Shown one piece after another: positions 1-64,000 of a stretch of 64,000 bases of DNA. A model generated the notes under the pieces. That model was given only the letters and a program-made list of their open reading frames with translations, did no database searches and was not told where the DNA came from. The position numbers and the translations under genes are program-made. How positions within the stretch are numbered: position 1 is the first letter of the stretch; each line of letters starts with the position of its first letter. Origin of the DNA: an uncultured Planctomycetota bacterium (lineage in GTDB: Bacteria > Planctomycetota > Planctomycetia > Gemmatales > Gemmataceae); the NCBI GenBank assembly GCA_963849325.1, contig CAWKHF010000002.1, positions 160,001 through 224,000 on the forward strand, given 5' to 3'.

Positions 1-2225
1 CGGTCCTCGGCGAAGGCACGACGCAGCTCGGCGTCGCCGCAGAAGTGCGCCAGCAGGCGCAGCTCGATCTGCGAGTAGTCCGCCGTCACCAGCCGCCAAC
101 CCTCGGCCGGCAGAAACGCTTGCCGGATCTGCTGTCCCTCTTCCCGACGCACCGGAATATTTTGTAAATTCGGCTCACTCGACGACAATCGACCCGTGGA
201 AGCCACCGTCTGGTTGAACGCCGTGTGGACCCGGCCGGTCTGCGGATTGACCATCTCCGGCAGAGCATCGACGTAGGTGCTCTTGAGCTTGGCGATGCGG
301 CGATGTTCGAGGATCTTGCGGGGCAAGGCGGCGCCGGAATGGTCGAGGGCGGCCAGCTTTTCCAGCGTCTCCTGGTCCGTGCTGGCCGCGCCGGTGATGC
401 CGGTTCGTCCCTGCACCGGCAGCTTCAACTCCTCGAACAGGACCTTGCGCAACTGCACCAGCGAACCGATGTTGAACGGATGCCCGGCCAGCTCGTAAAT
501 CTCTTTCTCGATCGTCGCCAGCTGTTGTCCCATGTCCACGCTCAGGCCGCGCAGGAAGGGCAGGTCGAGGCGAATGCCGTTGAACTCCAACTCGGCGAGC
601 ACCTCGATGAGCGGTACTTCCACGTCATCGTACAGCTTGCGCAGCGGGCTGTTCGCCTCCAGCTCGGACTCCAGCATCCCGCACAGGCGCCAGGCCACGT
701 CGGCGTCCTCGCCGGCGTACACGGCGACGCGCTCGGTCGGCACCTGATCCATGCGCAGCTGCGGCGTCTTGCGGCTCTTCTTGCCGATCAGGTCCGTGAT
801 GGGGATGACCTGATGGTTCAGGTAGCGCCGCGCCAGCTCTTCCAGACCATGACTTCGTTCGCCGGCATGCAGGAGGTAATCGGCGACCATTGGATCGCCG
901 ACCACGCCGCGCGGCTGTACGCCGCGGCCGCGGAGTACCAGCAGATCGTACTTGATGTTCTGGTTGACCTTGGCCACGCCGGGGGCTTCCAGAATCGGGC
1001 GCAGCCGCGCCAGCGTCGAGTCCGGATCGAGCACGGATGAGCCTTCCGGACCGCGCAGCGCCAGATACCACGCCTCGCCGGCGCGCCAGGAAAAGGCGAA
1101 GCCGACAATGTCCGCTTGCAACGGGCTGAGACTGGTCGTCTCCAGGTCGAAGGCGATCCGTTTCTGCTGGAACAGATCGCGATAAAACGCCTCGAATTTG
1201 TCCTCGGAATCGATCAGCCGATAGTCGGCCTGCCAGTCGTCACCCTTCGGGGCCGAGGTAGACGTCTCGGCGGAAGCGCCATTAGCCGGGGCGTTGGCGC
1301 CGAAGGGGAACAACTCGCCGGCGGTGAACAGCTCGCCCTGCACGGCGGCGGCGCCGCGTCCGGAATCGCGGAACTGATTGGCGAGGCTGTGGAAACCCCA
1401 CTCCTGGAACAGCTCGCGCAGACGCGGCCCGTCCAGGTCGCGCAGGCGCCAGCCGTCCCAGTCCAGTTCGATCGGAACATCGGTGGCGAGGCGCACGAGC
1501 CGCCGCGCCCGGTCGATGAGTTCGCCGCCGTGGCGCAGGTTCTCCTGCCGCTTGGCGCCGGGGATGCGGTCGATGTTGGCGAGGATGTTTTCCAGGGTGC
1601 CGTACTCTTGCAGCAGCTTGGCCGCCGTCTTGATGCCGATGCCGGGCACGCCGGGCACGTTATCGACCGCGTCGCCGACCAGCGTTTGCAGATCGACGAC
1701 CTGCTCGGGTTTGATGCCCCAGTCGGCCATCAGCTCGTCGCGGCCAAACGCCGCCCGCTTGCGCAGGCTGTACAGGTGGACGCGGTCGTCGATCAACTGG
1801 CGGCAGTCCTTGTCGCTGGTACACAGGAAGACCTCCAGTCCGCGACGAGCGGCGGCGGCGGCGAGGGTGGCGAGCACGTCGTCGGCCTCGAAGCCGGCCA
1901 CGCTGACGACCGGCACGTTCATGGCGTCGAGCAGGCGGTGGATCAGCGGCATCTGCAATTGCAGGTCATTGGGCATCTCGTCGCGGTGCGCCTTGTATTG
2001 CGGATAGATGGCGCTGCGGAAGGTCGGCTCGGCGCGGTCGAAGGCGCAGACGAGGTAGTCCGGCCGCAGGTCGCGCAGAAACAGCAAGTCGCGGGTGAAG
2101 CCGAACAGGGCGTTGGTCGGCAGCCCGGACGGACTGGTCATGCCGCGAATGGCATGAAAGACCTGGAAGATGAGCGAATGCGCATCCACCAGGTAGACAG
2201 TTCCGCTTACCGTGCCCGACGACAT
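1..2225 (-). CDS. polA: DNA polymerase I (3' end runs off the window)
   Basis: Manual minus-strand translation from ATG at 2225 gives MSSGTVSGTVYLVDAHSLIFQVFHAIRGMTSPSGLPTNALFGF (5'-3' exonuclease start). Near the left edge are TGRLSSSEPNLQNIP and ADYSQIELRLLAH (family A polymerase motifs). Absent from the ORF track because there is no stop in the window. Confidence 0.95.
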   Translation of the reverse strand, partial: MSSGTVSGTVYLVDAHSLIFQVFHAIRGMTSPSGLPTNALFGFTRDLLFLRDLRPDYLVCAFDRAEPTFRSAIYPQYKAHRDEMPNDLQLQMPLIHRLLDAMNVPVVSVAGFEADDVLATLAAAAARRGLEVFLCTSDKDCRQLIDDRVHLYSLRKRAAFGRDELMADWGIKPEQVVDLQTLVGDAVDNVPGVPGIGIKTAAKLLQEYGTLENILANIDRIPGAKRQENLRHGGELIDRARRLVRLATDVPIELDWDGWRLRDLDGPRLRELFQEWGFHSLANQFRDSGRGAAAVQGELFTAGELFPFGANAPANGASAETSTSAPKGDDWQADYRLIDSEDKFEAFYRDLFQQKRIAFDLETTSLSPLQADIVGFAFSWRAGEAWYLALRGPEGSSVLDPDSTLARLRPILEAPGVAKVNQNIKYDLLVLRGRGVQPRGVVGDPMVADYLLHAGERSHGLEELARRYLNHQVIPITDLIGKKSRKTPQLRMDQVPTERVAVYAGEDADVAWRLCGMLESELEANSPLRKLYDDVEVPLIEVLAELEFNGIRLDLPFLRGLSVDMGQQLATIEKEIYELAGHPFNIGSLVQLRKVLFEELKLPVQGRTGITGAASTDQETLEKLAALDHSGAALPRKILEHRRIAKLKSTYVDALPEMVNPQTGRVHTAFNQTVASTGRLSSSEPNLQNIPVRREEGQQIRQAFLPAEGWRLVTADYSQIELRLLAHFCGDAELRRAFAED

Positions 2226-2950
2226 GACGGCACAAATTCCGCTGTGTACAAGGGAAAAAACGTGCCCGCACAGGGGCGCTGAAGGATGCACAGGTTCGGC
2301 CGCCAATCCCACGGCCGCGACCATCAGGCGCGGCGAGGTCGGCGTGTTCGACGCCCAAACCCGAAACCGCGCGGGTGGTGGAGAGTCATCGCGGAAACCG
2401 GACGATACGAGTCCAGGAATAAGGGCGACTTCGCGAAGCTCAAATGCTCCGCCGGGACCGACAGGATCATCACCTGCGATCCGCCAGGAATGTCCAGCGC
2501 GACCCGGACGAAAGGCAACCGCGTCAAAGGCCGTACAGCCCCGCGGCTTTATGGTCTCATCGACGTCCGCGCGACCTATTCCTCAACCCGAACTCCGAGA
2601 GTGCCAATCCTACCTCGGATGCAAGGAGGAGGGCGGTTGGTGAAGATAGGGACGGGACATGATCGCACAATCGCGGAAGACAATTCACCTTGATCTATTT
2701 GGCAGTCTAAGGTTGGTTCCGCCGACTGTCAAGTCCTCTTGTGCCGCGAGGCGCGGCACGAATCCCCGGGGCCGCACCTTCCCCGGAAGGGCGGACAACG
2801 ATTCGGCTCTCTTTTCGATCGATCCGCCGAAATCGTTTCCTCCTTCCACGAAAGCGCGTATAATTCCCTTGAAAGTCCCCCAGTCTCCGTCCAAGATAAG
2901 AACATCCTGCTCGATGCTCTCTCCGCGACGAACCCGCCGGAATCAACCTC

Positions 2951-4120
2951 ATGAAGCGCTGGACAACGGTTACAACCTTCCTCGCCGTCCTGATAGCGGC
3001 TGCGGGGCTGCCTTCCCTCGTTGACGCCGCCGGCACCGCCATGGTGCCGGAACAGCGGAAGCTCCGGGAGTTGGTGCAGCGCCTGGGCGACACCGACTTT
3101 CAGGCGCGGGAACAGGCCAGCCAGGAACTGTTACGGATTGGCCTGCCGGCCAAGCAAGTCCTGGTAGAGGGGGCGAAGGCTCTCGACCTGGAAGTGCGGC
3201 GGCGCTGCCGCGAGTTGCTGCCGGAGGTTCTGGAGACCGATCGGCAGGCGAGGCTGGCGGCCTTCATCGCCGACAAGGACGGCAAGCAGAAACACGACCT
3301 GGCCGGCTGGTCGCGTTACCGGGACGTCGTCGGCGCCGACACCGCCGCCCGTCAATTGTTCGTCGAGATGCACAAGTGCGACACCGGCTTCCTCGCCGAC
3401 GTGGACAACGACCCCGAGCACGCCGGGGCGCAGTGGGCCAGCCTGTGCCAGAGCGTCTTTCAGAGGCTCTTCGCCAACCGCACTCCGGCCATCCAGCAGG
3501 TGCCGATGGGCGAGATCGCTTCCTTGCTGCTAGTCGCCGCCGATCCGAAAGTGCGCATTCCCGATCAGCAGCGCTACCTTCTTTTTAGCATCCTTCAGTA
3601 CCATGCGACTGCGCAGAACACCTTGCGGAACCGCGCGGCCTCGCCGTTCAAGAAGATCGTGCTGGCGTGGATCGAGCGGCAGGCCGACGACGAGATGGGT
3701 TTGCACCAGGTTTTCCACCTGCTCAACAACCTGGAGATGCGCGAAGGTCTGGATTTCGCCTTGAAGGTCATCCGCGACAAGAAGCCGCAGGGGATGATCC
3801 TGGCGACGGCCCTGACGACGGTGGGCAAGTTCGGCGACAAACAGCACGTGGCCGTGCTCGAGCTGTTCCTTCACGACAACACGGCGATCGGCAACTTCAA
3901 CCTCGGCAACGTGCGCGGCACCACGCAGGTCCGCGACGCGGCCCTGGCGATGATGGTCCGCCTGACCAAACAATCGCACAAGGACTACGGCTTCGCCGTC
4001 AGCCGCTTCAACAACGAGCACCTGATGGCCTATGCCAATTTCCTCGGCTTCAGCGACGACGATCAGCGCAACAAGGCGTTCGAGAAATGGAAGGGCTGGA
4101 AGGCCGCCCAGAAGAAGTAA
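2951..4120 (+). CDS. Secreted hypothetical protein with HEAT-like helical repeats
   Basis: 389-aa ORF with a signal peptide and LVQRLGDTDFQAREQASQELLRIG, a HEAT-like segment common in planctomycete proteins. Confidence 0.7.
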   Translation: MKRWTTVTTFLAVLIAAAGLPSLVDAAGTAMVPEQRKLRELVQRLGDTDFQAREQASQELLRIGLPAKQVLVEGAKALDLEVRRRCRELLPEVLETDRQARLAAFIADKDGKQKHDLAGWSRYRDVVGADTAARQLFVEMHKCDTGFLADVDNDPEHAGAQWASLCQSVFQRLFANRTPAIQQVPMGEIASLLLVAADPKVRIPDQQRYLLFSILQYHATAQNTLRNRAASPFKKIVLAWIERQADDEMGLHQVFHLLNNLEMREGLDFALKVIRDKKPQGMILATALTTVGKFGDKQHVAVLELFLHDNTAIGNFNLGNVRGTTQVRDAALAMMVRLTKQSHKDYGFAVSRFNNEHLMAYANFLGFSDDDQRNKAFEKWKGWKAAQKK

Positions 4121-4207
4121 TCGCCAGCCAGGCACACGACGGTTCACCAGTCGCGTTGACTTCCCTTCGCCGCGCCTCTACCCTACAGGAGAGGGTTCCT
4201 AACCAGG

Positions 4208-4597
4208 GTGCTTTTGTCGTGTTTCACTTGCGCAATCCTGATGGTCCTGATCGCCATTCGGCTGTTGATGCCGCCGGGGATCTGCGTGTGCAAATGGAGT
4301 TCGCCCGCCGCGCGCTTGCTGGTCGCGCTGCTGCAAAGCGAACGGCCGATCCCGGTCGAGGAGGAGCGCGACGACGACGATCACGCCCCCGGTTGCCCCG
4401 CCTCCCCGCTGGCCGTCGGCATGGGCGTCAAGCCCTCGACGCAACCGCTGTTGCCCCCCGGTCTGTCCCTCGATCCGCCTCCGCCGCTCGAATCGATACC
4501 ATCGTTTCCCGCCGTCTGCTCCGACGCGGAAACCTCCGGCCGCTTCGACCCTCCGCCAAGTCCTCTCTATCTGACACTCCGCGCACTCCTCCTTTAA
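4208..4597 (+). CDS. Small hypothetical protein upstream of the RND metal-efflux genes
   Basis: 129-aa ORF with hydrophobic N-terminus, CxC and DDDDHAPGCP segments; co-oriented with the efflux genes. Confidence 0.45.
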   Translation: MLLSCFTCAILMVLIAIRLLMPPGICVCKWSSPAARLLVALLQSERPIPVEEERDDDDHAPGCPASPLAVGMGVKPSTQPLLPPGLSLDPPPPLESIPSFPAVCSDAETSGRFDPPPSPLYLTLRALLL

Positions 4598-4611
4598 CGG
4601 CCACTCATCGG

Positions 4612-4726
4612 CAGTTCTGAGTTCTGAGTTCTGAGTTCTGAGTGAAAACAGAACTCCGAACTCTTCATTCAGAACTCCGAACTCCGAACTCTTCACGCAG
4701 AACTCAGAACTCAGAACTCAGAACTG
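4612..4726. repeat. Inverted array of heptamer repeats (GTTCTGA)n...(AGAACTC)n
   Basis: Directly visible tandem heptamers in inverted arrangement. Confidence 0.85.
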
Positions 4727-4735
4727 GAGACGCGG

Positions 4736-6075
4736 ATGCCGTCCCGAGTACCCCGTCTGTTGTCGATGCTCCTGGCCCAGTTGCCGACCGTGCTCACCCT
4801 GGCCGTCCTCGGCGGAGTGGGCTGGTGGGGGTATATCTGGGAGTGGAAAATCCCGCCCTGCCCGTGCTGCTGCGCCGCGAGGCGGACAAGACGGAGGAAA
4901 CCAAGAAAAAAGAAGAGAAGGAAGTATCCGGCAGCGTGGACCAACCGCTGCCGCTGGTGCCGCTGCCCTCGGAAGAAGCGGCGGAGGCGGCCGGAATCAA
5001 GGTGACGGCGGTCGAGGAGAGAGACGTCGGCGAATACGTAACGGCCTTTGGCGAGATCGATTTCGACCAGAACCGCTACGCTCACCTGTCCAGCCGCGCC
5101 GCCGGCACGGCCTGGAGCGTGCAGAAGAACGCCGGCGACCAGGTGAAGAAGGGCGAGGTGTTGGCCCTGATCGCCGCGCCGGAGTTGGCGAAGATCAAGT
5201 TCGATTTGCAGCAGACGCTGTTGCTGGTCGATACGCGCGCCCGTCTGTTGCGGCGCCGGAGAGAAACCAAGGGCGCCATTGCGCCGCAGCTGGTTGATGA
5301 GGCCGAAGCATCCCTGCGCAAAGCGCGGATTCGCCTGTTCGGCTACCAGCAGTCGCTCCAGGATCTCGGCCTGACCGTCCATCACGAGGACCTGGCCAAG
5401 CTGAGCGAGGAAGAGATCGCCGTCCGCTTGCGCACGCTGGGCATTCCCGACTCGCTGTTGCAGCGACTCGATGCCGCCACGCTGACGAGCAATCTGCTGC
5501 CGATGTACGCGCCGTTCGACGGCGTGGTCGTCAAGCGTGACATCGTCACCGGCGAAATCGTCAACACGACGACGCCGCAATTCGTGGTCGCCGACGTGCG
5601 CCGGCTGTGGCTGCTGTTGCACGTGCGCCTGGAGGATGCCGATCCGCTGGCCGAGCGCCAGGACGTCGCCTTCGATCTCGACGGACCCGGAGGCAAAGCT
5701 CCGCCGACCAAGGTCGCCTGGGTCAGTGCCGAGGTGGACGAGAAGACGCGAACCGTCACCGTGCGTGCCGACGTGCCCAACCCCGATGGCCGACTGCGGC
5801 CGCACACTCTGGGCACCGGCCGTATCCTCGTCGGCCAAGCTCGCCGGCGGATCGTGCCTAACGAGGCGTTGCAATTCGATGGCCAATCCCACCTCGTCTT
5901 CGCGCGAGGCGAGTCGGCCACGGAGTATCAGCCGCTGCGCGTGAAGCTGGGGCCGCGCCACGATGCCTTCACGGAGATCGTCTCCGGCGTGCGGGCGGGA
6001 CAACTCATCGCCACGTCCGGCAGTCACGTGCTGCTGTCTGAACTGCTCAAGAAACGCATCGGCGGCGAGGATTGA
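4736..6075 (+). CDS. Efflux RND transporter periplasmic adaptor subunit (CzcB/CusB-like); apparent frameshift near 4850
   Basis: N-terminal TM segment in one frame (ATG 4736); body in another frame with AHLSSRAAG..GDQVKKGEVLA, APFDGVVV and VDEKTRTVTVRADVPNPDGRLRP. Confidence 0.85.
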
Positions 6076-6082
6076 GGAAAAA

Positions 6083-6168
6083 AATTAACCACAGATGAAC
6101 ACAGATGAATACAGATAAAAATCCAAGAATTTGAATCCGTGTTTATCTGTGTTCATCTGTGGTTAATT
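6083..6168. repeat. Intergenic inverted repeat of 9-10-mer units (ACCACAGATGAACACAGAT family)
   Basis: AATTAACCACAGATGAACACAGAT ... ATCTGTGTTCATCTGTGGTTAATT. Confidence 0.9.
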
Positions 6169-6184
6169 CTTTTTTGGAGAGGGC

Positions 6185-9100
6185 ATGCTTAACGCCATCA
6201 TCGATTGGTCGCTGCGGAACCGTTTCCTCGTGCTGGGCGGCGCGTTGGTCTTTATCGTCCTGGGGGCGTGGTCGCTGTCGCAGCTCGACATCGACGCCTT
6301 CCCCGACACGACGCCGGTGCAGGTGCAGATCAACACCATCGCGCCCGGCCTGGCCCCGGAGGAGGTCGAACGGCAAATCACCTTCCCCGTCGAGCAGGCC
6401 ATCAACGGTCTGCCGCGCTTGCAGCAGCTTCGCTCCATCTCCAAGTTCGGCATCTCGCAGGTCGTCGTCGTCTTCGCCGACGGCACCGACATTTTTTTCG
6501 CCCGCCAGATGGTCAACGAACGGCTGAGCATCGCCGAGATCCCCGAAGGCATCCCGCGACCGAAGATGGGCCCCGTCGCCACCGGACTGGGGGAGGTCTT
6601 CCACTATCTTGCGGTGCCGAAAGAGGGAGAGCAGGTCGAGGAACTGACGCACCTGCGCACGGTCCAGGATTGGGTCATCAAGCCGGCCATGCGCACGGTG
6701 CCGGGCACCGCCGAGATCAACGGCTGGGGCGGCTACGAGAAGCAGTACCAGGTGCGCATCAAGTCGGAGGCGCTGCTGCACTATGAGATTTCGTTCGAGC
6801 AGGTGATGCAGGCGGTGCGCGCCAACAACCTGGCGGCCGGCGGCGGCAACATCCAGCAGGCCGGGGCCATGTACCTGATCCGCGGCCTGGCCCGCACCGT
6901 CAACGTGGACGAGATCAAGAAGATCATCGTCACCACGCCGCGGCCGGGCGTGCCGGTGCGCGTCGGCGACGTGGCCGACGTCGAGATCGGCCACGACATC
7001 CGCCTGGGCGGCGTCACCAGCCAGGGACGCGGCGAAGTCGTCCTCGGTCTGTGTTTCATGCTCATGGGCGAGAACAGCCACGAAGTCACCGACCGCCTCA
7101 AGGGCAAGCTCGACGACGTGAAAAAAACGCTGCCGCCCGACGTGAAACTGGTCACGGCTTACGACCGCACTCGGCTAGTCGATAAGGTCATCCACACCGT
7201 TTACAAGAACCTGTTCGAGGGCGGTCTACTGGTCGTCGCCGTGCTGTTCATTTTCCTGGGCAACTTGCGGGCGGGCCTCATCGTGGCGTTGGCGATCCCG
7301 ATCTCCATGCTGTTCGCCTTCTGCGGCATGTGGCGCTTCGGCATCGCCGGTAGTCTGCTCAGTCTCGGCGCCATCGACTTCGGCCTGGTGGTCGATAGCT
7401 CCGTGGTCATGGTCGAGAACGTGGTGCGCCACCTGGCCCACGACAAGAACGACCTGCGCAGCCGGCTCGCTATCGTCCGCGACGCCGCCGTCGAGGTGCG
7501 AACGCCGACCATGTTCGGCGAGCTGATTATCATGATCGTCTACCTGCCGATCCTGACGCTGCAAGGCGTCGAGGGTAAGCTGTTTCGACCCATGGCGCTG
7601 ACGGTGATTTTCGCCCTCGTCGGCTCGCTGATTTTGTCGCTGACCTTCATGCCGGTGCTGACGAGTCTGCTGCTGCCGCGCCACCTGGAAGAGAAAGACC
7701 CCTGGCTGGTGCGTCTGGCCCGCTGGGGTTACGCCCCGGTCCTGCGCTACGCCCTGCGGCACGGCGTCGCCGTGCTCGTTCTCGCCGTGGCCGCCCTGCT
7801 TTTCGGTGCCCTGCTGGCCCTCAATCGCGGCGGCGAGTTCGTGCCGCAGCTGTCGGAGGGAGCGCTGGTCATTAACATCCGCCGCCTGGCCGGTACGGAC
7901 CTCAACGAGTCGCTGCGCTACAACACGGCCATGGAGAAATTGCTGCTGGCGAAGTTCCCCGAGGAGATCGAGCGCGTCTGGAGCCGCTGCGGCACCGCCG
8001 AGGTCGCCACCGATCCGATGGGACCGGAAGAAACGGACATGTTCATCACTCTCAAGCCGCGCGAACAGTGGACCGTCCAGACCAAGGAAGGCGAGCCGGT
8101 CACGACGCAGGAAGAGCTAGTGAAGCTCATCCGCGAGGAGTTCGAGGACCTTCCCGGCCAGCGCCTGTCCATCACCCAGCCGATCCAGCAGCGCATCGAC
8201 GAGATGACCTCCGGCGCCAAGGCGCAGGTGGTCGTCAAGCTATTCGGCGACGACTTCGACACGCTGAAGAACACCGGCGACGAGTTGGCCCGCGTGCTGC
8301 GCAGCATTGCCGGCAACGCCGATGTCAACGTCGATCAGATCACCGGCCTTCCCGTCTTGCAGATCCAGGTCCGGCAGACGGAGCTGGCCCGCTATAACGT
8401 GACGGCGCGATCGGTACTGGACCTGGTGGAATCGCTGGGCGGCAAACCGCTGGGCGAGGTGGTCGAAGGGCAGTTGCGCTTTCCGCTGGTAGTGCGTCTG
8501 CCGGAACGGCTGCGCGCCAGTCCCCAGGCCATCGGCGCCATCCTGGTCACGACCTCGACCGGCGAACGAGTGCCGCTGTCGCGCCTGGCCGAGGTGAAGC
8601 TGGTGGAAGGGCCGGCGCAGATCTCGCGCGAGTGGGGCCAGCGCGTCATCGCCGTGCAGTGCAACGTCAGCGACCGCGACATCGAAAGTTTCGTGGCCGA
8701 GGCGAAACAGAAGATCGCGGCCGGCGTCAAGCTGCCGCCCGGCCGCTATCGCCTCGAATGGGGCGGACAGTTCGAGAACCTAGAGCGAGCCAAGACGCGG
8801 TTGCTGATCGTGGTGCCCGTCGCCCTGACGCTGATCTTCGTGCTGTTGTACATCACCTATAACCGGCTGGGCGACGTGCTACTGGTGTTCTCCGGCGTTC
8901 TGTTCGCCAGCGTCGGCGGCGTGCTGGCGTTGTGGCTGCGCGACTTGCCGTTCTCGATCTCGGCCGGCGTCGGCTTCATTGCCCTGTCGGGCGTGTCGGT
9001 GCTCAACAGTATGGTGCTGGTGACGTTCATTCGTCAGCTCCGCGACCGCGGCGTGCCGATGGACCGGGCCATCGAGGAGGCGGCGTTGACGCGGCTGCGG

Positions 9101-9298
9101 CCGGTGTTGATGACGGCGCTGGTGGCCAGTCTCGGTTTCGTGCCCATGGCGCTGAGCACGGGTGTCGGCGCCGAGGTACAGAGACCGCTGGCCACCGTCG
9201 TCATCGGCGGCGTCCTCAGCAGCACGCTGTTGACGCTGTTGGTGCTGCCGGTGCTGTATCACTTCTTCGGTCCGGCGAGGGCGGAGACCGCGTCTTGA
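6185..9298 (+). CDS. CusA/CzcA family heavy-metal efflux RND transporter
   Basis: 1037 aa; IDAFPDTTPVQVQINT, SLGAIDFGLVVDSSVVMVEN, RLRPVLMTALVASLGFVPMA. Confidence 0.95.
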   Translation: MLNAIIDWSLRNRFLVLGGALVFIVLGAWSLSQLDIDAFPDTTPVQVQINTIAPGLAPEEVERQITFPVEQAINGLPRLQQLRSISKFGISQVVVVFADGTDIFFARQMVNERLSIAEIPEGIPRPKMGPVATGLGEVFHYLAVPKEGEQVEELTHLRTVQDWVIKPAMRTVPGTAEINGWGGYEKQYQVRIKSEALLHYEISFEQVMQAVRANNLAAGGGNIQQAGAMYLIRGLARTVNVDEIKKIIVTTPRPGVPVRVGDVADVEIGHDIRLGGVTSQGRGEVVLGLCFMLMGENSHEVTDRLKGKLDDVKKTLPPDVKLVTAYDRTRLVDKVIHTVYKNLFEGGLLVVAVLFIFLGNLRAGLIVALAIPISMLFAFCGMWRFGIAGSLLSLGAIDFGLVVDSSVVMVENVVRHLAHDKNDLRSRLAIVRDAAVEVRTPTMFGELIIMIVYLPILTLQGVEGKLFRPMALTVIFALVGSLILSLTFMPVLTSLLLPRHLEEKDPWLVRLARWGYAPVLRYALRHGVAVLVLAVAALLFGALLALNRGGEFVPQLSEGALVINIRRLAGTDLNESLRYNTAMEKLLLAKFPEEIERVWSRCGTAEVATDPMGPEETDMFITLKPREQWTVQTKEGEPVTTQEELVKLIREEFEDLPGQRLSITQPIQQRIDEMTSGAKAQVVVKLFGDDFDTLKNTGDELARVLRSIAGNADVNVDQITGLPVLQIQVRQTELARYNVTARSVLDLVESLGGKPLGEVVEGQLRFPLVVRLPERLRASPQAIGAILVTTSTGERVPLSRLAEVKLVEGPAQISREWGQRVIAVQCNVSDRDIESFVAEAKQKIAAGVKLPPGRYRLEWGGQFENLERAKTRLLIVVPVALTLIFVLLYITYNRLGDVLLVFSGVLFASVGGVLALWLRDLPFSISAGVGFIALSGVSVLNSMVLVTFIRQLRDRGVPMDRAIEEAALTRLRPVLMTALVASLGFVPMALSTGVGAEVQRPLATVVIGGVLSSTLLTLLVLPVLYHFFGPARAETAS

Positions 9299-9363
9299 CC
9301 GAGGCGCGGATAGACAATTCACGTCCGCACGGGTAGACTGCGGATGGACTTTGCGAAGAGGAG

Positions 9364-9660
9364 ATGCCAATCATGCAAATGCACTTGCCGAAAGAGTTGG
9401 AAGAGTTGGTCCAGGAACTGATCGACAACGGCTTGTATCCCACGCGGGAGGAGGTCATCCACAGCGCCCTGTGGTTGCTCCGAGACAGCTATGCGTTGTA
9501 CAAGGTCAAACGGGACGAGTTGCGGGATCTGCTCGATGTCGGCATTCAGCAGGCCGAACGCGGCCAGCTGGCTCCGCTGGACATGGAAACGATCAAGGCC
9601 AAGGCCGCTCTTCGCCTGCAGCAGGAACAAGCCCAGGACGCAGCCGCATGCCGCAAGTGA
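9364..9660 (+). CDS. ParD-like (ribbon-helix-helix) antitoxin
   Basis: MQMHLPKELEELVQELIDNGLYPTREEVIHSALWLL pattern; overlaps the downstream toxin gene. Confidence 0.8.
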   Translation: MPIMQMHLPKELEELVQELIDNGLYPTREEVIHSALWLLRDSYALYKVKRDELRDLLDVGIQQAERGQLAPLDMETIKAKAALRLQQEQAQDAAACRK

Positions 9661-9947
9661 ATCGAAGCGATCAGGCAGAACTCGACCTGATCGACATCCT
9701 CGTCCATCTAGGTCGCCACAGTCCTGCGGTGGCCAATCGCTTCGCGGATGAAGTGGAGAGAAAGTGTCAATTGCTCGCACAATTCCCCGGCATGGGAACG
9801 GCACGCGATGATCTCCGACCGGGACTGCGTGCCTTCGCCGTTGGCAGCTACGTGATCTTCTACCAGACGGCGGACGACGGCATCCGCATCCTGCGCATCC
9901 TGCACGGCGCCCGCAATCTCTCTCCCTCTCTTTTCAACGTTCCCTGA
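9648..9947 (+). CDS. RelE/ParE family toxin
   Basis: MPQVNRSDQAELDLIDI...LAQFPGMG..RDDLRPGLRAFAVGSYVIFY...IRILRILHGAR. Confidence 0.88.
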   Translation: MPQVNRSDQAELDLIDILVHLGRHSPAVANRFADEVERKCQLLAQFPGMGTARDDLRPGLRAFAVGSYVIFYQTADDGIRILRILHGARNLSPSLFNVP

Positions 9948-9962
9948 AAGGCAAACGTCGGC

Positions 9963-10847
9963 TCACCAGTCGGAAGGCATCGGCCGACCATCCGCGGGTT
10001 GGACTGCGAGCCACCAGGTCGGTTGGGAAACCGCCGTGGAGACGCCGCGTACACTGCCATCCATCAGCGCTGTCTGACAGGTAGCAGTATGCGACGTACT
10101 CGGGCGGGTGGGATCGCACTTGCTGTTCCACGGATTGGGCTGGAACAGCGGGGCCGAGGTGAAGTTGCCTCCCCACGGCGAGTTGGCGAAGGTCACGCCC
10201 CACTGATTGGGATTGCCATACCAGGCCCACAGGTTGCCGTACAGGCCACAAGCGGCGTAACGCTCGGTGAAACTGACGGTGTTCGAGGCGCCATCCGGGA
10301 TGTTGCCGACGTTATACAGGGCGGCGTAGGTGGTGCCGCGAGCGGTAGCTTGTTGCGACATGCCGAACAATTGGAAGTTGGCGGCGTAACAGGAAGCGGC
10401 CCAGGCATTGGTCTGGTTCGCGGCGAAGCCGTTGCTGACGCTCGGGTCCGATGGACAGAGGAACGTCTTGACGACCACCGACCGCACCGTGCCGGTGGGA
10501 GCGCCGGCCGAGGGACCATCGTAGAAATTCCCGTCGGTCGTGGTCATTCCCTGGTTGTAGAGGTTCTGTTGTTCGAGGTAGGGCAAGAGGAGCGACAAGA
10601 GGTTGGCCGTGACGGGCACGGTGTTGAGGGCCGGGGGCAGCGCGTTGTTGTAGGTGCTGGCGTAGTTCTGGACCGCGATACCGAGTTGTTTGAGATTGTT
10701 GCCGCACTGCATCCGCGCGGCGGCCTCGCGGACCTTTTGCACGGCGGGCAACAGCAGGCCGATGAGGATGGCGATGATGGCGATCACCACCAACAGCTCA
10801 ATCAGTGTGAAACCTTCCTTCCACTGTCTGGCACTTCTCCGAAACAT
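9963..10847 (-). CDS. DUF1559 family prepilin-type (PulG-like) protein
   Basis: [45 protein letters not shown] and C-terminal H-X9-DG motif. Confidence 0.93.
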
Positions 10848-10972
10848 GGCCGGCCCCTACTGCGCGGAGTATTGTGAGGGCCTTTGTAATCCATTCCGTT
10901 TCGGAAGTATAACCCGACTGTCTCCTCTCGCAAGAGAAAAAACAGCGTCCGCCCTTTTTCCCCTTTTTCGGA

Positions 10973-12427
10973 TCAAACGCGGACGTCGGCGGTCTGTCCG
11001 AGCAAATGTCGATAGCGCTGCCGAATCGGCTCGACTTCCCCGGCGAGAAACTCGTCCACCTGCTGCGGCGCCCGGCCAACGAATTGGCCGCGGTCGAGCA
11101 CGGACTCGAAGTCCACGCCGGCCAGCAGCGGGTCAGCGCGGAGACGGTCGAGCAGATCGTTGTCGCGGGCGCCGGCCTTCAGGGCGGCGGTGACAGCATG
11201 ACTGTGGCGGCGGATACACTCGTGGACGGCCTGCCGATCACCGCCCCGCGCCACGGCCGCCATCAAGAGGTTCTCCGTCGCCATGTACGGAAAGATCTCG
11301 TCCACGTTCCGCGCGATCACCTCCGGATTGACGACCAGGCCATTGCTGACGTTCAGGGCCAGTCGCAGCACGGCGTCGGCGCTGAGAAACGCCTGCGGCA
11401 GCGTCAGGCGGCGGTTGACGCTGTCGTCCAGCGTGCGCTCCAGCCATTGCGTCGCCGCCGTCTGCGCGGCGCTGACCGACAGACTGACGAGGAAGCGCGA
11501 CAGGCCGCACAGGCGCTCGGCTCGCATCGGATTGCGCTTGTACGCCATCGCCGACGAGCCGACCTGGTCCGCCTCAAACGGCTCATCAATCTCCTGCCGG
11601 TGTGACAGCAGCCGCAGGTCGGTGCCGAACTTGTGGGCGCTCTGCCCCAGGCCGGACAGGGCGTCGAGGATCTGGCTATCGACCTTGCGCGAGTAGGTCT
11701 GTCCTGTGACGGGGTAGACAGACTCGAAACCCATCTTACGGGCGACCAGGTCGTCCAGCCGGCGGACGCGCTCGTGATCGCCGCGAAAGAGGGCGAGGAA
11801 GCTGGCCTGCGTTCCGGTGGTGCCCTTTGCTCCCCGGAAGCGGAGCGAATCCAGGCGGTGCTCCAGCTCGTGCAAGTCGAGTACGAAATCGTAGCACCAC
11901 AGGCAGGCGCGCTTGCCGACGGTCGTGAGCTGGGCCGGCTGGAAGTGCGTGAAGCCGAGCGTGGCCAGGTCGCGCCAGCGGGCGGCGAATCGCGCCAGCG
12001 CATCGATGACGCCGACGAGACGATCGCGCAACAGGCCCAGCCCCTCGCGCAGCAGAATCAGATCGGTGTTGTCGGTGACGTAGCAGCTCGTCGCCCCCAG
12101 GTGAATGATCTCGCGCGCGTCGGGACAGACTTCGCCATACGTCTCGATGTGGGCCATGACGTCGTGGCGTCGCCGTCGTTCGTGGACTTCGGCCCGAGCG
12201 AAATCGATGTCCTCGACGTGCGCCCGCATCTGTTCGAGCTGGGCCGGTGTGATGCGCGGCGTGACGCCATCGTCGTCGAGCAGCCCCAGCTCGTGCTGTG
12301 CCTCGGCCAGCGCGACCCAAAGCCGGCGCCAGGTCGAGAACTTGCGCTGCGGACCCCACAGCTCGGCCATCTCGCGGCTGGCATATCGACTCACCAGAGG
12401 ATTGTCGTAAACCTGAAAGGAATCCAT
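10973..12427 (-). CDS. purB: Adenylosuccinate lyase
   Basis: [19 protein letters not shown], and the fumarate-lyase signature [11 protein letters not shown]. Confidence 0.95.
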
Positions 12428-12622
12428 GCTCTCCTCTCGTCCGCGTGTTCGCTCTCGGCCGAAATCTCGGCACGGCGAGCAATCCGCTCGGAAGTGCTAT
12501 TTCCGGTCGTCTCCAAGCCTTTTTTATGGCTGCGGCCATCGTTCGTCGCCGCACCGCGATGGTTTGACGGGTAGAGTACAGCAGGAGGAGATTCCATCGT
12601 CTCGTCAAGGAGGATCTCGATC

Positions 12623-13165
12623 ATGCCGCGCATGGCTTTCATCGGAAAAATCGTTACTCTCGGTGTGGTTGTGTGGATCGGCGCCGTCGGTTCAGCCCAC
12701 GGGCAGGATCGCGCCGGCGCGGCGGGGATGGGCGCGGCCGTCGCTCAGCCGGCGCCGGGAGCGATGGTTCAGCCACCCGGCGGCGGCGTCATCCCGCCTG
12801 CGGGCGGCGTTATCCCCCCCGGCGGCGCGGGAGTCGGTGTGGGGGGCGGGCTGGCCGCGCCGGCGGCCGGCAATCTCGGCATCGGCACCATTCCGATCAC
12901 GCCGCCTACGCCGCCCATCGGCTATTACGCCCCTCGACCCGCCGAATACAACATGGGAAAATTTTTCTACTATCCCTATTACTATTATCCACATAGTTAC
13001 TGGCCGACCGAGACCTGTAAGTGGCCGGAGCGGCCCGGACAGGCGTACATGCGGCCGCCGGCCTACATGACGTACCCGCCCTTCATGGAACCGAACTGGC
13101 GTTACGAGTGGTACACGCCGCAGCACTACTACCGCGGCTTCCATTTCTGGCTCGATCAATTCTGA
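12623..13165 (+). CDS. Secreted Gly/Pro-rich hypothetical protein with Tyr/Pro-rich C-terminal domain
   Basis: RBS AGGAGG-like upstream, signal peptide, PPGGGVI repeats, YYPYYYYPHSYW segment. Confidence 0.65.
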   Translation: MPRMAFIGKIVTLGVVVWIGAVGSAHGQDRAGAAGMGAAVAQPAPGAMVQPPGGGVIPPAGGVIPPGGAGVGVGGGLAAPAAGNLGIGTIPITPPTPPIGYYAPRPAEYNMGKFFYYPYYYYPHSYWPTETCKWPERPGQAYMRPPAYMTYPPFMEPNWRYEWYTPQHYYRGFHFWLDQF

Positions 13166-13172
13166 TCGAAGG

Positions 13173-13252
13173 AGGGAATAGGGAATAGGGAGTAGGGAAT
13201 AGGGAATAGGAGCGAGGCTTCTCTCGTTCCTATTCCCTATTCCCTATTCCCT
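13173..13252. repeat. Inverted array of heptamer repeats (GGGAATA)n...(TATTCCC)n
   Basis: Directly visible. Confidence 0.88.
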
Positions 13253-13352
13253 CTTCTCCGCGGCTGCAATTGACAGGGTGAGGGCACTTACTACAATCCA
13301 TGTCTCACCCGTGATGCACCTTCGCGCCGTTTCCGAACGAGAGGCGACAACC

Positions 13353-14882
13353 GTGTCCGTACCCCAAGACCCGTTCGAGGCCAGCCGCACCGAGAAGCTG
13401 CAAGCGATCGCCGCACTGGGACTCGACCCGTGGGGCGGGCGATTCGACGGCCATCAGTCCATCGCCGACGTCCTCGCCCTGCCGGCCGACCGGCCGGAAG
13501 AGCAGCGGCCGCGCGTGCGCATGGCCGGCCGCGTCGTCAGCCGCCGCGAGGGCGGCAAGGTCCATTTCCTCGACCTCAAGGACTGGTCCGGCAAGCCGAC
13601 CTTCCGCGAGATCAAGGGCGAACACGAGGGTGAGGTTGAGAAAGTACACGATCTGAGCAGCCGCATTCAGGTCATGGTCGGACAGAAGCAAGTCGGCGAG
13701 ACCGGCTGGCAGTTGGCGCAGCTTCTCGACCTCGGCGACCTGCTCGGCGTGGACGGCACGTTCGGCAAGACACGGCGCGGCGAACCGACGGTGTTCGCCG
13801 ACAAGCTGACGTTCCTCGGTAAGTCGCTGCTGCCGCACCCGGACAAGTTCGCCGGCATGCACGACCTGGAGTTTCGCCTGCGGCATCGCTACCTCGACCT
13901 GATCTACAACCCCGAGACGCTCGACCGCGCCCGCAAGCGCATCCTGATCGTACGGACGATGCGGCGCTTCCTCGACGAGCGTGGCTTCTGGGAGGTGGAG
14001 ACGCCGACACTGCACGCCATCGCCGGCGGCGCCGCGGCCCGGCCGTTCGTCACGCACCACAACGCCCTGGACATCGATTTGTTCCAGCGCATCGCCCTGG
14101 AATTGCACCTGAAGCGCCTGCTGGTCGGCGGCATCGAGAAGGTGTACGAGATCGGCCGGGTCTTCCGCAACGAGGGCATCAGCCCGCGGCACAATCCGGA
14201 ATTCACCATGATGGAGCTGTACCAGGCATACGGCGACTACCGCTCCATGATGGATTTGACCGAAGAGCTGATTGTCGCCTGCGTGCAGGCGCTGGGCGGC
14301 GGCATGAAACTGCCCTTCGGCGAACACACGATCGACTTCACGCCGCCGTGGCAGCGCAAGACCTACGCCGAGTTGTTCGAGCAGCACGTCGGCGTGCCGA
14401 TGAACGACGCCGAGGCGGTGCGTCGCGTGGCCGAGCAAAGGGGCTTCCCGACGGCCGGCAAAGACCCGGCCGTGGTCGTGCACCACCTGTTCGAGGAGCA
14501 CGTCGAGGACAAGCTGATCGGCCCGGTATTCGTCTACGATTATCCGGCGCCGCTTTGTCCGCTGACCAAGCGGAAGGCCGACAATCCCGACATCGCGGAG
14601 CGTTTCGAGCTGTACGTTCGCGGCATGGAGTTGGCCAACGCCTACACGGAACTGAACGATCCGATCACGCAGGAGCAGACGTTCCGTATGCAGTTGGCCG
14701 GCCTGCCGGAAGAGGAATCGATGGCGAAGATGGATGAGGATTTCATCCGCGCCCTGCGCCACGGTATGCCGCCGGCGGGCGGACTCGGCATCGGCATCGA
14801 CCGCCTGGTCATGCTGCTGACCAACACGCAGACGATCCGCGATGTGATCCTGTTCCCGCTGCTTCGACCGGAGAAAAAATGA
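13353..14882 (+). CDS. lysS: Lysine--tRNA ligase (class II)
   Basis: RYLDL, EVETP, GGAAARPF.THHNALD, FRNEG, ELANAYTELNDP, GMPPAGGLGIGIDRLVM; GTG start estimated. Confidence 0.96.
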   Translation: MSVPQDPFEASRTEKLQAIAALGLDPWGGRFDGHQSIADVLALPADRPEEQRPRVRMAGRVVSRREGGKVHFLDLKDWSGKPTFREIKGEHEGEVEKVHDLSSRIQVMVGQKQVGETGWQLAQLLDLGDLLGVDGTFGKTRRGEPTVFADKLTFLGKSLLPHPDKFAGMHDLEFRLRHRYLDLIYNPETLDRARKRILIVRTMRRFLDERGFWEVETPTLHAIAGGAAARPFVTHHNALDIDLFQRIALELHLKRLLVGGIEKVYEIGRVFRNEGISPRHNPEFTMMELYQAYGDYRSMMDLTEELIVACVQALGGGMKLPFGEHTIDFTPPWQRKTYAELFEQHVGVPMNDAEAVRRVAEQRGFPTAGKDPAVVVHHLFEEHVEDKLIGPVFVYDYPAPLCPLTKRKADNPDIAERFELYVRGMELANAYTELNDPITQEQTFRMQLAGLPEEESMAKMDEDFIRALRHGMPPAGGLGIGIDRLVMLLTNTQTIRDVILFPLLRPEKK

Positions 14883-14885
14883 ACT

Positions 14886-15003
14886 ACCACGAATCACACG
14901 AATAACACGAATAAAATACCAATAAAGAGAGAGAAAGAGAGATAATGGCGGGAGTCTTCGCTGATTTTCTTTCTTCATTCGTGTAATTCGTGTGATTCGT
15001 GGT
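14886..15003. repeat. Intergenic inverted repeat of 9-mer units (ACCACGAATCACACGAAT family)
   Basis: ACCACGAATCACACGAATAACACGAAT ... ATTCGTGTAATTCGTGTGATTCGTGGT. Confidence 0.9.
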
Positions 15004-15023
15004 TTTCCTTCTTGAGGTGAGAT

Positions 15024-16432
15024 GTGTATAAATTGCTGCTCTGCTGGCGGTATCTGCTGACGCGCTACCTGGCCCTGGTGTGCATCGTCAGTGTCATGCT
15101 CGGGGTGGCCACGCTCATCGTCGTCAACAGCGTCATGGCCGGCTTCAGCACCAAGCTGCGCGATCGGCTGCACGGTCTGCTCTCCGACATCGTCATCGAG
15201 GCCTGCGATTACGAGGGCTTCGCCAACCCCGACGGCAAGATGGCCCGCATCCAGGCCGACCCGTTTCTGAGTCAGCGCATCGAGGCCATGACGCCGACGC
15301 TGGAAATCTTCGGCATGATCCGGTTCAACTACAACGGCATGCCCATCGCCCGGCCGGTGCGCATCATCGGCATCGACCCGATTGGCCGCACTCGTGTCGG
15401 CGGCTTCGCCGAGCATTTGCAGATCAACCGCGGCCAACCGTCGTTCGAGCTGAACGCGGAGGCAGTGCAGCGTCAACGTCTGCTGCACCCGCCGCATCGG
15501 CTGGACCGCATGGCCGCCCTGATGGCGTTGCCGGCGCCGGACGGACGGCCGGCCCCCGAACCGCCGCCGTCGCGCGAGTTCGTGCCGTGCAGCATCATCG
15601 TCGGCTATGCCGTCGCCCACTTCCGCGCTCCAGGGACTGACGCCGCCAGTCCTCACGAAATCCGCACTCTCGAACCCGGCGATGACGTCATCGTCACGAC
15701 CATCAGCGGCCTGGCCCTCAAGCCCGTCGAATGGCGCTGTGCCGTTTGCGACTATTTCCACTCCGAAATGAGCGAATACGACGCCAATTACGTGTTCGTG
15801 CCGCTGGAGGAATTGCAGCGGCTGCGAACGATGGAAGGCCGGGCCACCAGCATTCAAATCCGCTTCAAGGACTACCGCGATTTGAAGGCGGTCAAGCGGC
15901 ATCTGCAGGATCTGTTCAACGCACGAGCCGTTGGCCGTGCAGACCTGGGAGGACAAGCAAGGACCGCTGCTGGCGGCCATCAGCATCGAGAAGGGCATCC
16001 TCAACGTGCTGCTGTTCATGATTATCGCCGTGGCCGGCTTCGGCATCCTGGCCATTTTCTCGATGATCGTGGTCGAGAAGACGCGCGACATCGGCATCCT
16101 CAAGGCGCTGGGCGCGTCCAACACCGGCGTGCTGAACATCTTCCTGGGTTACGGTCTGCTGCTCGGCATCGTTGGTGCCGTGTCTCGGCTCCGCCGCCGG
16201 CGTGGCCATCACCGTCTACATCAACGAGATCGAGCAATTTCTGACCCGATGCACCGGGCACGAATTGTTCGACCGCTCGGTGTACTACTTCAACGAGATC
16301 CCGACCGACCTCAATGTATGGAGCGTGGTCCTCATCAACGTCGGCGCGGTGGCCATCGCCGTGCTGTTCAGCGTGCTGCCGGCGCTGCGGGCGGCCCTGC
16401 TGCATCCGGTGCGAGCACTGCGATACGAATAA
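15024..16432 (+). CDS. LolC/E-type ABC transporter permease; frameshifts near 15930 and 16180
   Basis: SVMLGVATLIVVNSVMAGF; then MIVVEKTRDIGILKALGAS and PALRAALLHPVRALRYE in successive frames. Confidence 0.85.
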
Positions 16433-16439
16433 GGTATTC

Positions 16440-16498
16440 CCGTTTAGCCGCGACGCGCAGCGGAGCGCAGCGCTCCGCTGCGCGTCGCGGCTAAACGG
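16440..16498. repeat. REP-like perfect palindrome (29-bp arms)
   Basis: CCGTTTAGCCGCGACGCGCAGCGGAGCGC-A-reverse complement; related copy at 59964-60024. Confidence 0.9.
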
Positions 16499-16525
16499 AG
16501 AAGTCAACCCGGAAGGATTCGAGTG

Positions 16526-17338
16526 ATGCACGAGAACCTGCCCCTGTTGGCGGCGGTCAACGTCCACAAGACCTATCGCAAGCACGCTATCGAGGTGCCG
16601 GTGCTGACCGGGCTGGACCTGGAAGTGCATGCCGGCGAGTTCCTCAGCGTCGTCGGCAGCTCCGGCAGCGGCAAAAGCACGCTGCTGCACCTGCTCGGCA
16701 CCCTCGACAAGCCCGACGAGGGACGCATCCTCCTCGATGGCGAGCGCATCGACAATCAGCCCGCCGAGCAGCGCGACCGCCTGCGTAACCAGACGTTCGG
16801 CTTCATCTTCCAGTTCTATCATCTGCTGCCGGAGCTGAGCACGCTGGAAAACGTGCTGATGCCGCGAATGATCGCCCTGCCGGTGCGCGGCTGGTTCCGC
16901 CAGCGCCGCGCCCTCAAGCAGCAGGCCACCGAATTGCTCGATCGCGTCGGCCTGGGACATCGCCTGCACCACAAGCCGCGCGAGCTGTCCGGCGGCGAGA
17001 TGCAGCGCGCGGCCATCGCTCGCGCGCTCATCAACCGTCCGCGCATCCTGCTGGCCGACGAGCCGACCGGCAACCTCGACGCCGACAAGGGCGTCGAGAT
17101 CATCCGTCTGCTGCGCGACTTGAACCGGCAGGAACGGCTGACTATCATCATGGTGACGCACAACATGGAGATCGTCTCGGCCACGGATAGGGTGGTCCAA
17201 CTTCGCGCAGGGCGCGTTGAGACATCAATGGAACCACGATTCCACGGCTGTGGAAAGGACATGATCCAGTGTGGATCAACGGCAAGCTCTTCGAGCTTCA
17301 ATGGGGCCACAGCACGCGGAATCGTGGATACACCATAG
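16526..17338 (+). CDS. lolD: ABC transporter ATP-binding protein (LolD-like)
   Basis: Walker A GSSGSGKST, GFIFQFYHLL, LSGGEMQR, LADEPTGNLD. Confidence 0.85.
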   Translation: MHENLPLLAAVNVHKTYRKHAIEVPVLTGLDLEVHAGEFLSVVGSSGSGKSTLLHLLGTLDKPDEGRILLDGERIDNQPAEQRDRLRNQTFGFIFQFYHLLPELSTLENVLMPRMIALPVRGWFRQRRALKQQATELLDRVGLGHRLHHKPRELSGGEMQRAAIARALINRPRILLADEPTGNLDADKGVEIIRLLRDLNRQERLTIIMVTHNMEIVSATDRVVQLRAGRVETSMEPRFHGCGKDMIQCGSTASSSSFNGATARGIVDTP

Positions 17339-17345
17339 GATAGCC

Positions 17346-18202
17346 ATGAATAAGGTCTGGATCAACGGCAAACTGTTCAACAAGGCTGACGCCAAGGTCA
17401 GCGTATTCGATCACGGCCTGCTCTACGGCGACGGCGTTTTCGAGGGCATTCGCATTTACGGCGGCAAGGTGTTCCGCCTCCGCGAGCACATCGATCGCCT
17501 CTACGAGAGCGCCCGCCACATCGCGCTGGAGATGCCGCTGGGCCGCGAGCCATTGACGCAGGCCGTACTCGACACGGTCAAGGTCAACGCCAAGCAGGAC
17601 GGCTACATCCGCCTGGTGGTGACGCGCGGCGCCGGCAATCTCGGGCTGGACCCGCAACAAATGCTCCCAGCCGCAGGTCATCATCATCGTCGATGACATC
17701 AGTCTCTACCCGATCGAGTTCTACGAGAAGGGACTGGAGGTCATCACCGCCTCGATCATCCGCAATCACCCCAACGCCCTGAATCCGCGCATCAAGTCAC
17801 TCAACTACCTCAATAACATCCTGGCCAAGATCGAGGCCGTGCGCGCCGGCTGCCAGGAAGCGATCATGCTCAACCACAACGGCGAGGTCGCCGAATGTAC
17901 CGGCGACAACCTCTTCCTCGTCAAGCGCGGCATCCTGCGGACGCCGCACCTGGCCGCCGGCATCCTCGAAGGCGTGACGCGCAACGCCGTCATCGAGTTG
18001 GCCCGCGAGGCGAAAATCCCGGTGCAGGAGATGGCCCTGACGCGCCACGACGTCTACAGCGCCGACGAGTGCTTCCTGACCGGCACCGCGGCCGAGGTCG
18101 TGCCGGTGGTCGACTGCGACGGCCGGCCCATCGGCAACGGCAAGCCCGGTCCTCGTCACCCGGCAGCTGCGCGAACGCTTTCACCAGTTGGCCCGGCAAT
18201 AG
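17346..18202 (+). CDS. ilvE: Branched-chain amino acid aminotransferase; frameshifts near 17660 and 18150
   Basis: VFDHGLLYGDGVFEGIR, RIKSLNYLNNILAK, GILEGVTR, ADECFLTGTAAEV. Confidence 0.9.
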
Positions 18203-18212
18203 CTGACAGCAT

Positions 18213-18680
18213 ATGATCGACCTCCACCGTATCCTGGTGCCGACCGACTTCTCCAAGTCGTCGGCCAATGCGCTCACCTACGGAGTGGCGTTCGCGTCGC
18301 GGTTCGGCGCGGAGCTGCACCTGCTGCACGTCGTGCAAGACCTGGCCCTGTTCATCCCCGAGGCGGTGATGGTCAGCCCGCCGATGATGCCGCCCGTCGA
18401 GCAGTTCGTGTCGGCGGCCCGCGTCGCCCTGGACCGCGCCGTACAGGAATTGGCCGTGCCCGACGTGCGCGTCATCCCGGAGGTGGCCGAGGGAACACCG
18501 TTCGAGGAGATCGTTCGTTTCGCCCGTGACAAGGACATCGACCTCATCGTCATGGGCACGCACGGCCACACGGGTCTGGCGCACCTGCTGATGGGGAGCG
18601 TCGCGGAGAAGGTGGTTCGGCGGGCGCCGTGTCCGGTGCTGACGGTGCGCCACCCCGAGCACGAGTTCGTACACCCCTGA
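18213..18680 (+). CDS. Universal stress protein
   Basis: ILVPTDFS...DLIVMGTHG.TG....MGSVAEKVVRRAPCPVLTV. Confidence 0.93.
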   Translation: MIDLHRILVPTDFSKSSANALTYGVAFASRFGAELHLLHVVQDLALFIPEAVMVSPPMMPPVEQFVSAARVALDRAVQELAVPDVRVIPEVAEGTPFEEIVRFARDKDIDLIVMGTHGHTGLAHLLMGSVAEKVVRRAPCPVLTVRHPEHEFVHP

Positions 18681-18699
18681 GACGCGAGAGAGAAACGAC

Positions 18700-19361
18700 A
18701 TGGCCCGACATCGACCGACCGCCATTCTGGTGATCGCCATTCTGCACATCATTGGCGCGAGCATCGGCATCCTCAGCTCCTGTTACTCCGTTGCCATGAT
18801 GGGAGTGGCCCAGGCCTCCTCCACCGCGCCGTCTCCCGCCTTCACGCCCCCGCCGGGGGCACCCCAGGGGCAACCGACGCCGCCGAACGCGGCGCAGATC
18901 CTCAAGTATTACGAGGAACACGTACCCGGTTACACGGCGTTTACGTTTGGCTCCCTGGCCGTGAGCTTCCTGCTGGACGTGATGCTGCTTGCCTCCGGCA
19001 TCGGCCTGCTGAAGATGCAGCCATGGGCGCGGCTGCTGTCGTTGATTTATGCTCCTTTGAGCATCCTTTTTCACATTCTTTCCTTCGGGTATCAGCTGAT
19101 TGTGGTGCTCCCGGCTTCGCACGACTTGTTCGCGCAGATGGCCGGTCTTGGCCCGATGGGAACTATCATGGAGGCGGCCGCCACCATCGGCGCCGTTGTC
19201 AGTTTCCTGATCGTCGTTTACCCGATCGTGGTGCTCGTCATCATGCTGCGGCATCCACCGTGGCCGCTTTCCGCGATGACGTTCCCGAGGCGGAAGAGGC
19301 GGATAGATTTGAGGACGATCCCTGGCGAGAGCCGCCGCGGAGCGATGCCTTCACGCGCTGA
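18700..19361 (+). CDS. Hypothetical membrane protein; frameshift near 19250
   Basis: Four hydrophobic segments; RPTAILVIAILHII start; acidic tail in the alternative frame. Confidence 0.65.
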
Positions 19362-19396
19362 TTCGTATCCCCTCTGCCAACCTCTGGCCGATCGCT

Positions 19397-20145
19397 TCAG
19401 TTCTTGAAGGCGATGTAGAGGGCAAACACGACAAGGACCAGCAGCCCGTTGAGGAGCAAAGCTAGGTTCAACTGGCGAACGCCCTTGGGGGCTCATTTCC
19501 TCTTCCGAAAATGCGGCGCGAAGCAAGTAGTACCAGGCGAGGGGCAGAAGAACGAGCGTTCCCAGACCCAGCACCGAAGCGAGAAACGCACGCCGGGCGA
19601 GATCGTCTCCGGAAGAGACCGTCGCCGAGCGTTCGACGGTCTCCTCTTCTTCTTGTGCCGCTGGTGGTGGAACAGGCGGTACGGTCGGGGCGACCGACGG
19701 AGCACGAGCGATCTCGTCGCGCTTCTGGACTTCTTCGCCGCTGGGCACCGTGGCGGGGCCGGGCTGGATGGCGGTGAGATCGCGGGGCGCCGGCGCGGAT
19801 GCCTTCGCGCGGCGTCTGGCAGGAATAGCAAATCGACAGCCGATTGCTGACCGGTTCGCCGCAGATGGAGCAGAGCCACACGCCGGACTCGGCCTGGTCC
19901 TCCCAGTCGTCGTCGAGCTTGGCGGCGTCCACGGCGGCGAGAAGACCAGCCGCGCGCTGGGCATCGTCCTCGCGCACCTGCAAGGCAATCTGATCGCTCC
20001 CTCCCGCCTGGCCGAACGGCAACACATCCGCTGTCAGCTCGCCGGCCAACATCGACTCGATACCCTCATTTTCCAGCAGGTTTTTCGCCAGCTGGGCCTC
20101 GAAGGATCGATTGAAGGTCATCACGGTGACAAACTGGTCGGACAT
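19397..20145 (-). CDS. DUF2007-like protein with Zn-ribbon and C-terminal TM helices; frameshifted
   Basis: EAQLAKNLLENEGI...LQVREDDAQRA; WLCSICG...CYSC; TM segments in shifted frames. Confidence 0.65.
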
Positions 20146-20186
20146 CCGCCGAACCTCCCAGGCATTCGGAGACAAACCCTACTCCA

Positions 20187-22742
20187 TCAATCTTCCTGTT
20201 TTCCCCTGCGAATGGCAAATCGTTCCTTGCTGCGGAACGTCTCGACGACCAGTCCGCCGGCGCGACTGCGGACGGTGACGGCGCCGTGTCGATACGTGTC
20301 GAGGACGTGCGCCCCGATCCCGGTAAACCGCTGGGTAACACGCGCCGATGGCGCCGGCCTCCCCTGACTGGAAACGACCGCGCCTGGCCGCGCCCAGCGC
20401 GCCAACTCCGGCGTATTGGTCAAGTGGCTGCCGTGATGCGGAGCCATGAGGACATCGACGCGGCGCGGCGGCAGTTCGCCGAGCACGCGCTGCAATCCCG
20501 CCCCTTCCAGGTCGCCGGTGAGCAGGATCGTGTGCCCGGCGTGGCGAACCTGGAGCACCAGGCTGCGCGCGTTTTCGTTGCCCTCGGGTCCGCTGGCCGG
20601 CGGGTGTAGCACCTCCAGGGACACGTCGCCCGCCGTCAGACGGTCGCCGGCCTTGACGATGCGCAGGGGAATGCCGCGCTCCCTCAGAACGGCGAGCGTG
20701 TGCTGGACGCCGGGAGTGGCCTTGTCCGCGAAGCTCGGCGTACACGTCACCTGACCGACCGCGAAGCGATCGAGCAAGTCGGGCAGGCCGTTGAAGTGAT
20801 CGAGGTCGGCGTGCGAGAGGAGGACTTCATCGATGCGGCGGATGCCGCGCTGCCACAGAAACGGCTCGATCTGCCGTCGCGTCACGTCGGGTCCGATGAG
20901 CGAGCCAGCGTCATAGAGCAGCGTTCGGCCGTCGGGCGCCTCCAGCACGACACAACCGCCGTGGCCGACGGACAGAAATGTGCAGCGCATCTCGTCGCTC
21001 GGCAGCCGCGCCGCCCCAGCGACGAGACCGGCACACAGCCAACCCAGTCCCGCCACGCCGGCCCAGCGCCAGCGGCGGCGTAACGGTCCCTGCGTCATCA
21101 CCGCCAGCAGGCCGGCGTAGAACACCCACAACCACCAGTCCGAGATGAAGCCGACGTAGAGATAACTGCCGGGAACGCGGTCGGCGGCATCGACCAGTAC
21201 CTCGCAGGCGGCGAGACTGCCGTGAACGAGGGACGCCAGCGGCGCCGTCAACGGCAGACAGACGATGCCCGTCAGCAGGAGCAGAAAACCCGCAAACAGG
21301 GCCACCGTCGTCAACACGACGAGCGGCGGGCCGAGCAGAAGGCCGCTGGGCGAGATCATTTGGTAGCGCGACGCGGCCAGGGGCGTGATCGCCAGCCAGA
21401 TGAGCAAGGTGATGACGTAGCTTTCCAGCACACGGCAGCCGAGCCGGTGCAGACCCCGTTGCCACGCCGGGCGGGTCGTATCGAGCAGGCGCTCCAACGG
21501 ATCTTCTTCGCGCTGCAACAGATGGCGACTGCCCCAGTACAGGACGGCGACGGACAGGAACGACAGCAAGCAGCCGGGAGTACACAGGTCCGTCGGATTC
21601 ACCAGGGCGACGACGAGCCAGGAGAGGGCGAAGACATTGGCCGGCAGCACGCGGCGGCGCAGGACCAATCCGCCGCAAACGGCGCAGACGGTGATGGCCG
21701 AGCGCAGCGCGGGCGGTCGGCCGCCGGTGAGCAGAGCGTAACCGAGCAGCACCACGGCCACGACCCAGGCGGCGTGGCGCTGGCGCACACCCAGGCGCGG
21801 CAGGACGAACCACAGAAATGCCGCCAAAATCACGAGATGCTGACCGGAAATCGCCAGGACGTGGAGCACGCCGGTGCGTATGTATTTGTCCCAGTCCGCC
21901 CGCGTCATGCCGGAGCCTTCGCCCAGGAGCAAGGCGCTGGCCAAGCCCTGCGATCGCTCCGGCAACGTGTCGCGGAGGATTTGCTGTCCTCGACCGCGGA
22001 TGACGGCGAGCCAGCCGTGGAAGGACATGGTCCATCCGCGGTCCAGACGTGTCACGGCCTGCGGTGTCTTCCGCGCCGCTAGCACCGTGAGGATGCCCTG
22101 GTCGCGCAGATGAGCGGCGAAATCGAACTCGCCGGGATTGCTCGGCGGCGCGGCCAGGGACAGTTGCCCCACGACCTCGACCGCATCGCCGCAGTGCAGG
22201 TCCGGCCAATTCTCGACGCCTACGACGCGCACTCGGCCGGATGCTGCCAACCAGTTGTCACCGCGCCGCAGCTGACCGACACGCAGGACGCTTACCGTCG
22301 TCCCGGCACGGGGGAAAGAGCGCAAGGGATCGATGGATGGGGCGCGGTTGTGTATGGGTTCCTCATCGATGAATCCGCGCAATTGCACGGGCACCGGCTC
22401 GTCTTTCGCATACAGGGCGATGTCATCGGCCGCGTAAACATCGCGGCGGTAGTGGTGGTAAGCGGCCCCGAAGGCGGTGCCCGCCAGGGCCAGGTAGAGC
22501 AGCGGTAAGCCGGGCTGCCGACTGCCGCGCGTGCCGAACCAGGCGAGGAGGCAGCCCGCCGCCGCCAGAAGGCTCACGGGCATCGGCAGCGAGACGTGAC
22601 GATCGAGCATCACCCCGGCGGTGACGGCGAGGGCGGCGGGGACCAACGGCGCACGCCAAATGCTCTCCGGCAACAGCGCGTCCAACGCCGGTCGGGCCGA
22701 TGCGGCGGATGATCCTCCAGACGTAACCGGAGCGTTGGACAT
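20187..22742 (-). CDS. comEC: ComEC/Rec2 competence protein
   Basis: NPGEFDF, TGVLHVLAISGQHL, and metallo-beta-lactamase LSHADLDHFNG and MAPHHGS. Confidence 0.93.
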   Translation of the reverse strand: MSNAPVTSGGSSAASARPALDALLPESIWRAPLVPAALAVTAGVMLDRHVSLPMPVSLLAAAGCLLAWFGTRGSRQPGLPLLYLALAGTAFGAAYHHYRRDVYAADDIALYAKDEPVPVQLRGFIDEEPIHNRAPSIDPLRSFPRAGTTVSVLRVGQLRRGDNWLAASGRVRVVGVENWPDLHCGDAVEVVGQLSLAAPPSNPGEFDFAAHLRDQGILTVLAARKTPQAVTRLDRGWTMSFHGWLAVIRGRGQQILRDTLPERSQGLASALLLGEGSGMTRADWDKYIRTGVLHVLAISGQHLVILAAFLWFVLPRLGVRQRHAAWVVAVVLLGYALLTGGRPPALRSAITVCAVCGGLVLRRRVLPANVFALSWLVVALVNPTDLCTPGCLLSFLSVAVLYWGSRHLLQREEDPLERLLDTTRPAWQRGLHRLGCRVLESYVITLLIWLAITPLAASRYQMISPSGLLLGPPLVVLTTVALFAGFLLLLTGIVCLPLTAPLASLVHGSLAACEVLVDAADRVPGSYLYVGFISDWWLWVFYAGLLAVMTQGPLRRRWRWAGVAGLGWLCAGLVAGAARLPSDEMRCTFLSVGHGGCVVLEAPDGRTLLYDAGSLIGPDVTRRQIEPFLWQRGIRRIDEVLLSHADLDHFNGLPDLLDRFAVGQVTCTPSFADKATPGVQHTLAVLRERGIPLRIVKAGDRLTAGDVSLEVLHPPASGPEGNENARSLVLQVRHAGHTILLTGDLEGAGLQRVLGELPPRRVDVLMAPHHGSHLTNTPELARWARPGAVVSSQGRPAPSARVTQRFTGIGAHVLDTYRHGAVTVRSRAGGLVVETFRSKERFAIRRGKQED

Positions 22743-22900
22743 ACCTTGGCGATTCGACGTACTCGACAGACCGCGAATCGTCGCCGATTGTCCTCCGCTT
22801 TCGGCCGAATCGCAAGCAACAAATCGGCGGTTCGGACTGCCCTTCCGCCGCTGCGGCGCTGAGTTTATCATCGCGGTGGAGGAGTTGAGCCATGCGCACG

Positions 22901-23596
22901 ATGTCCGCACCACAAGCTACCCCCCTGAAAAACGGTGTTCCGTTGCTGGCCAACGGCGATCGCATGAAACAACCCGAGTTCCACCGTCGCTACTTGGCTT
23001 CTCCCGATGACGTCAAGTTTGAATTGATCGAAGGGATCGTTTACATGGCATCGCCCCTGCGCTGGAAGCACGGAAACTACAGCCAGGAATTGAGCCTCGT
23101 CTTTGGTCTCTACCGGGCCGCCACCACCGGCGTCGAAGCGGGCGATAACGCCACCATCCTTCTGGGCGAGGAGAGCGAACCGCAACCGAACCTCGTCTTG
23201 CGTATCCTTCCGGAGTATGGCGGTCAATCGCGCCTGGAGGAGGAGTACGATGCGCGGGCCCCGGAGTTGCTGGCGGAGATCGCCTACAGCTCGCGAGCCA
23301 TCGACCTGAATCAAAAACGAAATGATTATGAGCACAATGGCGTCGTGGAATATTTGGTACTGTCCATCGAGGACCAGGAACTACACTGGTTCCATTTCCC
23401 TTCGGCGAAGATGATCCGGCCGAATCGTCAGGGCGTGTCGCGTTCCCTGGTCTTTCCGGGGTTGTGGATCGAGAACCAGTCCTTGCTGGCCCGTAATACC
23501 GCGCGTCAGATTGACGTGGTGCGGCAAGGTCTCGCCAGCCGGGAACACGCCGTGTTTGTCAAGCGTTTGCAAGCCGCTCACCGCAAGCATTCCTGA
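22901..23596 (+). CDS. Uma2 family endonuclease-like protein (copy 1)
   Basis: KFELIEGIVYMASP, EPQPNL, PELLAEIAYSS, GVVEYLV. Confidence 0.88.
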   Translation: MSAPQATPLKNGVPLLANGDRMKQPEFHRRYLASPDDVKFELIEGIVYMASPLRWKHGNYSQELSLVFGLYRAATTGVEAGDNATILLGEESEPQPNLVLRILPEYGGQSRLEEEYDARAPELLAEIAYSSRAIDLNQKRNDYEHNGVVEYLVLSIEDQELHWFHFPSAKMIRPNRQGVSRSLVFPGLWIENQSLLARNTARQIDVVRQGLASREHAVFVKRLQAAHRKHS

Positions 23597-23611
23597 AAAG
23601 GTAACGTCGTC

Positions 23612-24322
23612 ATGAGAGCCTTCTCCACTCCTCACTCGGTTCGCGCGACCAAGAAACCGCTTGAGCCACTCGTCAACGGCGAGCGCATGAAGCAGCCAGA
23701 GTTCCACCGCCGTTACGAGGCGTGTCCCGAAGAGGAGAAATGGGAGCTGATTGGAGGTATCGTCTACATGGCCTCGCCGTTAAGACTGGGCCACTCGCGC
23801 CACGATGGCAAAGTTGGTCTCGTCCTGGAACTGTATGAGCTTGCGACGCCCGGGACAGAGGCACTGCACAATGCGACGATGATCCTCGGCGAGGAAAGCG
23901 AACCGCAGCCGGACCTCGGCCTCCGTATCCTTCCGGAATACGGCGGCCAATCGCGGACGACTCCCAATGACTATCTACAAGGTGCTCCCGAACTCCTCGT
24001 CGAAGTGGCTCATAGCCGCCGTGCCCTTGCCATGCACGGCAAACGCGAGGATTACCAACGCACCGGCGTCCTCGAATACCTCGTCGTTTGCTGGCAGGAA
24101 CAGGAAGTTCACTGGTTCCATTTCCCGACGGGCAAGTCGATTGCGCCCAACCGCCAAGGCATCTCTCGTTCGCGTGTCTTTCCGGGATTGTGGCTCGATG
24201 TCGCGGCGCTGCTTCGCCTGGATTCCGCGCGTCTGATGGAAGTGCTTCAGAAAGGTCTCGCCAGCCGCGAGCATGGCGCGTTCGTCAAGCATCTCCAGAC
24301 CGCCCATCGCAAGCATTCCTGA
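23612..24322 (+). CDS. Uma2 family endonuclease-like protein (copy 2)
   Basis: KWELIGGIVYMASP, EPQPDL, PELLVEVAHS, GVLEYLV. Confidence 0.88.
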   Translation: MRAFSTPHSVRATKKPLEPLVNGERMKQPEFHRRYEACPEEEKWELIGGIVYMASPLRLGHSRHDGKVGLVLELYELATPGTEALHNATMILGEESEPQPDLGLRILPEYGGQSRTTPNDYLQGAPELLVEVAHSRRALAMHGKREDYQRTGVLEYLVVCWQEQEVHWFHFPTGKSIAPNRQGISRSRVFPGLWLDVAALLRLDSARLMEVLQKGLASREHGAFVKHLQTAHRKHS

Positions 24323-24327
24323 AGCCA

Positions 24328-25140
24328 TCACGATAATGCCGCGCCGGCACGGTCGCGTTTGCGGCTTCGCTTCTGGCGCCACCAACGCACGCTAATGATC
24401 CACGACGCGCCCATGTACCAGGCAGGGAAGATCAGCGACAAGAGCGACAGACGTCGCGTCGCGTTGTCCGCGGGAACCTCGGGCGGCATCTGCCAAAGGA
24501 GTCCCACCAGCAGCGCGGCCCAGGCGGCGCCCAGCAGACTCGTCACCTGGTTGAGTTTGCCGCGTTGGGTGGGATAGAGATAGCGGCTGGGAACGAACGT
24601 CAGCAGGGAGAGGACGATGAGGACGCCAAGCGAGAGCCAGGCCGGCAGCGGCTGGAGCGTGTACAGGTAGAAGGCGACGAGGTTCCAGTACGAAGGAAAA
24701 CCGAGGAAATAGCCATCGTCGGTCTTGACCGCGACCTGGCAGAAGCCGTAGGCGCTGGCCAGTAGCGGCAGAAGCAAACAGACCTCGCAGCTCGAAGGCA
24801 GGAGGCGGGCACGCCAGATCAGCAGCAGCGGCAGACAGGTGTAGGTGAGAAAGTCCACCAGGTCGTCGAGGCGTCGGCCATCGAAACTGGGCACGACTTC
24901 CTTGATGCGGACGCGGCGCGCGAAGGTGCCGTCGGTGGCGTCGATGAGGGTGGCCGCGACCATGAGCAGGAAGGCGCGGCGAAAGTCGTCTGGCTGACCA
25001 TGCACGAGCAGAGCGGCGATGGACGCGGCCGCGACCAGACCCAGCGCCGTGTACAGGTGGACGCACCAACCCAGACCCTGTCGCCACCAAGCCGGCCGCT
25101 CGGTCGCCGCGCCGGCGGAGGGATCGCCATCGCCAATCAT
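24328..25140 (-). CDS. CDP-alcohol phosphatidyltransferase (phosphatidylcholine synthase-like)
   Basis: VHLYTALG, IDATDGTFAR, DGRRLDDLVDFLTY, FLGFPSYWN. Confidence 0.85.
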   Translation of the reverse strand: MIGDGDPSAGAATERPAWWRQGLGWCVHLYTALGLVAAASIAALLVHGQPDDFRRAFLLMVAATLIDATDGTFARRVRIKEVVPSFDGRRLDDLVDFLTYTCLPLLLIWRARLLPSSCEVCLLLPLLASAYGFCQVAVKTDDGYFLGFPSYWNLVAFYLYTLQPLPAWLSLGVLIVLSLLTFVPSRYLYPTQRGKLNQVTSLLGAAWAALLVGLLWQMPPEVPADNATRRLSLLSLIFPAWYMGASWIISVRWWRQKRSRKRDRAGAALS

Positions 25141-25208
25141 GAAAAAGCTCCCGCGCCCCAATTCTTCTTTGTCTTAGCGATCCTCCTCCATGTAATCTAC
25201 TGAGTGTG

Positions 25209-25282
25209 CCACCTTTCCCGTTCTGAGTGAGTTCTGAGTTCTGTGTGAAAACCGAACTCAGAACTCAGAACGGGAAAGGTGG
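25209..25282. repeat. Inverted heptamer-repeat element (GTTCTGA/AGAACTC family)
   Basis: CCACCTTTCCCGTTCTGAG...CTCAGAACGGGAAAGGTGG; same unit and central GTGAAAA as 4612-4726. Confidence 0.85.
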
Positions 25283-25321
25283 GCGTTGGTGCTCGCCAGG
25301 TTCCCATGCTTGAGGAATGAC

Positions 25322-27890
25322 ATGAAACACCGCTCCTTTGTCGCCGCTCTGGTCCTCGTCGGCGTCGCCGGTCTGGCCCTGCATTACCCGCTCGCCGCGA
25401 TCCGCGATCCGCAGCCGGCCTGGGCCGACGAGGCGCGACCGATCGCGGCGAGCGGAAAGCGGGTAGCGGATCGCGGACAGCGGATGCTGCCGGGCGTCGA
25501 AGCGAGCGGCATGGTCCGCTTGCCCAACCAGTGGGCGCTGCGGCCGGCCGGCCGGCAGGTGCCGCTGGGCGATTTCCCGGTCAACCTCGCCCTGCATCCC
25601 ACGGGACGGTGGCTCGCCGCCCTGCACGCCGGTTACGGCACTCACGAGGTCATCCTCGTCTCGACCCGTGGCAACCCGCCGAAAATCGTCTGCCGCGTGC
25701 CGATCGATCAGGCGTTCTACGGACTCTGTTTCGCCCCGGACGGCAAAACCCTGTTTGCCAGCGGCGGCGAGTTGGAGGTCATCCACGCCTGGACCTTCGA
25801 GGACGGCCTGCTGGCCCGGCATCGCACCCTTCGGACGGCCGAACGGACCAAGACGTTCGTGCCCAGCGGCCTGGCCACGGACGCCGACGGCCGGACGCTG
25901 TTCGCCGCCGGCCTGTGGGGCCATGCCGTCGCCCGGATACCGCTGGACGCTCCCGAGCAGCGCCGCCTGGTGAAGCTGGACAAGGACAGTTATCCCTACG
26001 CCTGCCTTCCCGAGCCGGGCGGCAAGCGTCTGTTCGTCAGCCTGTGGGGCAAGGCCGGCATCGCCGTCCTCGACCTGGAGAGCGATAAGGTCGCCGCCAT
26101 CTGGGCGACGGAGAGTCATCCCACCGAGATGGCCCTGGCGCCCGACGGCAAGACCCTGTACGTCTCCTGCTCCAACTCGACGCGCGTCTGCGTCCTCGAC
26201 GCGGCCCACGACGGCAAGGCGCTGCAAACCATCGCCTGCTCTCTGCATCCCAACGCGCCGTCGGGCAACACGCCGAGCAGCCTGAGTCTGTCGCCGGACG
26301 GCCAACTCCTGTTCGTGGCCAACGCCGACGCCAACAACGTCGCGGTCTTTCAGGTCGCCCAGCGCGGCCAGGCCCAGGCGCTGGGCTTCATCCCGGTTGG
26401 CTGGTATCCGACCTCGGTGCGCTTCGATGCCCAGACGAAGAAGATCTACGTCGCCAACGGCAAAGGTCTGACGTCGCGGGCCAATCCCCAGGGACCCCAG
26501 CCCGGCCGGATGCGCTATACTTCCGTGGAGCAATACATCGCCGCCCTCTTCCGTGGCACGCTCGCCGTCATCGACATGCCGACGCCGGCACAGATGGCCG
26601 TCTACAGCAAGCAGGCGTATGCGTGCAGCCCGCTACGGGCCGACGTCGGCGCCGACCGGCGAGCGACCGGAAGGCAATCCCATCCCAGCCAAGATCGGCG
26701 AGGCCAGTCCCATCAAGCACTGCATCTACATCATCAAGGAGAACCGCACCTACGACCAGGTTTTCGGCGACATGAAAGAGGGCAATGGCGATCCTCATTT
26801 GTGCTTATTCGGCGAAAAAATCACGCCCAACCACCATAAACTGGCCCGCGAGTTTGTTCTGCTGGACAACTTCTACGTCGAGGGTGAGGTTTCGGCCGAC
26901 GGCCACCAGTGGAGCATGGGCGCCTACGCCACGGATTTCGTCGAGAAGGTCTGGCCCTTGTCCTACCGCGGCCGGCCGATCGCCAGTTCGATCAAAAACC
27001 TCAGCCTTTATCCCTCCGAGGGGCACTTCGATTCGATCGCTCGTCCGGCCGGCGGCTACCTGTGGGACCGCGCCGCCGAGGCCGGCGTCAGTTACCGCAG
27101 TTACGGCGAATGGGTCGAGGAGGGCAGGAAGCCCGGCGATCCCGCCAAGGCACGAGTCAAGGCGCTGGAGGGCCACATCGATCCGATGTTCCGCGGCTGG
27201 GACCTCAACTATCTCGACCAGAAGCGGGCCGACCGCTTCATCGAGGAACTGCAACGCTTCGAGCGCGACGGCGGCTTCCCCAGCCTGATCATCCTGCGTT
27301 TGCCAAACGACCACACGTCGGGGACGAAGGTGGGCGCCCCGACGCCGCGCGCCCAGGTGGCCGACAACGACCTGGCGCTGGGCCGGGTCGTCGAAGCCGT
27401 TAGTAACAGCAAGTTCTGGAAGGAGACGGCCATTTTCGTCGTAGAGGACGACGCCCAGAACGGACCCGATCACGTGGACGCCCACCGCAGCGTGGCCCTG
27501 GTCGTCAGTCCCTATACGAAGCGCAACTATGTCGATTCGACGATGTATTCCACCAGCAGCATGTTGCGAACGATGGAACTGATCCTGGGACTGAAGCCGA
27601 TGAGTCAGTTCGACGCGGCGGCTCGGCCGATGTACCACTCGTTCCAGGCCAAGCCGGACACGACCGCCTATCGGCACGTTGTTCCCGAGGTGGACTTGCA
27701 GGAGAAGAACCTGGCGTCCGCCTGGGGGGCGAAGCGGTCGGAGAAGTTCAATTTGGCGAAGGAGGACGCCGCCGACGACCTGCTGCTCAACGAGGTCATC
27801 TGGCGTTCGGTTAAGGGACCGCATTCGCCGATGCCGGCTCCCGTACGCGCCGCCTTCGTTCTGCAACACCCGCGAGAGGACGATGATTAA
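25322..27890 (+). CDS. Secreted YncE/YVTN beta-propeller + phosphoesterase (alkaline-phosphatase-like) protein; frameshift near 26640
   Basis: Propeller repeats (LFVANADANNVAV, IPVGWYPT), then YIIKENRTYDQVFGD, LPNDHT, EDDAQNGPDHVDAHR. Confidence 0.85.
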
Positions 27891-27957
27891 TCGTCCAGCT
27901 GGAGTCTATGACAAGGGACGCAGTCGGAGGGGTTGGGAGTGGTCTCTGGAAGGCAGA

Positions 27958-27991
27958 AAGTCCCTGCCGGTCGATTGACGGACAGGGACTT
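27958..27991 (-). terminator. Hairpin between the convergent phosphoesterase gene and tRNA-Gly
   Basis: AAGTCCCTG...CAGGGACTT stem. Confidence 0.55.
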
Positions 27992-28009
27992 CTTGGTAGG
28001 GGAACGGAG

Positions 28010-28083
<74 letters not shown>

Positions 28084-28266
28084 CAAGGATGGAGAGAGTT
28101 CCTTCTGATCCTCCTCCCAACGAATTATAAAGTGGGTTTCGCCGATTGCAAGGTCGAATTTCTTCCCTCTCCACCCTCTCCGGCAAGCTCCGGGGACAAG
28201 CTTTCGGAGCCGGCAGCGCAGAAAAGGGAGTGTCCCTCGCCCCGCGCCGCCGGCTCCGAAAGAGCC

Positions 28267-28467
28267 TCATTTGTCCTGGCGCTCGGCCCTTTCGGGCAAG
28301 ACCTTGGCCTCCTTCCGGTGTGCCCAGGCTCGACCAATGACGAGCGCTTGCCGGAGGCTGGTCACTGGGATCTTCGACTTGCTGCCGACAGTGAGTCGGC
28401 CCTCTCGGAACTCGTGCAACGCTCTCCGCACCTCGTTCGAGACTTCCGAAGTGTAGGTCCGAATCAT
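28267..28467 (-). CDS. Small DUF6496-like protein
   Basis: EVRRALHEFREGRLTVGSKSKIPVTSLRQALVIG resembles the recalled DUF6496 pattern; GGAG RBS upstream. Confidence 0.6.
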   Translation of the reverse strand: MIRTYTSEVSNEVRRALHEFREGRLTVGSKSKIPVTSLRQALVIGRAWAHRKEAKVLPERAERQDK

Positions 28468-28547
28468 GATCGCTCTCCTACCCTGTTCCGGTGGGCGATC
28501 GTGTGCGGCCGGGCCACTGCCCGGTCGAATAGTTACATTACAGATAG

Positions 28548-28562
28548 AGCAAAGAGCGTGCC
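28548..28562 (-). promoter_or_regulatory. Sigma-54-type promoter core, left copy of the 15-bp direct repeat; upstream of the DUF6496-like gene
   Basis: Minus strand reads (cc)GGCACGCTCTTTGCT, matching the TGGCACG-N4-TTGCW consensus except the first base. Confidence 0.6.
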
Positions 28563-28671
28563 GGCTTTGCCACGAAATTGCCCTCTGTTACGGAATGACG
28601 CCGGGCGGCTTTGTTACGTTTTGCCCTCTTGTTACGGAATGACGCCGGACGGAGCCGGTCTGTTACGGAAT
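28562..28671 (+). repeat. Left-end ~44-bp imperfect tandem repeat with three TGTTACGGAAT motifs
   Basis: Motif at 28586, 28630 and 28661; degenerate TGCCACGAAAT at 28568. Confidence 0.8.
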
Positions 28672-28845
28672 TACAGTAGTGTCTTAAGGTTGCGTTGCAA
28701 TGGCGCGGCTACTACTGGTTTTGCAACGCAATCGCCACTTGCAATTCAGCACGTGGAGACCTGAACGACGCGACCGAAACGGAACCATATGTAGAGGTCG
28801 GGATCGTGTTTTCCGGTTTGAGAATCGCGTCTTGTCGTGATATAC

Positions 28846-29286
28846 CTAGAGGTCTTCGTTCGGATTAGACGCTATCACATTTAGGCCAGCTGGTGCCTCG
28901 CGGGCTATTTCAGCCGGGTTGCCGAGCGTCTGCCGTACTTCCTTCATGGTAAATCCGGCAATCCGTCTTTCCAATTCCTCCACGCTAGGCAAAGTGTCTC
29001 TACTCCGCGAGCGAGTTGCCGTCAGCCACCAACCGATACCGCCAAGACCCATGCAGACCAGTAACAATGTGGCTACACCGCCGACAAGTAGGCGGGGATG
29101 CCGGAACGTCTTCCCTAACGACGTTGCTTGGCTTGTTTCTGTTGCAGGTGGATCGACCCGCACAGCCGTAGGCGGCTTCGGTACAGTTACTTGCTGTTTG
29201 CAGTTACCGCACATCACGGCTTGACCGACGCGCGACGGATCACCAGACAATCGCGTGCCACATTTCGGACAGACGAAGTAGATCAT
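28846..29286 (-). CDS. Zn-ribbon membrane-anchored hypothetical protein (possibly truncated)
   Basis: MIYFVCPKCG...CGNCK, one TM helix, GFTMKEVRQTLGNP; AGGAG RBS upstream. Confidence 0.65.
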   Translation of the reverse strand: MIYFVCPKCGTRLSGDPSRVGQAVMCGNCKQQVTVPKPPTAVRVDPPATETSQATSLGKTFRHPRLLVGGVATLLLVCMGLGGIGWWLTATRSRSRDTLPSVEELERRIAGFTMKEVRQTLGNPAEIAREAPAGLNVIASNPNEDL

Positions 29287-29555
29287 GGATTGTTACTCCT
29301 GACGGGACGAGGCAGATGGAGACCCACGGAGTCATAAGGTATAGCTACATAGAATGTCTAAAATATCTCCTTAGTAGAGCAAGTTCTCCGGCATTGTCTA
29401 TACTCCTCACAGATTCAGGGCTGGACAGAAAGTTTATTCGATAGACGGCGAAATGCAACGGATCAACTGCGGCTACTGTGCCGTTGATCCGTGCTCGGTC
29501 TTTGAGCGGCATTTTCATCTGACCTGAAAAAATTGATTCTTTTGCGAAATCACAC

Positions 29556-29584
29556 TTGACGAAAACAGAATTGCTGCTCACAAT
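29556..29584 (+). promoter_or_regulatory. Sigma-70-like promoter upstream of the tRNA-like gene
   Basis: TTGACG-17 nt-CACAAT. Confidence 0.5.
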
Positions 29585-29585
29585 C

Positions 29586-29623
29586 AAAAAGAAGAAGGCC
29601 GGGAGGTTGCACCCTCCCGGCCT
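29586..29623. terminator. GC-rich hairpin; terminator-like on the minus strand
   Basis: AGGCCGGGAGG-TTGCAC-CCTCCCGGCCT with an A-rich run on its left. Confidence 0.5.
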
Positions 29624-29638
29624 CCGGGGATACGAAGC

Positions 29639-29710
29639 GCCGGGTTCGTCTATTGGTAGGACAGCGGGCTTTAGCCCCGCTTAAGAGGGGTTCGATTCCC
29701 CCACCCGGCA
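29639..29710 (+). tRNA. tRNA-like gene with UUA anticodon (putative ochre suppressor or pseudo-tRNA; Gln/Glu-like body)
   Basis: Acceptor GCCGGGT/ACCCGGC, D arm GTC/GAC, anticodon stem GCGGG/CCCGC with loop CT-TTA-GC, T arm AGGGG-TTCGATT-CCCCC (one mismatch), discriminator A. Confidence 0.8.
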
Positions 29711-29767
29711 TTTCGTTCCTTAATTTTACCAAACGTGGCAACCGCGTCAACCAGAAAGAGGCTCCCA

Positions 29768-30243
29768 TGTCTCCGCGCATCGAAGCCACCGACAAGGATG
29801 GCATTCGGTGGGTGGTTACTGGCAATAGTCATACGGACTTGGAACTTGGCATCACGGCTTTACGAGCCAGTTTTGCCCACAAAGAGGAAGTCGTACCGTC
29901 GCGCCGACGCGGACGACCGCCCAAGAATGGTGTTGCCAAAAGCAACGAAGTTGAGAAGACACGATTGGAAGCAGCCTTGTCCATCCTGCGAGCGATTCAG
30001 AAGGGTGGCGATGCCGGTGCAGATTCATCTTCGCTTCTCTCCGCAACCGGGATCGACAAGCCGGAAGCCAAGGCGCTCGGGCCGATGATGGGGATGCTCG
30101 CCAGAGTCTTACGAGATAATCGTCTGACGCAAAACAAAATCTACATCACAACTGGTTTCAGTCCTAACAAGCGATGGGTTCCGCAAGCGGAAATGAATGA
30201 TGCGATCAAGAAACTGGAAGAAACCATGAAGAATCAACTCTAA
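29768..30243 (+). CDS. Hypothetical protein with AT-hook-like RRRGRPPK motif
   Basis: ATG 29768 preceded by GAGG; open frame to TAA 30243. Confidence 0.6.
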
Positions 30244-30307
30244 ATAGCGACTTGTAAACGCTGGCGATGGCCTAGAATCCGTGCGCCACCAGTCCGGGCT
30301 GTATCGT

Positions 30308-30401
30308 GGAGAGCGGCCCGCGTCTTGGCCGGCGCACTGGCTTTACAAACCAGCGAAGGGACCGGGTTTGCACCCGGCAGGTTCAATTCCCCCGCTCTCC
30401 G
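30308..30401 (+). ncRNA. tRNA-Sec/allo-tRNA-like element with 8-9-bp acceptor stem and long variable arm
   Basis: GGAGAGCG(G)/(C)CGCTCTCC acceptor, G discriminator, D stem GCGTC/GGCGC, anticodon arm CTGG-CTTTACAAA-CCAG, V-arm CCGGGT-TTGC-ACCCGG, T loop GG-TTCAATT-CC. Confidence 0.6.
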
Positions 30402-30586
30402 TCTTTCCGCAATTGATCTTCAGCAGCTTGCAGCAGGATCGGCCGCGCCCACGCGGCCATGTCGCCCCCTGCGCTCAAAGCTGCCTCCATGACGCGGGCC
30501 TTCTGCGCTGGCGTTACCGGGATGCGCAGGTCTACGTCTTTCGCCTCCGCCTTTGGTTTCATCGGTCGCCCGCGTCGTTTCTTCAT
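30383..30586 (-). CDS. Small DNA-binding protein (AT-hook + RHH-like), divergent from the transposase
   Basis: MKKRRGRP...DLRIPVTPAQKARVMEAA....DMAAWARPILLQAAE. Confidence 0.65.
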   Translation of the reverse strand: MKKRRGRPMKPKAEAKDVDLRIPVTPAQKARVMEAALSAGGDMAAWARPILLQAAEDQLRKDGERGN

Positions 30587-31685
30587 GGAAATAAGTGTAG
30601 CAAAAAAAATCTGGATTCAAGCCTCCGGGTTTTTATTGTTGTTTTATTTATACTACAATAAATCAGAGGAGACAGCACTCGCGTTTAAGGGAAATCCCAA
30701 TGAACGCACGCGAAGAACGCGGCCTTGTTATCGCGGCCCTGTGCAAGCTGAACAAGACGCCGGACGGGTGGCTTGTCCCGTCGCAGTCGAACGAGACGAT
30801 CTACCGCGTGAACGTGGAAAAGCAGACCTGCACTTGCCCGGATCACCAAGAGGGTGGGTTCAAGTGCAAGCACCTGTACGCCGTCGAATTCACCGCCAAG
30901 CGGGAAGTCGGCACGGACGGCACCGTGACCGAGACGAAGACGCTGACCTTCACGGAGAAGGTGACGTACAAGCAGGACTGGCCCGCGTACAACCTCGCCA
31001 GAGCATCGAGAAGGACCGCCTGCAAGAACTTCTCTTCGACCTGTGCCGTGGCATCGAAGAACCCGAGCGCAGCGGCAGCGGTCGCAAGCCGCATTCGATG
31101 AAGGACATCGATCTTCGCGTCGGTGTTCAAGGTCTACAGCACGATCAGCAGCCGGCGCTTCTCTTCCGACCTGCGCGAAGCCCACGAACGCGGCTACCTG
31201 TCCAAGCCGATTCCCGGCCTGAAAGTGCCGCAGTTCTTTGAGAACGCGGCCCTCACGCCGATCCTCAAGAGCCTGATCGTCCAGAGCAGCTTGCCGCTCC
31301 GCTCGGTCGAAACGAAGTTCGCCATCGACAGCAGCGGCTTTTCGACCAGCAAGTTCGAGCGCTGGTTCGATCACAAGTACGGCGTCACGCGGCGGCGATG
31401 CACCTGGATCAAGGTCCATATCGCGTGCGGCGTCAAAACGAACGTGGTGACGGCGGTTCGCATTCTGGACAAGGACGCGGCACGACTCCCCGCAGTTCAT
31501 CCCGCTCGTCAAGGAAACGGCCAAGAACTTCACCATCGGCGAAGTGTCGGCGGACAAGGCATACGCCAGCGTGGAGAACTTTGAGACCGTCGCCGAGTGC
31601 GGCGGGACCGGCTTTATGGCCTTCAAGTCGAACACGACCGGCGCGGCCGGCGGACTGTTCCAGAAGATGTTCCACTATTTCCAGT

Positions 31686-33222
31686 CTGTACTTTCCGCGA
31701 TTTCCTTATAGTTCGCCATAAGCGATCACTCTTGGGCGTAAAGTTGCTGGCGAGGTAACGAAGCATGGCTGCGACGAGCGGGTGGACACAAGCCGGCTCC
31801 TCGAACACGATGAAGGGTAGTCAACAACCTTCGTCCTGCCAAGGAGCCGGCCATGCCATTGTCGCAACTGCCCGCCCTGCTGTCCGCCTGTTTCCCCGAC
31901 ATCACCGCCGCCCTCGACCGCCGCTCCGCCCCCCGCCTGCTCCTGCTCTTCGTCGGCGCCCTCTTCGCCAAGGGCCGACGCACCGTCACCTCCTGGTTCC
32001 GCGCCGCCGGCATCACCGCGACTTCCGCCCCGCCTACAACGCCCTGTGGGCCGCCGGCCGACGCGCCGAGGCCCTGGCCTATCGCCTGCTCTGCCTCGCC
32101 CTCAAGCCGCTGATGCGTCAGGCCCCGGCGACCACCTGCTCTTCGCCATCGACGACACGCCCACGGCCCGCTACGGCCCCGCGGTGCAGGGCGCCGGCAT
32201 CCATCACAACCCCACGCCCGGCCCGGCCGGCGAGAAGTTCGTCTACGGCCACATCTGGGTCACGCTGGCCTGGCTGGCCCGCCATCCCGCCTGGGACACC
32301 CTGGCCTTGCCGCTGCGCGCCCTCCTCTACGTCCGCGCCAAGGACGTGCCCACACTGGCCAAGCATTACCCGTGGACGTTCCGCACCAAGCTGGAATTGG
32401 CCGCCGAACTGGTCCGCTGGCTGACGCGTCTGGCTGGGCGGCCTGGGCAAGGAGCTGTGGCTGGTCGGTCGATGGCGCCTACGCCAAGCGGCCCTTCCTC
32501 AAGCCGGTGCTGGCCTTGGGCGTGGTGGTGTTCAGCCGGCTGCGCAAGGATGCCAACCTGCGGAGCTTGCCGCCGAGCGAAACGTCGGCGCGGTCAGCGG
32601 GGGCCGCTGCCGACCTACGGCAAGGAGCGGATCGACCTGGCCAAGCGTGCCGGGCAGAAGCGCGGCTGGCAGACGGTGGCGTGCGTGCAATACGGCGAGC
32701 GGGTGGTCAAGACCATCAAGACGTTCGAGGCGACCTGGCGTCCGGCCGGCGGCCGCATCCGCGTGGTGATCGTGCGCGAGGACGACGGCTGGCTGGCCTA
32801 CTTCTGCACCGACCCGGCGGTGACGGCGGCGGACGATCCTGGAGGCGATGGCGGATCGCGGCGCCATCGAGCAGTTGTTCAAGGATGTCAAGGAGGTGTG
32901 GGGAGCGGGTCAGCAGCAGGTGCGCAACGTGTACGCCAGCATCGGGGCGTTCACGGTCAACCTGGTGCTGTACAGCGTGGTGGAGGCGTGGGCGTGGGCG
33001 CGTGGCGAGGAGGAGTTGGTGGACCGGAGCCGGTCGCCGTGGGACACGGAGGAGCGTCGGCCGTCGCACGCGGACAAGCGTAAGGCGCTGCAACGGCGAA
33101 ATCCTCCGCGAAGAAATCCAGGCGGCTCTGGGGCAGCGGACAGAGCGAGAGGAGTTTCAGGATCTCGCCATCCGCCTGCTCGATCTGGCCGCATGAGTGT
33201 TAGATTTTCACGGAAAGTACAA
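31686..33222 (+). mobile_element. IS701-like insertion sequence
   Basis: Terminal IR CTGTACTTTCCG / CGGAAAGTACAA; 6-bp duplication TCCAGT at 31680-31685 and 33223-33228. Confidence 0.85.
31853..33196 (+). CDS. IS701-family transposase (multiple frameshifts)
   Basis: GRRTVTSW.RAAG, LFAIDDTPT.RYGP.VQGAG.HHNPTPG, FRTKLELA, VDGAY, RGAIEQLFKDVKE. Confidence 0.8.
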
Positions 33223-33259
33223 TCCAGTTCAAGCAAGATGAGTACATGAAGCACTACCA

Positions 33260-34781
33260 GGGTAGGCGTCTCGAAAGTTGGTGGAATTTTTGTACACAAA
33301 GAGGAATGTTGAGCGTTTGCCGGAAATCCACCCTTCACCCGGAGGCCAGCATGAAGGCTCCCCTGTCGGACCAGCAAGAAGCCAAGCCCAAAAACTGGCC
33401 CAAGCCATCGCACAGGCCAGCTACGACGACATCCTCAACATCGCCCGTACCCTCGTCGCCACCGACAACGCCTCTCTCTTCGGCGATACCGAGTTCACCG
33501 TCCGCGACCTCAGCCACCGCATCGCCGCCAAAGCCTACCGCCACCATCTTGAGCAAAAAAAAACGGCTACCAAGGAGCCAGCGTAACCTGTCCCCACTGC
33601 CACTACGCCGCCGCTTATCACGGCGACGCTGCCATCGCCTCGTCGGCCTGTGCGGCGAGCTTCGCCTGCCAACGCGCCTACTACTACTGCCGACGCTGCG
33701 GCCAAGGGCTTTTTCCCCTTCGATCAGCAAGCCGGCATCGGCCCAACGCCGCCTGACCCCCGCCGCCGAACGACTGGCGACTCTGGCCGGCGGCGTCAGC
33801 GACAGCTTCGACAAAGCCCGTCAACTTCTGCACGAGATGGCCGGCGTGCGACTGTCCGAATCGACCGTCGAACGCACCACCGAAGACGTGGGCCAACGCA
33901 TCGCCCGGCTTTTGGGCAAGGCATCACCTTTGGCCCGGATGTGCGTTGGCGTTGGCATCGGGATGCCCAGGGACGAAGCGTGGCCTACGTCACCTTGGAT
34001 GCCAGCGGCACCACGGCAGCAAGGGCCAGGCGGCCGGCACGCCGACGGCCGCATGGCCTATGTCGGCGGCGTCTACAATCCGCCGCCGCCGGAGTGGTTG
34101 CGTCCGGGCGGCCCGGCGCCGCCGCTGCAAGCGCGTTACGTCAGTGGCTTGTATTCGCTGGCGCAGATGGGACCGTTGTTGCGTTACCAGGCGACGGCGG
34201 TGGGCATGCAACCGGCGGAAGTCTGGATCGCCCTCAGCGACGGCGGCAACGGTCTGGAGGAGCTTTTGCAAAGCCATTTCAACCGTGCCGACCTGGTGGT
34301 AATTTTGGACTTTTACCATGCGGCCAGCTATGTGCAAGCGTTGGCGCGTGCCTTGTATGCCGACGAGCGAGAGCAGGCGTCGCGGCAAGCGGAGCAGTGG
34401 TGTCGTTTGTTGAAAGAGGAGGGGGGAGCGACGACGTTGGCGGTGCTGCGTGCCTGGGATTGGCCGGCGCGGAAGTCGTGGGCGTGGCGTGCGGCTTGGC
34501 AGGCGTTGGAGAGTTATTTTGCGAACAATCTGCATCGGATGGAGTATCCGGAGTATGTAGCGGAGGGCTGGCAGATTGGCAGTGGGGTAGTGGAGTCGGC
34601 GTGCAAGACGGTGGTAGGTCAGCGTTTGAAAGGTGCGGGCAAGCGTTGGGGCGAAGCGGGAGCGCATGCGTTGTGTCATGTGCGGGCTTTTACCGCAGTG
34701 AGAATGGTCAATGGGAGGCGTTCTGGGAGCGCGACTACGCGAACTGATCATTTGTTCCACCAACAAAAGTGATGCCTACCC
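33260..34781 (+). mobile_element. ISKra4-like (Mutator-type) insertion sequence
   Basis: Terminal IR GGGTAGGCGTC...GTTGGTGGAA / TTCCACCAAC...GATGCCTACCC; 9-bp duplication GCACTACCA at 33251-33259 and 34782-34790. Confidence 0.85.
33351..34747 (+). CDS. ISKra4-family transposase (A9 run near 33555, possible programmed frameshift; other frameshifts)
   Basis: LSDGGNG, ILDFYHA, RMEYPEY..EGWQIGSGVVESACK.VV.QRLKGAG.RW. Confidence 0.82.
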
Positions 34782-35025
34782 GCACTACCATCAGCGGAGC
34801 AACGTCGAAAGCACCTTCTCAACGGTTAAGCGGAAGTTCGGCGACTACATTCGCAGCAAGCTGGAAACGGCGATGGTCAACGAGGACTTGCGCAAGTTCC
34901 TCTGTCACAACCTCTGCTGCCTGATTTAAGAAGAGTGCGAGTCGGGAATCGATGCGATCTTCTGGCCGGACGCCAGCCAGTGCAGCTTGAAGTCAACCGT
35001 CCGGTCTGATACGATTTAACCAAAC

Positions 35026-35063
35026 TGCTACGGAATCAATGGTTTAAGATTGATTCCGTAGCA
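35026..35063. repeat. Right-end inverted pair of TGCTACGGAAT motifs
   Basis: TGCTACGGAATCAAT-ggtttaag-ATTGATTCCGTAGCA. Confidence 0.85.
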
Positions 35064-35075
35064 AAGAGCGTGCCA
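35060..35075 (-). promoter_or_regulatory. Sigma-54 -24/-12 promoter consensus, right copy of the direct repeat
   Basis: Minus strand TGGCACGCTCTTTGCT = TGGCACG-N4-TTGCT. Confidence 0.65.
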
Positions 35076-35095
35076 TGCTTGGCGTGGGGCCGCCA

Positions 35096-38000
35096 TCATT
35101 TCGGGAGCCGGATCAGCGTGTAATGCGCCTCGGCAGGATAGAAGTCGCCGCCGCCAGAAGCAAGGTTCTTCAGCCGCAATTCGTACACGAACCCTGTCCG
35201 CATCTCGGCGAGTTTCAGCGTCACGCGCCGCGCATCGGCGGCGACGGAAACGTCCGTCACTTTCTCTGTGCGGCGATCGCGGTCGGGACCGCCGTAGGCC
35301 GGCGTCGCCTCGCGGCGGTAGGACTGGAGCGCATAACTGTCGCTTCGCCCGGCCCGCTCGCGGTCGATCGGCCGGAAGAAGTCGAGGACGAAACCGTCGC
35401 GCGTCGCCCGTACCTCGGCGATGCCACAGGGTAATTTGTCGGGCTGGACCTGGACGCGGACGATTTCACCGACGTTGTTGCCGGCGCCCCAGCCGCTGTC
35501 GCGGATGCTGCCGACGTACAACTCGCCGCGCGGCGACACGGCGCAGACCAGCGGACCCAGAAAACCGCGCTGCGGGTCCGTCGGTGGGATGCTGAGCGGG
35601 TACGCCGCTCCCTGGAAGGTGTCGCCGACACGCTGGAGCGTCATGCGGATCAGCCGCCGCGTGTCGTACTCGCAGCCGAGAAGGTGTCCTTCCAGCGGGC
35701 CGAAGACGTCGCGGCCGAGCTTCGCGCGCAGCTCCTTCGGGGTGTACAGGAAACAGATGCCGTTGACACTGCGCGTCCACGGATGCGGGATGTCGATGGC
35801 CGATGGCGTGCGCGGCGGCGCCGGCTTGCCGCGGTCGAGGTAGTTAATGAAGCCGAAGTGGGTGTCCGGCCGAACGTGGTTCAGTTCGTTGAACGGCTTG
35901 TAATTGCCCTGGTTGTCGGTGACGAACAGTTCGCCGGCGCGGTCCAGCGCCAGGCCCATTGGGAAGCGATGGCCGGCGGAGATCGACATGGGCGCGAACC
36001 GTCGCGGATCGTCCGTCGTCGGCGGACGCGGCACCAGGCGCAGGACGTCGCCATGAAACCGAGCGGCGGCCGGCGAGCGTTTGTCCTGCTGGCAGGGGAT
36101 GCCGAGGAAGTATTCGCCGCGCTCGTTTTGCGGCAGGCCCACGGCCCAGTCATGGTAGTCCGGGCTGTAACCCCAGCCGGAGGCAATTACCTCAACCCGT
36201 CGGCCCGACGGGCTCGCGTCGCCCAGGCGCAGCACGGCATACTTGGCGCTGACATCGACGTAACCGGGTCCGGCGTGGACGCCATACGGCGCCGGCAGGC
36301 CGTCGGCCAGAAGTCGCAAACGGTCCTCGTCGCCATCGCCATCCGTGTCCATCGCCTCGTAGACCTGGCCTTTCAGCGAGCAGAAGACGAGTCGGCCGTC
36401 CGGCCTCCAGGACAGCCCTGTCGGCATGATTTCGGACGACAGAGGGAGCCGTTCGCCGACGAAGCCGGGGGCGACCTCCACGGGTTCGCCCTTGCGGACA
36501 ACGACCGGAGGCTGCGGCACCTCGGCGAAGCGATCGACGGGAACCTCCGACTGATAGTACACACGGGCACCAACCGTCCCCTTTGCGTCGGGGGCCAGCA
36601 CGATGTTCGTGGCATCGTCCGTGAAACGTGCGTCCATTGGCTTCACGAGGACGATGCGGCTGGCGAAGCGATCGCCGAGGCGGATGGTGCGGCCATCGGC
36701 CGAGCGCATCGCTTTCCGCGCCGCTTCCGGGGCCAGCAGGCGCAATCGCACTTCGGTCTTGGCGGGAACGCCCTCCACCGATAGTTCCTCGGCAAACCCC
36801 GCAGCCAGCGGAGTCAACTTGCGACGGACTCGGAGCACCACCGTTTTCGACCCTTCGCCGACCGGGGCGGGGACATCAAACTTCAGCCGAGAACTCACCA
36901 CGACGCCGGGGCCATCCGTCTGCCAGGCATCGGCCTCCGCGACGAACTGGCCGAGCGCCTGGGCCGATAGCACACCGTCGGCGCTCGCAGCGACAGGTCC
37001 GGCCCGGCCAGCCCCGTGTCGAGGACCGTTGTCCCCGCCAGTTCCCAGAACCACGCTTTGCCCTTGGTCCGCTGGCGGGCGGTATCGCCGACGGTCCACC
37101 GGACCAGGCTGCCGGAACCCAGGTCGAGCAGTACGTTGTGCCGGTTCGCTAGGCCGGCGAGGAACGGTTGGAGCCACATTTTCCCGTCCTGCTGCACGAT
37201 GTCGGTCAGCAGGACCGGCTCGGCGCCGGCATCGTTGCCGGACTGCCGGAGAGTGCGGATCGGGTTGGGCAGCGGCGGCTCGAAGCCGGGCAGGTTGAGG
37301 ACGTGCCACACGGCGGCGAGCTGATCGTCCAGCTTGCCATCGAGTACCCCGGACACCGGAATTTGCACCGACGGCATCTCCATGCGCGGCACGATCCGCG
37401 CCGGGTTGCGCACCCAGCGGTCGAACCACGGTCGGCGGATACGGTGATCGAGCTGCGACAGATCCGGCCCGCGGGCGTTGAGCGGAGCGCTCGGCGGCAG
37501 CACACGGCCGACCTGGTGGCAGCTGGTGCAGCCGAAGCCGTCGCTGGAGAGGAGCCGGCCGCCGGCAAGGGTATAGCGGTCCTGCCGAGACGGGTCCGTC
37601 GGCGGAGGCAAAGCCGTCTCGCGCGGGGGCACGCGGTCGGTGTCGATCAGGTGGCGCACCAGCGCCTGCAACTCCTCGTCCGCGAGGGGGAAGCGCGGCA
37701 TGCGCACGTGGAGATAAGAGCGATGCGTCTCGCCCCGGCGGACGATCGCATCGGCGAGAGCCGAGTCGGTGAGCTTGTCGCCGACGCTGTTGAGGGCGGG
37801 CGGCGTCAGCGCAGGCACCAGGGGAGCAAGGTCGGGATAGCGGCGGGCCACGGCGGTCAGCTTGTCGGCCAGCAGCGGCGGCAGCAGCGGGATCGTCTCG
37901 CGCGTCCCTTCCCGCGCGTGACAGGCGAGGCAGTTGTGCTCGGCCAGAATGAGCCGGCCGTCGCGCCGCGGCGAACGGGTGCCAGCGTAGTAGTTGCGCA

Positions 38001-39352
38001 GGGCCAGGGCATCGCCTTTGTTCAGCCGGTAGCCGGGACGCTGTTTCGCCGCCTCGGGTGTACCGGCGCAGGAGTGGTCCCAGTTGCTCCGCTCGCGCAG
38101 CCGCGGCACCGAGCGAACTGCCCTGTCCGGTTCGGCGCCGGGCAGTCGATGGCAGGCGCCGCAGCGGAAGCTGCTCGACCAATTTTCCGCCCTCATCGCC
38201 TTGCTCGCCGCGGCCGCGAGGAGTAAAGTCCGGCTTAACCTCTCCCGTTTTCTGGGCGGCGAGGAAGAGGGATAGGGAAGTCCGCTCGTCGTCCGACAGC
38301 GCGAACACCGGCATGTGGTGATCGCGGTTGAGGCGAGCCGGGTCGGCGAGCCAAACGGCGAAGAAACCGGCAGGCCGTTTGTCCGCAACGTGCGTCAGGT
38401 CGCCGCCGCCGAGCCAGCCGCTGGCGCCGAGGTCGCGCCAGGTATGGCAGGCCAGACAGCCCAGCGTCAGGAACAGGCGCTCGCCGGTTTGGGCGTCGGG
38501 CTTTGGCGCCTTCTTCCGCGGCTTTTTCTCCGGCGGAGGAGCAGGCGTGGGACGCTCCTCCGACCGCGCCGAAAGGAGCCAGTCGGCGATGGCTTCCGCC
38601 TGCGCTTCCGACAAGCCCAGCGCCGGCATCCGTCGCGGCGATCGTTCGTCCGGCGCGGACGAGACGTGCTCGCCGGCGATCAGCCAGCGGACCAGCCAGC
38701 CGCGCGACAGATTTCCTCGCAAGCGATCCAGCGCCGGCGCCGGCCGAGACGGCTGCTGCTCGCCGTGACAGCGGCCGCAACGCAGCACACGGGCGAGCAG
38801 TTGGCCGCGCTCGTAATCGCGGCCGATTGTCTTCTCACGTGGATGAAACAGGGAGCGCGACGGCATCGGCTCCAGTCCAAAGTCGGGACCGGACCAGAGA
38901 AGCATCAGTCGGGCGTCCTTCTCCGTCCGCCGGAAGGACAGCTCCAACGGGTGATAATCGGCGCTGAGCCGCACCGCGGCCGATGTCAACCAATCCTGTC
39001 GCACATTCTGGCGAGGCACGATCGCCTGTCCGGCGATTTTCAGCTCCACCTCTCCGGTAGCGAACAGGAAGAAGTGGTACTCGCCGCGCGTGGTGACAAG
39101 CAGATGTCCCTGCCAGCTTGCCCGGAACTCGCCTGCGACCAGGCGCGGATCGGGCGGCGTCTCGCCCCAGTGGAAGGCCGGTTGGGGATCGAGCCGGATC
39201 ACCGTATGGCCCTGGCCATCGCGGAAGTTCGCCAGCAGTCCAGGCAGGAAAGGCTCGTCATCGTCCGCCCCTTCGGCGGCGAGCGCCGGCGATCCGATCA
39301 CCAGCACGGCCAGCACGATGAGCCGAGTGAGGATACGCAGCAATCCAGGCAT
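35096..39352 (-). CDS. Large secreted multiheme c-type cytochrome with PA14-like N-terminus and C-terminal beta-propeller; frameshifts near 38170 and 36970
   Basis: Signal peptide, FRASWQGHL (PA14-like), five CxxCH (CGRCH, CLACH, CGACH, CLACH, CTSCH), GHRFPMG/TDNQGN propeller. Confidence 0.8.
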   Translation of the reverse strand: MPGLLRILTRLIVLAVLVIGSPALAAEGADDDEPFLPGLLANFRDGQGHTVIRLDPQPAFHWGETPPDPRLVAGEFRASWQGHLLVTTRGEYHFFLFATGEVELKIAGQAIVPRQNVRQDWLTSAAVRLSADYHPLELSFRRTEKDARLMLLWSGPDFGLEPMPSRSLFHPREKTIGRDYERGQLLARVLRCGRCHGEQQPSRPAPALDRLRGNLSRGWLVRWLIAGEHVSSAPDERSPRRMPALGLSEAQAEAIADWLLSARSEERPTPAPPPEKKPRKKAPKPDAQTGERLFLTLGCLACHTWRDLGASGWLGGGDLTHVADKRPAGFFAVWLADPARLNRDHHMPVFALSDDERTSLSLFLAAQKTGEVKPDFTPRGRGEQGDEGGKLVEQLPLRRLPSTARRRTGQGSSLGAAAARAEQLGPLLRRYTRGGETASRLPAEQRRCPGPAQLLRWHPFAAARRPAHSGRAQLPRLSRAGRDARDDPAAAAAAGRQADRRGPPLSRPCSPGACADAARPQQRRRQAHRLGSRRCDRPPGRDASLLSPRAHAALPPRGRGVAGAGAPPDRHRPRAPARDGFASADGPVSAGPLYPCRRPAPLQRRLRLHQLPPGRPCAAAERSAQRPRAGSVAARSPYPPTVVRPLGAQPGADRAAHGDAVGANSGVRGTRWQAGRSARRRVARPQPARLRAAAAQPDPHSPAVRQRCRRRAGPADRHRAAGRENVAPTVPRRPSEPAQRTARPGFRQPGPVDRRRYRPPADQGQSVVLGTGGDNGPRHGAGRAGPVAASADGVLSAQALGQFVAEADAWQTDGPGVVVSSRLKFDVPAPVGEGSKTVVLRVRRKLTPLAAGFAEELSVEGVPAKTEVRLRLLAPEAARKAMRSADGRTIRLGDRFASRIVLVKPMDARFTDDATNIVLAPDAKGTVGARVYYQSEVPVDRFAEVPQPPVVVRKGEPVEVAPGFVGERLPLSSEIMPTGLSWRPDGRLVFCSLKGQVYEAMDTDGDGDEDRLRLLADGLPAPYGVHAGPGYVDVSAKYAVLRLGDASPSGRRVEVIASGWGYSPDYHDWAVGLPQNERGEYFLGIPCQQDKRSPAAARFHGDVLRLVPRPPTTDDPRRFAPMSISAGHRFPMGLALDRAGELFVTDNQGNYKPFNELNHVRPDTHFGFINYLDRGKPAPPRTPSAIDIPHPWTRSVNGICFLYTPKELRAKLGRDVFGPLEGHLLGCEYDTRRLIRMTLQRVGDTFQGAAYPLSIPPTDPQRGFLGPLVCAVSPRGELYVGSIRDSGWGAGNNVGEIVRVQVQPDKLPCGIAEVRATRDGFVLDFFRPIDRERAGRSDSYALQSYRREATPAYGGPDRDRRTEKVTDVSVAADARRVTLKLAEMRTGFVYELRLKNLASGGGDFYPAEAHYTLIRLPK

Positions 39353-39396
39353 TCAGGACGTCCTTCTGCTGAAACGCGGGCGCCTTTGCTAATGTA

Positions 39397-41703
39397 TCAC
39401 TTCGGCCAGTGCAAATGCTGGTGCAGGAAGTCGAACGTCCCCTTGCCGTGGATAGCATGGCCATCGTTGGAAAATTCGATGGCCGTGCGTTCGCCCAGGC
39501 CGAGGTGGTCGTAGAGCCGGCGCACCTTGGCGTATTCGTAGGCCACCCACTCATCGGGGGCCACGGGATCGTCGTGGCCGCGCTCCACCATGAACGGCCG
39601 CGGCAGCATCAGCGCCGCCATCTCGGCATAGTTGAACGTCGCGCCCATGTCGAAATAGGGCATCTCCCATTCGACGGTGAACATAAAGCTATATTTCGCA
39701 TCCGTGGAGGCCACCTTGCGGGCCCAGTCGTTGAAGTCGGCCGAGCAGATCGACAGGCAGTAGCGCTCCAGCAGCGGCGGCACGCGCACCGCCGTCTCGC
39801 CGCCGTAGCTGAGTCCGTAGAAGGCGATGCGCGTGGGATCGACCTGCGGCAGTTTCTCCAGCCAGTTGAGGATTTGCTGGTGCTGCGCCAGGATGAACGA
39901 GAACAGGGACGCCTTGGCGGTGTTGGCCTTGCGGCTGAGAAAGCGATAACGGTCCTCGCCGCGATAGGGATTGTGTGGGGCGAACACGATGAAGCCGCGC
40001 TCGGCCAGGCGGGCGCCAAAGTTACGAAGAGAGGGTTTGTCTCCCTCGATGGCGTGCCAGGGTAGGCCGTTGCGTCCGTGCTGGCAGACGACGACGGGCC
40101 GTTTCTCGCCGGGCTTGAGGTCTTTGGGCAGCAGCAGCACCCCCCAGGCGAACACGTCGGGATGAACGTCCAGGACGACTTCATAGCCCACCCACTTGTC
40201 GCGGTCGTAGACCTTGCGCGAACGCGGATTGGGCGGCAGCGAAGGATCGTCGAGTTTGCCGAGCACCTCGGTCCAGAGATAACGTCGATAGCGCGGCGTC
40301 TCCTTCACGAACGCATCCAGTGCTCGATGGCCGGGAGCCGGATTGATCGGGAAGAAGCGATCGCGCACGCGGTCGGCGCCGCGCACCAGACGCTGGACGT
40401 GGCGCTCCAGTTCCCGCACCTGGCGTCGCTGTCGCTCGGCGGGATCAAGGCGGCGGCGATGCTCCGCAGGCAGATCGTCCGACAGCTTCATGGCCGATTC
40501 GATTCCGAGCAGGTGGGCGAACGCTTGCAGTGCTCGCGGCGAGCCGGGTCCGACCGTCTGGCCATCGCTGCCGGCGATGAGGTGCCGAGGCTGGAAGTTG
40601 GGTTTTAACAGCGTATCGATGCGTCGAAATTCCGCCTGGACCGAGGCAAACTCCGGAGTCGTCACCTTTCCGGCGGCCGCACCACCGCGCCGCCCGGGTT
40701 GGACCGGCGGAGGCTCCTTCACCGTCGGCGCCTCGCTGTGCTCCACGACCAGGCCGCGCGGGGCGATCAGCGTGGCAATCTCCGCGTCGCCGAACTCGTG
40801 CAATAGGCTCCAGACGTTGCGATAAATCGGCTCCTGCCAGGTGCGCTGCCGACTGTCGAAATAGCCACTGACCAGGCAAGCGTCGATGCGCGGATCGACG
40901 GCGGCGGCGTAGAAGGCGAGCAGACCGCCCTCGCCGTAGCCGACGACGCCGACTTTCGCCTTCGGGCCGGGCCGCTGCTTGAACCAGTCCACGACGGCGA
41001 GGATTTTCTGTACCTCGTAACCGATGACGTGCCGACCCATGTGGTAGGCTTGCCGATAAATCCACTCCCGATGCGGCTGATTGGTCCAGGCGACCTCGGC
41101 GTTTCCCGACCAGCGATCGGAGCGATCGATCAGCACCGGCACGACGACCCGGAAACCGTTCTCCGCCAGCCGGCGGGCGAACTGCGCTTCCTTCTCCACA
41201 CCCGGTGCCAGGCCCACGAGTTGTTCCGGTGTCTGGTCGGCGTCCGGCAGCGCGACGACGCACGCACGCGGCTCGTCCTTCGGTTCCAGAAGCAACCCTT
41301 CGCCGCTGACGTCATCGAGCACCAGCCAGCGGACTTGATAGATCCGGTAACGATCCATCTCGGCCACGAGCGCGAGAGCAACGTCATCACCGAAGCGCTC
41401 CATGCGAACGGGCAAACGCGGATCGACGACGCCGATGATCTTTTGAAAGCGTTGGCGGTTGGGCTGAATCGACTTCTCGTAAGCCGCGGCGGAGGAAAAG
41501 TCCCGCCGCCAATGGCGTGGGCGCTGTTCGATCGATTGCTCGATCTTTTTCTCGATATAGGCGTGCAGACCGTCCATCATCTTGTCGGCGAGATCGCTCT
41601 TTTCGCTCAGGGGCACGGTGCCCGGCAGGCGTAAGACTTCTTCGGCCGACGCCAGCAACGGTGACAAGAAGAAGGCGAGAGGAAGACAACGCGGCAGGAT
41701 CAT
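39397..41703 (-). CDS. Secreted tandem alpha/beta hydrolase (dienelactone hydrolase-like)
   Basis: GYGEGG and YGLSYGG nucleophile-elbow motifs, VVCQHG, ERGHDD. Confidence 0.8.
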   Translation of the reverse strand: MILPRCLPLAFFLSPLLASAEEVLRLPGTVPLSEKSDLADKMMDGLHAYIEKKIEQSIEQRPRHWRRDFSSAAAYEKSIQPNRQRFQKIIGVVDPRLPVRMERFGDDVALALVAEMDRYRIYQVRWLVLDDVSGEGLLLEPKDEPRACVVALPDADQTPEQLVGLAPGVEKEAQFARRLAENGFRVVVPVLIDRSDRWSGNAEVAWTNQPHREWIYRQAYHMGRHVIGYEVQKILAVVDWFKQRPGPKAKVGVVGYGEGGLLAFYAAAVDPRIDACLVSGYFDSRQRTWQEPIYRNVWSLLHEFGDAEIATLIAPRGLVVEHSEAPTVKEPPPVQPGRRGGAAAGKVTTPEFASVQAEFRRIDTLLKPNFQPRHLIAGSDGQTVGPGSPRALQAFAHLLGIESAMKLSDDLPAEHRRRLDPAERQRRQVRELERHVQRLVRGADRVRDRFFPINPAPGHRALDAFVKETPRYRRYLWTEVLGKLDDPSLPPNPRSRKVYDRDKWVGYEVVLDVHPDVFAWGVLLLPKDLKPGEKRPVVVCQHGRNGLPWHAIEGDKPSLRNFGARLAERGFIVFAPHNPYRGEDRYRFLSRKANTAKASLFSFILAQHQQILNWLEKLPQVDPTRIAFYGLSYGGETAVRVPPLLERYCLSICSADFNDWARKVASTDAKYSFMFTVEWEMPYFDMGATFNYAEMAALMLPRPFMVERGHDDPVAPDEWVAYEYAKVRRLYDHLGLGERTAIEFSNDGHAIHGKGTFDFLHQHLHWPK

Positions 41704-41803
41704 ACGCAGCCTCTCTTCACGAGTTTCGGGATCGATACCCCCACAGCGGTTACGGCAGCCATGCGTCCCGAAGCGATTCTACCGGATGGACGAAAAAAGA
41801 CGC

Positions 41804-41896
41804 AAAACCACGAATCACACGAATAACACGAATAAGAAAAAACACGAAGAATGTACCTCTTCTTTCATTCGTGTCATTCGTGTGATTCGTGGTTTT
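41804..41896. repeat. Intergenic inverted repeat of 9-mer units (ACCACGAATCACACGAAT family)
   Basis: Arms nearly identical to 14886-15003. Confidence 0.9.
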
Positions 41897-42539
41897 CCTC
41901 TTTACTATAGTGGTCCTTACTTCCGATTGTCCGCAAGACGGCGCGGACAGGACTGGCATCGAAGCCGACCAGCTTCAACGGCAGCGCGATCAGCTCGTAC
42001 CGTCCTTCCGGCACATCCTTGAGCAGCAACCCTTCGAGGATCGCCATGTCGTACCTCAGGAATTGCCGATGGCTGGGCAGGTCCGTCGAGTCGAACAGGT
42101 CCACGCTCGGCGTGTCGATGCCGACCAGGCGGACGCCTTGCCGGTGCAGATGGACCACCAGTTCCGGGTCCAGGGCGGCGAAGTCCTCGTTGAAGTCCTC
42201 CGGATTGGGATAGGTGCCGGTGGCCAGCAACACGCGGGGCGCCTCGATGGGTCCGGGCAGCATGTCCGGCGCGATGCGTACACGCCGCGGCACGCTCAGC
42301 CGCACTACCTGGCATGGGCCGAGGTAATCGTCGAGCCGACACTGATCGATGGCCGGCGCATCGGCGCCGTAGTGGCTCGGCGCGTCGGCGTGGGCGCCGA
42401 GGTGGACCGTGGCGTGCAGGGTGGACAGGGTGATGTTATCGCCGCGCCGCAGGTCGCACAGCACTTGCCGCGATGGCGGCGTATCGCCGGGCCAGACGCG
42501 AAGACGCGGCGAGATGGTGGGAGTGATGTCGAAAATCAT
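41874..42539 (-). CDS. kynB: Cyclase family protein / kynurenine formamidase
   Basis: VWPGD, HLGAHADAPSH, VGIDTPSVD, DASPVRAVL; directly follows the TDO gene. Confidence 0.85.
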   Translation of the reverse strand: MIFDITPTISPRLRVWPGDTPPSRQVLCDLRRGDNITLSTLHATVHLGAHADAPSHYGADAPAIDQCRLDDYLGPCQVVRLSVPRRVRIAPDMLPGPIEAPRVLLATGTYPNPEDFNEDFAALDPELVVHLHRQGVRLVGIDTPSVDLFDSTDLPSHRQFLRYDMAILEGLLLKDVPEGRYELIALPLKLVGFDASPVRAVLRTIGSKDHYSKEENHESHE

Positions 42540-43318
42540 AGTTTGTGCCGAATGGCCCACAGGTCCGCGAATACCGGATGAAATAGCGACCGTTTGAGGA
42601 AATCGACGCCCAGCGAGCCGCCGGTGCCGCGCTTGCTGCCGATGCTCCGCTCCACTAACTTGATGTGGCGATAACGCCATTCCTGAAAGCCCTCGTCGAA
42701 GTCCGTCATCAGCTCGAACAAAATCTCCATGTCCGGCTGCGTCTTGTACAGGCGCAGGACGCCCTCCGCGACGGTCTCGTCGGCCACCGACGGTAGGGTG
42801 ACGTCGCGTGCCCGCAACTCCGTCGGGATGGTGACGCCGTGGCGCTGGAGGAAAGTGTAGAAGCAATCGACCAGCGACGGCTCGTGCAGGCGGCGGAGCA
42901 GGCGCTCGTAGGCCGGCGTATTCGGCTGCTGGTAGCGCAGCATGTCCGCGCGCTTGTAGCCGAGTACAAACTCGAATTCGCGGAACTGGCTCGATTGAAA
43001 GCCGGACGCGGTGTCCAGGCGCGCGCGGAAACTGTTGAACGACATCGGCGTCAGCGTTTCCAGAATGTCGATCTGCTCGACCATCACTTTCAGGATGGTG
43101 CGGACGCGCTTGAAAGTGGCGATGGCGCCGTACAGGTGATCGTCGAGGAAATCGCGCTTGATCTTGTCCAGCTCGTGCAGTTGCAGCTTGAACCACAGCT
43201 CATACGCCTGGTGGCTGATGATGAACAGCATCTCGTCGTGCTCGGCCGGTTGGGAGCGCGGCTCCTGCAAGGCCAGCAGCTCATCGAGCTTCAGGTAAGT
43301 GGCGTAGGTCAGGTCCAT
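42536..43318 (-). CDS. kynA: Tryptophan 2,3-dioxygenase
   Basis: YLKLDELL.LQ, HDEMLFIISHQAYELWFK, ASGFQS.QFR, KRGTGGS.G. Confidence 0.93.
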   Translation of the reverse strand: MDLTYATYLKLDELLALQEPRSQPAEHDEMLFIISHQAYELWFKLQLHELDKIKRDFLDDHLYGAIATFKRVRTILKVMVEQIDILETLTPMSFNSFRARLDTASGFQSSQFREFEFVLGYKRADMLRYQQPNTPAYERLLRRLHEPSLVDCFYTFLQRHGVTIPTELRARDVTLPSVADETVAEGVLRLYKTQPDMEILFELMTDFDEGFQEWRYRHIKLVERSIGSKRGTGGSLGVDFLKRSLFHPVFADLWAIRHKL

Positions 43319-43330
43319 AGCGAGGCTCCC

Positions 43331-44667
43331 TCAGCGCAGCAGGAGGACGCCCAGGAGGACGAGGGCGGCGAGCACGGCGGCGACGATGCCGCGCACCACC
43401 CAATCCTGACGGCGAGCGCGGCGCAGGGCGTCGGCGTAGGGGGTGCGCGTGAACTCAATCAGGACGTACAGCGGGACGTAGCCGCGCGGCAACAGACGGT
43501 GCAGCAGCAGGCCGAATTTCTTGCGGAGCACGAACAGCCGCGAGCCGACCCGATCGCGCATCTCCACAAAATTCTCGATGCACAGATCGGCCAGCACATC
43601 AAGGTGTTCTTTGCGCACGACTCGTAGGCGGCGAAGGCGGCGGCGCGGTCGGTGTGGCGATCCAGGCAGTCGGCGAGGACGGTGCAGTCCTCGAAGGCGG
43701 CGTTCATGCCCTGGCCGAGGAACGGCACCACGGCATGGCAGGCGTCGCCGAGCAGGACGACGCGGCCGTCCCAGTGCCAGGGCTGACAACGAATGGTCAC
43801 CAACGCGCCGGTCGGGTTGTCCAGGAAGTCGCGGCCCAGTGTCGGGATGAGCGGCACCACGTCGGGAAACTGCACGCGGAAATGCGCTTCAACGGCGTCC
43901 GCGCTGCGCAGGGCGGCGAAGCTGTTAGGCCCCTCGAACGGCCAGAACAGGGTGCCGGTGAAGGAGCCGTCCTGGTTGGGCAGGGCGATCATCATGAAGC
44001 TGCCGCGCGGCCAGATGTGCAGCGCGTGCGGGTCCAACCGGAACGAGCCGTCCGGGCCAGCCGGGATGGTCAACTCCTTGTAGCCGTGGCCGAGGTAGTC
44101 TTGCCGGTAGTTGAAACGCTCCTGCTTCTGCAACGAACCGCGCACGGCTGAATAGGCCCCGTCGGTGCCGACGATGAGGTCCGCCTGGACCCGGACGGCG
44201 GCCGGCGTGGCCGGATCGACAAACTCCAGCGTACCGGTGTCCAGGTCCACTCCGGTACACTTGTGGCCGAAGAAGAGACGGACGGACGGTTGACGGGCGG
44301 CGGCCTCGACGAGCAATCGGTTCAAGCCGGCCCGCGAGACGGAGTGCAGGACCTCGGAGTCGTCCTTGCCGTAGGGCTGAAACGTTTGTTCTCCGCTCGG
44401 TGCATGAATCATCCGACCGCGCATGAGGATGGCGGACTTGAGCACGTCCTCGGCCAGCCCGATCTGTCGCAGGGCGTGGATGCCGCGCACCGAGAGAGCA
44501 AGGTTGATGGAGCGGCCGGGTTCCTGCCCCTGTTGGCGCGGGTCGGGTCGCTTCTCGTACACCTCGACGCGATGGCCGGCGCGGGCCAGCGAGCAGGCCA
44601 GCAGCGCGCCGGCGAGGCCCGCGCCGACGATGGTGACGGTCGGCTTGTTCGACGGTGACTCGACCAT
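43331..44667 (-). CDS. kmo: Kynurenine 3-monooxygenase; frameshift near 43620
   Basis: GAGLAG, GRSINLALSVRG, HGYKELTIP, ALHIWPRG.FMMIALPN, GDACHAVVPFLGQGMNAAFED. Confidence 0.9.
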
Positions 44668-44916
44668 GCGGAAGCCTCGTCCCAACAGCGAGGCGAGAGC
44701 GGACAACCCTTACATCCGCCTGCGCAGATGGTAACACGAATTTCCCTTGCTGTCGCCGCCCCATCTCGTCGGCCGGCCCGTGCGGTTCTCGCCTTCGTCT
44801 TGACCGCCGGTCCCGATCCCTGCTATAACCAATCATCCGTAGGGGACCAGGGCGCTGGGGGTCCGCGCATCTCCAATCCCAGGGGCCAGTTCCGGCGGAA
44901 GTGAAGGAGAGGATTG

Positions 44917-45681
44917 ATGTTCGGCAAACACGGCGGACTTTGGGGTTTGGGGCTGCTCGCCGCGCTGCTCGTCTTCGCGCTGGTGCAGCGGACGCCGGCC
45001 GCCAATCCCAACGAACGTACCGTCAAGCCGGGAGCCAACGTCCAGGACGCCGACGACATCACCTCGCCGACCAGCAAGGTCTGGGTGCTCGATTTCAAGT
45101 TCAAGGATCCGCGTCTCATCAAGGTGGACGTGCCCGGACGCGGTCAAAAAGTGTGCTGGTATCTGTTCTACCAGGTCATCAACAAGACGCCGCAGCCGCG
45201 CACGCTCATCCCCGACTTCGAGCTGGTGACGCACGACCGCAACACGGTCCACCACGACCAGATCCTGCCCAAGGTGCAGGAGGCCATCCGCCAGATCGAG
45301 GATCCGTCCAACTACCTCAAGATCAAGAACTCCGTGACCATCCAGGCCGAGCCGATCCCGCCGTCGCGCAAGGAGGCCGAGCCGCGGGCCGTCACCGGCG
45401 TGGCCATCTGGGATGATGTCGATCCGGAGTCGAATTACTACAGTATCTTCGTGTCGGGTCTGTCCAACGGCTGGGCGGTGACCGACGACCCGGAGAAGCC
45501 CGGCGTCAAGTCCATCGTGCGGCGCAAGACGCTGCAACTGAACTTCCGCCGCCTGGGCGACCGTTATCTGCAAAGGTCGGAGGAGATCCATTTTGTGCCG
45601 CCGGCACAGTGGCTCTATCGAGGCTCCTCGTTGACCGTGCCGGGTTTGCCGTCCGCCCCGGTGGAAGGAAAAAAAGAGTAG
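44917..45681 (+). CDS. Secreted hypothetical protein
   Basis: AAGGAGAGG RBS, signal peptide, coding-like composition. Confidence 0.75.
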
Positions 45682-45700
45682 GCCGTTTGAGGGAGACAAC

Positions 45701-45958
45701 ATGGCTCACAAGAAAGGTCAAGGCTCCGTCCGCAACGGGCGCGAATCGCACAGCCAGCGGCTGGGCATCAAGGTTTACGGCGGCGGCTCGGTGACGGCCG
45801 GCAGTATCCTCGTTCGTCAGCGCGGCACGCGCTTCCACCCCGGCCGTAATGTCGGCCGCGGCAGGGACGATACCCTGTTCGCCCTGACCGATGGCGTCGT
45901 TCACTTTGATCGCCAGGGCCGCCGCGTCAACATTCTGTCGGCCCCGCCCCAACAATAA
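45701..45958 (+). CDS. rpmA: 50S ribosomal protein L27
   Basis: [16 protein letters not shown]...[23 protein letters not shown]. Confidence 0.97.
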
Positions 45959-45989
45959 GCGCAAACGGAAAGAGCCCTTCCCGGCTCGG

Positions 45990-46056
45990 AGCGTAACAGC
46001 TTTTTGCATCGCGCGGCGCAAGTCGTGAACAACGCCATGCAAAAAGCTGTTACGCT
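45990..46056. repeat. 20-bp perfect inverted repeat between convergent genes
   Basis: AGCGTAACAGCTTTTTGCAT ... ATGCAAAAAGCTGTTACGCT. Confidence 0.8.
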
Positions 46057-46069
46057 GCGCACCCTCCTC

Positions 46070-48832
46070 CTACTTCTTCTTCTTGAAATCGCCGGCGCGG
46101 ATGATGACCAGCTTCTGGGCGTCGATGTGATTGCGGAAGGCGCTGTTGACCTCCTCGACGGTCAGGGCATCGACTCTTTTCTCCAGTTCGCCGTAGTAGG
46201 CGATGCCGCGACCGACGTGCAGCTCGCTCTGGAGGATGCCGGCTAAACTGGAGTCGCTGGCACGATGCTGCTTGAGGGAGGCGAGAAACGCCTTCTTGCC
46301 CTCGCGCAGCTCCGACTCCGTGACGCCCTCCTTGCACATCTTCTCTAGTTCCTCCAGCACCACTTTATCGAGCTTGTCGATGTTGCTGGGGTTGCAAATG
46401 GCGGCCATCAGAAAGCGCGCCGACTTATCCTGAGCATCGGCGCCGTACTGCGACTGGACCCCGTAGGACAGTCCCTCCTTCTGGCGGACGCGGTTGGCCA
46501 GGCGCGAGGAGAGAGCGCCGCCGCCGAAGAGGAAGTTGGCCACTTCCAGGCCGGCGTTGTCCGGGTCGGTGTCCCGCAGCGGGAACATCAGGGCGGCGAC
46601 GTAAAAGGCGTTCTCCTTGTCGGGCGTGTCGATGACCACGCGCTCGGGCTTGACGTTCTCCGGCGCCGGCCGTTCGATGCGCCGGTAGGCGACGCCCGGC
46701 TTCCAGTCCTTCAGGGCGTCGTCCATCTGCTTGAGCACCGGGGCCGGATCGAAGTCGCCGACGACGACCAGCTCGCCATTCTGGCCGCCGAGCTGATCGG
46801 CATACAGCTTCCGTACTTCCTCGACGGTCACGGCGTCCAGCCGCGCCAGCGATTCGTCGATGGTCGGCACATAACGGACGTCCTCGGGAGGATAAGGAGC
46901 GAGTTTGCGCTGCATGGCGCGGATGGCCCGCTGGATCGGCTCGGGCCGCGAGCGTTCGAGTTGAGTGCGAAGCTGTCGTTTGAGGACGCTGAACTCGTTC
47001 TCGGGGAACGTCGGCTCGCGCAGGATTTCGGCCAGCAGGGCCAGCACTTCGGGCAGCGCCTTGCGCTTGCACTCGATGGAGAAGGAGGCGGTACCCAGAA
47101 GTCCGCCGGGCGAGAGCCGAGCTTGAAGGCGGTCCAGCTCGTCGGTCAACTGCTGGCGGTTGTGTTTCTTGGTGCCGCGCGCCATCAGCGTGGCGAGGAA
47201 CTGCGTGGCGCTGGTGTGGCCCTTCATCGACTCGGCGTTGCCGTAGTGCAGCACCAGCTGGAGCGTGACGACCTCGCCGCGCGTCTTGCGCGGCAGCAGG
47301 GCGGCCTTGACGCCGCCGGACAGTTGCGAGGTTTGCACGCGCTTCTCGATGTTGGCCACGGTCGGATCGAACGATTCGCCCTGAACGATGGTCTCGCGGC
47401 CCTTGTAGTCCTCGACCAGCCTGGTGACGTCGGGCGTGGCGGGGATGGCGGCGCGCTCAGGCTTCTTCGTGGGGAGGTAAACGCCGACCGTGCGGTTAGT
47501 CGCCGTCAAATACTCGTGCGCGACACGGCTGACGTCGGCGGGCGTCACCTTGGCCACGCGGTCGCGTTGCAGGAACATCAATCGCCAATCGCCGCGCGAG
47601 GCCCATTCGCTGAGCCTGACACCGATGAGGTTGCTCTTGGTCATCGCCAGCTCCCAGTTCTTCTTCAGCTGAAGCCGAGCCCGATTGACCTCGTCCTCGC
47701 CAATCGTGCCTTCGCGCACCTCGTCGATCGCCTTGAGCAGAGCGTCGCGGGCCGACTCCGGCGTGCTCTTGTCATCGACCGAGGCCAGGATGAGGAAGAT
47801 GCCGGGATCGTGCAGTCTTTCCGCGGCCGACTGGACGCTGGTAGCCTTCTTGCCCTTCTCGACCAGCGCCTGGTACAGCCGGCCGGACGGCTGCGCCGTG
47901 AGCACTTGCGACAGTACGTCCAGGGCGGCGAAGTCCTCGTGCGCGGCGGCCGGGATGTGGTAGACGGCACCGACGACGCCGACGGCGCCGACGCGGCGCA
48001 GCACCACCGTGCGCTCGCCGTCCTGCGGCGGCTCCTCCGTGTACGTGTCCTCCAACCGGCGCTCCGGCTTCTTGAGGGCGCCGAAATACTTGGCGATCAG
48101 GGACAGGGCTTTGTCTTCCTTGAAGTTGCCGGCCACGATGACCATGACATTGTCCGGCTGGTAATACTTGCGATAGAAGGCTTGCAGCTTCTCGATCGGC
48201 ACGCGCTCGATGTCGCTGCGATTGCCGATGGTGTTCTTGCCGTAGTTGTGCCACTCGAAAGCGACGCCCAGCATGCGCTGCATGAGGATGGACTGCGGAT
48301 TGTTCTCGCCCATCTCGAACTCGTTGCGCACCACGGTCATCTCGGAGGCGAGATCCTCGCGGCGGACGAAGCTGTGGACGAGACGGTCGGACTCCAGGCG
48401 GATGGCGAACTCCAGATTGTCGTCGGTGGCGTTGAGCGTCTCGTAGTAATTGGTGCGGTCGTCCGAGGTGGTGCCGTTGTACTCGGCGCCGCGATCGCGC
48501 AGGGCCTTGGTCACGTCGGTCGCCTGGGGATACAGGCGTGTGCCTTTGAACAGCATGTGCTCCAGCAGGTGGGCCATGCCGGTCTCACCGTAGCCCTCAT
48601 GGCGGGAGCCGACGAAGACGGTGCAATTGACCGTGACCTTGGAAGTGGAGGCATCGGGGAAAAGCAGGATACGGACGCCGTTGTCGAGACGGTATTCGGT
48701 GATGCCTTCGACGGTAGTGATCTTCTTGGGAGCCGCAGGCGCCTCGGCACGGCCCGGCGAAGGGCCAAAGACGAGGGCGATGAGGGCGGCGAGGGCGAGG
48801 CAAGACCGCGGGGTCGATCCGGATCGCGTCAT
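46070..48832 (-). CDS. M16 family (pitrilysin-like) zinc peptidase
   Basis: GMAHLLEHMLFKGT (HxxEH), RVRQKEGLSYG; AGGAGG RBS before ATG 48832. Confidence 0.92.
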   Translation of the reverse strand: MTRSGSTPRSCLALAALIALVFGPSPGRAEAPAAPKKITTVEGITEYRLDNGVRILLFPDASTSKVTVNCTVFVGSRHEGYGETGMAHLLEHMLFKGTRLYPQATDVTKALRDRGAEYNGTTSDDRTNYYETLNATDDNLEFAIRLESDRLVHSFVRREDLASEMTVVRNEFEMGENNPQSILMQRMLGVAFEWHNYGKNTIGNRSDIERVPIEKLQAFYRKYYQPDNVMVIVAGNFKEDKALSLIAKYFGALKKPERRLEDTYTEEPPQDGERTVVLRRVGAVGVVGAVYHIPAAAHEDFAALDVLSQVLTAQPSGRLYQALVEKGKKATSVQSAAERLHDPGIFLILASVDDKSTPESARDALLKAIDEVREGTIGEDEVNRARLQLKKNWELAMTKSNLIGVRLSEWASRGDWRLMFLQRDRVAKVTPADVSRVAHEYLTATNRTVGVYLPTKKPERAAIPATPDVTRLVEDYKGRETIVQGESFDPTVANIEKRVQTSQLSGGVKAALLPRKTRGEVVTLQLVLHYGNAESMKGHTSATQFLATLMARGTKKHNRQQLTDELDRLQARLSPGGLLGTASFSIECKRKALPEVLALLAEILREPTFPENEFSVLKRQLRTQLERSRPEPIQRAIRAMQRKLAPYPPEDVRYVPTIDESLARLDAVTVEEVRKLYADQLGGQNGELVVVGDFDPAPVLKQMDDALKDWKPGVAYRRIERPAPENVKPERVVIDTPDKENAFYVAALMFPLRDTDPDNAGLEVANFLFGGGALSSRLANRVRQKEGLSYGVQSQYGADAQDKSARFLMAAICNPSNIDKLDKVVLEELEKMCKEGVTESELREGKKAFLASLKQHRASDSSLAGILQSELHVGRGIAYYGELEKRVDALTVEEVNSAFRNHIDAQKLVIIRAGDFKKKK

Positions 48833-49031
48833 GTCGGGGCCTCCTGTTGGCCGATAGGGTAGAGTAGGTATGTTGGCGCTTCCTGGCCGTGGTCTCCATA
48901 CCGTCCGCCGGTCGAACCCGGATGGAGTTGACGGGGGAGGACGGGACATGGTATGCCGCCGCATTGCCAGGCGACTCCGCCCGGCCCGGCCGCGTACCGC
49001 GACGTCCTCCGGAACCAGAGGGAGTTGTTCT

Positions 49032-49617
49032 ATGGTACTTCTACGCAAGTCGCAAGCGTTTGGTTGCGTCCGCACGCTGATCGCGTCCGGCTTGCTAACG
49101 TGCCTGACGGTTAGCGGCTGCGAGACGGCGGCGGGTACAGGGGCGACGGCCGGCGGTCTGCTCGGCGCCGGCATCGGTGCCCTGGCGGGCCACTGCCCCG
49201 GTGCGGCGCTGGCCGGCGGCGCCTCGGCGCCGGTGCCGGCCTGCTCGGCGGGGCGGCCGTGGACGTGACCCGCGAGAAGCGGGCCCAGCGTGCCGCCGAC
49301 CGCGCCGTGGCCGCCAACGTGGCCATGCGCGCGCCAGCCTGGAAGACATCGTGCGCATGACGCAAGCCGCCTTGCCCCCCAGCCAGATCATCGACCAAAT
49401 TCGGACCAGCGGTGTCGTGTACCCGCTGACGCCGGACCAGCTCGTCTGGCTGAACCAGCAGGGCGTCAACGCCTCCGTCATCCAGGAGATGCAGGCAACC
49501 GCCTACCGCGGCGGCCGTGTCTACACTTCCGCTCCGGTGGTGATCCAGCGCCCCGTCTATGTCGCCGAGCCGGTCGTGATGCCGGCTGTCGGCGTCGGGA
49601 TTGGCGTCGGCCGATGA
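49032..49617 (+). CDS. Glycine-zipper lipoprotein-like protein; frameshifted
   Basis: Lipobox-like VSGC, GATAGGLLGAGIGALAG, then SLEDIVRMTQA...LNQQGVNASVIQEM. Confidence 0.7.
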
Positions 49618-49663
49618 GGTTTGTAATGTCCACCAATCCAGGCTGCTTCGACTAGCTATAGCT

Positions 49664-49716
49664 AGCCCGGAGCGCCAGCGACAGGTTATGCAACCTCGTC
49701 GCTGGCGCTCCGGGCT
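49664..49716. repeat. REP-like GC-rich palindrome
   Basis: AGCCCGGAGCGCCAGCGAC...GTCGCTGGCGCTCCGGGCT. Confidence 0.8.
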
Positions 49717-49832
49717 TGTGGGGCATCTTGTTCGTGGCTCTTCCCAGGTTGGCACGTCCTTTCCGGCGGACGATGGGGATGTTAGGATAGCAGGATGTTC
49801 GTCCCCAACCAACCACGCGGGAAAACCCACCT

Positions 49833-52800
49833 ATGCTCCGTCATTCGACCCAGTCTCTTCTCCTGGCCGCCTGGACTTTTGCCGCCGTCGTCTTGCACGT
49901 TTCTCCGCTCCGCACGGCGGACGAGCAGAACATCTTCACGCAGAAGCCCGAGGTCGCCCCAGCCCGCGTGCGCGGCAAAGCGCCGGCGCCGATGCCGAAG
50001 GAACTTGCTCCGCCGTCCGACTTGTTCAAGAAAGGCCCCACTCCTCTGTGGATCTGGGGGGCGGACAGCAATGGTCGCTACGTCCTGCGTAAGGAGTTCC
50101 CCGGTGGCTCGACGGCGGCGCGTCTCAAGGCTACCTGTGACAACCGCATGAAAATCGCCATCAACGGCCAGGAGGTTGCCCACGGAGATAACTGGCAGAC
50201 GCCCGTCGAGGCCGACGTGCAGAAATACCTCAAGCCGGGCAAGAACGTCTTGACCGCCGACGTCACCAACGACGGCGGGGTCGCCGGCTTCCTTCTCAAA
50301 CTCGTACTGACCATGCCCGACAAGGAGACGCGCTACGTCGTCTCGGATGAGACGTGGCAGGCGAAGGAGGCCAAGAGGAACGCCAAGGCGGTCTCGGCCC
50401 GCAAGATCGCCAAGCTCGGCGACGCTCCCTGGAGGGACGTTTTCGACGCCCCCACCAGTTCGGCCACGCCTTCCGGCGTCTTCAACGTGCTGCCGGGCTT
50501 TCAGGTGGAGCGACTCTTTACCGTGCCGCGCGACAAGCTCGGCTCGTGGGTGAGCATCACCTTCGACAACAAGGGCCGTCTGATCGCCAGCGATGAGGCC
50601 CGCAAGGGTCTCTGTCGCATCACGCCGCCGCCGCTCGGGCAGCTCCGAGCCGGTCAAGGTCGAACACCTCGACGTGAAAATCACGGCGGCTCAGGGACTG
50701 CTCTATGCGTTCGACAGCCTGTACGTGTCCGTCAACGGCGGGCCGGGCAGTGGGCTGTACCGGCTCCGCGATACCAAGGGCAACGACCAGTTCGACGAAG
50801 TGGTGAAGCTGCGGCCGCTGGCCGGCGGCGGCGAGCACGGGCCGCACGCCGTGCGCCTGTCGCCGGACGGTAAATCGCTCTTCTTCGTCTGCGGCAACCA
50901 CACCGACCTCCCGCCGAAGATCGATGGCAGCCGCGTTCCCCGCAATTGGGGCGAGGACTTGCTGCTGCCGCGCCAGTGGGACGCCAACGGCCACGCGCGC
51001 GGCCGCATGGCCCCCGGCGGCTGGATCGCCAAGACCGACCCCGATGGCAAGACGATTGAGATATTCAGCGTCGGTTATCGCAACGCCTACCGCTTCGCCT
51101 TCAACGCCGACGGCGAGCTGTTCGCCTACGATTCCGACATGGAATGGGACATGGGCATGCCGTGGTATCGGCCGACGCGGGCCATGCACGCCGTCAGCGG
51201 CAGCGAGTTCGGCTGGCGCAGCGGCACCGGCAAATGGCCGGCCTACTACGTCGATAGTCTGCCGGCGATGGTCAACATCGGTCCCGGCTCGCCGGTCGGC
51301 ATGAGCTTCGGCTACGGCACGAAGTTCCCGGCCAAGTACCAGAAAGCCCTGTACCTGCTCGACTGGACGTTCGGCACCATCTACGCGCTGCACCTGGAGC
51401 CGGACGGCAGCACGTACAAGGCGGTCAAGGAGGAGTTCCTGTCACGCACGCCGCTGCCGTTGACGGACGTGGCCGTGGGACCGGACGGGGCGCTGTACTT
51501 CACGGTCGGCGGACGCGGCACCCAGTCCGAGCTGTACCGCGTCACCTATGTCGGCAAGGAATCGACGGCGCCGGCCGACCTCCACGATTCGCGCGGCGCC
51601 GAGCGCGGTCCCTGCGGCACCAGCTGGAGAAATATCACACTCCGGCCGACGATCCGGCGAAGGCCGTCGAGTTCGCCTACCCACACCTGGGACACGGCGA
51701 CCGCTTCATCCGTTACGCCGCCCGCGTGGCCCTGGAGCATCAGAAGCCGGTGCTGTGGCAGGATCGCGTGCTCGCCGAGCAAGACGCCGAGACGCTCATC
51801 ACCGGGTCCGTGGCCGTGGCACGGCAGGGTTTTCCGTCATCGCAATCGCAGCTCCTGGGGGCACTGGACCGCCTCGACTTCGCCCGACTCACCGAGTCCC
51901 AGCAACGGGAACTGCTGCGCGTGTATCAACTGGTCTTCATCCGCATGGGCGAACCCGACAGGACGACGGCGGCCCGCGTGGCCAAGAAGTTCGACGCCTT
52001 CTATCCCGCCCCATCCGAAGCGCTCAACCGCGAGCTGTCCACGCTGCTCGTCTATCTGAAGTCGCCGACGGTCATCGCCAAGACCATTGCCGAGATGCAG
52101 CAAGGAGTCGAAGAAGACCAACGCGGAGCGGATGGACGAGTTGCTGGCCCGCAACCAGGGTTACGGCAGTACCATCGCCAAGGTGGCAACCAACGGGGCG
52201 GACCTGCAGAAGCTCCACTATCTGTTCGTGCTGCGGAACCTGCGCGACGGCTGGACGATGCAGCAGCGGAAGTTCTACTTCCAGTGGCTCAGCGACGCCC
52301 GCAAGTACAGCGGCGGAGCCAGCTACCAGGGCTTCCTCAACAACATCGAGAAGGAAGCGTTCGAGAACGCCAGCGAATCGGAGCGGCTGGCCATCGAGGC
52401 GGCCGGCCTGCGCAAGCCATTCCAGATGAAGGAACTGCCCAAGCCCAAGGGTCCGGGCCACGACTGGAAGCTCGACGCCCTCGTCTCGTTCGCCGAATCT
52501 CGGCTCAAGAGCCGCGATTTCAAGAACGGCCAGAAGATGTACGCCGCCGCTCGCTGTGTGATCTGCCATCGCTTCAACGGCGAGGGCGGCGCCACCGGGC
52601 CGGACCTGAGCCAGGTCGCCGGCCGTTTCAACTTGAAGGATCTTTGCGAGTCCATCGTCGAGCCGAGCAAGGTTGTCTCGGACCAGTACCGCGCTTCCGT
52701 CGTAACCACCAGCAGCGGCAAGGTATACACGGGACGCATCATCAACGAGACCAAGGAGGCGCTGACGATCCTGCTCGACCCGGAGGATTCGACGAAGATC

Positions 52801-52959
52801 GTGGAGGTAAAGAAGAGCAACGTGGACGAGGTCAAGCCGTCGCCGGTTTCGGTGATGCCGGATGGTCTGCTCAAGACGCTCAACGAGAACGAGGTGCTCG
52901 ACCTGCTCGCCTACCTGCTCTCGCGCGGCGACCCGAAACATCCGATGTTCCGCAAGTAG
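49833..52959 (+). CDS. PVC-type heme-binding protein (carbohydrate-binding-like + beta-propeller + HEAT + cytochrome c); several frameshifts
   Basis: GGEHGPHAV, GYRNAY, YDSDMEWD.G.PWYRPTR, CVICH...GGATGPDL...ESIVEPSK, SVMPDGL. Confidence 0.82.
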
Positions 52960-52964
52960 TCCGG

Positions 52965-53003
52965 CCGCCCGCGGCGCATGCGATCGGCATGCGCCGCGGG
53001 CGG
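52965..53003. terminator. GC-rich hairpin between convergent genes
   Basis: CCGCCCGCGGCGCATGC-GATCG-GCATGCGCCGCGGGCGG. Confidence 0.6.
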
Positions 53004-53010
53004 AGCGCGG

Positions 53011-53839
53011 TCACTCAAAGAGTGAGCGCTGCTCGGGCGGCCGATCCGCGAACGGCTCGACAACGCGGGCTTGAGGTAATCGTTCTCCGATCAAATCGCG
53101 CAGCTGCCGGGCGTTGGCGATGGCCTGCCCACCAAAACAATTGTTGAACAGAAACAACACCTCCTCGGTTCGGTCCTGTGCAGCGCGCAAAGATTCCACC
53201 CACTCAGCCAATTCCGGATCTGCGTAAGTGTAATCGTAGCGCTCCTTGTCGGAGGCGTACCAGTTGGCCGCCTTGCGCGAGTGCAGCCGCACATAGGCGC
53301 GGCGGCTAGACTGCACCCATCCGCGCGGGAACAGGGCCGGCAAATCGGGCACGTCAACGGCTACCAGATCGAGATGGTTCGTCGCCATCCAGTCCGCGAG
53401 ATCCGCGCGCCCAGGAGCGATGGCGGAACTCGACGGCCAGGCGAAAATCAGCCAGTTCTCCGCTCAACGTCTCCAACCAGGCCAGGGCTTTCTGTCCGAA
53501 GCGAGTGGACTGAGGCAACTGGCAGAGCAGCCCCTTGAGCTGGTTGCGGCGCTGTAGCTCGATGACGGCCTGTCGAAAGCCGGGCAAGTCGTCTGTCTTC
53601 TGCTCGTGACTGAGGGAACGCGGCAGCTTCACGAGGAACGAGAAACCGTCGGGCACATGGTCGGCCAGTCGCGCCAGCATGTCCGCCGTGGGGGGGCGAT
53701 AGAAGGTGAAATTCAACTCCACCAGCGGAAAGCAGCGACTGTAGTAGGCCAGCATTTTGCCGGATCGGGTGCCGGGAGGGTAGAAGGACCCGACCCAATC
53801 CCGATAAGAATATCCCGAGGTGCCGATCCACACGTCCAT
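53011..53839 (-). CDS. DUF72 domain protein; frameshift near 53400
   Basis: WIGTSGYSYRDW.G.FYP, VELNFTFY, AVEFRH, YVRLH, LFNNC..GQA..NA. Confidence 0.88.
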
Positions 53840-53846
53840 AAAGAGT

Positions 53847-53945
53847 TAACCACGGATGAACACAGATCAACACGGATAAGACCGAAACAATAGTTGAATT
53901 ATCGTTTGGTCTTCCATCTGTGTCCATCTGTGTTTATCTGTGGTT
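53847..53945. repeat. Intergenic inverted repeat (ACCACAGATGAACACAGAT family)
   Basis: TAACCACGGATGAACACAGAT ... ATCTGTGTTTATCTGTGGTT. Confidence 0.88.
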
Positions 53946-55399
53946 TATTTTTGGTGTGTGCCGCTGAGAGTGTGCCAACCCGAGTCCTCCGTTCGCAGCG
54001 CCGGCTCTGAAACGGCTTCCTGACGGGTGGCCCAGGCCAGTACGCGGCGAGCGACTTCGGCCGCCTGTCGGCTGTGCAAGGGCGGCAGAGGCTGATCGAG
54101 CGCCAGGCCGAGGTCCACACCGAGGCGGCGCTGCACGACCTGGGCGATGCCCAGGGCGATCTCGCGGTTGGGCAGCCGGGCCAGGTCGTGCAGGGCGGCC
54201 ACGGCCTCGGCGCAGTTGCCCTGCTCCAACAGCGCTTCCACGGCGATCAGGCGCAGCGGCGCCGGGTTGAGCGGATCGAGCAGTTGCCGCAACAAAGGGT
54301 CATCCAGCTCGCGGTTGGCATGGAGCACCCGCGCCAGCTCCAGCCGCAGCAGGGCCGGCGTGTGCGCGTCGGCGAGCTGCCGGCGCAGACCTTCCGCCAG
54401 AGTGGGGTCCGGCGCCAGCGACAGCACGCGATGATAATGACAACCGAGTGTCAGCGCCGCCCGCAGCGCCTGCACGCCCTTCTCGGTGCTCCACGCGGTC
54501 AGGTCGGCCACTGCCTCCGCGGTCAACACGTTGCCCTCGTGACGCATCGGTCCATCGTCCTGACACACGGGGTCGGCCAGGGTGCGGCGCACGGCCAGGC
54601 GAATCCACGGCCAGTTCTGCTCGGTGTTCCACAGCAGCGCTTCCGCGGCGGTCTGCCGGACCAGCGGCGACGAGTCGCGCAGGAACTCGGCCAGCGCCTC
54701 GATCGTGGTGCGGTCGTCCACGTTCGCCAGGGCGTTGAGGGCGGCGGCGCGTACCTCCGGTTCGACGGCGTGCTGGGCTAGCTGCAAGATCACTTGCGGT
54801 TGTCCCGGCCGCCAATTCTGTCGGAATTCGAGGGCGGACAGCGCCGACACGCGCACCTCCGGCCGAGGGTTGGACAGCAAGGACAGGGCCGGCGACGCAT
54901 CGACGTGTAGCGCCTCGCGCAGCGCCTTCACTTCCGGCAGCAGCCGGCAGTCGTTCAGCTGCGCCGGCCAATCGAGCCGATGCGCCAACCGATGCGCCAG
55001 CTGACGCGCTCGTCGTAGCGTCGGGCGCCCGGACTCGCGCAGGCACTGCGCCGCGAAGTAAACCAGCGGCACCACGAGAAGGACGGCCTGGGCCAGATGC
55101 AAGAACCAGTCATCCGCGCCGACCGCCCCCAGCAGCATCCAGCTCAGGGCAATCACGTAGAGCATGATGACGGCGGACCCGGTCAGCTCGCGCCGGCCCT
55201 GCCGGCCGAAGAGAGACAGGCCGCAGGCCAGCAGCTGGAAGAGAGTGCCCAGCCAGAGCAGGCGCGGAGAGGCGCTGCTTCCGCGCAGGCAGCAGATCAT
55301 CAGCAGGATCAGGGGCAACAGCAGCAAACAAAGGCGGCCCGCCATCAGCAGGAAACTCGCCCTTTTGCTACCGGATTCGCCCCGTGCGGATGCGTGCAT
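53945..55399 (-). CDS. Membrane-anchored HEAT-repeat protein
   Basis: Four N-terminal TM segments; PEVRAAALNALA and DSSPLVRQTAAEAL repeats. Confidence 0.75.
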   Translation of the reverse strand: MHASARGESGSKRASFLLMAGRLCLLLLPLILLMICCLRGSSASPRLLWLGTLFQLLACGLSLFGRQGRRELTGSAVIMLYVIALSWMLLGAVGADDWFLHLAQAVLLVVPLVYFAAQCLRESGRPTLRRARQLAHRLAHRLDWPAQLNDCRLLPEVKALREALHVDASPALSLLSNPRPEVRVSALSALEFRQNWRPGQPQVILQLAQHAVEPEVRAAALNALANVDDRTTIEALAEFLRDSSPLVRQTAAEALLWNTEQNWPWIRLAVRRTLADPVCQDDGPMRHEGNVLTAEAVADLTAWSTEKGVQALRAALTLGCHYHRVLSLAPDPTLAEGLRRQLADAHTPALLRLELARVLHANRELDDPLLRQLLDPLNPAPLRLIAVEALLEQGNCAEAVAALHDLARLPNREIALGIAQVVQRRLGVDLGLALDQPLPPLHSRQAAEVARRVLAWATRQEAVSEPALRTEDSGWHTLSGTHQK

Positions 55400-55605
55400 A
55401 CTCGTTGCTACTTTGCCGGCGTATCTCCGTCGCCGCGACGCTTCGAGACGGCCCGGACGCGGAGAATGGCCGTCCGCATTTGTCCCTCTTCAGTATGGCT
55501 TACGGAAGAAGAAAAGGCCAAGGCGAGAGGGGAACTCTGACGCTGCGGCGAAAACTTCTGTTAGCATGACGGTCGCGTCCGATCCTGGGAACTGGAGTTC
55601 GATCC

Positions 55606-57372
55606 ATGAAGTGCATGCTCGCCGGCCTGTGCCTGTGTCCGTTCGTCCTCATGGTTTTGTCCGCTCCGGCCTCCTCCGCGGAGACGGAAGACGAACGGTT
55701 GACGGCTTTCTTCAAGACTTATCTGGACGAGGCGTTTCGCCGCCGGCCGTTGGAGGCGACGCGCCTGGGCGATCATCGCTTCGATCATCTTCTCGACGAC
55801 ATCTCGGCGGAGGCCCGGGCCGGCTGGGCCGACCATTACCGCGCGACCCTCACCGACCTGCCGCGCAAGATCGATCCCGGCAAGTTGTCGCGCTCCGCCC
55901 AGATCGATTACGAGATCTTCAAGCACAACCTGACCGCGTCGCTGTGGCTGGCCGAGAACACTCACCCATTTGAAACCGATCCACGCACCTACAGCGATTA
56001 CCTCGGGGACAGCGTCTATCTTTTGCTCACGCAGTCCACGCAGCCCAAGGCGACGAACCTCCGCAACTGCGTGGCCCGCATGGCCTTTTTCCCTCGCATC
56101 CTCGCCGCCGCCAAGCAGAACCTGAACAACCCGCCTCTCGTCGTCCTGGAGACGGCCATCCGGCAGACTCAGGGCGCCATCGCCTTTTACGACCACGGCA
56201 TCTACGAGCTGGCCGGCGAGAACCCCCAGCTGAGCGATCTGAAGCCGGCCGCGGCGCGCGTTCTGCCCGCGCTGAAGGACTATTTGAAGTTCCTCGAAGA
56301 CTGGCGGCCGCGAGCGAAGGGTGATTGGCGGCTGGGGAAAGAGAAGTTTGCCCGCAAGCTCGACCTGGAACTGGACGCGAACCTGTCGGCGGACGAAGTG
56401 TTGAAAGAAGCAGAGACGGAATTTGCCCGCGTCGAGCGTGACCTGTACGTTATCGCTCGCCAGTTGTGGAGCGCCACGCATCCCGGAAAGCCGCTGCCGC
56501 CCGACGACGCCAAGGGGCGAAGTGAAACCATTCGCCTCGTCCTGGATCGACTCAATCAGGAGCACGGCAAACCGGACGACCTGGTACAAGATGCCCGCGC
56601 CACCGTCCAGCGCATCAAGAGGTTCATCGCGGACAACGACATCCTCCGCCTACCCGAACCCGACCAGTGTAAGATCATCGAGATGCCGGAGTTCCATAGG
56701 GGCAATTCGTTGGCCTACCTCAACCCGGCTCCGCCGCTGGACGACAAGGCGGCGAGCTATTACGCCATCAGTCCGCCGCCGAGTGGTTGGGACGCCCGCC
56801 GCGTCGAGACCCTTTTGCAGGAATACAACTCCCGCATGATCCAGGTGCTGACCATCCACGAGGCGTACCCCGGCCATTACGTCCAGCTGGCCTATTCCAA
56901 TCGCCATCCGTCGCTGATCCGCCGCGTCCTCTCCTCCGGCGTCTTCGCCGAGGGCTGGGCCGTCTACACCGAGCAGATGATGCTCGATCAAGGCTACGGC
57001 AAGGGCGATCTGGCCCTGCGGCTCAATCAACTGAAGTGGTATTTGCGCAGCGTGGCCAACGCCATCCTCGATTACAAGATGCACTGCGCGAACCTGAGCG
57101 ACGAGGAAGCGATGGAGCTGCTGACCAGGCGAGCCTTCCAATCCGAGGGCGAAGCGGTGGGCAAGATCATTCGCGCCAAGCAAAGCTCCTGCCAGCTCTC
57201 GACGTACTTTGTCGGCCGGACGGCCTTCTACCGTCTACGCCAGCAAATTCAGCGCGAAATGGGCGAATCGTTCCAGCTCGGCCGCTATCACGAGGCTGTC
57301 CTCGATCACGGCACGCTGCCGGTGAAGTATCTGCCGGAACTGGTGCGCGAACGGCTCAAGCGGTCGCGCTGA
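55606..57372 (+). CDS. DUF885 family protein
   Basis: ATRLGDHRFD, LTIHEAYPGHYVQ, FAEGWAVYTE, TYFVG. Confidence 0.9.
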   Translation: MKCMLAGLCLCPFVLMVLSAPASSAETEDERLTAFFKTYLDEAFRRRPLEATRLGDHRFDHLLDDISAEARAGWADHYRATLTDLPRKIDPGKLSRSAQIDYEIFKHNLTASLWLAENTHPFETDPRTYSDYLGDSVYLLLTQSTQPKATNLRNCVARMAFFPRILAAAKQNLNNPPLVVLETAIRQTQGAIAFYDHGIYELAGENPQLSDLKPAAARVLPALKDYLKFLEDWRPRAKGDWRLGKEKFARKLDLELDANLSADEVLKEAETEFARVERDLYVIARQLWSATHPGKPLPPDDAKGRSETIRLVLDRLNQEHGKPDDLVQDARATVQRIKRFIADNDILRLPEPDQCKIIEMPEFHRGNSLAYLNPAPPLDDKAASYYAISPPPSGWDARRVETLLQEYNSRMIQVLTIHEAYPGHYVQLAYSNRHPSLIRRVLSSGVFAEGWAVYTEQMMLDQGYGKGDLALRLNQLKWYLRSVANAILDYKMHCANLSDEEAMELLTRRAFQSEGEAVGKIIRAKQSSCQLSTYFVGRTAFYRLRQQIQREMGESFQLGRYHEAVLDHGTLPVKYLPELVRERLKRSR

Positions 57373-57413
57373 CGATCAGTTGTCATTAGAGGCACTAACA
57401 AAATACAATTTTG

Positions 57414-57445
57414 ACCACGGATAACACGGATAAAACGGATAACAC
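57414..57445 (+). repeat. Single arm of the 9-mer repeat family, next to the IS5 left end
   Basis: ACCACGGATAACACGGATAAAACGGATAACAC; no complementary arm seen. Confidence 0.7.
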
Positions 57446-57458
57446 AAAAGAAGCGTTA

Positions 57459-58391
57459 AGAGCCTATCCGAATAACCTGGTGACGAGTACAATGTCTATA
57501 GTCCGTCGGCACTTGTGTCTCGATGACTGGCGTTGTGCGGAGGCTCTACCATGGACGAACGACCCATTCCGGACGATTGGCGTATCTCCGATGACCTCTG
57601 GGAGGCCATCGCTCCGCTGCTGCCCGAACACCCAAACACACACCGCTTCGGCGGCGGTCGGCCCCGAAAGCCCGACCGTGTTCTGCATGGAAGCCATCCT
57701 CTTCGTGCTCCGCACCGGCTGTCAATGGAAGGCGCTGGACGCCACCAAGTTCTGCCCGGCTTCCACCGCCCACGATCGTTTTCAAGAATGGGTCCAGGCC
57801 GGCGTCTTCCGGGAACTCTGGGAACACGGCTTGATGGCCTACGACGACTGGAAAGGGATCGATTGGTCCTGGCTGTCGATGGACGGGTGCATGACCCAAG
57901 CACCCCTTGGGGGGGAAAAAGACGGGCAAAAATCCCACCGACCGGGCCAAGAAGGGCAGCAAACGCAGCCTGCTGACCGAGGCCGAGGGCATCCCGGTGG
58001 GACTGGCCGTGGACGGTGCCAACCGTCCGGACATGAAGATGGTCGAAGAGACTCTCGACAGCATCCCCGTGGAGCGTCCCGAGCCGACGCCCGACGAGCC
58101 GCAGGGTCTGTGCCTGGACTTGGGCTATGACTATGACGAGGTGCAAGCGATTGCCGAAGAATTCTACTTCACGACGCATCTGCCGCCCCAGAAGGGAGCC
58201 GCGCAGCAGGTGAAGCGGAAGGCGGGCCGTAAGGCGAGACGTTGGGTGGCGGAGCGGACGCACAGTTGGATGAACCGATTCCGCGGCATTCTGATCCGTT
58301 GGTGCAAGAAGGCCGAGAACTATATTGCCCTGTTGCATATGTCTTTCGCCTTCATCATTTACAAGCGTATGGGGTTAACCGGATAGGCTCT
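57459..58391 (+). mobile_element. IS5-family insertion sequence
   Basis: Terminal IR AGAGCCTATCCG / CGGATAGGCTCT flanked by TA on both sides. Confidence 0.88.
57551..58386 (+). CDS. IS5-family transposase (two-ORF type, slippery G/A run near 57910; extra frameshift near 57680)
   Basis: ISDDLWEAIAPLLP, EAILFVLRTGCQW, TGKNPTDRAKKGSKR, DLGYD, RWVAERTHSW. Confidence 0.85.
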
Positions 58392-58432
58392 TAGCGGAGG
58401 TCGCCGTCCTCCGCTCGGTTGGCGAGGTCATC

Positions 58433-58738
58433 ATGGATCTCGATGCGAAGGTCTGTTACTGTTTTCACGTCACGCAGCGCAAGCTGCTCAACTTCCTCCG
58501 CGTCGAGAAGCCGCGCGTGGCCAGCCAGTTGTCCGAGTGCGGCGGCGCCGGCACCGGCTGCGGCTGGTGCATCCCTTACCTGAAGCAACTCTTCCAGCAG
58601 GCCGCCGCGGGCGGCGCGACCGAACTGGAGCAACTGACCCCGGCTGAATACGAGCGTCGCCGGGCCGTCTATATCCGGGCGGGCAAAGGCACGCCGCCGC
58701 CCGGCGCCACTCCTTTGCCGACCGATTCCGAAACCTGA
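58433..58738 (+). CDS. BFD-like (2Fe-2S)-binding protein
   Basis: VCYCFHVT...GAGTGCGWC. Confidence 0.85.
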   Translation: MDLDAKVCYCFHVTQRKLLNFLRVEKPRVASQLSECGGAGTGCGWCIPYLKQLFQQAAAGGATELEQLTPAEYERRRAVYIRAGKGTPPPGATPLPTDSET

Positions 58739-58894
58739 TCTTTGGCGATGGCTCGACTTGATGCTGGCGATGCCCCGCGAAGGGTGTTACTTTGTGGGGA
58801 CAGTGGAGTTCTTGCCCGAAGTGTTCCGCGGCCGCCGTACACCGTCCGTCGGGACGGATGGGACGTGCTTACCTGGTCTGAAGGGAGAAACAGC

Positions 58895-59957
58895 ATGGAG
58901 AAGAAAAAGGTTTGTCCGGATTGCGAGTCGGCCGATCTCGGCTTCGACCGTCGTGATTTCCTCCGCAGCGTCGGCGTCACCGCCGCCGCCGCCTCCGCCG
59001 TCAGCTTGCCCTTGTTCGCCACCGCCAAGGTCCACGCAGCGCCGAGCCAATCCAGCGCCGCCGAGACCGCCGTCAAGGCCCTCTACGATACTCTGACCGA
59101 TCCGCAGAAAAAAAAGATCTGCTTCGACTTGGATTACAAGGACGAGGACGGTCTGCTGCGGACGCACGTCTCGAATAACTGGCAAATCACCGAGCCGCAC
59201 ATCCGCAGCGATTTCTACACCCGGCAACAGCAGACGATCATTCACGACATCTTCCGCGGCATCATCAACCCGGAGTGGTACGCGCGGTTCCTCAAGCAGC
59301 TCAAGGACGACACCAACGGCAAGCCGTGGGGCGCCGATCAGAGCATCGCCATCTTCGGCAAGCCCGGCGGCGACAAGTTCGAGTTCGTCATGACCGGCCG
59401 GCACATGACCGTCCGCGCCGACGGCAATACCGAGTCGCACGTCGCCTTCGGCGGCCCGATCTTCTACGGCCACGCCGCCAGCGGCTTCAACGAGAAGGCC
59501 GGCCACCCCGGCAACGTCTTCTGGGAGCAGGGCCGCAAGGCCAACTACGTCTACCAGATGCTCGACGGCAAGCAGCGCGAGGCCGCCCTCGTCGCCAAGC
59601 GGCCGCATGAGTCGGCCGTGGCCTTCCAGGGAGCCAACGGCAAGTTCCCCGGCATCCCCGTGACGGAGCTGGCCCGCGATCAGAAGGCCGAGCTGCAAAA
59701 GGTGCTGTTGGCGCTGGTCGAACCGTACCGCAAGGAGGACCGGGAAGAGGCGCTGGAATGCCTGCAGCAAGCAGGGCGGCCTCGACAAGTGCAGCCTGGC
59801 CTTCTACAAGGACGGCGACATCGGCAACGACGGCGAGTGGGACAACTGGCGCCTGGAAGGCCCGTCGTTCGTGTGGTACTTCCGCGGTTCGCCGCACGTC
59901 CACGTCTGGGTCAACGTCGCCGATGACCCCTCCGTCCGAACGAACGCCAAGGGATAA
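58895..59957 (+). CDS. DUF3500-like Tat-exported protein; frameshift near 59775
   Basis: DRRDFL Tat motif, FVMTGRHMT, GGPIFYG, WRLEGPSFVWYFRGSPHVHVW. Confidence 0.75.
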
Positions 59958-59963
59958 TCTTGG

Positions 59964-60024
59964 TTAACCGCGACGCGCAGCGGAGCGCGGGACCGACCCG
60001 CGCTCCGCTGCGCGTCGCGGTTAA
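59964..60024. repeat. REP-like palindrome (28-bp arms), same family as 16440-16498
   Basis: TTAACCGCGACGCGCAGCGGAGCGCGGG-ACCGA-reverse complement. Confidence 0.9.
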
Positions 60025-60027
60025 ACT

Positions 60028-61172
60028 TCAGCGCATACTGCTCCACAATTCGGCCGCACCGGGCAGGCTCATGCCCGGTACGGTCAAATTGTGCTTGAGG
60101 GCCAGGTCGAGTAGACGGAGCGGATATTCCGGCCACTTGCCCTCGAACTGGCGCAGCCGGTGGAACTCGACCGTTTTCACCGCTTGCCGCAGTGTGGTTT
60201 CGATGAAGGTCTGTACGGCCGGCGGGAACTCGTTCGGCCGGCTCGCGCCCAGGGGAGGCATGGCCCTCCGCTGCTCGTCGGTCAGCAGGGTCACGAACGT
60301 CCTGGCCCATTCCGGCCAGACGCCCTCGACCTGCTGGAGCTTCTTCCAGGCGTCCACTCGTCGCTCCCAGAACGGTTTCGGACCGGCGATGCTCTTGGCC
60401 TTGTCCGGAAGGTCTTCGTAGCGCGTGACCGGCCGGTTCGGCGGCGGCAGGGGCGGCAGCACGGGATGCAGGTCGGCGAGGTGCTTCACCGTCCGCGGAA
60501 ATTCCGGCTGGCCCTCTGCCTCCTCGTACTGGCGCTTTTCGTCGGCGCTCAGCCGTGGCAGCAGGTTTTTCTCGACGTAGTCGCGGACCTCCGGGGGCAA
60601 GTCGCGTCGGTGCGCCGGCGGCTTCGCCGGCCGCCCGGCAGCACCGGCGCCGAGCGGCCGCTGCCAGAGTCGGCGCTGAAGACGCTCTTGCTCGCGGAGT
60701 TGGACGATCCGCTCCGTCCTTTCCTCGGGGGGTAGCTGCAGCAAGTTGTCGCGCACTTTCCGCGGCAAACGCTCGAACCATTGCCGCTGTCGGATCTCCC
60801 TAATGAGGCGCAGCCGTTCGTGCCTGTCGGCGGTCGTCTCAATCTGTCGTCGCTGGTCCTCGGGCAGTCGCTCCAGCCACGCGCCATAGCGTTCGACGGC
60901 CTTCCACAGCCGTTTTTGCGTGTTCGCGTCGAGTTGATGGAATTCCTTGTCGAGCCGGCGAAGACGGTCGCGCTTCGCCTCGGGTAAGGCCCAGAACTCT
61001 TGCAAGTCGCGGCGAAGGCGGGCGTAATGCTCGGGGTCCGTCTTCCACTTCTCCAGCAGCCGACGGTTGTGGGCCAGGTTATCCGCGCGCGCGCCTCTTC
61101 GTCCGTCGGCATCGCCGTCAAAAGGAATCCCAGCATGGGGGTGAACAACAAGACATAGCGCGAGATGGACAC
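60028..61172 (-). CDS. Hypothetical helical protein (DUF3106-like repeats) in the ECF sigma operon; frameshift near 61085
   Basis: Signal-like N-terminus; FWALPEAKRDRL, WLERLPEDQR, WFERLPRKVR repeats. Confidence 0.65.
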
Positions 61173-61182
61173 GCTCGCCTCC

Positions 61183-61677
61183 TCAGGAATTCGTGGCTTC
61201 GTCGCCGAATAACTCGGGCGTGTCGAGCGCCCGCCAGAAGTCCAAATCCTCGACCAGATCGTAAGAACGCTTATTCTCGATCAAGCGCAAATCGTGGATA
61301 AGTTCCGGATCGCCCGGTTCGCGCGGCACGCACCAGTTAAAGCCTGCGTAGCCGCCCCAGCCGGCCAGGAGCAGCGCCGCCGCCCAGCCCAGGCCGAGGC
61401 AGCGCGTCCTCCAACGCTGTCCGCGTCGTCCTTCGTTGTCCCGCACCGGCGACAGTCGTTCGAGGGTGCGATTGGTGAAGGTAGGCGACGGCTGCGGGCG
61501 CGGGAGGTAATCGAGCAGCTCCCAGGTACGGCGCAGGGAGTCGGCCTCGGCGCGGGCCGCCGCGTTCAAGCTCAGCTTCGCCTCCAGGTCGCGGGCGGCC
61601 TCGTCGGCCAACTCGCCGTCGAGGTAGGCCACCAGGTCGGCCCGCTCCTGTTCGCTCATGGGAGACGGTTCGGTCAC
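61183..61677 (-). CDS. Membrane-anchored anti-sigma factor
   Basis: LVAYLDGEL...LEAKL, single TM helix; overlaps the sigma stop codon. Confidence 0.8.
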   Translation of the reverse strand: MTEPSPMSEQERADLVAYLDGELADEAARDLEAKLSLNAAARAEADSLRRTWELLDYLPRPQPSPTFTNRTLERLSPVRDNEGRRGQRWRTRCLGLGWAAALLLAGWGGYAGFNWCVPREPGDPELIHDLRLIENKRSYDLVEDLDFWRALDTPELFGDEATNS

Positions 61678-62329
61678 GGACCCTCCTCCACATCTTCCGG
61701 GACGGGTTCGCCGTCCATGTAGATGTAACCGCTCAGGGCCGCGCGTAGGTTCTCCGCGCCCGGCTCAAGAGCGACTTGACCGCCTTGGTCGTCAGGCCCA
61801 TGACCTCGGCGATCTCGGCGTAATTCATGTCCTCGAACTTGTTGAGGACGACGGCCATGCGCTGGCGTTCGTTGAGTCCTTCGAGCGCCTGGCGAACCAT
61901 GGCGGCCAGTTCTTGTTGCTGGATGCGCTTCATGGGTCCGCTGCCGCGGTCGCGGACGATCTGCTCGGCGGGGCGTGGTCCTAACGGGCCGGAATCCTGG
62001 GCCGGCAGCGGCACTACCGGTTTGCGTTGCCGCGCCCGCAGGGAGTTGAGGGCCAGATTATTGGCAATGGTGAACAACCAGGTACAGAACTTGGCCCGTG
62101 GACGATATTTCTTGCGTGATCGATAAACGCGCAGGAACACCTCCTGGGACAGATCTTCGGCCTCGGTGGCGTTGCCGACCAGGTGATTCATGACGGCCAC
62201 AAGGCGGTGCTGATACAGCTCGACCAGTTCCTCGAACGCGCCGGGTTGGTCGTCGCGCACGCGCAGCATGAGGCGGATGTCCGGATCGCGGAGGGCCAGT
62301 TGCGTGCTGGTCTCGCCGGTCGCTGCCAC
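61674..62329 (-). CDS. ECF RNA polymerase sigma factor; frameshift near 61755
   Basis: AFEELVELYQ, AEDLSQEVFLRV, TWLFTIANN, YAEIAEVMG.T.KAVKSLL.RAR. Confidence 0.9.
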
Positions 62330-62345
62330 AACAATCCCACCTCCA

Positions 62346-62488
62346 AAGAATCAACCACAGATGAACGATGAACACGGATAAACACAGATAAGAGAGAAAG
62401 CAAGCAATCAACAGCGGGTAAACTCGTTTGTAGTTATTTCTTCTCTTTAATATCTGTGTTGATCTGTGTTCATCTGTGGTTGATTCTT
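62346..62488. repeat. Intergenic inverted repeat (ACCACAGATGAACACAGAT family)
   Basis: AAGAATCAACCACAGATGAAC ... GTTCATCTGTGGTTGATTCTT. Confidence 0.9.
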
Positions 62489-62490
62489 CT

Positions 62491-63593
62491 TCATTCAACC
62501 CCGATCACCGGCGCGGGTTCCGCCCGTTCCAGTGCCTCGCGGCGCAGCTGTCCGCAGGCCGCGTCGATGTCGGCCCCCTTGCGCTGCGCACCTTCACGCT
62601 GATGCCGGCGCCGCGCAGGATGGCCAGGAAGTCCGTCAACGCCTGCTGCGTCAGACGCCGGTACGGCAGCCCGGCCACGTCGTTGAACGGAATCAGGTTG
62701 ACGTGGGCCTGCCGTCCCCGCAGCAACTTCGCCAACTCCGCCGCGTGGGCCGGCTGGTCGTTGATGTCTCGCAGCAGCACGTATTCATACGTCACCTGCC
62801 GGCCGGTCGTGGCGTGGAAATAGTCGGCCGCTTCGAGGATGGCCGACAGGCCGGTCCTGTCGTTGGTCGGCACGATGCGCGTGCGCAGCTCGTCGTTGGG
62901 AGCGTGCAGCGACACGGCGAGGTGATACTGTTTGCCGAGGTCGGCAAGTCGGCGGATCTTCGCTGGCAGCCCGACCGTCGAGATGGTGATGTGCCGTGCC
63001 CCAATGCCCAATCCCTCGGGCGAGGTGGCGATGGCCAGCGCTTCCAGCAAAGCGTCGAGGTTGGCCAGCGGTTCGCCCATGCCCATGACAACCACGTTCG
63101 TGAGCCGTTCGCCGGCCGGCAGCAGGTTGCGGGCATGGAGAAGTTGCTCCAGGATTTCGCCGGACGTCAGATTGCGGACGACGCCGCCGAGGCCGCTGGC
63201 GCAAAAGACACAGCCCATGCCGCAGCCGACTTGCGTGCTGACGCACACTGTCCGCCGGTCGGCTTCCGGCAACAAGACACATTCGACGACCTGACCGTCG
63301 GCCAGGCGCAAGAGCAGCTTGTGGGTGCCGTCGCAAGAGATCAGGTGGCGGGCGATGTCGCTGCCCAGCGGCCGAAACGCCGCGGCCAACTCCTGACGCA
63401 GTCCCCGCGGCAGGTCGCTCATCTGCTCGAATGAGGTGGCTCGGCCGGCAAACAGCCAGCGTCGCATTTGTCGAGTGCGCAGCGGCGCTTGCTCCCGCGA
63501 CCGCAGCCACGCCAGAAGCTCCTCGGACGACACTTCCAGCAAGGCGCGGCGCGAGTCGGTGGTTTGGGACAGAGTCAATTCCTGTGCATGCAT
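62491..63593 (-). CDS. rlmN: 23S rRNA (adenine2503-C2) methyltransferase; frameshift near 62585
   Basis: CVSTQVGCGMGCVFCASG, VVMGMGEP, SLHAPND, HVNLIPFN, GADIDAACGQL. Confidence 0.93.
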
Positions 63594-63817
63594 GTCGTCA
63601 TTGTAGACGGCTGACTTCCGGCGCGGGAAGAGACGACCTCGCCGAGTGGAGCGTTTTTTCGAGAAGTTGGCCGTTACGAGAAGCAGCGCGGATTTGCCCT
63701 TGGCGGCGGTTCCTCCCATAATAACCGCGTCGCCTCTACGACGTGTGCCTTGCCGGCCTGTTCTGCCCGGCCGTCCCCACCGTGGCCGCGTGAACTGAGC
63801 AAGTAAGAGTGACTACC

Positions 63818-64000
63818 ATGAGTGAGCCGGAGTTTCGCCCAGGATTGGCCGACGTTCCCGTGGCGGAGTCGGCGATTAGCTTCATTGATGGCAAGCGTGC
63901 CCGCCTGGAATATCGCGGCATCGCTGTCGAAACCCTGGCCCGAGAGAGCTGTTTCGAGGAGACGGCCTGGCTGCTGCTCAAAGGCGTGCTGCCAACTCAA
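63818..64000 (+). CDS. Citrate synthase (5' part; runs off the window)
   Basis: Manual translation MSEPEFRPGLADVPVAESAISFIDGKRARLEYRGIAVETLARESCFEETAWLLLKGVLPT. Confidence 0.85.
   Translation, partial: MSEPEFRPGLADVPVAESAISFIDGKRARLEYRGIAVETLARESCFEETAWLLLKGVLPTQ

Follow-up and report, generated by a model that had tools for sequence, protein, structure and literature searches.

A probable decayed copy of a passenger-carrying DDE transposon with tRNA-like genes in a planctomycete genome

The window analysed here is a 64-kb stretch of DNA from an uncultured planctomycete. In this window the 15-mer AGCAAAGAGCGTGCC occurs exactly twice, at 28548–28562 and 35060–35074 (0.23 copies expected, ≤ 2 mismatches allowed), and the core motif TACGGAAT was found five times (0.42 expected), all five copies being confined to the two ends of the segment in between (28589, 28633, 28664 and 35029 on the plus strand, 35053–35060 on the minus strand). 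The left end (28563–28674, plus strand) carries a terminal inverted repeat, GGCTTTGCCACGAAAT, from 28563, the position at which GGCTTTGCC begins, as well as a tandem duplication of a 44-nt unit (28562–28605 and 28606–28649) and three subterminal copies of GTTACGGAAT(G/T)AC (28584–28599, 28628–28643 and 28659–28674); its GGCTTTGC tip is also present in relatives. The right end (35026–35065, plus strand) is a palindrome with 15-bp arms (35026–35040 and 35049–35063; fold z = −8.1) that holds two end-motif copies in inverted orientation, and its terminal repeat reads ...CCGTAGCAAA(G), so that the final 2–3 bases (GCC) of the family's ...CAAAGCC tip are missing. This end is laid out in the same way in the close relatives L004, L005, L009 and L012, i.e., stop codon, motif, loop, inverted motif and CAAAGCC.

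Two nested insertions interrupt the segment on the plus strand: an IS701-like one of 1,537 bp (31686–33222), flanked by the duplication TCCAGT (31680–31685 and 33223–33228), and an ISKra4-like one of 1,522 bp (33260–34781), flanked by GCACTACCA (33251–33259 and 34782–34790) and with inverted repeats at 33260–33286 and 34755–34781. Each insertion has terminal repeats and a target duplication of its own, and the two transposases match the NCBIfam IS701 and ISKra4 models, each under the curated cut-off. Once they are taken out, a net unit of 3,429 bp is left between 28563 and 35065. The preliminary description was thus right about the two removable insertions, the bounded unit of about 3.4 kb, the direct repeat and the motif shared by both ends. 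The left part of the unit has a G+C content of 53.7% compared to 64–66% in the flanks, a contrast that suggests a foreign origin for this part.

The interrupted gene encodes a transposase of approximately 410 aa, which bears a SWIM zinc finger at its N-terminus and is a distant DDE enzyme of the IS5 type. Residues 1–328 (30700–31685) comprise the SWIM finger (Pfam E = 1.2e−8) and the beginning of the DDE domain, residues 328–341 lie between the two insertions (33223–33259), and the C-terminus (34782–35009), likewise on the plus strand, contains the Y-2-R-3-E-6-K motif; pieces of DDE_Tnp_1 were also detected, so that the earlier reading of a SWIM finger joined to a DDE/YREK transposase is borne out. 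The matched pieces are 80–91% identical to the transposase relative P0001. Frame changes are located near 31000, 31120 and 31484, a TAA at 34927–34929 stands in place of a conserved Gln codon, and an additional frame change follows it near 34975 (by eye against P0001). With 2–3 bases of the right tip missing, this stop codon and several frame changes, self-mobility has been lost and the copy is dead, i.e., unable to transpose unaided. As neighbouring host genes show frame changes too, part of the transposase decay may be assembly error, and the firm defects are only the two insertions and the damaged tip.

Left of the transposase, the unit holds a series of small genes and ORFs. The first, a 146-codon ORF (28846–29286, minus strand), encodes two CxxC pairs and a single hydrophobic segment; it had been called a Zn-ribbon membrane gene, of which the ORF and its CxxC pairs stand, while no Pfam, NCBIfam, PADLOC or PHROG match was obtained and a search of a protein collection returned no homologue, not even the ORF itself, hence its status as a genuine gene is uncertain. 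A G+C-rich hairpin with a T run after it (29594–29625, minus strand; pattern match only) immediately precedes the first tRNA-like gene (29639–29710, plus strand). This gene, already recognised in the preliminary description, has a canonical shape and was called by ARAGORN, by its fold and by the Rfam tRNA model (52.7 bits, gathering score 29). Its anticodon, UUA, would read the stop codon UAA, and an alignment with a chromosomal tRNA-Glu and the tRNA(UUA) of another element (L048) shows a D-arm of tRNA-Glu type.

Next comes a 158-codon ORF with an AT-hook-like RGRPPK stretch (29767–30243, plus strand), which has two metagenomic homologues (60% and 46% identity), yielded no family match in searches that included Pfam, NCBIfam, PADLOC and PHROG, and ends 66 nt ahead of a second tRNA-like element (about 30309–30400, plus strand). 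The acceptor stem of the latter measures 9 bp, its variable arm is long and its T-stem short and mismatched; the irregular anticodon loop is ambiguous, with either 9 nt (CUUUACAAA) or UAC in a 7-nt register. This element had been described as tRNA-Sec-like: a tRNA-shaped element is indeed present, but the Rfam tRNA-Sec model gives only 28.6 bits, under the gathering score of 47, and the element looks allo-tRNA-like instead. It reaches 70 bits on the covariance model R1, a score that is partly a product of construction because the element is one of the six training sequences. A small ribbon-helix-helix-type gene (30383–30586, minus strand) then runs divergently from the transposase, in agreement with the small divergent DNA-binding gene reported before.

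In order to place the unit, 80 loci of transposase relatives were fetched for comparison. Database searches found 1,756 such relatives of about 410 aa, many with both Pfam domains, and at least 575 matches come from species-representative genomes of Planctomycetota, Acidobacteriota, Verrucomicrobiota, Pseudomonadota and Chloroflexota. In 39 of the 80 loci, GGCTTTGC-type terminal repeats delimit the element, together with a 9-bp target duplication (38 exact, one with one mismatch). These bounded elements measure 2,618–5,959 bp and carry variable passenger genes; one genome contains three identical copies of 3,414 bp, another two copies of 2,697/2,698 bp. The cargo includes toxin-antitoxin, restriction-modification, abortive infection and arsenic resistance genes (PIN, RelE+HTH, MqsA, HipA, SocA/Panacea, NotI with a C5 methylase, N6 methylases/type I parts, AIPR, ArsR-ArsC-ACR3), and sometimes lies right of the transposase as well. 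The ribbon-helix-helix gene keeps its position in 18 loci (jackhmmer), and members from L011, L030 and L047 match the Pfam NikA-like family, the latter two at or above the cut-off and L011 below it (20.3 bits, cut-off 27); a zinc-ribbon gene, 52 aa long in many relatives, takes the core position in 34 loci. With 39 of the 80 loci forming bounded elements of 2.6–6.0 kb with variable cargo, the proposed cargo-carrying transposon family is real, and the unit in the window appears to be one of its members, larger than a simple insertion sequence (IS).

We therefore favour, with a probability of roughly 85%, the reading of 28563–35065 as the fossil of a DDE transposon that carried passenger genes, the insertion itself being inferred from its ends and the duplication. 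The transposase would recognise terminal inverted repeats starting with GGCTTTGC plus the extra inner-motif copies (three at the left end, an inverted pair at the right) and would insert the element by a 9-bp staggered cut. The cargo left of the core would consist of the unverified Zn-ribbon ORF, the tRNA-Glu-like UUA gene, the AT-hook ORF and the allo-tRNA-like gene. By chance, the element may have inserted into the −24 portion of a sigma-54-like promoter before the small gene on its left, after which the IS701-like and ISKra4-like insertions would have arrived; the lost right tip, the stop codon and the frame changes would be further damage. That small gene (28267–28467, minus strand) does match the DUF6496 model, as its earlier label implied, but at 21.2 bits it stays under the cut-off of 24.

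It is far less probable that only a compact IS (about 30600–35065) was mobile, that 28563–30600 is host DNA and that the motifs are sigma-54 activator sites. The three GTTACGGAAT copies do sit 20–110 bp upstream of the left promoter copy (28548–28562), where enhancer-binding proteins would be expected. However, the family tip GGCTTTGC at 28563 adjoins the 9-bp duplication, neither tip nor motif occurs near 30600, the right end is built from the same motif, all 39 bounded relatives have 0.85–3.8 kb left of the transposase, and the G+C content of the left part departs from that of the host.

The direct repeat had been taken for a 15-bp target duplication, whereas the relatives make 9-bp ones. 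Since 9 bp is the family habit, the repeat appears to consist of the usual duplication, GAGCGTGCC, plus 6 bp of flank identical to the shortened right tip of the element; GAGCGTGCC adjoins both ends of the element (28554–28562, within the left repeat, and 35066–35074), its length in the window being inferred from the exact duplications of 38 relatives. Six additional identical bases have a chance probability of about 2e−4, for which there is only a loose explanation, namely a resemblance between a −12 box and the tip CTTTGC of the element. Direct repeats of 15 bp are seen more typically at attachment sites than around DDE transposons, and a tRNA-Gly gene lies 470 bp away; both would suit site-specific recombination, i.e., an integrative element whose recombinase uses the repeat as its attachment core. 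We consider this the least probable of the readings, as ORF, Pfam and NCBIfam searches revealed no integrase or recombinase ORF between the repeats, the tRNA-Gly gene is faced on its 5′ side, and the ends are inverted repeats belonging to a family of DDE transposons that duplicate 9 bp.

The repeat also overlaps a predicted sigma-54 promoter. The reverse complement of 35061–35075 is TGGCACGCTCTTTGC, the only perfect −24/−12 match in the window, so the promoter-like sequence noticed at the insertion is present; the left copy (28549–28563) reads CGGCAC... and faces the DUF6496-like gene. This perfect and unique match, within a repeat 15 bp long, is what favours the earlier view that the family seeks sigma-54 promoters and makes 15-bp duplications. 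At family level that view is contradicted and very improbable: TGGCAC-N5-TTGC with ≤ 1 mismatch was found in 0 of 39 reconstructed empty sites of relatives (4 of 2000 controls) and with 2 mismatches in one (114 of 2000 controls), and no two of the 38 exact 9-bp duplications are alike. Neither target specificity nor a 15-bp duplication is thus supported as a family trait, and the landing in a sigma-54-like promoter appears to be chance, not design.

As for known systems, the catalytic domain of the family (DDE_Tnp_1) is shared with the IS5 family, and IS5 is also how the nearest plasmid-borne transposase relatives are annotated. The best NCBIfam model is IS5_2, whose cut-off of 140 bits is not reached (101 bits), and identity to IS5-family transposases is only 22–28% (residues 93–380). 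A SWIM zinc finger is joined to a DDE transposase in eukaryotic Mutator-like (MULE) enzymes as well, where it follows a catalytic domain of IS256/Mutator type; here it precedes an IS5-type domain, and common descent of the fusion is unsupported. IS903/ISAba12-type IS have a single ORF of about 300 aa, whereas the present family has an extra N-terminal ~90–100 aa (SWIM finger at residues 35–65), a second small divergent gene and elements of 2.6–6.0 kb with cargo. Terminal repeats beginning GGCTTTG and a 9-bp target duplication are common to both, as documented for IS903B (PMC10569121) and for ISAba12-type elements, tabulated at ~1.02–1.05 kb (PMC6382973). IS231-type elements of the IS4 family carry passenger genes in the interval from the left repeat to the transposase gene, with sizes of up to 5.4 kb, and share with the present family a Y(2)R(3)E(6)K motif as well as a duplication of about one helix turn (PMC2266710); in contrast, our family has ends starting with GG instead of CAT, duplications of 9 bp instead of 10–12, a second D to E spacing of ~60 residues (short for IS4), a SWIM finger, other hosts and cargo also right of the transposase.

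tRNA-like genes were detected in 14 of the 80 loci (15 with one weak match), therefore they are recurrent but not universal, and the claim that the family mobilises non-canonical tRNAs has to be narrowed accordingly. They lie on the transposase strand, 124–490 bp upstream of its start, and several are close kin of the second element in the window; compensatory changes affect 14 of 26 predicted pairs. An accessory ORF stops 61–67 nt before the tRNA-like gene in L035, L051, L069, L070, L073 and the window. The anticodons vary widely (GCA, UAA, UAU, CCC, UCC, UGU, GUU, GCU, UUA) while the shape is kept, which fits a structural role, our tentative best guess: the tRNA shape might serve as a 3′ boundary for the accessory transcript upstream and keep that transcript apart from the converging regulator gene, via RNase P/Z-type processing or termination.

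Against this role, several relatives encode the 3′ CCA and some published allo-tRNAs are active in translation. Both points suit the main alternative, which we hold to be rather unlikely, that these genes are working decoders, i.e., nonsense or missense suppressors that travel as cargo, be it selfish or useful, with mistranslation or addiction modules and decoys against tRNA-cutting toxins as variants. The full tRNA score of the first gene, the similar tRNA-Glu-type UUA gene of the independent element L048 (Pirellulales) and the wealth of toxin-antitoxin cargo point the same way, as do allo-tRNAs that are active or even lethal in E. coli (PMC5389517). On the other hand, close relatives have unlike anticodons, read-through of the transposase is unnecessary in all 15 tRNA-like loci, the T-stem of the second element in the window is mismatched and its anticodon loop irregular, and the allo-tRNA(UAU) group was inactive in translation (PMC5389517).

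The combination had been thought undescribed, which holds in part. Mukai et al. (Nucleic Acids Res 2017; PMC5389517) placed allo-tRNA genes of Acidobacteria next to a 'transposon-related protein' ORF and toxin-antitoxin genes; such tRNAs are long, have 8/4 or 9/3 acceptor/T-stems and many anticodons, including UAU, GCA-type and ochre (PMC5389517; review PMC7609411). Our loci correspond to these, with a UAU form in L023, GCA forms in L040, L053 and L073, and pairs in L073 and L044. In the parts of the 2017 paper drawn on here, the mobile element is not defined by ends, duplication or transposase family, and Planctomycetota go unmentioned. The ends and duplication length are thus known from the IS903 group and the allo-tRNA–transposon link was already loosely noted in 2017, while the family appears to be little-studied. 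Its core is a small divergent DNA-binding gene and the transposase, and the rest between the ends is exchangeable cargo.

The protein collection gave 1,756 relatives of the transposase of approximately 410 aa, and at least 575 matches were found in species-representative genomes of Planctomycetota, Acidobacteriota, Verrucomicrobiota, Pseudomonadota and Chloroflexota, the best 80 of which were used for the locus-level analysis. Identical copies within one genome (3,414 bp in L059–L061, 2,697/2,698 bp in L049/L050) indicate that far more than the transposase gene moves as one unit. Elements were bounded by their inverted ends together with the flanking duplication, which were searched over the whole right flank, as cargo may be located right of the transposase. 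A total of 39 of the 80 loci were bounded, with sizes of 2,618–5,959 bp, terminal repeats starting GGCTTTGC and a 9-bp duplication that was exact in 38 of them and had one mismatch in the other. About a dozen more loci with the same ends and a duplication offset by one base were kept outside these 39, and the remaining unbounded loci were mostly on contigs too short for both ends. The cargo-carrying transposon family proposed in a preliminary description of the window is borne out by these relatives and their passenger genes: none of the 39 bounded elements was a compact IS. Two of the three complete 3,414-bp copies (L059 and L060) had no matching 9-bp duplications and shared an extra 430 bp (7463–7893) left of the element, starting with a second related left end, so that these copies may be composite or nested; a fourth copy (L062) was cut at the right end.

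Cargo was present left of the transposase in 39/39 bounded elements, and in many also on the right. In Pfam scans, which covered sets of 80 and 107 ORFs of bounded relatives, most ORFs had no match, and the matches obtained were mainly addiction and defence genes. The matches comprised PIN, RelE with an HTH partner, MqsA, HipA, SocA/Panacea, a NotI-like nuclease paired with a C5 methylase, N6 methylases (accompanied in L066 by a type I specificity subunit), a Dam-type methylase, AIPR, a Ser/Thr kinase and nested IS. The bounded 5,105-bp element of L048 (Pirellulales) has a tRNA(UUA) gene on its left side and, right of the transposase, an operon (11291–13210) coding for ArsR, a low-molecular-weight phosphatase (ArsC-type) and an ACR3-type transporter. 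The transposase is adjoined in most loci by a small opposite-strand gene, which is of the ribbon-helix-helix type and related to that of the window in 18 loci, whereas 34 loci have a zinc ribbon of 52 aa in its place. The cargo region of the window (28400–30700) had no DNA similarity to the 80 loci beyond 35 nt within the ribbon-helix-helix gene, and PADLOC, PHROGs and ESM Atlas returned nothing usable for its proteins.

In the window, excision of two nested insertions leaves an element of 3,429 bp (28563–35065 before excision), the left part of which has a G+C content of 53.7% vs. 64–66% in the flanks. The IS701-like insertion (31686–33222, flanked by TCCAGT) and the ISKra4-like insertion (33260–34781, flanked by GCACTACCA) have their own inverted repeats and target duplications; they lie side by side within the transposase gene, neither inside the other, and both postdate this gene, which they split. 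A 15-bp direct repeat and a motif at both ends had been described beforehand, and counts in the whole 64-kb window agree: the 15-mer AGCAAAGAGCGTGCC has two sites only (28548–62 and 35060–74, with ≤ 2 mismatches allowed), and the five copies of the end-motif core TACGGAAT are all inside the two ends of the element. The reading of the 15 bp as the target duplication had to be given up, as the family norm is 9 bp (38 exact cases among the bounded relatives) and the window has the nine bases GAGCGTGCC on both sides of the element: the left end, GGCTTTGCC, starts at 28563 directly after them, and they follow the right end at 35066–74. The order of stop codon, motif copy, loop, inverted copy and tip at the right end is common to the window and four close relatives (L004, L005, L009, L012), the tip being CAAAGCC in these four and CAAAG or CAAA in the window, which is thus two or three bases short. 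Because relatives duplicate 9 bp and the right tip of the window is shortened, the repeat was read as 9 + 6 bp, namely the duplication plus six bases (AGCAAA) that appear to be identical by chance between the left flank and the shortened right tip, a coincidence that is not fully explained by this reading. On the other strand, the element tip (CTTTGC) resembles the −12 box of sigma-54 promoters, so that extra identity comes more easily when the element inserts into such a promoter. The left end (28562–28649) is a tandem pair of 44-nt units, each with a GGCTTTG tip and the subterminal motif, and a doubled left tip was also observed in L045. Without the element, the predicted junction between the DUF6496-like gene and the cytochrome gene reads ...AGCAAAGAGCGTGCCATGC....

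The sigma-54 pattern TGGCAC-N5-TTGC is matched perfectly at 35061–75 and with one mismatch by the left copy, which by sequence match is a candidate promoter; the small DUF6496-like gene (28467–28267) starts approximately 80 nt downstream of this copy. A target specificity of the transposon for such promoters, as suggested in the preliminary description, did not hold among the relatives. The 39 empty sites of the bounded elements were rebuilt computationally, with 2,000 random windows from the same loci as controls; the pattern was present at ≤ 1 mismatch in 0/39 rebuilt sites vs. 4/2,000 controls and at 2 mismatches in 1/39 vs. 114/2,000, the duplications were all different, and the sites shared no consensus. 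Judging by these sites, the sigma-54 position in the window is one insertion among many, reached by chance and not by a habit of the family. A preference for hairpin loops was not supported by a crude test of folding energy (38 sites vs. 1,500 control windows, mean −13.3 vs. −13.1 kcal/mol, p = 0.63). By eye, about ten insertion sites looked palindrome- or terminator-like: the 9-bp duplication forms the loop between the arms of a clear palindrome in L019, L022, L025, L045, L048, and L069 (e.g., cctct-CCCGCGGGG-agagg), and the insertions of L035, L051, and L053 are in terminator-like hairpins.

The transposase of the family (~410 aa) has an IS5-type DDE domain in addition to the SWIM finger, and its full-length relatives carry PF01609 (DDE_Tnp_1) in existing annotation. 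In the alignment of transposase relatives (A1), Y338, R341, E345, and K352 are invariant and make up the motif Y(2)R(3)E(6)K, the window version of which is YHQRSNVESTFSTVK; D210, D285, and E345 are likewise invariant, with spacings of 75 and 60, and are presumably the catalytic residues. The pieces of the window transposase were mapped by comparison with P0001, its closest full-length relative. Residues 1–100 are in frame, 101–137 out of frame and 138–261 in frame again; following a further frame shift near 31484, residues 262–328 reach the first insertion, residues 328–341 make up the stretch between the IS701-like and ISKra4-like insertions, and the C-terminus after the second insertion has a TAA (34927–34929) in place of a conserved Gln codon (CAA) and a last shift near 34975. 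PF01609 matched three of the window pieces with E-values of 1e−4 to 5e−4, each below the gathering score of 23 bits. With two insertions in its transposase gene and a defective right tip, the copy can be called immobile on its own, and by its sequence we take it to be dead. Among the host genes, a lactonase/phosphoesterase gene (25286–27890) is split near 26.6–26.8 kb, and the middle part (36895–38388) of a large PA14/cytochrome c gene (35096–39352) is in another frame, the two being either pseudogenes or products of assembly indel errors. As these neighbours are also frame-changed, the assembly may contain indel errors, in which case the decay of the transposase may be overestimated.

Both the GGCTTTG tip and the 9-bp duplication belong to the IS903/ISAba12 group of the IS5 family, according to passages in PMC10569121 and PMC6382973. 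The tip is the same in the left end of the window element (28563) and in the 39 bounded relatives, the right tip of the window being shortened, and the duplication is the same in the window and, exactly, in 38 relatives. IS903-group elements are, however, compact (~1 kb) with one ORF, whereas the family described here has a second core gene, cargo and a SWIM finger. The best curated model was the IS5 model NF033579, with P0001 at 101 bits vs. a cut-off of 140 and all six relatives tested below this value, and the nearest plasmid-borne relatives were IS5-family transposases with 22–28% identity that have no SWIM part. The Y(2)R(3)E(6)K motif is shared with the IS4 family, but the D(60–110)D(100–150)E spacing and the CA or CT ends outlined for IS4 in PMC2266710 are unlike the spacings of 75 and 60 and the ends starting with GG found here. 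According to the same source, IS231-type elements also have passenger genes located between their left end and the transposase. No definition of this transposon family was found in a search of openly available article text. Based on sequence comparison, we rate the family as a likely IS903-like lineage in which a SWIM finger and a second core gene are combined with exchangeable cargo and a tRNA-like module that recurs among the loci.

ARAGORN detected a tRNA-like gene 124–490 bp upstream of the transposase start and on the transposase strand in 13/80 loci, and a covariance model built from six long forms added L051 (strong) and L022 (weak); in L019, the tRNA-like gene is right of the transposase. 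Non-canonical tRNAs, which the family had been claimed to mobilise, are indeed recurrent and inside the bounded element in 12 of the tRNA-like loci, but with 14–15 of 80 loci they are not universal. On a quick tree of 76 transposases, the tRNA-like label required seven changes by parsimony, at least four of these changes being forced by well-supported branches, and this distribution fits a single origin with losses and repeated gains alike. The order in these loci is a ~150-aa ORF, the tRNA-like gene, a converging small gene and the transposase. The ORF has a coiled coil and weak winged-helix matches, and in the window and five loci the distance from the stop of the upstream ORF to the tRNA-like gene is 61–67 nt. 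Homology of the AT-hook ORF of the window to the ~150-aa ORFs at the same place was rejected (profile comparison probability 0.65%), only position and spacing being common. Long tRNA-Ser-type genes beyond the transposase gene in L004 (2794–2884, ~190 bp) and L024 (2819–2908, ~490 bp) are host neighbours or cargo.

The tRNA(UUA) gene of the window (29639–29710) scored 52.7 bits on the Rfam tRNA model (RF00005, gathering score 29) with a full cloverleaf, was assigned the anticodon tta by ARAGORN, and has a tRNA-Glu-type D-arm in common with a chromosomal tRNA-Glu and with the UUA gene of L048 (Pirellulales). By pattern match, a promoter-like site (29723–29750, minus strand, 10/12 matches, extended −10 TG) points left across the antisense of this gene towards a terminator-like hairpin (29594–29625), with a predicted antisense RNA of ~125 nt. 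An ordinary tRNA-Gly(GCC) (28009–28081, minus strand) is located 470 bp left of the element, outside it. The 'Sec-like' element (30310–30400), 300 bp upstream of the transposase start, is predicted to fold into an acceptor stem of 9 bp and a long variable arm that forms a hairpin, and resembles in sequence the forms of the acidobacterial loci L040, L053, and L073. It reached 28.6 bits on the Rfam tRNA-Sec model (RF01852), below the gathering score of 47; its anticodon loop is so irregular (CUUUACAAA, not UCA) that it was given no anticodon, and two G-C pairs in its T-stem are accompanied by A.C and C.C mismatches. Allo-tRNAs as described by Mukai et al. 2017 have a 12-bp acceptor branch (8/4 or 9/3) and a long variable arm, and a clean 9 + 3 layout was seen by eye in the relatives L023, L040, and L053.

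The TAA at 34927–34929 is the sole nonsense codon in the transposase remnant and would be read by the tRNA(UUA) of the element itself; relatives have no such stops, and the match was treated as a coincidence. A suppressor tRNA required for the transposase was rejected as a family feature, the matched span having no in-frame stop in 77/80 relatives and in 15/15 tRNA-like loci. Translation of the transposase in these 15 loci therefore does not depend on the tRNA-like genes, and any function ascribed to these genes is one that we infer.

According to Mukai et al. 2017 (PMC5389517), an allo-tRNA(UAU) pseudogene overlaps a 'transposon-related protein', allo-tRNA genes are near toxin-antitoxin systems, and irregular tRNAs occur in polycistrons; a 2020 review repeats these findings (PMC7609411). 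A far-reaching proposal would be that SWIM-finger transposons are natural vehicles by which allo-tRNAs and irregular suppressor-type tRNAs reach distant phyla, here Acidobacteriota and Planctomycetota, and that the tRNAs are active, decoding-changing cargo that could be a mistranslation-based addiction or defence module, or decoys against tRNA-cutting toxins encoded by elements of the same family; we consider this unlikely, at roughly one in five. The outcome is modest as far as the window is concerned, where a dead copy is located in a promoter position reached by chance. The loose link of 2017 between allo-tRNAs, transposons and toxin-antitoxin systems now has a physical address in one delimitable family with known ends and duplication length, of which allo-tRNAs and toxin-antitoxin systems would be passengers or core parts. 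Soil and freshwater bacteria from at least five phyla have this family in abundance. Its elements move genes for defence and addiction and, once, an arsenic-resistance operon, and they make the function of allo-tRNAs accessible to experiment.

Follow-up and report, generated by a model that had tools for sequence, protein, structure and literature searches.

A direct repeat of 15 bp that bounds a nested interval of 6.5 kb in the analysed stretch of DNA (64,000 nt, hereafter the window, whose positions are used throughout) marks the two ends of a dead transposon of ~3.4 kb (~3.43 kb without nested insertions), which carries a SWIM + DDE_Tnp_1 transposase pseudogene, is distantly IS5-like, and very probably lies in the former sigma-54 promoter of a small DUF6496-like gene. 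The 15 bp are composed of a 9-bp target-site duplication, GAGCGTGCC, and 6 bp shared by the host -12 box and the right inverted repeat (IR) tip, from which 3 nt are missing. We consider it likely that an ordinary insertion into a genuine sigma-54 promoter took place, that the likeness between tip and -12 box together with the loss of 3 nt gave rise to the 15-bp repeat, and that the element decayed later.

The 15-mer AGCAAAGAGCGTGCC is present at 28548-28562 and 35060-35074, as the initial annotation had reported, and no third occurrence was found on either strand of the whole 8,163,468-bp genome. A bare exact direct repeat of this length is unremarkable in the window, which contains 45 distinct exact direct-repeat pairs of at least 15 bp (~5.8 in Markov-1 simulations); the pair is meaningful because of its position, as the copies meet the transposon ends. 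The end of the left copy abuts the conserved left tip GGCTTTGC, which starts at 28563; at the other end, the right copy and the conserved right tip overlap. The six extra bases, AGCAAA, are host DNA on the left side (promoter TTTGCT on the minus strand) and conserved IR tip at the right junction (...GTAGCAAA-, without the last 3 nt of ...GCAAAGCC). The earlier suggestion that the element end rebuilds the -12 box is correct in spirit, because the right copy takes its TTGC from the IR tip. Given the position of the left tip, the remaining part of the repeat has the length typical of duplications in the SWIM + DDE_Tnp_1 family (9 bp, rarely 10):

28554-28562, no strand assigned: left copy of the 9-bp target-site duplication GAGCGTGCC, corresponding to promoter positions -25 to -17 on the minus strand and abutting the left tip
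35066-35074, no strand assigned: right copy of the 9-bp target-site duplication GAGCGTGCC, matching the left copy at 9 of 9 positions

Between these two copies, the following parts of the outer transposon were recognized:

28563-28679, plus strand: left end, with the IR tip GGCTTTGCCACGAAAT followed by reiterated subterminal sites; the tip GGCTTTGC is common to 29 relatives
28584-28599, 28628-28643 and 28659-28674, plus strand: subterminal CTGTTACGGAAT-type sites of the left end
28562-28605 and 28606-28649: 44-bp units of the left end
28846-29286, minus strand: passenger ORF of 146 aa with a CxxC...CxxC N-terminus and a hydrophobic segment, no family match
29639-29710, plus strand: passenger tRNA gene with anticodon UUA (ARAGORN; Rfam tRNA 52.7 bits; anticodon loop CTTTAGC)
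29767-30243, plus strand: passenger ORF of ~158 aa (196 aa from an upstream TTG), no family match
30700-34929, plus strand: outer transposase pseudogene, SWIM zinc finger + DDE_Tnp_1, in the pieces 30700-31684, 33228-33259 and 34791-34929
35028-35065, plus strand: right end, with the hairpin CTACGGAATCAA-N10-TTGATTCCGTAG followed by the IR tip ...GTAGCAAA(G), which is without the last 3 nt of the canonical ...GCAAAGCC

The outer transposase pseudogene has the N-terminal SWIM finger and C-terminal DDE_Tnp_1 domain of the family and is 41-64% identical to P0001, an intact relative of 509 aa encoded in the same genome, which was used as the reference for identifying lesions. In the pseudogene, the reading frame shifts near 31000, 31090 and 31490; in addition, there is a TGA at 31099, and a TAA lies in frame at 34927. 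P0001 itself matches DDE_Tnp_1 (PF01609, 70.6 bits) and SWIM in Pfam, and its best NCBIfam model is 'IS5 family transposase' (NF033579), with 93.3 bits, which does not reach the cut-off of 140. With regard to the termini, the left tip GGCTTTGCCACG is of the canonical GGCTTTG.../...CAAAGCC type, and the right end reads ...GTAGCAAAG followed by AGCGTGCC, 3 nt short. About seven further diverged family copies are present in the host genome; a search of the same genome for further copies of the non-coding ends of this element detected none, only diverged transposase relatives.

Two insertion sequences (ISs) are nested in the outer transposase gene, separated by outer-transposase codons (FKQDEYMKHY):

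31685-33223, plus strand: nested IS701-like IS of 1539 bp (NF049999, 102 bits, below the cut-off of 170), flanked by the duplication CCAG at 31681-31684 and 33224-33227
33260-34781, plus strand: nested ISKra4-like IS of 1522 bp with IRs GGGTAGGC... (NF033572, 194 bits; ISLre2 only 36 bits), flanked by the 9-bp duplication GCACTACCA at 33251-33259 and 34782-34790

These findings bear on the identity first proposed for the element, namely that it is Mutator-like (TnGBS/ISLre2-type), targets RpoN-bound DNA, and left a 15-bp (or degenerate 16-17-bp) duplication of the promoter core. Such a model may draw on the fact that the duplicated 15-mer is a perfect sigma-54 core, on the presence of an ISKra4-like transposase inside the interval, and on the promoter targeting documented for TnGBS, ISLre2 and ISKra4-group elements, which concerns sigma-A promoters (PMC3942029). 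However, the repeats bound a SWIM + DDE_Tnp_1 transposon and not an element with a Mutator-like (p-MULT) transposase; the Mutator-like signal in the interval is confined to the ISKra4-like IS, an insertion into the outer transposase ORF that has IRs and a 9-bp duplication of its own. The gene of this nested IS is probably what had been taken for the transposase of the element.

The length of the duplication was examined in relatives. Among the genome_contigs loci, 37 of 58 were examined and 15 were resolved, all with tips GGCTTTGCA.../...TGCAAAGCC and exact 9-bp duplications, the only length tried in this set. A further 80 metagenome loci, 57-84% identical to the DDE fragment of this element, were analysed with lengths of 6-16 bp allowed; the 14 that could be resolved had the same tips (GGCTTTG.../...CAAAGCC) and duplications of 9 bp, or of 10 bp in four cases. 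Overall, all 29 resolved relatives, many of them archaeal, have these tips and 9-10-bp duplications. The TG...CA boundaries at 28568/35063 considered earlier are thus wrong, and a duplication of 15 or 16-17 bp is not borne out: none of the 29 exceeds 10 bp. A 15-bp duplication as a property of a subfamily was also considered and rejected, as none longer than 10 bp appeared in the 80 metagenome loci, where lengths of 6-16 bp were allowed. Within the host genome, four elements of a 'CTTTGC-type' provided seven termini, all of which read NN-CTTTGC[ACT]ACG; copy C10 has a perfect 17-bp IR with flanks CGATGGGGC/CGATGGAGC, and C6b, located head-to-tail with C6a, has the exact 9-bp duplication GCATGGCGG. 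A pattern search in 252 genomes of the host family detected three loci with ends of the same ACGGAAT subtype as this element (L185, L186 and L187), whose canonical tip is ...CATTCCGTAGCAAAGCC (also given as ...CCGTAGCAAAGCC) directly followed by the flank.

P0001 relatives in public genomes come mainly from methanogenic archaea and Acidobacteriota, and more than 6,400 database proteins share the SWIM + DDE_Tnp_1 architecture, named only 'transposase'. Family elements are 2.3-5.5 kb long and contain passenger ORFs and often tRNA genes. We also observed a C5-type transposase branch (L041-L098), 42-54% identical to a copy in the host genome and mostly from Methanothrix/Methanoregula-type archaea and Acidobacteriota. 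Because the archaeal and Acidobacteriota copies of this branch share nearly identical IR tips (GGCTTTGCACGTAA) across hosts, a wide cross-domain spread of one transposon family is implied. In two cases, elements are arranged as head-to-tail tandems with exactly one 9-bp duplication between them (C6b-C6a, at C6 ~442144-448428, L004/L006; and L071:2572-2600 on a Methanothrix contig), which could reflect either re-insertion into the element's own duplicated target or dimer formation.

tRNA genes are a repeated cargo of this family (Rfam tRNA 40-63 bits), being found in ~8 of roughly 30 distinct elements examined. In addition to the tRNA at 29639-29710 (plus strand) of the window, they are located at L123:1847-1928 and 2099-2172, L129:5175-5245, L141:5068-5140, L066:934-1020 and 1068-1139, L051:6780-6870, L161:2222-2312, L006:2823-2895 (minus strand) and L003:55-128. 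Where the ends of an element were resolved, its tRNA genes have the same strand as the transposase gene and precede the conserved part of the latter by 130-1000 nt. The anticodons vary (Thr, Asp, Ala, Leu, Ser, Trp and others). Two unrelated cargo tRNAs, that of this element and one of L123, have the anticodon UUA and would be predicted to decode the stop codon UAA. The UUA tRNA of this element is unlike any of the 92 predicted host tRNAs, the best match being 55 of 72 positions. The idea that the tRNA(UUA) of this element serves to read through the TAA of its transposase in a programmed manner was considered and rejected: the intact L123 transposase has Gln at this position, and the transposase gene in the window is otherwise frameshifted.

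On the host side, the features relevant to the promoter are as follows:

28267-28467, minus strand: DUF6496-like small gene of 66 aa that the promoter would serve (PF20106, E 3.8e-4, below cut-off; homologues present)
28548-28563, minus strand: gene-proximal sigma-54-type core promoter CGGCACGCTCTTTGCT, with GG at -24 and GC at -12, 10 of 11 consensus positions
35060-35075, minus strand: hybrid perfect -24/-12 box TGGCACGCTCTTTGCT, whose -24 half comes from host DNA/duplication and whose -12 half (TTTGCT) comes from the right IR tip

Read on the minus strand, the right copy with one flank base (TGGCACGCTCTTTGCT) agrees with all 11 specified positions of TGGCAC-N5-TTGCW, and the left copy (CGGCACGCTCTTTGCT) with 10 of 11. 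In the gene-proximal box, 28548-28562 is host DNA and the left tip begins at 28563 (position -26); the GC doublet is at 28549-28550, and the predicted transcription start is near 28537, ~70 nt before the ATG at 28467. The box is at -96 from this ATG and oriented towards the gene. The empty site, like the right copy, would score 11/11 with GG-N10-GC spacing, a score that did not occur in 2000 shuffles of the 223-nt region upstream, and the 10/11 of the gene-proximal copy was reached by 3 of 2000. The host has rpoN (PF04552, 196.6 bits) and 14 genes for bacterial enhancer-binding proteins (bEBPs) with full-length PF00158 (Sigma54_activat) matches of at least 199 bits each. Genome-wide, TGGCAC-N5-TTGCW occurs at 21 sites, and controls with the wrong spacings N2, N3, N4, N6, N7, N8 and N9 gave 8, 6, 3, 4, 6, 7 and 4 sites, respectively, so that the consensus match is beyond chance. 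A same-strand gene start lies 14-141 nt downstream of ~12-14 of the 21 perfect sites according to a crude ORF call.

It is possible in principle that the -24/-12 match is fortuitous, that the site was never a functional sigma-54 promoter and that the DUF6496 gene is driven by another promoter. About 5 of the 21 perfect genomic matches would be expected from the wrong-spacing controls, and the Pfam score of the gene (21.2 bits for PF20106) is below the cut-off of 24. However, apart from the 11/11 score, the correct orientation, the distance of 96 nt to the ATG and the presence of rpoN and 14 bEBP genes, all five DUF6496 homologues examined in other genera have a box of 9-10 of 11 at -67 to -96, that is, within the same 30-nt zone; each of these scores was reached by 5-112 of 2000 shuffles, and the opposite strands scored lower in four of the five. 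A fortuitous match is therefore improbable. Because the consensus is perfect, rpoN and bEBPs are present, enrichment is restricted to N5 and boxes are found at 5/5 homologues, the pre-insertion site was very probably, judging from sequence comparison, the sigma-54 promoter of the DUF6496-like gene. In this respect the initial annotation is supported, as is its view that one copy would remain for the gene and another point into the element, the first being a near-intact core promoter and the second a perfect one. Transcription from the hybrid box would run antisense to the transposase; its predicted start, near 35049, falls within the right-end hairpin. Both promoter copies may be transcriptionally active. 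If there was an upstream activator site, the insertion would have left it 6.5 kb away from the gene-proximal copy and beside the hybrid copy, and for this reason the DUF6496-like gene may have lost its regulation.

Several further observations were made in the neighborhood. A 19-bp inverted repeat (95% complementary, 24-nt spacer) is located at 28201-28262, just 3' of the DUF6496-like gene; it has weak DNA matches at C6:136090, C2:110965 and C12:500405 and may be a dispersed terminator-like repeat. On the other side, an ORF of 1418 aa with PA14 and cytochrome c domains (35096-39352, minus strand) is open throughout, and at codons ~400-800 its G+C peak is at codon position 1 rather than 3 and its translation is an Arg/Pro/Ala-rich nonsense sequence, suggesting two compensating frameshifts due to either a pseudogene or an assembly error. 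Nine of 10 genomes of the same genus contain orthologues of this ORF, with 80-86% identity across the last 400 aa. Short tandem heptamer arrays of AGTTCTG/CAGAACT type and GGGAATA type are present at 4613-4712, 25228-25268 and 13173-13243 in the list of exact repeats.

Whether insertion into RpoN-bound DNA is a habit of the family was examined by scoring empty sites for resemblance to -24/-12 boxes, using 30 others (28 distinct junctions in other genomes, together with C10 and C6). Their mean score was 6.73 of 11 with a maximum of 8, indistinguishable from shuffle means of 6.1-6.9, and this site scores 11/11. Under this scoring, which is of sigma-54 type only, insertions did not cluster at promoters: 0 of the 30 sites is -24/-12-like. 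Twelve of the 30 are located in archaeal contigs, and archaea are not known to have sigma-54. RpoN targeting as a family property, as had been claimed at first, is rejected because the 30 other sites score no better than shuffles and include 12 archaeal ones, and one insertion cannot establish targeting for this copy. Considering also the SWIM + DDE_Tnp_1 identity of the outer element and the duplications of at most 10 bp in its relatives, the Mutator-like targeting model appears extremely improbable. A surface-level literature search on sigma-54 targeting by IS elements, on the SWIM/IS5 family and on suppressor-tRNA passengers returned nothing relevant. As a separate observation, the left flanks of seven archaeal loci (L045, L047, L053, L071, L075, L084 and L093) contain, at 4-12 bp from the duplication, A/T-rich TAWAWAGGT-like boxes reminiscent of archaeal TATA boxes. 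A tendency of the archaeal relatives to insert near TATA boxes was considered and rejected, as the signal was not above the non-coding background (median control fraction reaching the observed value 0.31, by a crude A/T count).

Another explanation would make the six extra bases a cause rather than a coincidence: the transposase might prefer targets beside sequences that resemble its own IR tip (NN-CTTTGC...), and the -12 box CTTTGCT would have served as a decoy. The two independent head-to-tail tandems, C6b-C6a and L071, whose tips are one 9-bp duplication apart, are consistent with this idea, although re-insertion into a duplicated target or dimer formation could also explain them. Flanks match the opposite tip of their own element at 7.07 of 14 positions on average, compared with 6.54 +/- 0.15 after permutation (0 of 2000 permutations reach the observed value), and IR-like or binding-site-like strings are present in the flanks of L101, L111, L112, L129 and L141. 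However, the signal is small and comes from few loci (L071 with 14/14; L129, L141 and L093 with 9-10 of 14), most sites showing nothing; none of the 30 other sites is a -24/-12 box, and the register here fits the tandem geometry only if the same loss of 3 nt is assumed, being otherwise off by 3 nt. We thus regard such a preference as unlikely, though not negligible. A more speculative and quite improbable extension is that, as the tip GGCTTTGC mimics the -12 box and the transposase is biased towards tip-like sequence, sigma-54 promoters would be natural decoys, and the junction could evolve, through the 3-nt loss, into an activator-responsive antisense promoter. If true, this would amount to a host-signal-dependent brake on the transposase.

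The ordinary insertion that we favor probably proceeded as follows. A transposon of ~3.4 kb would have inserted by cut-and-staggered-join transposition into the sigma-54 core, 96 nt upstream of the DUF6496-like gene, with the staggered 9-bp target GAGCGTGCC, which is GGCACGCTC on the promoter strand at positions -25 to -17. Since this duplication holds the -24 element and the -12 element was on the gene side, the core promoter next to the gene would have stayed nearly intact. The second copy of the -24 element, at the other junction, would have met the right IR tip ...GCAAAGCC (GGCTTTGC on the other strand), which contains a -12-like TTGC. A tip 3 nt shorter than the canonical one would place this TTGC at the correct N5 spacing, extend the junction identity from 9 to 15 bp, and create a second, hybrid and perfect -24/-12 box aimed into the element; the striking 15-bp repeat would thus be due to a coincidental similarity of the IR tip to the -12 box. 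At least three frameshifts, a nonsense codon and the two nested IS insertions would have followed during decay. A point against this account is that the right tip is not canonical, so that a 3-nt loss or a conversion has to be assumed. Loss of 3 nt at the joint of tip and duplication seems the most economical assumption, as the element has several other indels, and a short conversion from the left copy is the alternative. The account also leaves to chance an improbable coincidence, namely that, of perhaps a few dozen sigma-54 promoters, one was hit in the very register in which the tip can replace the -12 box.

On the gene strand, the pre-insertion sequence would be ...AAGCATGGCACGCTCTTTGCTCTAT..., which is the same under the 3-nt loss, a 15-bp duplication, or a duplication of CGTGCCATG with a left-side deletion. 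An unoccupied site is predicted to read ...AGCAAAGAGCGTGCCATGC... / ...ATAGAGCAAAGAGCGTGCCATGCTTGG..., with a single copy of the 15-mer. Neither a second copy of exactly this element nor an unoccupied allele was found among the genomes searched. DNA comparison of the left flank and the right end with 40 relatives yielded no usable match to an empty site; by synteny, large-gene orthologues were detected in 9 of 10 same-genus genomes, with different downstream content in each. Exact 16-mer matches in genus g96 were rejected as candidates, being conserved host coding sequence and not element ends. The left flank was also examined for remnants of an older copy, and no significant local alignment to the element was obtained on either strand.

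For the finding as originally posed, little has changed: a promoter contains a single old insertion, which is dead. The comparative evidence suggests that DUF6496-type small proteins may be sigma-54 controlled across this planctomycete family. In addition, a very large uncurated SWIM + DDE_Tnp_1 family of Bacteria and Archaea now has its termini, architecture and duplication length established, and its repeated tRNA cargo, in two cases with a stop-codon-reading anticodon, is a noteworthy by-product.

Compared with known systems, the element recalls TnGBS/ISLre2/ISKra4-group elements in the idea of promoter-directed insertion and in the ISKra4-like IS physically present in the interval. The insertion sites of that group are 15-17 bp before the -35 box of sigma-A promoters (PMC3942029). 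Its members differ from the present element, whose transposase belongs to another superfamily, whose insertion lies inside a sigma-54 core, and whose relatives have targets that are not -24/-12-like. Features in common with IS5/DDE_Tnp_1 elements (IS4/IS5 superfamily) are the PF01609 catalytic domain, terminal IRs and a fixed short duplication of 9 bp, and plasmid IS5-family genes are 26-27% identical over the DDE part. However, with 93 bits against the cut-off of 140, P0001 is not a curated IS5 member, and unlike IS5 this family has an N-terminal SWIM finger, reiterated subterminal sites, a right-end hairpin, passenger ORFs and often tRNA genes. Several IS families are known to form hybrid promoters between an IS end and its flank with sigma-70 -35/-10 elements, and the present junction resembles these promoters in that the IR tip gives one half (TTGC) and the flank the other (the host -24). 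In contrast to these sigma-70 hybrids, the box here is a putative sigma-54 -24/-12 promoter that would be directed inward, antisense to the transposase, and would depend on the 3-nt shortening of the tip. Finally, the site resembles canonical sigma-54 promoters in its perfect consensus, GG-N10-GC spacing, orientation and distance to the gene, and in that the host encodes RpoN and bEBPs; it differs from them in that any upstream activator site has been 6.5 kb from the gene-proximal copy since the insertion.

Follow-up and report, generated by a model that had tools for sequence, protein, structure and literature searches.

A tRNA gene with a UUA anticodon in a transposon-like island of a planctomycete: a candidate weak ochre suppressor

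Introduction

Plasmids, phages and integrative elements are already known to carry tRNA genes. Natural nonsense-suppressor tRNAs, from which stop-codon reassignment can start, tend to be set aside as quirks of annotation. The 64,000 nucleotides of planctomycete DNA analyzed here (the window) contain a tRNA-like gene whose UUA anticodon is complementary to the stop codon UAA. The locus raises the question of whether a transposon can carry an ochre-suppressor tRNA, or whether the gene is a relic, an RNA with some other role, a defence against a nuclease, or an ordinary tRNA gene altered by mutation or error.

The tRNA gene and its anticodon

The gene was called by ARAGORN and Rfam, and a segment parse resolved its parts:

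29639..29710, + strand: tRNA gene with anticodon UUA

ARAGORN reported a 72-nt tRNA-Stop at 29639-29710(+) with the anticodon tta at position 33. The Rfam model RF00005 aligned in full (positions 1-71 of 71) and gave 52.7 bits against a gathering score of 29, with E = 1.8e-08 for the whole window. The window has one other tRNA gene, a tRNA-Gly(gcc) at 28009-28081(-) that scores 70 bits. In the segment parse, the acceptor stem had 7 of 7 pairs and the anticodon stem 5 of 5, and 20 of 21 stem pairs overall were standard. The D stem consists of four pairs, GTCT/GGAC, closing with a G-U pair. The anticodon loop, C-U-UUA-G-C, has the canonical seven nucleotides with U33, and the anticodon itself (positions 34-36, nucleotides 29671-29673) is followed by G37 in a Glu-like body. 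The variable loop is 5 nt long, the T stem has a single A-C mismatch, at pair 49-65, and the T loop, TTCGATT, is of the GTTCRA type. The discriminator is A and CCA is not encoded. Universal tRNA positions U8, A14, G18, G19, U33, G53, T54, T55, C56, A58 and C61 were all found by eye. The near-complete 72-nt cloverleaf of the sequence-only reading, with its 7-bp acceptor, 5-bp anticodon stem, CT-TTA-GC loop and T-stem A-C mismatch, is thus upheld.

The island and its transposase

The tRNA gene lies in a 6.5-kb segment, from about 28.55 to 35.07 kb, that is bracketed by the two copies of an exact 15-nt direct repeat. Its features, from left to right, are as follows.

28548..28562, + strand: left copy of the exact 15-nt direct repeat (repeat search)
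28587..28671, + strand: three direct copies of GYTACGGAAT inside the left end (motif count)
28846..29286, - strand: ORF146, with an N-terminal CxxC...CxxC zinc-ribbon-like motif (by eye) and a hydrophobic stretch; no family match
29767..30243, + strand: ORF158, which starts 57 nt 3' of the tRNA gene, has a ribosome binding site and ends in TAA
30700..31518, + strand: SWIM-DDE transposase remnant, N-terminal part, with an out-of-frame patch that holds a TGA at 31099-31101
31484..31684, + strand: transposase remnant, middle part, shifted into a different frame
31685..34782, + strand: nested insertion of 3.1 kb that splits the transposase (IS701-like pieces and an ISKra4-family gene)
34783..34965, + strand: transposase remnant, C-terminal part, with an in-frame TAA at 34927-34929
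35027..35062, no strand assigned: two inverted-orientation copies of GYTACGGAAT inside the right end (motif count)
35060..35074, + strand: right copy of the exact 15-nt direct repeat (repeat search)

The 15-nt repeat has two matches in the window where 0.23 were expected, and 0 of 100 shuffles had two. GYTACGGAAT has five, all immediately within the island ends (0.11 expected; 0 of 100 shuffles with five). The host is a planctomycete of high GC (about 0.64), and GC content dips to 0.555-0.59 between 28 and 32 kb. With the exact repeat and the motif clusters at both ends, the tRNA gene lies within a bounded, low-GC, transposon-like insertion; the earlier placing of the gene inside a mobile element is supported by these features. 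No integrase was found in the island. A second copy of the 3' half of the tRNA gene was sought in the window and not found, nor was any att-type duplication, and there is thus no sign of integration into this tRNA gene. Searches for near-identical DNA matches to the tRNA region found none in E. coli genomes and none in plasmids. Between the tRNA-Gly gene and the left repeat there is a 66-aa ORF, 28267-28467(-), with a weak match to DUF6496 (21.3 bits, cut-off 24), and the window also encodes a DUF1559 protein with an N-terminal methylation motif.

The transposase had an N-terminal SWIM finger and a DDE_Tnp_1 domain. Its remnants (30700-31684 and 34783-34965) align with residues 1-388 of an intact protein from another genome, locus L012, which is described below. 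Relative to that protein, the window gene has the patch with the TGA, a frameshift near 31484-31518, the 3.1-kb insertion and the TAA at 34927-34929; judged by these lesions, the SWIM-DDE (IS5-like) transposase of the window is dead. The nested insertion comprises a frameshifted IS701-like transposase (32046-33249) and an ISKra4-family transposase gene (33246-34772). The SWIM-DDE transposase protein had no match in plasmids. At least 7,671 of 8,000 scored proteins matched the family with E < 0.001, and the best 120 relatives are 65-76% identical. The contigs of numerous family members are 1.4-1.6 kb long, so that most members are probably simple insertion sequences without passengers.

ORF158 has just two relatives among 5.8 billion proteins and no family match in Pfam, PHROGs, NCBIfam or PADLOC; Atlas matches of up to 0.86 are leads only, and the AlphaFold model (pLDDT 66.7) was judged too poor for a fold search. 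No terminator was found between the tRNA gene and ORF158.

Elsewhere in the window, a short DDE_Tnp_1 transposase fragment of 159 aa (57907-58386) is unrelated to the island, the genome being rich in IS debris. Two tandem genes of the Uma2 family (putative restriction endonucleases) occupy 22892-24322, their DNA repeats being 70-76% identical at a spacing of 723 bp. A 37-nt inverted repeat whose arms, 19 nt apart, are 89% complementary and consist of repeated CACGAAT-like units is found at 41804-41896, upstream of cyclase/tryptophan dioxygenase genes, where it may be an operator or a terminator.

Isotype and origin of the tRNA body

In the plasmid collection, the closest match to the window tRNA was a tRNA-Glu(UUC) gene in the tRNA array of the Pseudomonas megaplasmid pBASL58 (L002), with 82.8% identity over positions 7-63. 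The sole phage match was a Myxococcus phage tRNA-Trp (78.7%). Alignment indicates that the D arm, the 5' strand of the anticodon stem and the variable/T junction are common to the window tRNA and tRNA-Glu. The GTCT/GGAC D stem contains the U11-A24 and U13-G22 pairs, which we take to be a tRNA-Glu identity element, and is the same in all three tRNA-Glu genes compared. By this alignment, the body of the window tRNA is of the Glu/Gln structural type and Glu-like, in agreement with the likeness to tRNA-Gln/Glu that had been noticed in its D arm.

Other features of tRNA-Glu are not found in this gene. In place of a YUC anticodon with A37 it has UUA with G37, and in place of a 4-nt variable loop (base 47 missing) it has one of 5 nt. 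The 4-nt loop was seen in 3 of 3 tRNA-Glu genes and in 7 of 7 other UUA tRNAs, the latter described below. Positions 36 and 37 and the missing base 47, which serve GluRS as identity elements in E. coli, are all three changed, and this should lower the activity of the tRNA. A single TTG->TTA or TTC->TTA change had been offered as the origin of the anticodon. This cannot be maintained, since the loop departs from Glu loops at the adjacent positions 36 and 37 and the variable loop has one extra nucleotide; one base change is insufficient to explain the gene. These departures should also affect function. G37 beside A36 leaves the tRNA without the usual A37 modification site and should weaken it; the T stem sets the affinity for EF-Tu, and the A49-C65 mismatch there should lower activity; the extra variable-loop base should weaken activity as well. 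Among eight UUA tRNAs, G37, the 5-nt variable loop and the T-stem mismatch are unique to the window copy.

UUA tRNAs in other genomes

The genomes of 185,579 species were scanned with one pattern, which combined the Glu-type D stem, a YTTTAR anticodon loop and a standard T loop. Ten stretches matched, against a rough chance estimate of about eight; the window's own contig was not among them. ARAGORN called a tRNA(UUA) in seven of the ten and no tRNA in the other three. All seven were above the Rfam threshold, with a range of 49.6 to 62.7 bits, and the window tRNA, at 52.7, has the second lowest score of the eight.

Four of these genes (L003, L004, L007 and L008) lie among housekeeping genes. 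In L004 the tRNA(UUA) gene adjoins a tRNA-Glu(UUC) gene from which it differs solely at position 36; in L007 it follows gltX; in L008 it lies between yunB and tyrS; and in L003 it is beside a tRNA-Val gene, near genes for a pyruvate formate-lyase-like protein and a radical-SAM protein. In L010 the gene is within a tRNA array. To judge from the single-base difference between neighbors in L004, Glu-type tRNAs do become UUA tRNAs, either in nature or in MAG assemblies. In L007, a Bacteroidales MAG, the gene order over 5363-7053 is tRNA-Glu(CUC), gltX, tRNA(UUA), so that a stop anticodon occurs where a Glu tRNA would be expected, next to the gene for the Glu-tRNA synthetase.

Related loci in two other Planctomycetota

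The remaining two genes, in L005 (Pirellulales) and L012, are from Planctomycetota MAGs, and in both the tRNA(UUA) gene is paired with a transposase gene as in the window. The transposase was not part of the scan pattern; it was found by an independent translated comparison, in which the L005 and L012 proteins had 48-69% identity to the window remnants. Both SWIM-DDE transposases are intact (421 aa in L005 and 399 aa in L012) and are encoded 390-400 bp 3' of the tRNA gene in the same orientation. They match DDE_Tnp_1 with 72.6-73.1 bits, and their best NCBIfam match is the IS5 family, with 103-110 bits, below the cut-off of 140. It should be noted that UUA in L005 and L012 was demanded by the YTTTAR part of the pattern, which sister elements with sense anticodons would escape; conservation of the anticodon is thus in part a product of how the search pattern was built.

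L005 and L012 share a module of four parts: ORF135, the tRNA gene, a zinc-ribbon ORF of about 50 aa on the other strand, and the transposase gene. ORF135 and the zinc-ribbon ORF have no counterpart in the window. In L005, a pair of 34-nt inverted repeats, 88% complementary, flanks a 5.1-kb unit (1097-6229) that contains the four-part module together with arsR, an arsC-like phosphatase gene and an SBF-family transporter gene. Because these repeats enclose both the tRNA and the transposase genes, the unit is read as a transposon with tRNA(UUA) inside it. From its other genes, L005:1097-6229 looks like an arsenic-resistance transposon. The 34-nt box of L005 is also found upstream of ORF135 in L012, and no inverted repeats lie close around the transposase gene in either locus. 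The window was searched for this end box with up to 2 mismatches allowed, and none was found; the ends of the window island have the 15-nt direct repeat and the motif clusters, plus a loose likeness, by eye, to L005 and L012 in a GGCTTTGC(C)AC core.

In L012 the tRNA gene starts 45 nt past the stop codon of ORF135, with a hairpin alone between them. Two TAA codons in tandem (3778-3783) close ORF135 of L012 just before the hairpin and the tRNA(UUA) gene; ORF135 of L005 ends in TGA. L012 also has, after its tRNA(UUA) gene, a partial tRNA-like piece (3905-3945) with a D arm, an anticodon arm and a CTTTAAC loop, for which there was no ARAGORN call. The anticodon arm of this piece is closer to the window tRNA than that of the intact L012 tRNA is, and the piece may be what is left of a second tRNA(UUA) gene in tandem.

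The stems were free to vary in the scan pattern, except for the D stem and the G53-C61 pair, and could be examined for covariation. Across the three planctomycete tRNAs, standard pairs occupy 59 of 63 stem cells; 9 of 21 pairs have changed on both sides and 10 of 21 are invariant. Between L005 and L012 alone, 39 of 42 cells are paired, with four double changes, and the ORF135 proteins of these two loci are only 39% identical. Compensatory stem changes of this kind are the signature of a structured RNA under selection, and the counts of paired cells and double changes point to selection on this fold. In sequence, the window tRNA matches those of L005 and L012 at 40 of 60 comparable positions each, and the chromosomal Glu-type UUA tRNAs at 34-45 of 60-67 positions. 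As it is no closer to the former than to the latter, its tie to L005 and L012 is one of shared context alone, not of sequence, and orthology is assigned by context.

Transcription signals around the tRNA gene

Three candidate signals flank the window tRNA gene.

29556..29584, + strand: promoter-like site TTGACG-17-CACAAT, 5' of the tRNA gene (9 of 12 consensus positions)
29584..29625, - strand: intrinsic terminator with a 13-pair stem, 10 of the pairs GC, and a U-run
29723..29750, - strand: promoter-like site TTGACG-16-TAAAAT with an extended -10 TG (10 of 12 consensus positions)

The promoter that had been proposed for the tRNA gene, TTGACG-17-CACAAT, was found as a site at 29556-29584 with the 9/12 match listed, but promoter-like sites are not clearly enriched over shuffles: the region has 3, against 1.2 +/- 1.0 in shuffled sequence, which is weak evidence. 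TTGACG boxes are also present 5' of ORF135 in L012 and L005, giving weak comparative support, and an alignment of the promoter regions of the three loci is suggestive at most.

The terminator on the opposite strand ends 13 nt short of the 5' end of the tRNA gene; on the + strand the same sequence would form a leader hairpin without a U-run. An opposite-strand hairpin with a U-run is found 5' of the tRNA gene in all three loci. Hairpin stability was -30.2 kcal/mol in the window (0 of 200 shuffles as stable), -27.5 kcal/mol in L012 (0 of 200) and -27.5 kcal/mol in L005 (8 of 200). The terminator scanner detected the window and L012 sites and not that of L005, which has a larger loop. The minus-strand promoter-like site is just 3' of the tRNA gene and is aimed across it; a transcript that began there and stopped at the terminator would be an antisense RNA about 125-130 nt long. 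In L012 and L005, transcription of the opposite-strand zinc-ribbon gene would run across the tRNA gene into the hairpin. Antisense transcription across the tRNA gene is therefore a plausible prediction from this layout, although the hairpins may equally be ordinary bidirectional terminators.

Stop-codon use in the host

TGA is the stop codon of 19 of 27 host genes with Pfam support, and TAG and TAA close 4 genes each. One of those ending in TAA is rpmA, in which the next in-frame stop is 95 codons on. Both rpmA and purB had been cited as host genes with TAA as a normal stop; this is right for rpmA, but purB (10973-12427, minus strand) ends in TGA. Since host genes, rpmA included, terminate at TAA, UAA does not behave as a sense codon, and the host genome is, by its stop-codon use, not recoded. 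With TAA ending 4 of 27 genes and TAG another 4 of 27, a strong suppressor would be costly.

When TAA was read as Gln, no convincing longer gene appeared near the tRNA gene and no conserved read-through extension was found locally. Two candidate read-through sites were considered and set aside. Reading through the TAA of ORF158 would add 83 residues rich in Arg, Ala and Pro, which look non-coding. The TAA at 34927-34929 in the window transposase stands where L005 and 15 of the 16 family proteins fetched have Gln, and similarity continues in frame beyond it. It was rejected as proof of a need for suppression, since three or more further lesions affect this gene, and no in-frame TAA occurs in the transposases of L005 and L012; it is best taken as one more decay mutation, though a suggestive one beside an ochre tRNA of the Gln/Glu type.

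A possible mobile suppressor and its alternatives

Our tentative preference is for the window tRNA(UUA) as a working, or recently working, mobile ochre suppressor; the preference is founded on the recurrence of the tRNA and transposase pairing in two other Planctomycetota, with compensatory changes in the stems. On the anatomy and conservation described above, tRNA(UUA) is probably a transposon-borne ochre suppressor, and a weak one. It would be transcribed from the TTGACG-17-CACAAT promoter, trimmed by RNase P and completed by addition of CCA. It would then be charged, most likely with Glu or Gln, and would read UAA, and UAG to a lesser degree, against competing release factors. As host genes such as rpmA end in TAA, suppressor activity would have to be low or controlled. 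G37 in place of A37, the A49-C65 mismatch and the extra variable-loop base would all weaken the window copy, and a convergent antisense transcript may damp it also.

These weakening features are compatible with a tolerated weak suppressor and with a decaying copy. That the tRNA family once worked, and that the window copy is now an inactive relic, a decaying passenger of a dead transposon that is barely made or charged, is a serious possibility even if we judge it on the whole unlikely. The adjoining transposase, with its TGA patch, frameshift, nested 3.1-kb IS and TAA at a conserved Gln, is in keeping with decay, as are the three departures found in this tRNA alone of eight and its next-to-lowest Rfam score (52.7 in a range of 49.6 to 62.7). 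Against decay, 20 of 21 stem pairs are intact and the universal positions checked are all present, a weak argument in that 72 nt can survive by chance; the promoter-like site and the flanking terminator are also retained. A structured RNA with a non-decoding role is a distinctly less probable explanation. Such an RNA could mark a site for RNase P processing, by which adjoining transcripts are separated and stabilized, or could belong to a sense/antisense regulatory pair, with a stop anticodon that serves mainly to keep it out of translation. The position of the L012 tRNA gene so soon after ORF135, with a hairpin alone between, makes co-transcription and RNase P cleavage likely there; the opposite-strand terminator 5' of the tRNA gene at all three loci implies antisense transcription, for which the window has a 10/12 minus-strand promoter-like site just 3' of the gene; and the stems covary. 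However, a processing signal needs no canonical 7-nt anticodon loop with U33, which is kept in all three loci, the hairpins may be mere bidirectional terminators between convergent genes, and the number of promoter-like matches shows no enrichment over shuffled sequence.

The gene might instead be an ordinary tRNA-Glu or tRNA-Gln gene altered by a sporadic point mutation or by an error of sequencing or assembly. Of the other seven UUA tRNA genes, five have housekeeping contexts (by gltX in L007 and in tandem with an otherwise identical tRNA-Glu in L004, for example), and all come from MAGs, in which rare alleles or errors at single bases are plausible. For the window gene we consider this very improbable: it differs from Glu at two adjacent loop positions and in the variable loop, it lies in an accessory island and not at a housekeeping site, and two further genomes have this anticodon paired with the same transposase family. 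Least credible of all is a decoy or replacement tRNA against an anticodon nuclease or a similar defence or toxin, which the sequence-only reading had entertained. Mobile elements and phages do carry tRNAs to counter anticodon nucleases. Here, however, none of 13 proteins from the island and the modules matches any of 5027 PADLOC models, searches of Pfam, NCBIfam and PHROGs found no nuclease or toxin families nearby, and no sense tRNA has a UUA anticodon, so that a replacement role makes no sense.

The preferred reading, a mobile and probably weak suppressor, can be extended to the speculative proposal that a planctomycete DDE transposon family carries its own ochre-suppressor tRNA, held in check by a convergent antisense transcript and tuning read-through in the host; we regard this fuller version as rather improbable. 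If it were true, the tRNA-bearing transposon could act as an addiction device of the toxin/antidote kind, or the tRNA could insure genes of the element against CAA-to-TAA hits, such as the TAA at a Gln position of the window transposase. More generally, if a tRNA of the suppressor type has been selected while riding on a transposon through different genomes, it would offer a route for the horizontal spread of altered decoding. It would also show in a natural case how cells tolerate a suppressor, with a weak tRNA and a seldom-used target codon, and possibly with control by antisense RNA. The window, L005 and L012 are three concrete loci on which to examine decoding, and tRNA(UUA) could supply new tRNA scaffolds for genetic-code work.

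Comparison with known systems

The laboratory ochre suppressors of E. coli are alleles of Gln, Lys and Tyr tRNA genes with the anticodon UUA, and are tolerated only when weak. Like them, the window tRNA has the body of a sense tRNA with a UUA anticodon and is expected to read UAA and, by wobble, UAG. The E. coli suppressors are single-base chromosomal alleles selected in the laboratory, whereas the window tRNA is natural, lies in a transposon, departs from its nearest isotype in the variable loop as well as at positions 36 and 37, and is found again in other genomes with the same transposase family.

Among natural sense tRNAs, the pBASL58 tRNA-Glu(UUC) shares with the window tRNA the D stem GUCU/GGAC with its U-G closing pair, the 5' strand of the anticodon stem, the variable/T junction and the T loop. 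The two differ in the anticodon (UUA in the window, UUC in pBASL58), at position 37 (G and A), in the variable loop (5 nt and 4 nt) and at pair 49-65 (A-C and A-U). The chromosomal tRNAs of L003, L004, L007 and L008 have the Glu-type D arm and UUA as in the window, with C36 changed to A, but they have A37 and a 4-nt variable loop, and occur in housekeeping contexts (recO, gltX, tyrS) without a transposase.

A tRNA-Sup-TTA has been predicted in the Klebsiella phage phiKp24 (PMC8386662) and another in Lactobacillus plantarum BDGP2 (PMC5637513). UUA was called there by tRNA finders and is likewise predicted only, and both tRNAs are single mentions without comparative evidence, whereas the present case has synteny in three genomes and covariation in the stems.

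In its terminal inverted repeats that enclose passenger genes, the L005 unit is like unit transposons, and its transposase is like those of the IS5 family in its DDE_Tnp_1 domain. It is unlike IS5-family elements in the N-terminal SWIM finger of its transposase and in having a stop-anticodon tRNA as a passenger. Among the papers listed by literature searches, none dealt with a transposon-borne or planctomycete UUA tRNA. New among these systems, it seems, is a DDE transposon family of Planctomycetota that keeps a stop-anticodon tRNA as a passenger, with compensatory changes in the tRNA stems and a putative antisense-terminator layout common to the loci.
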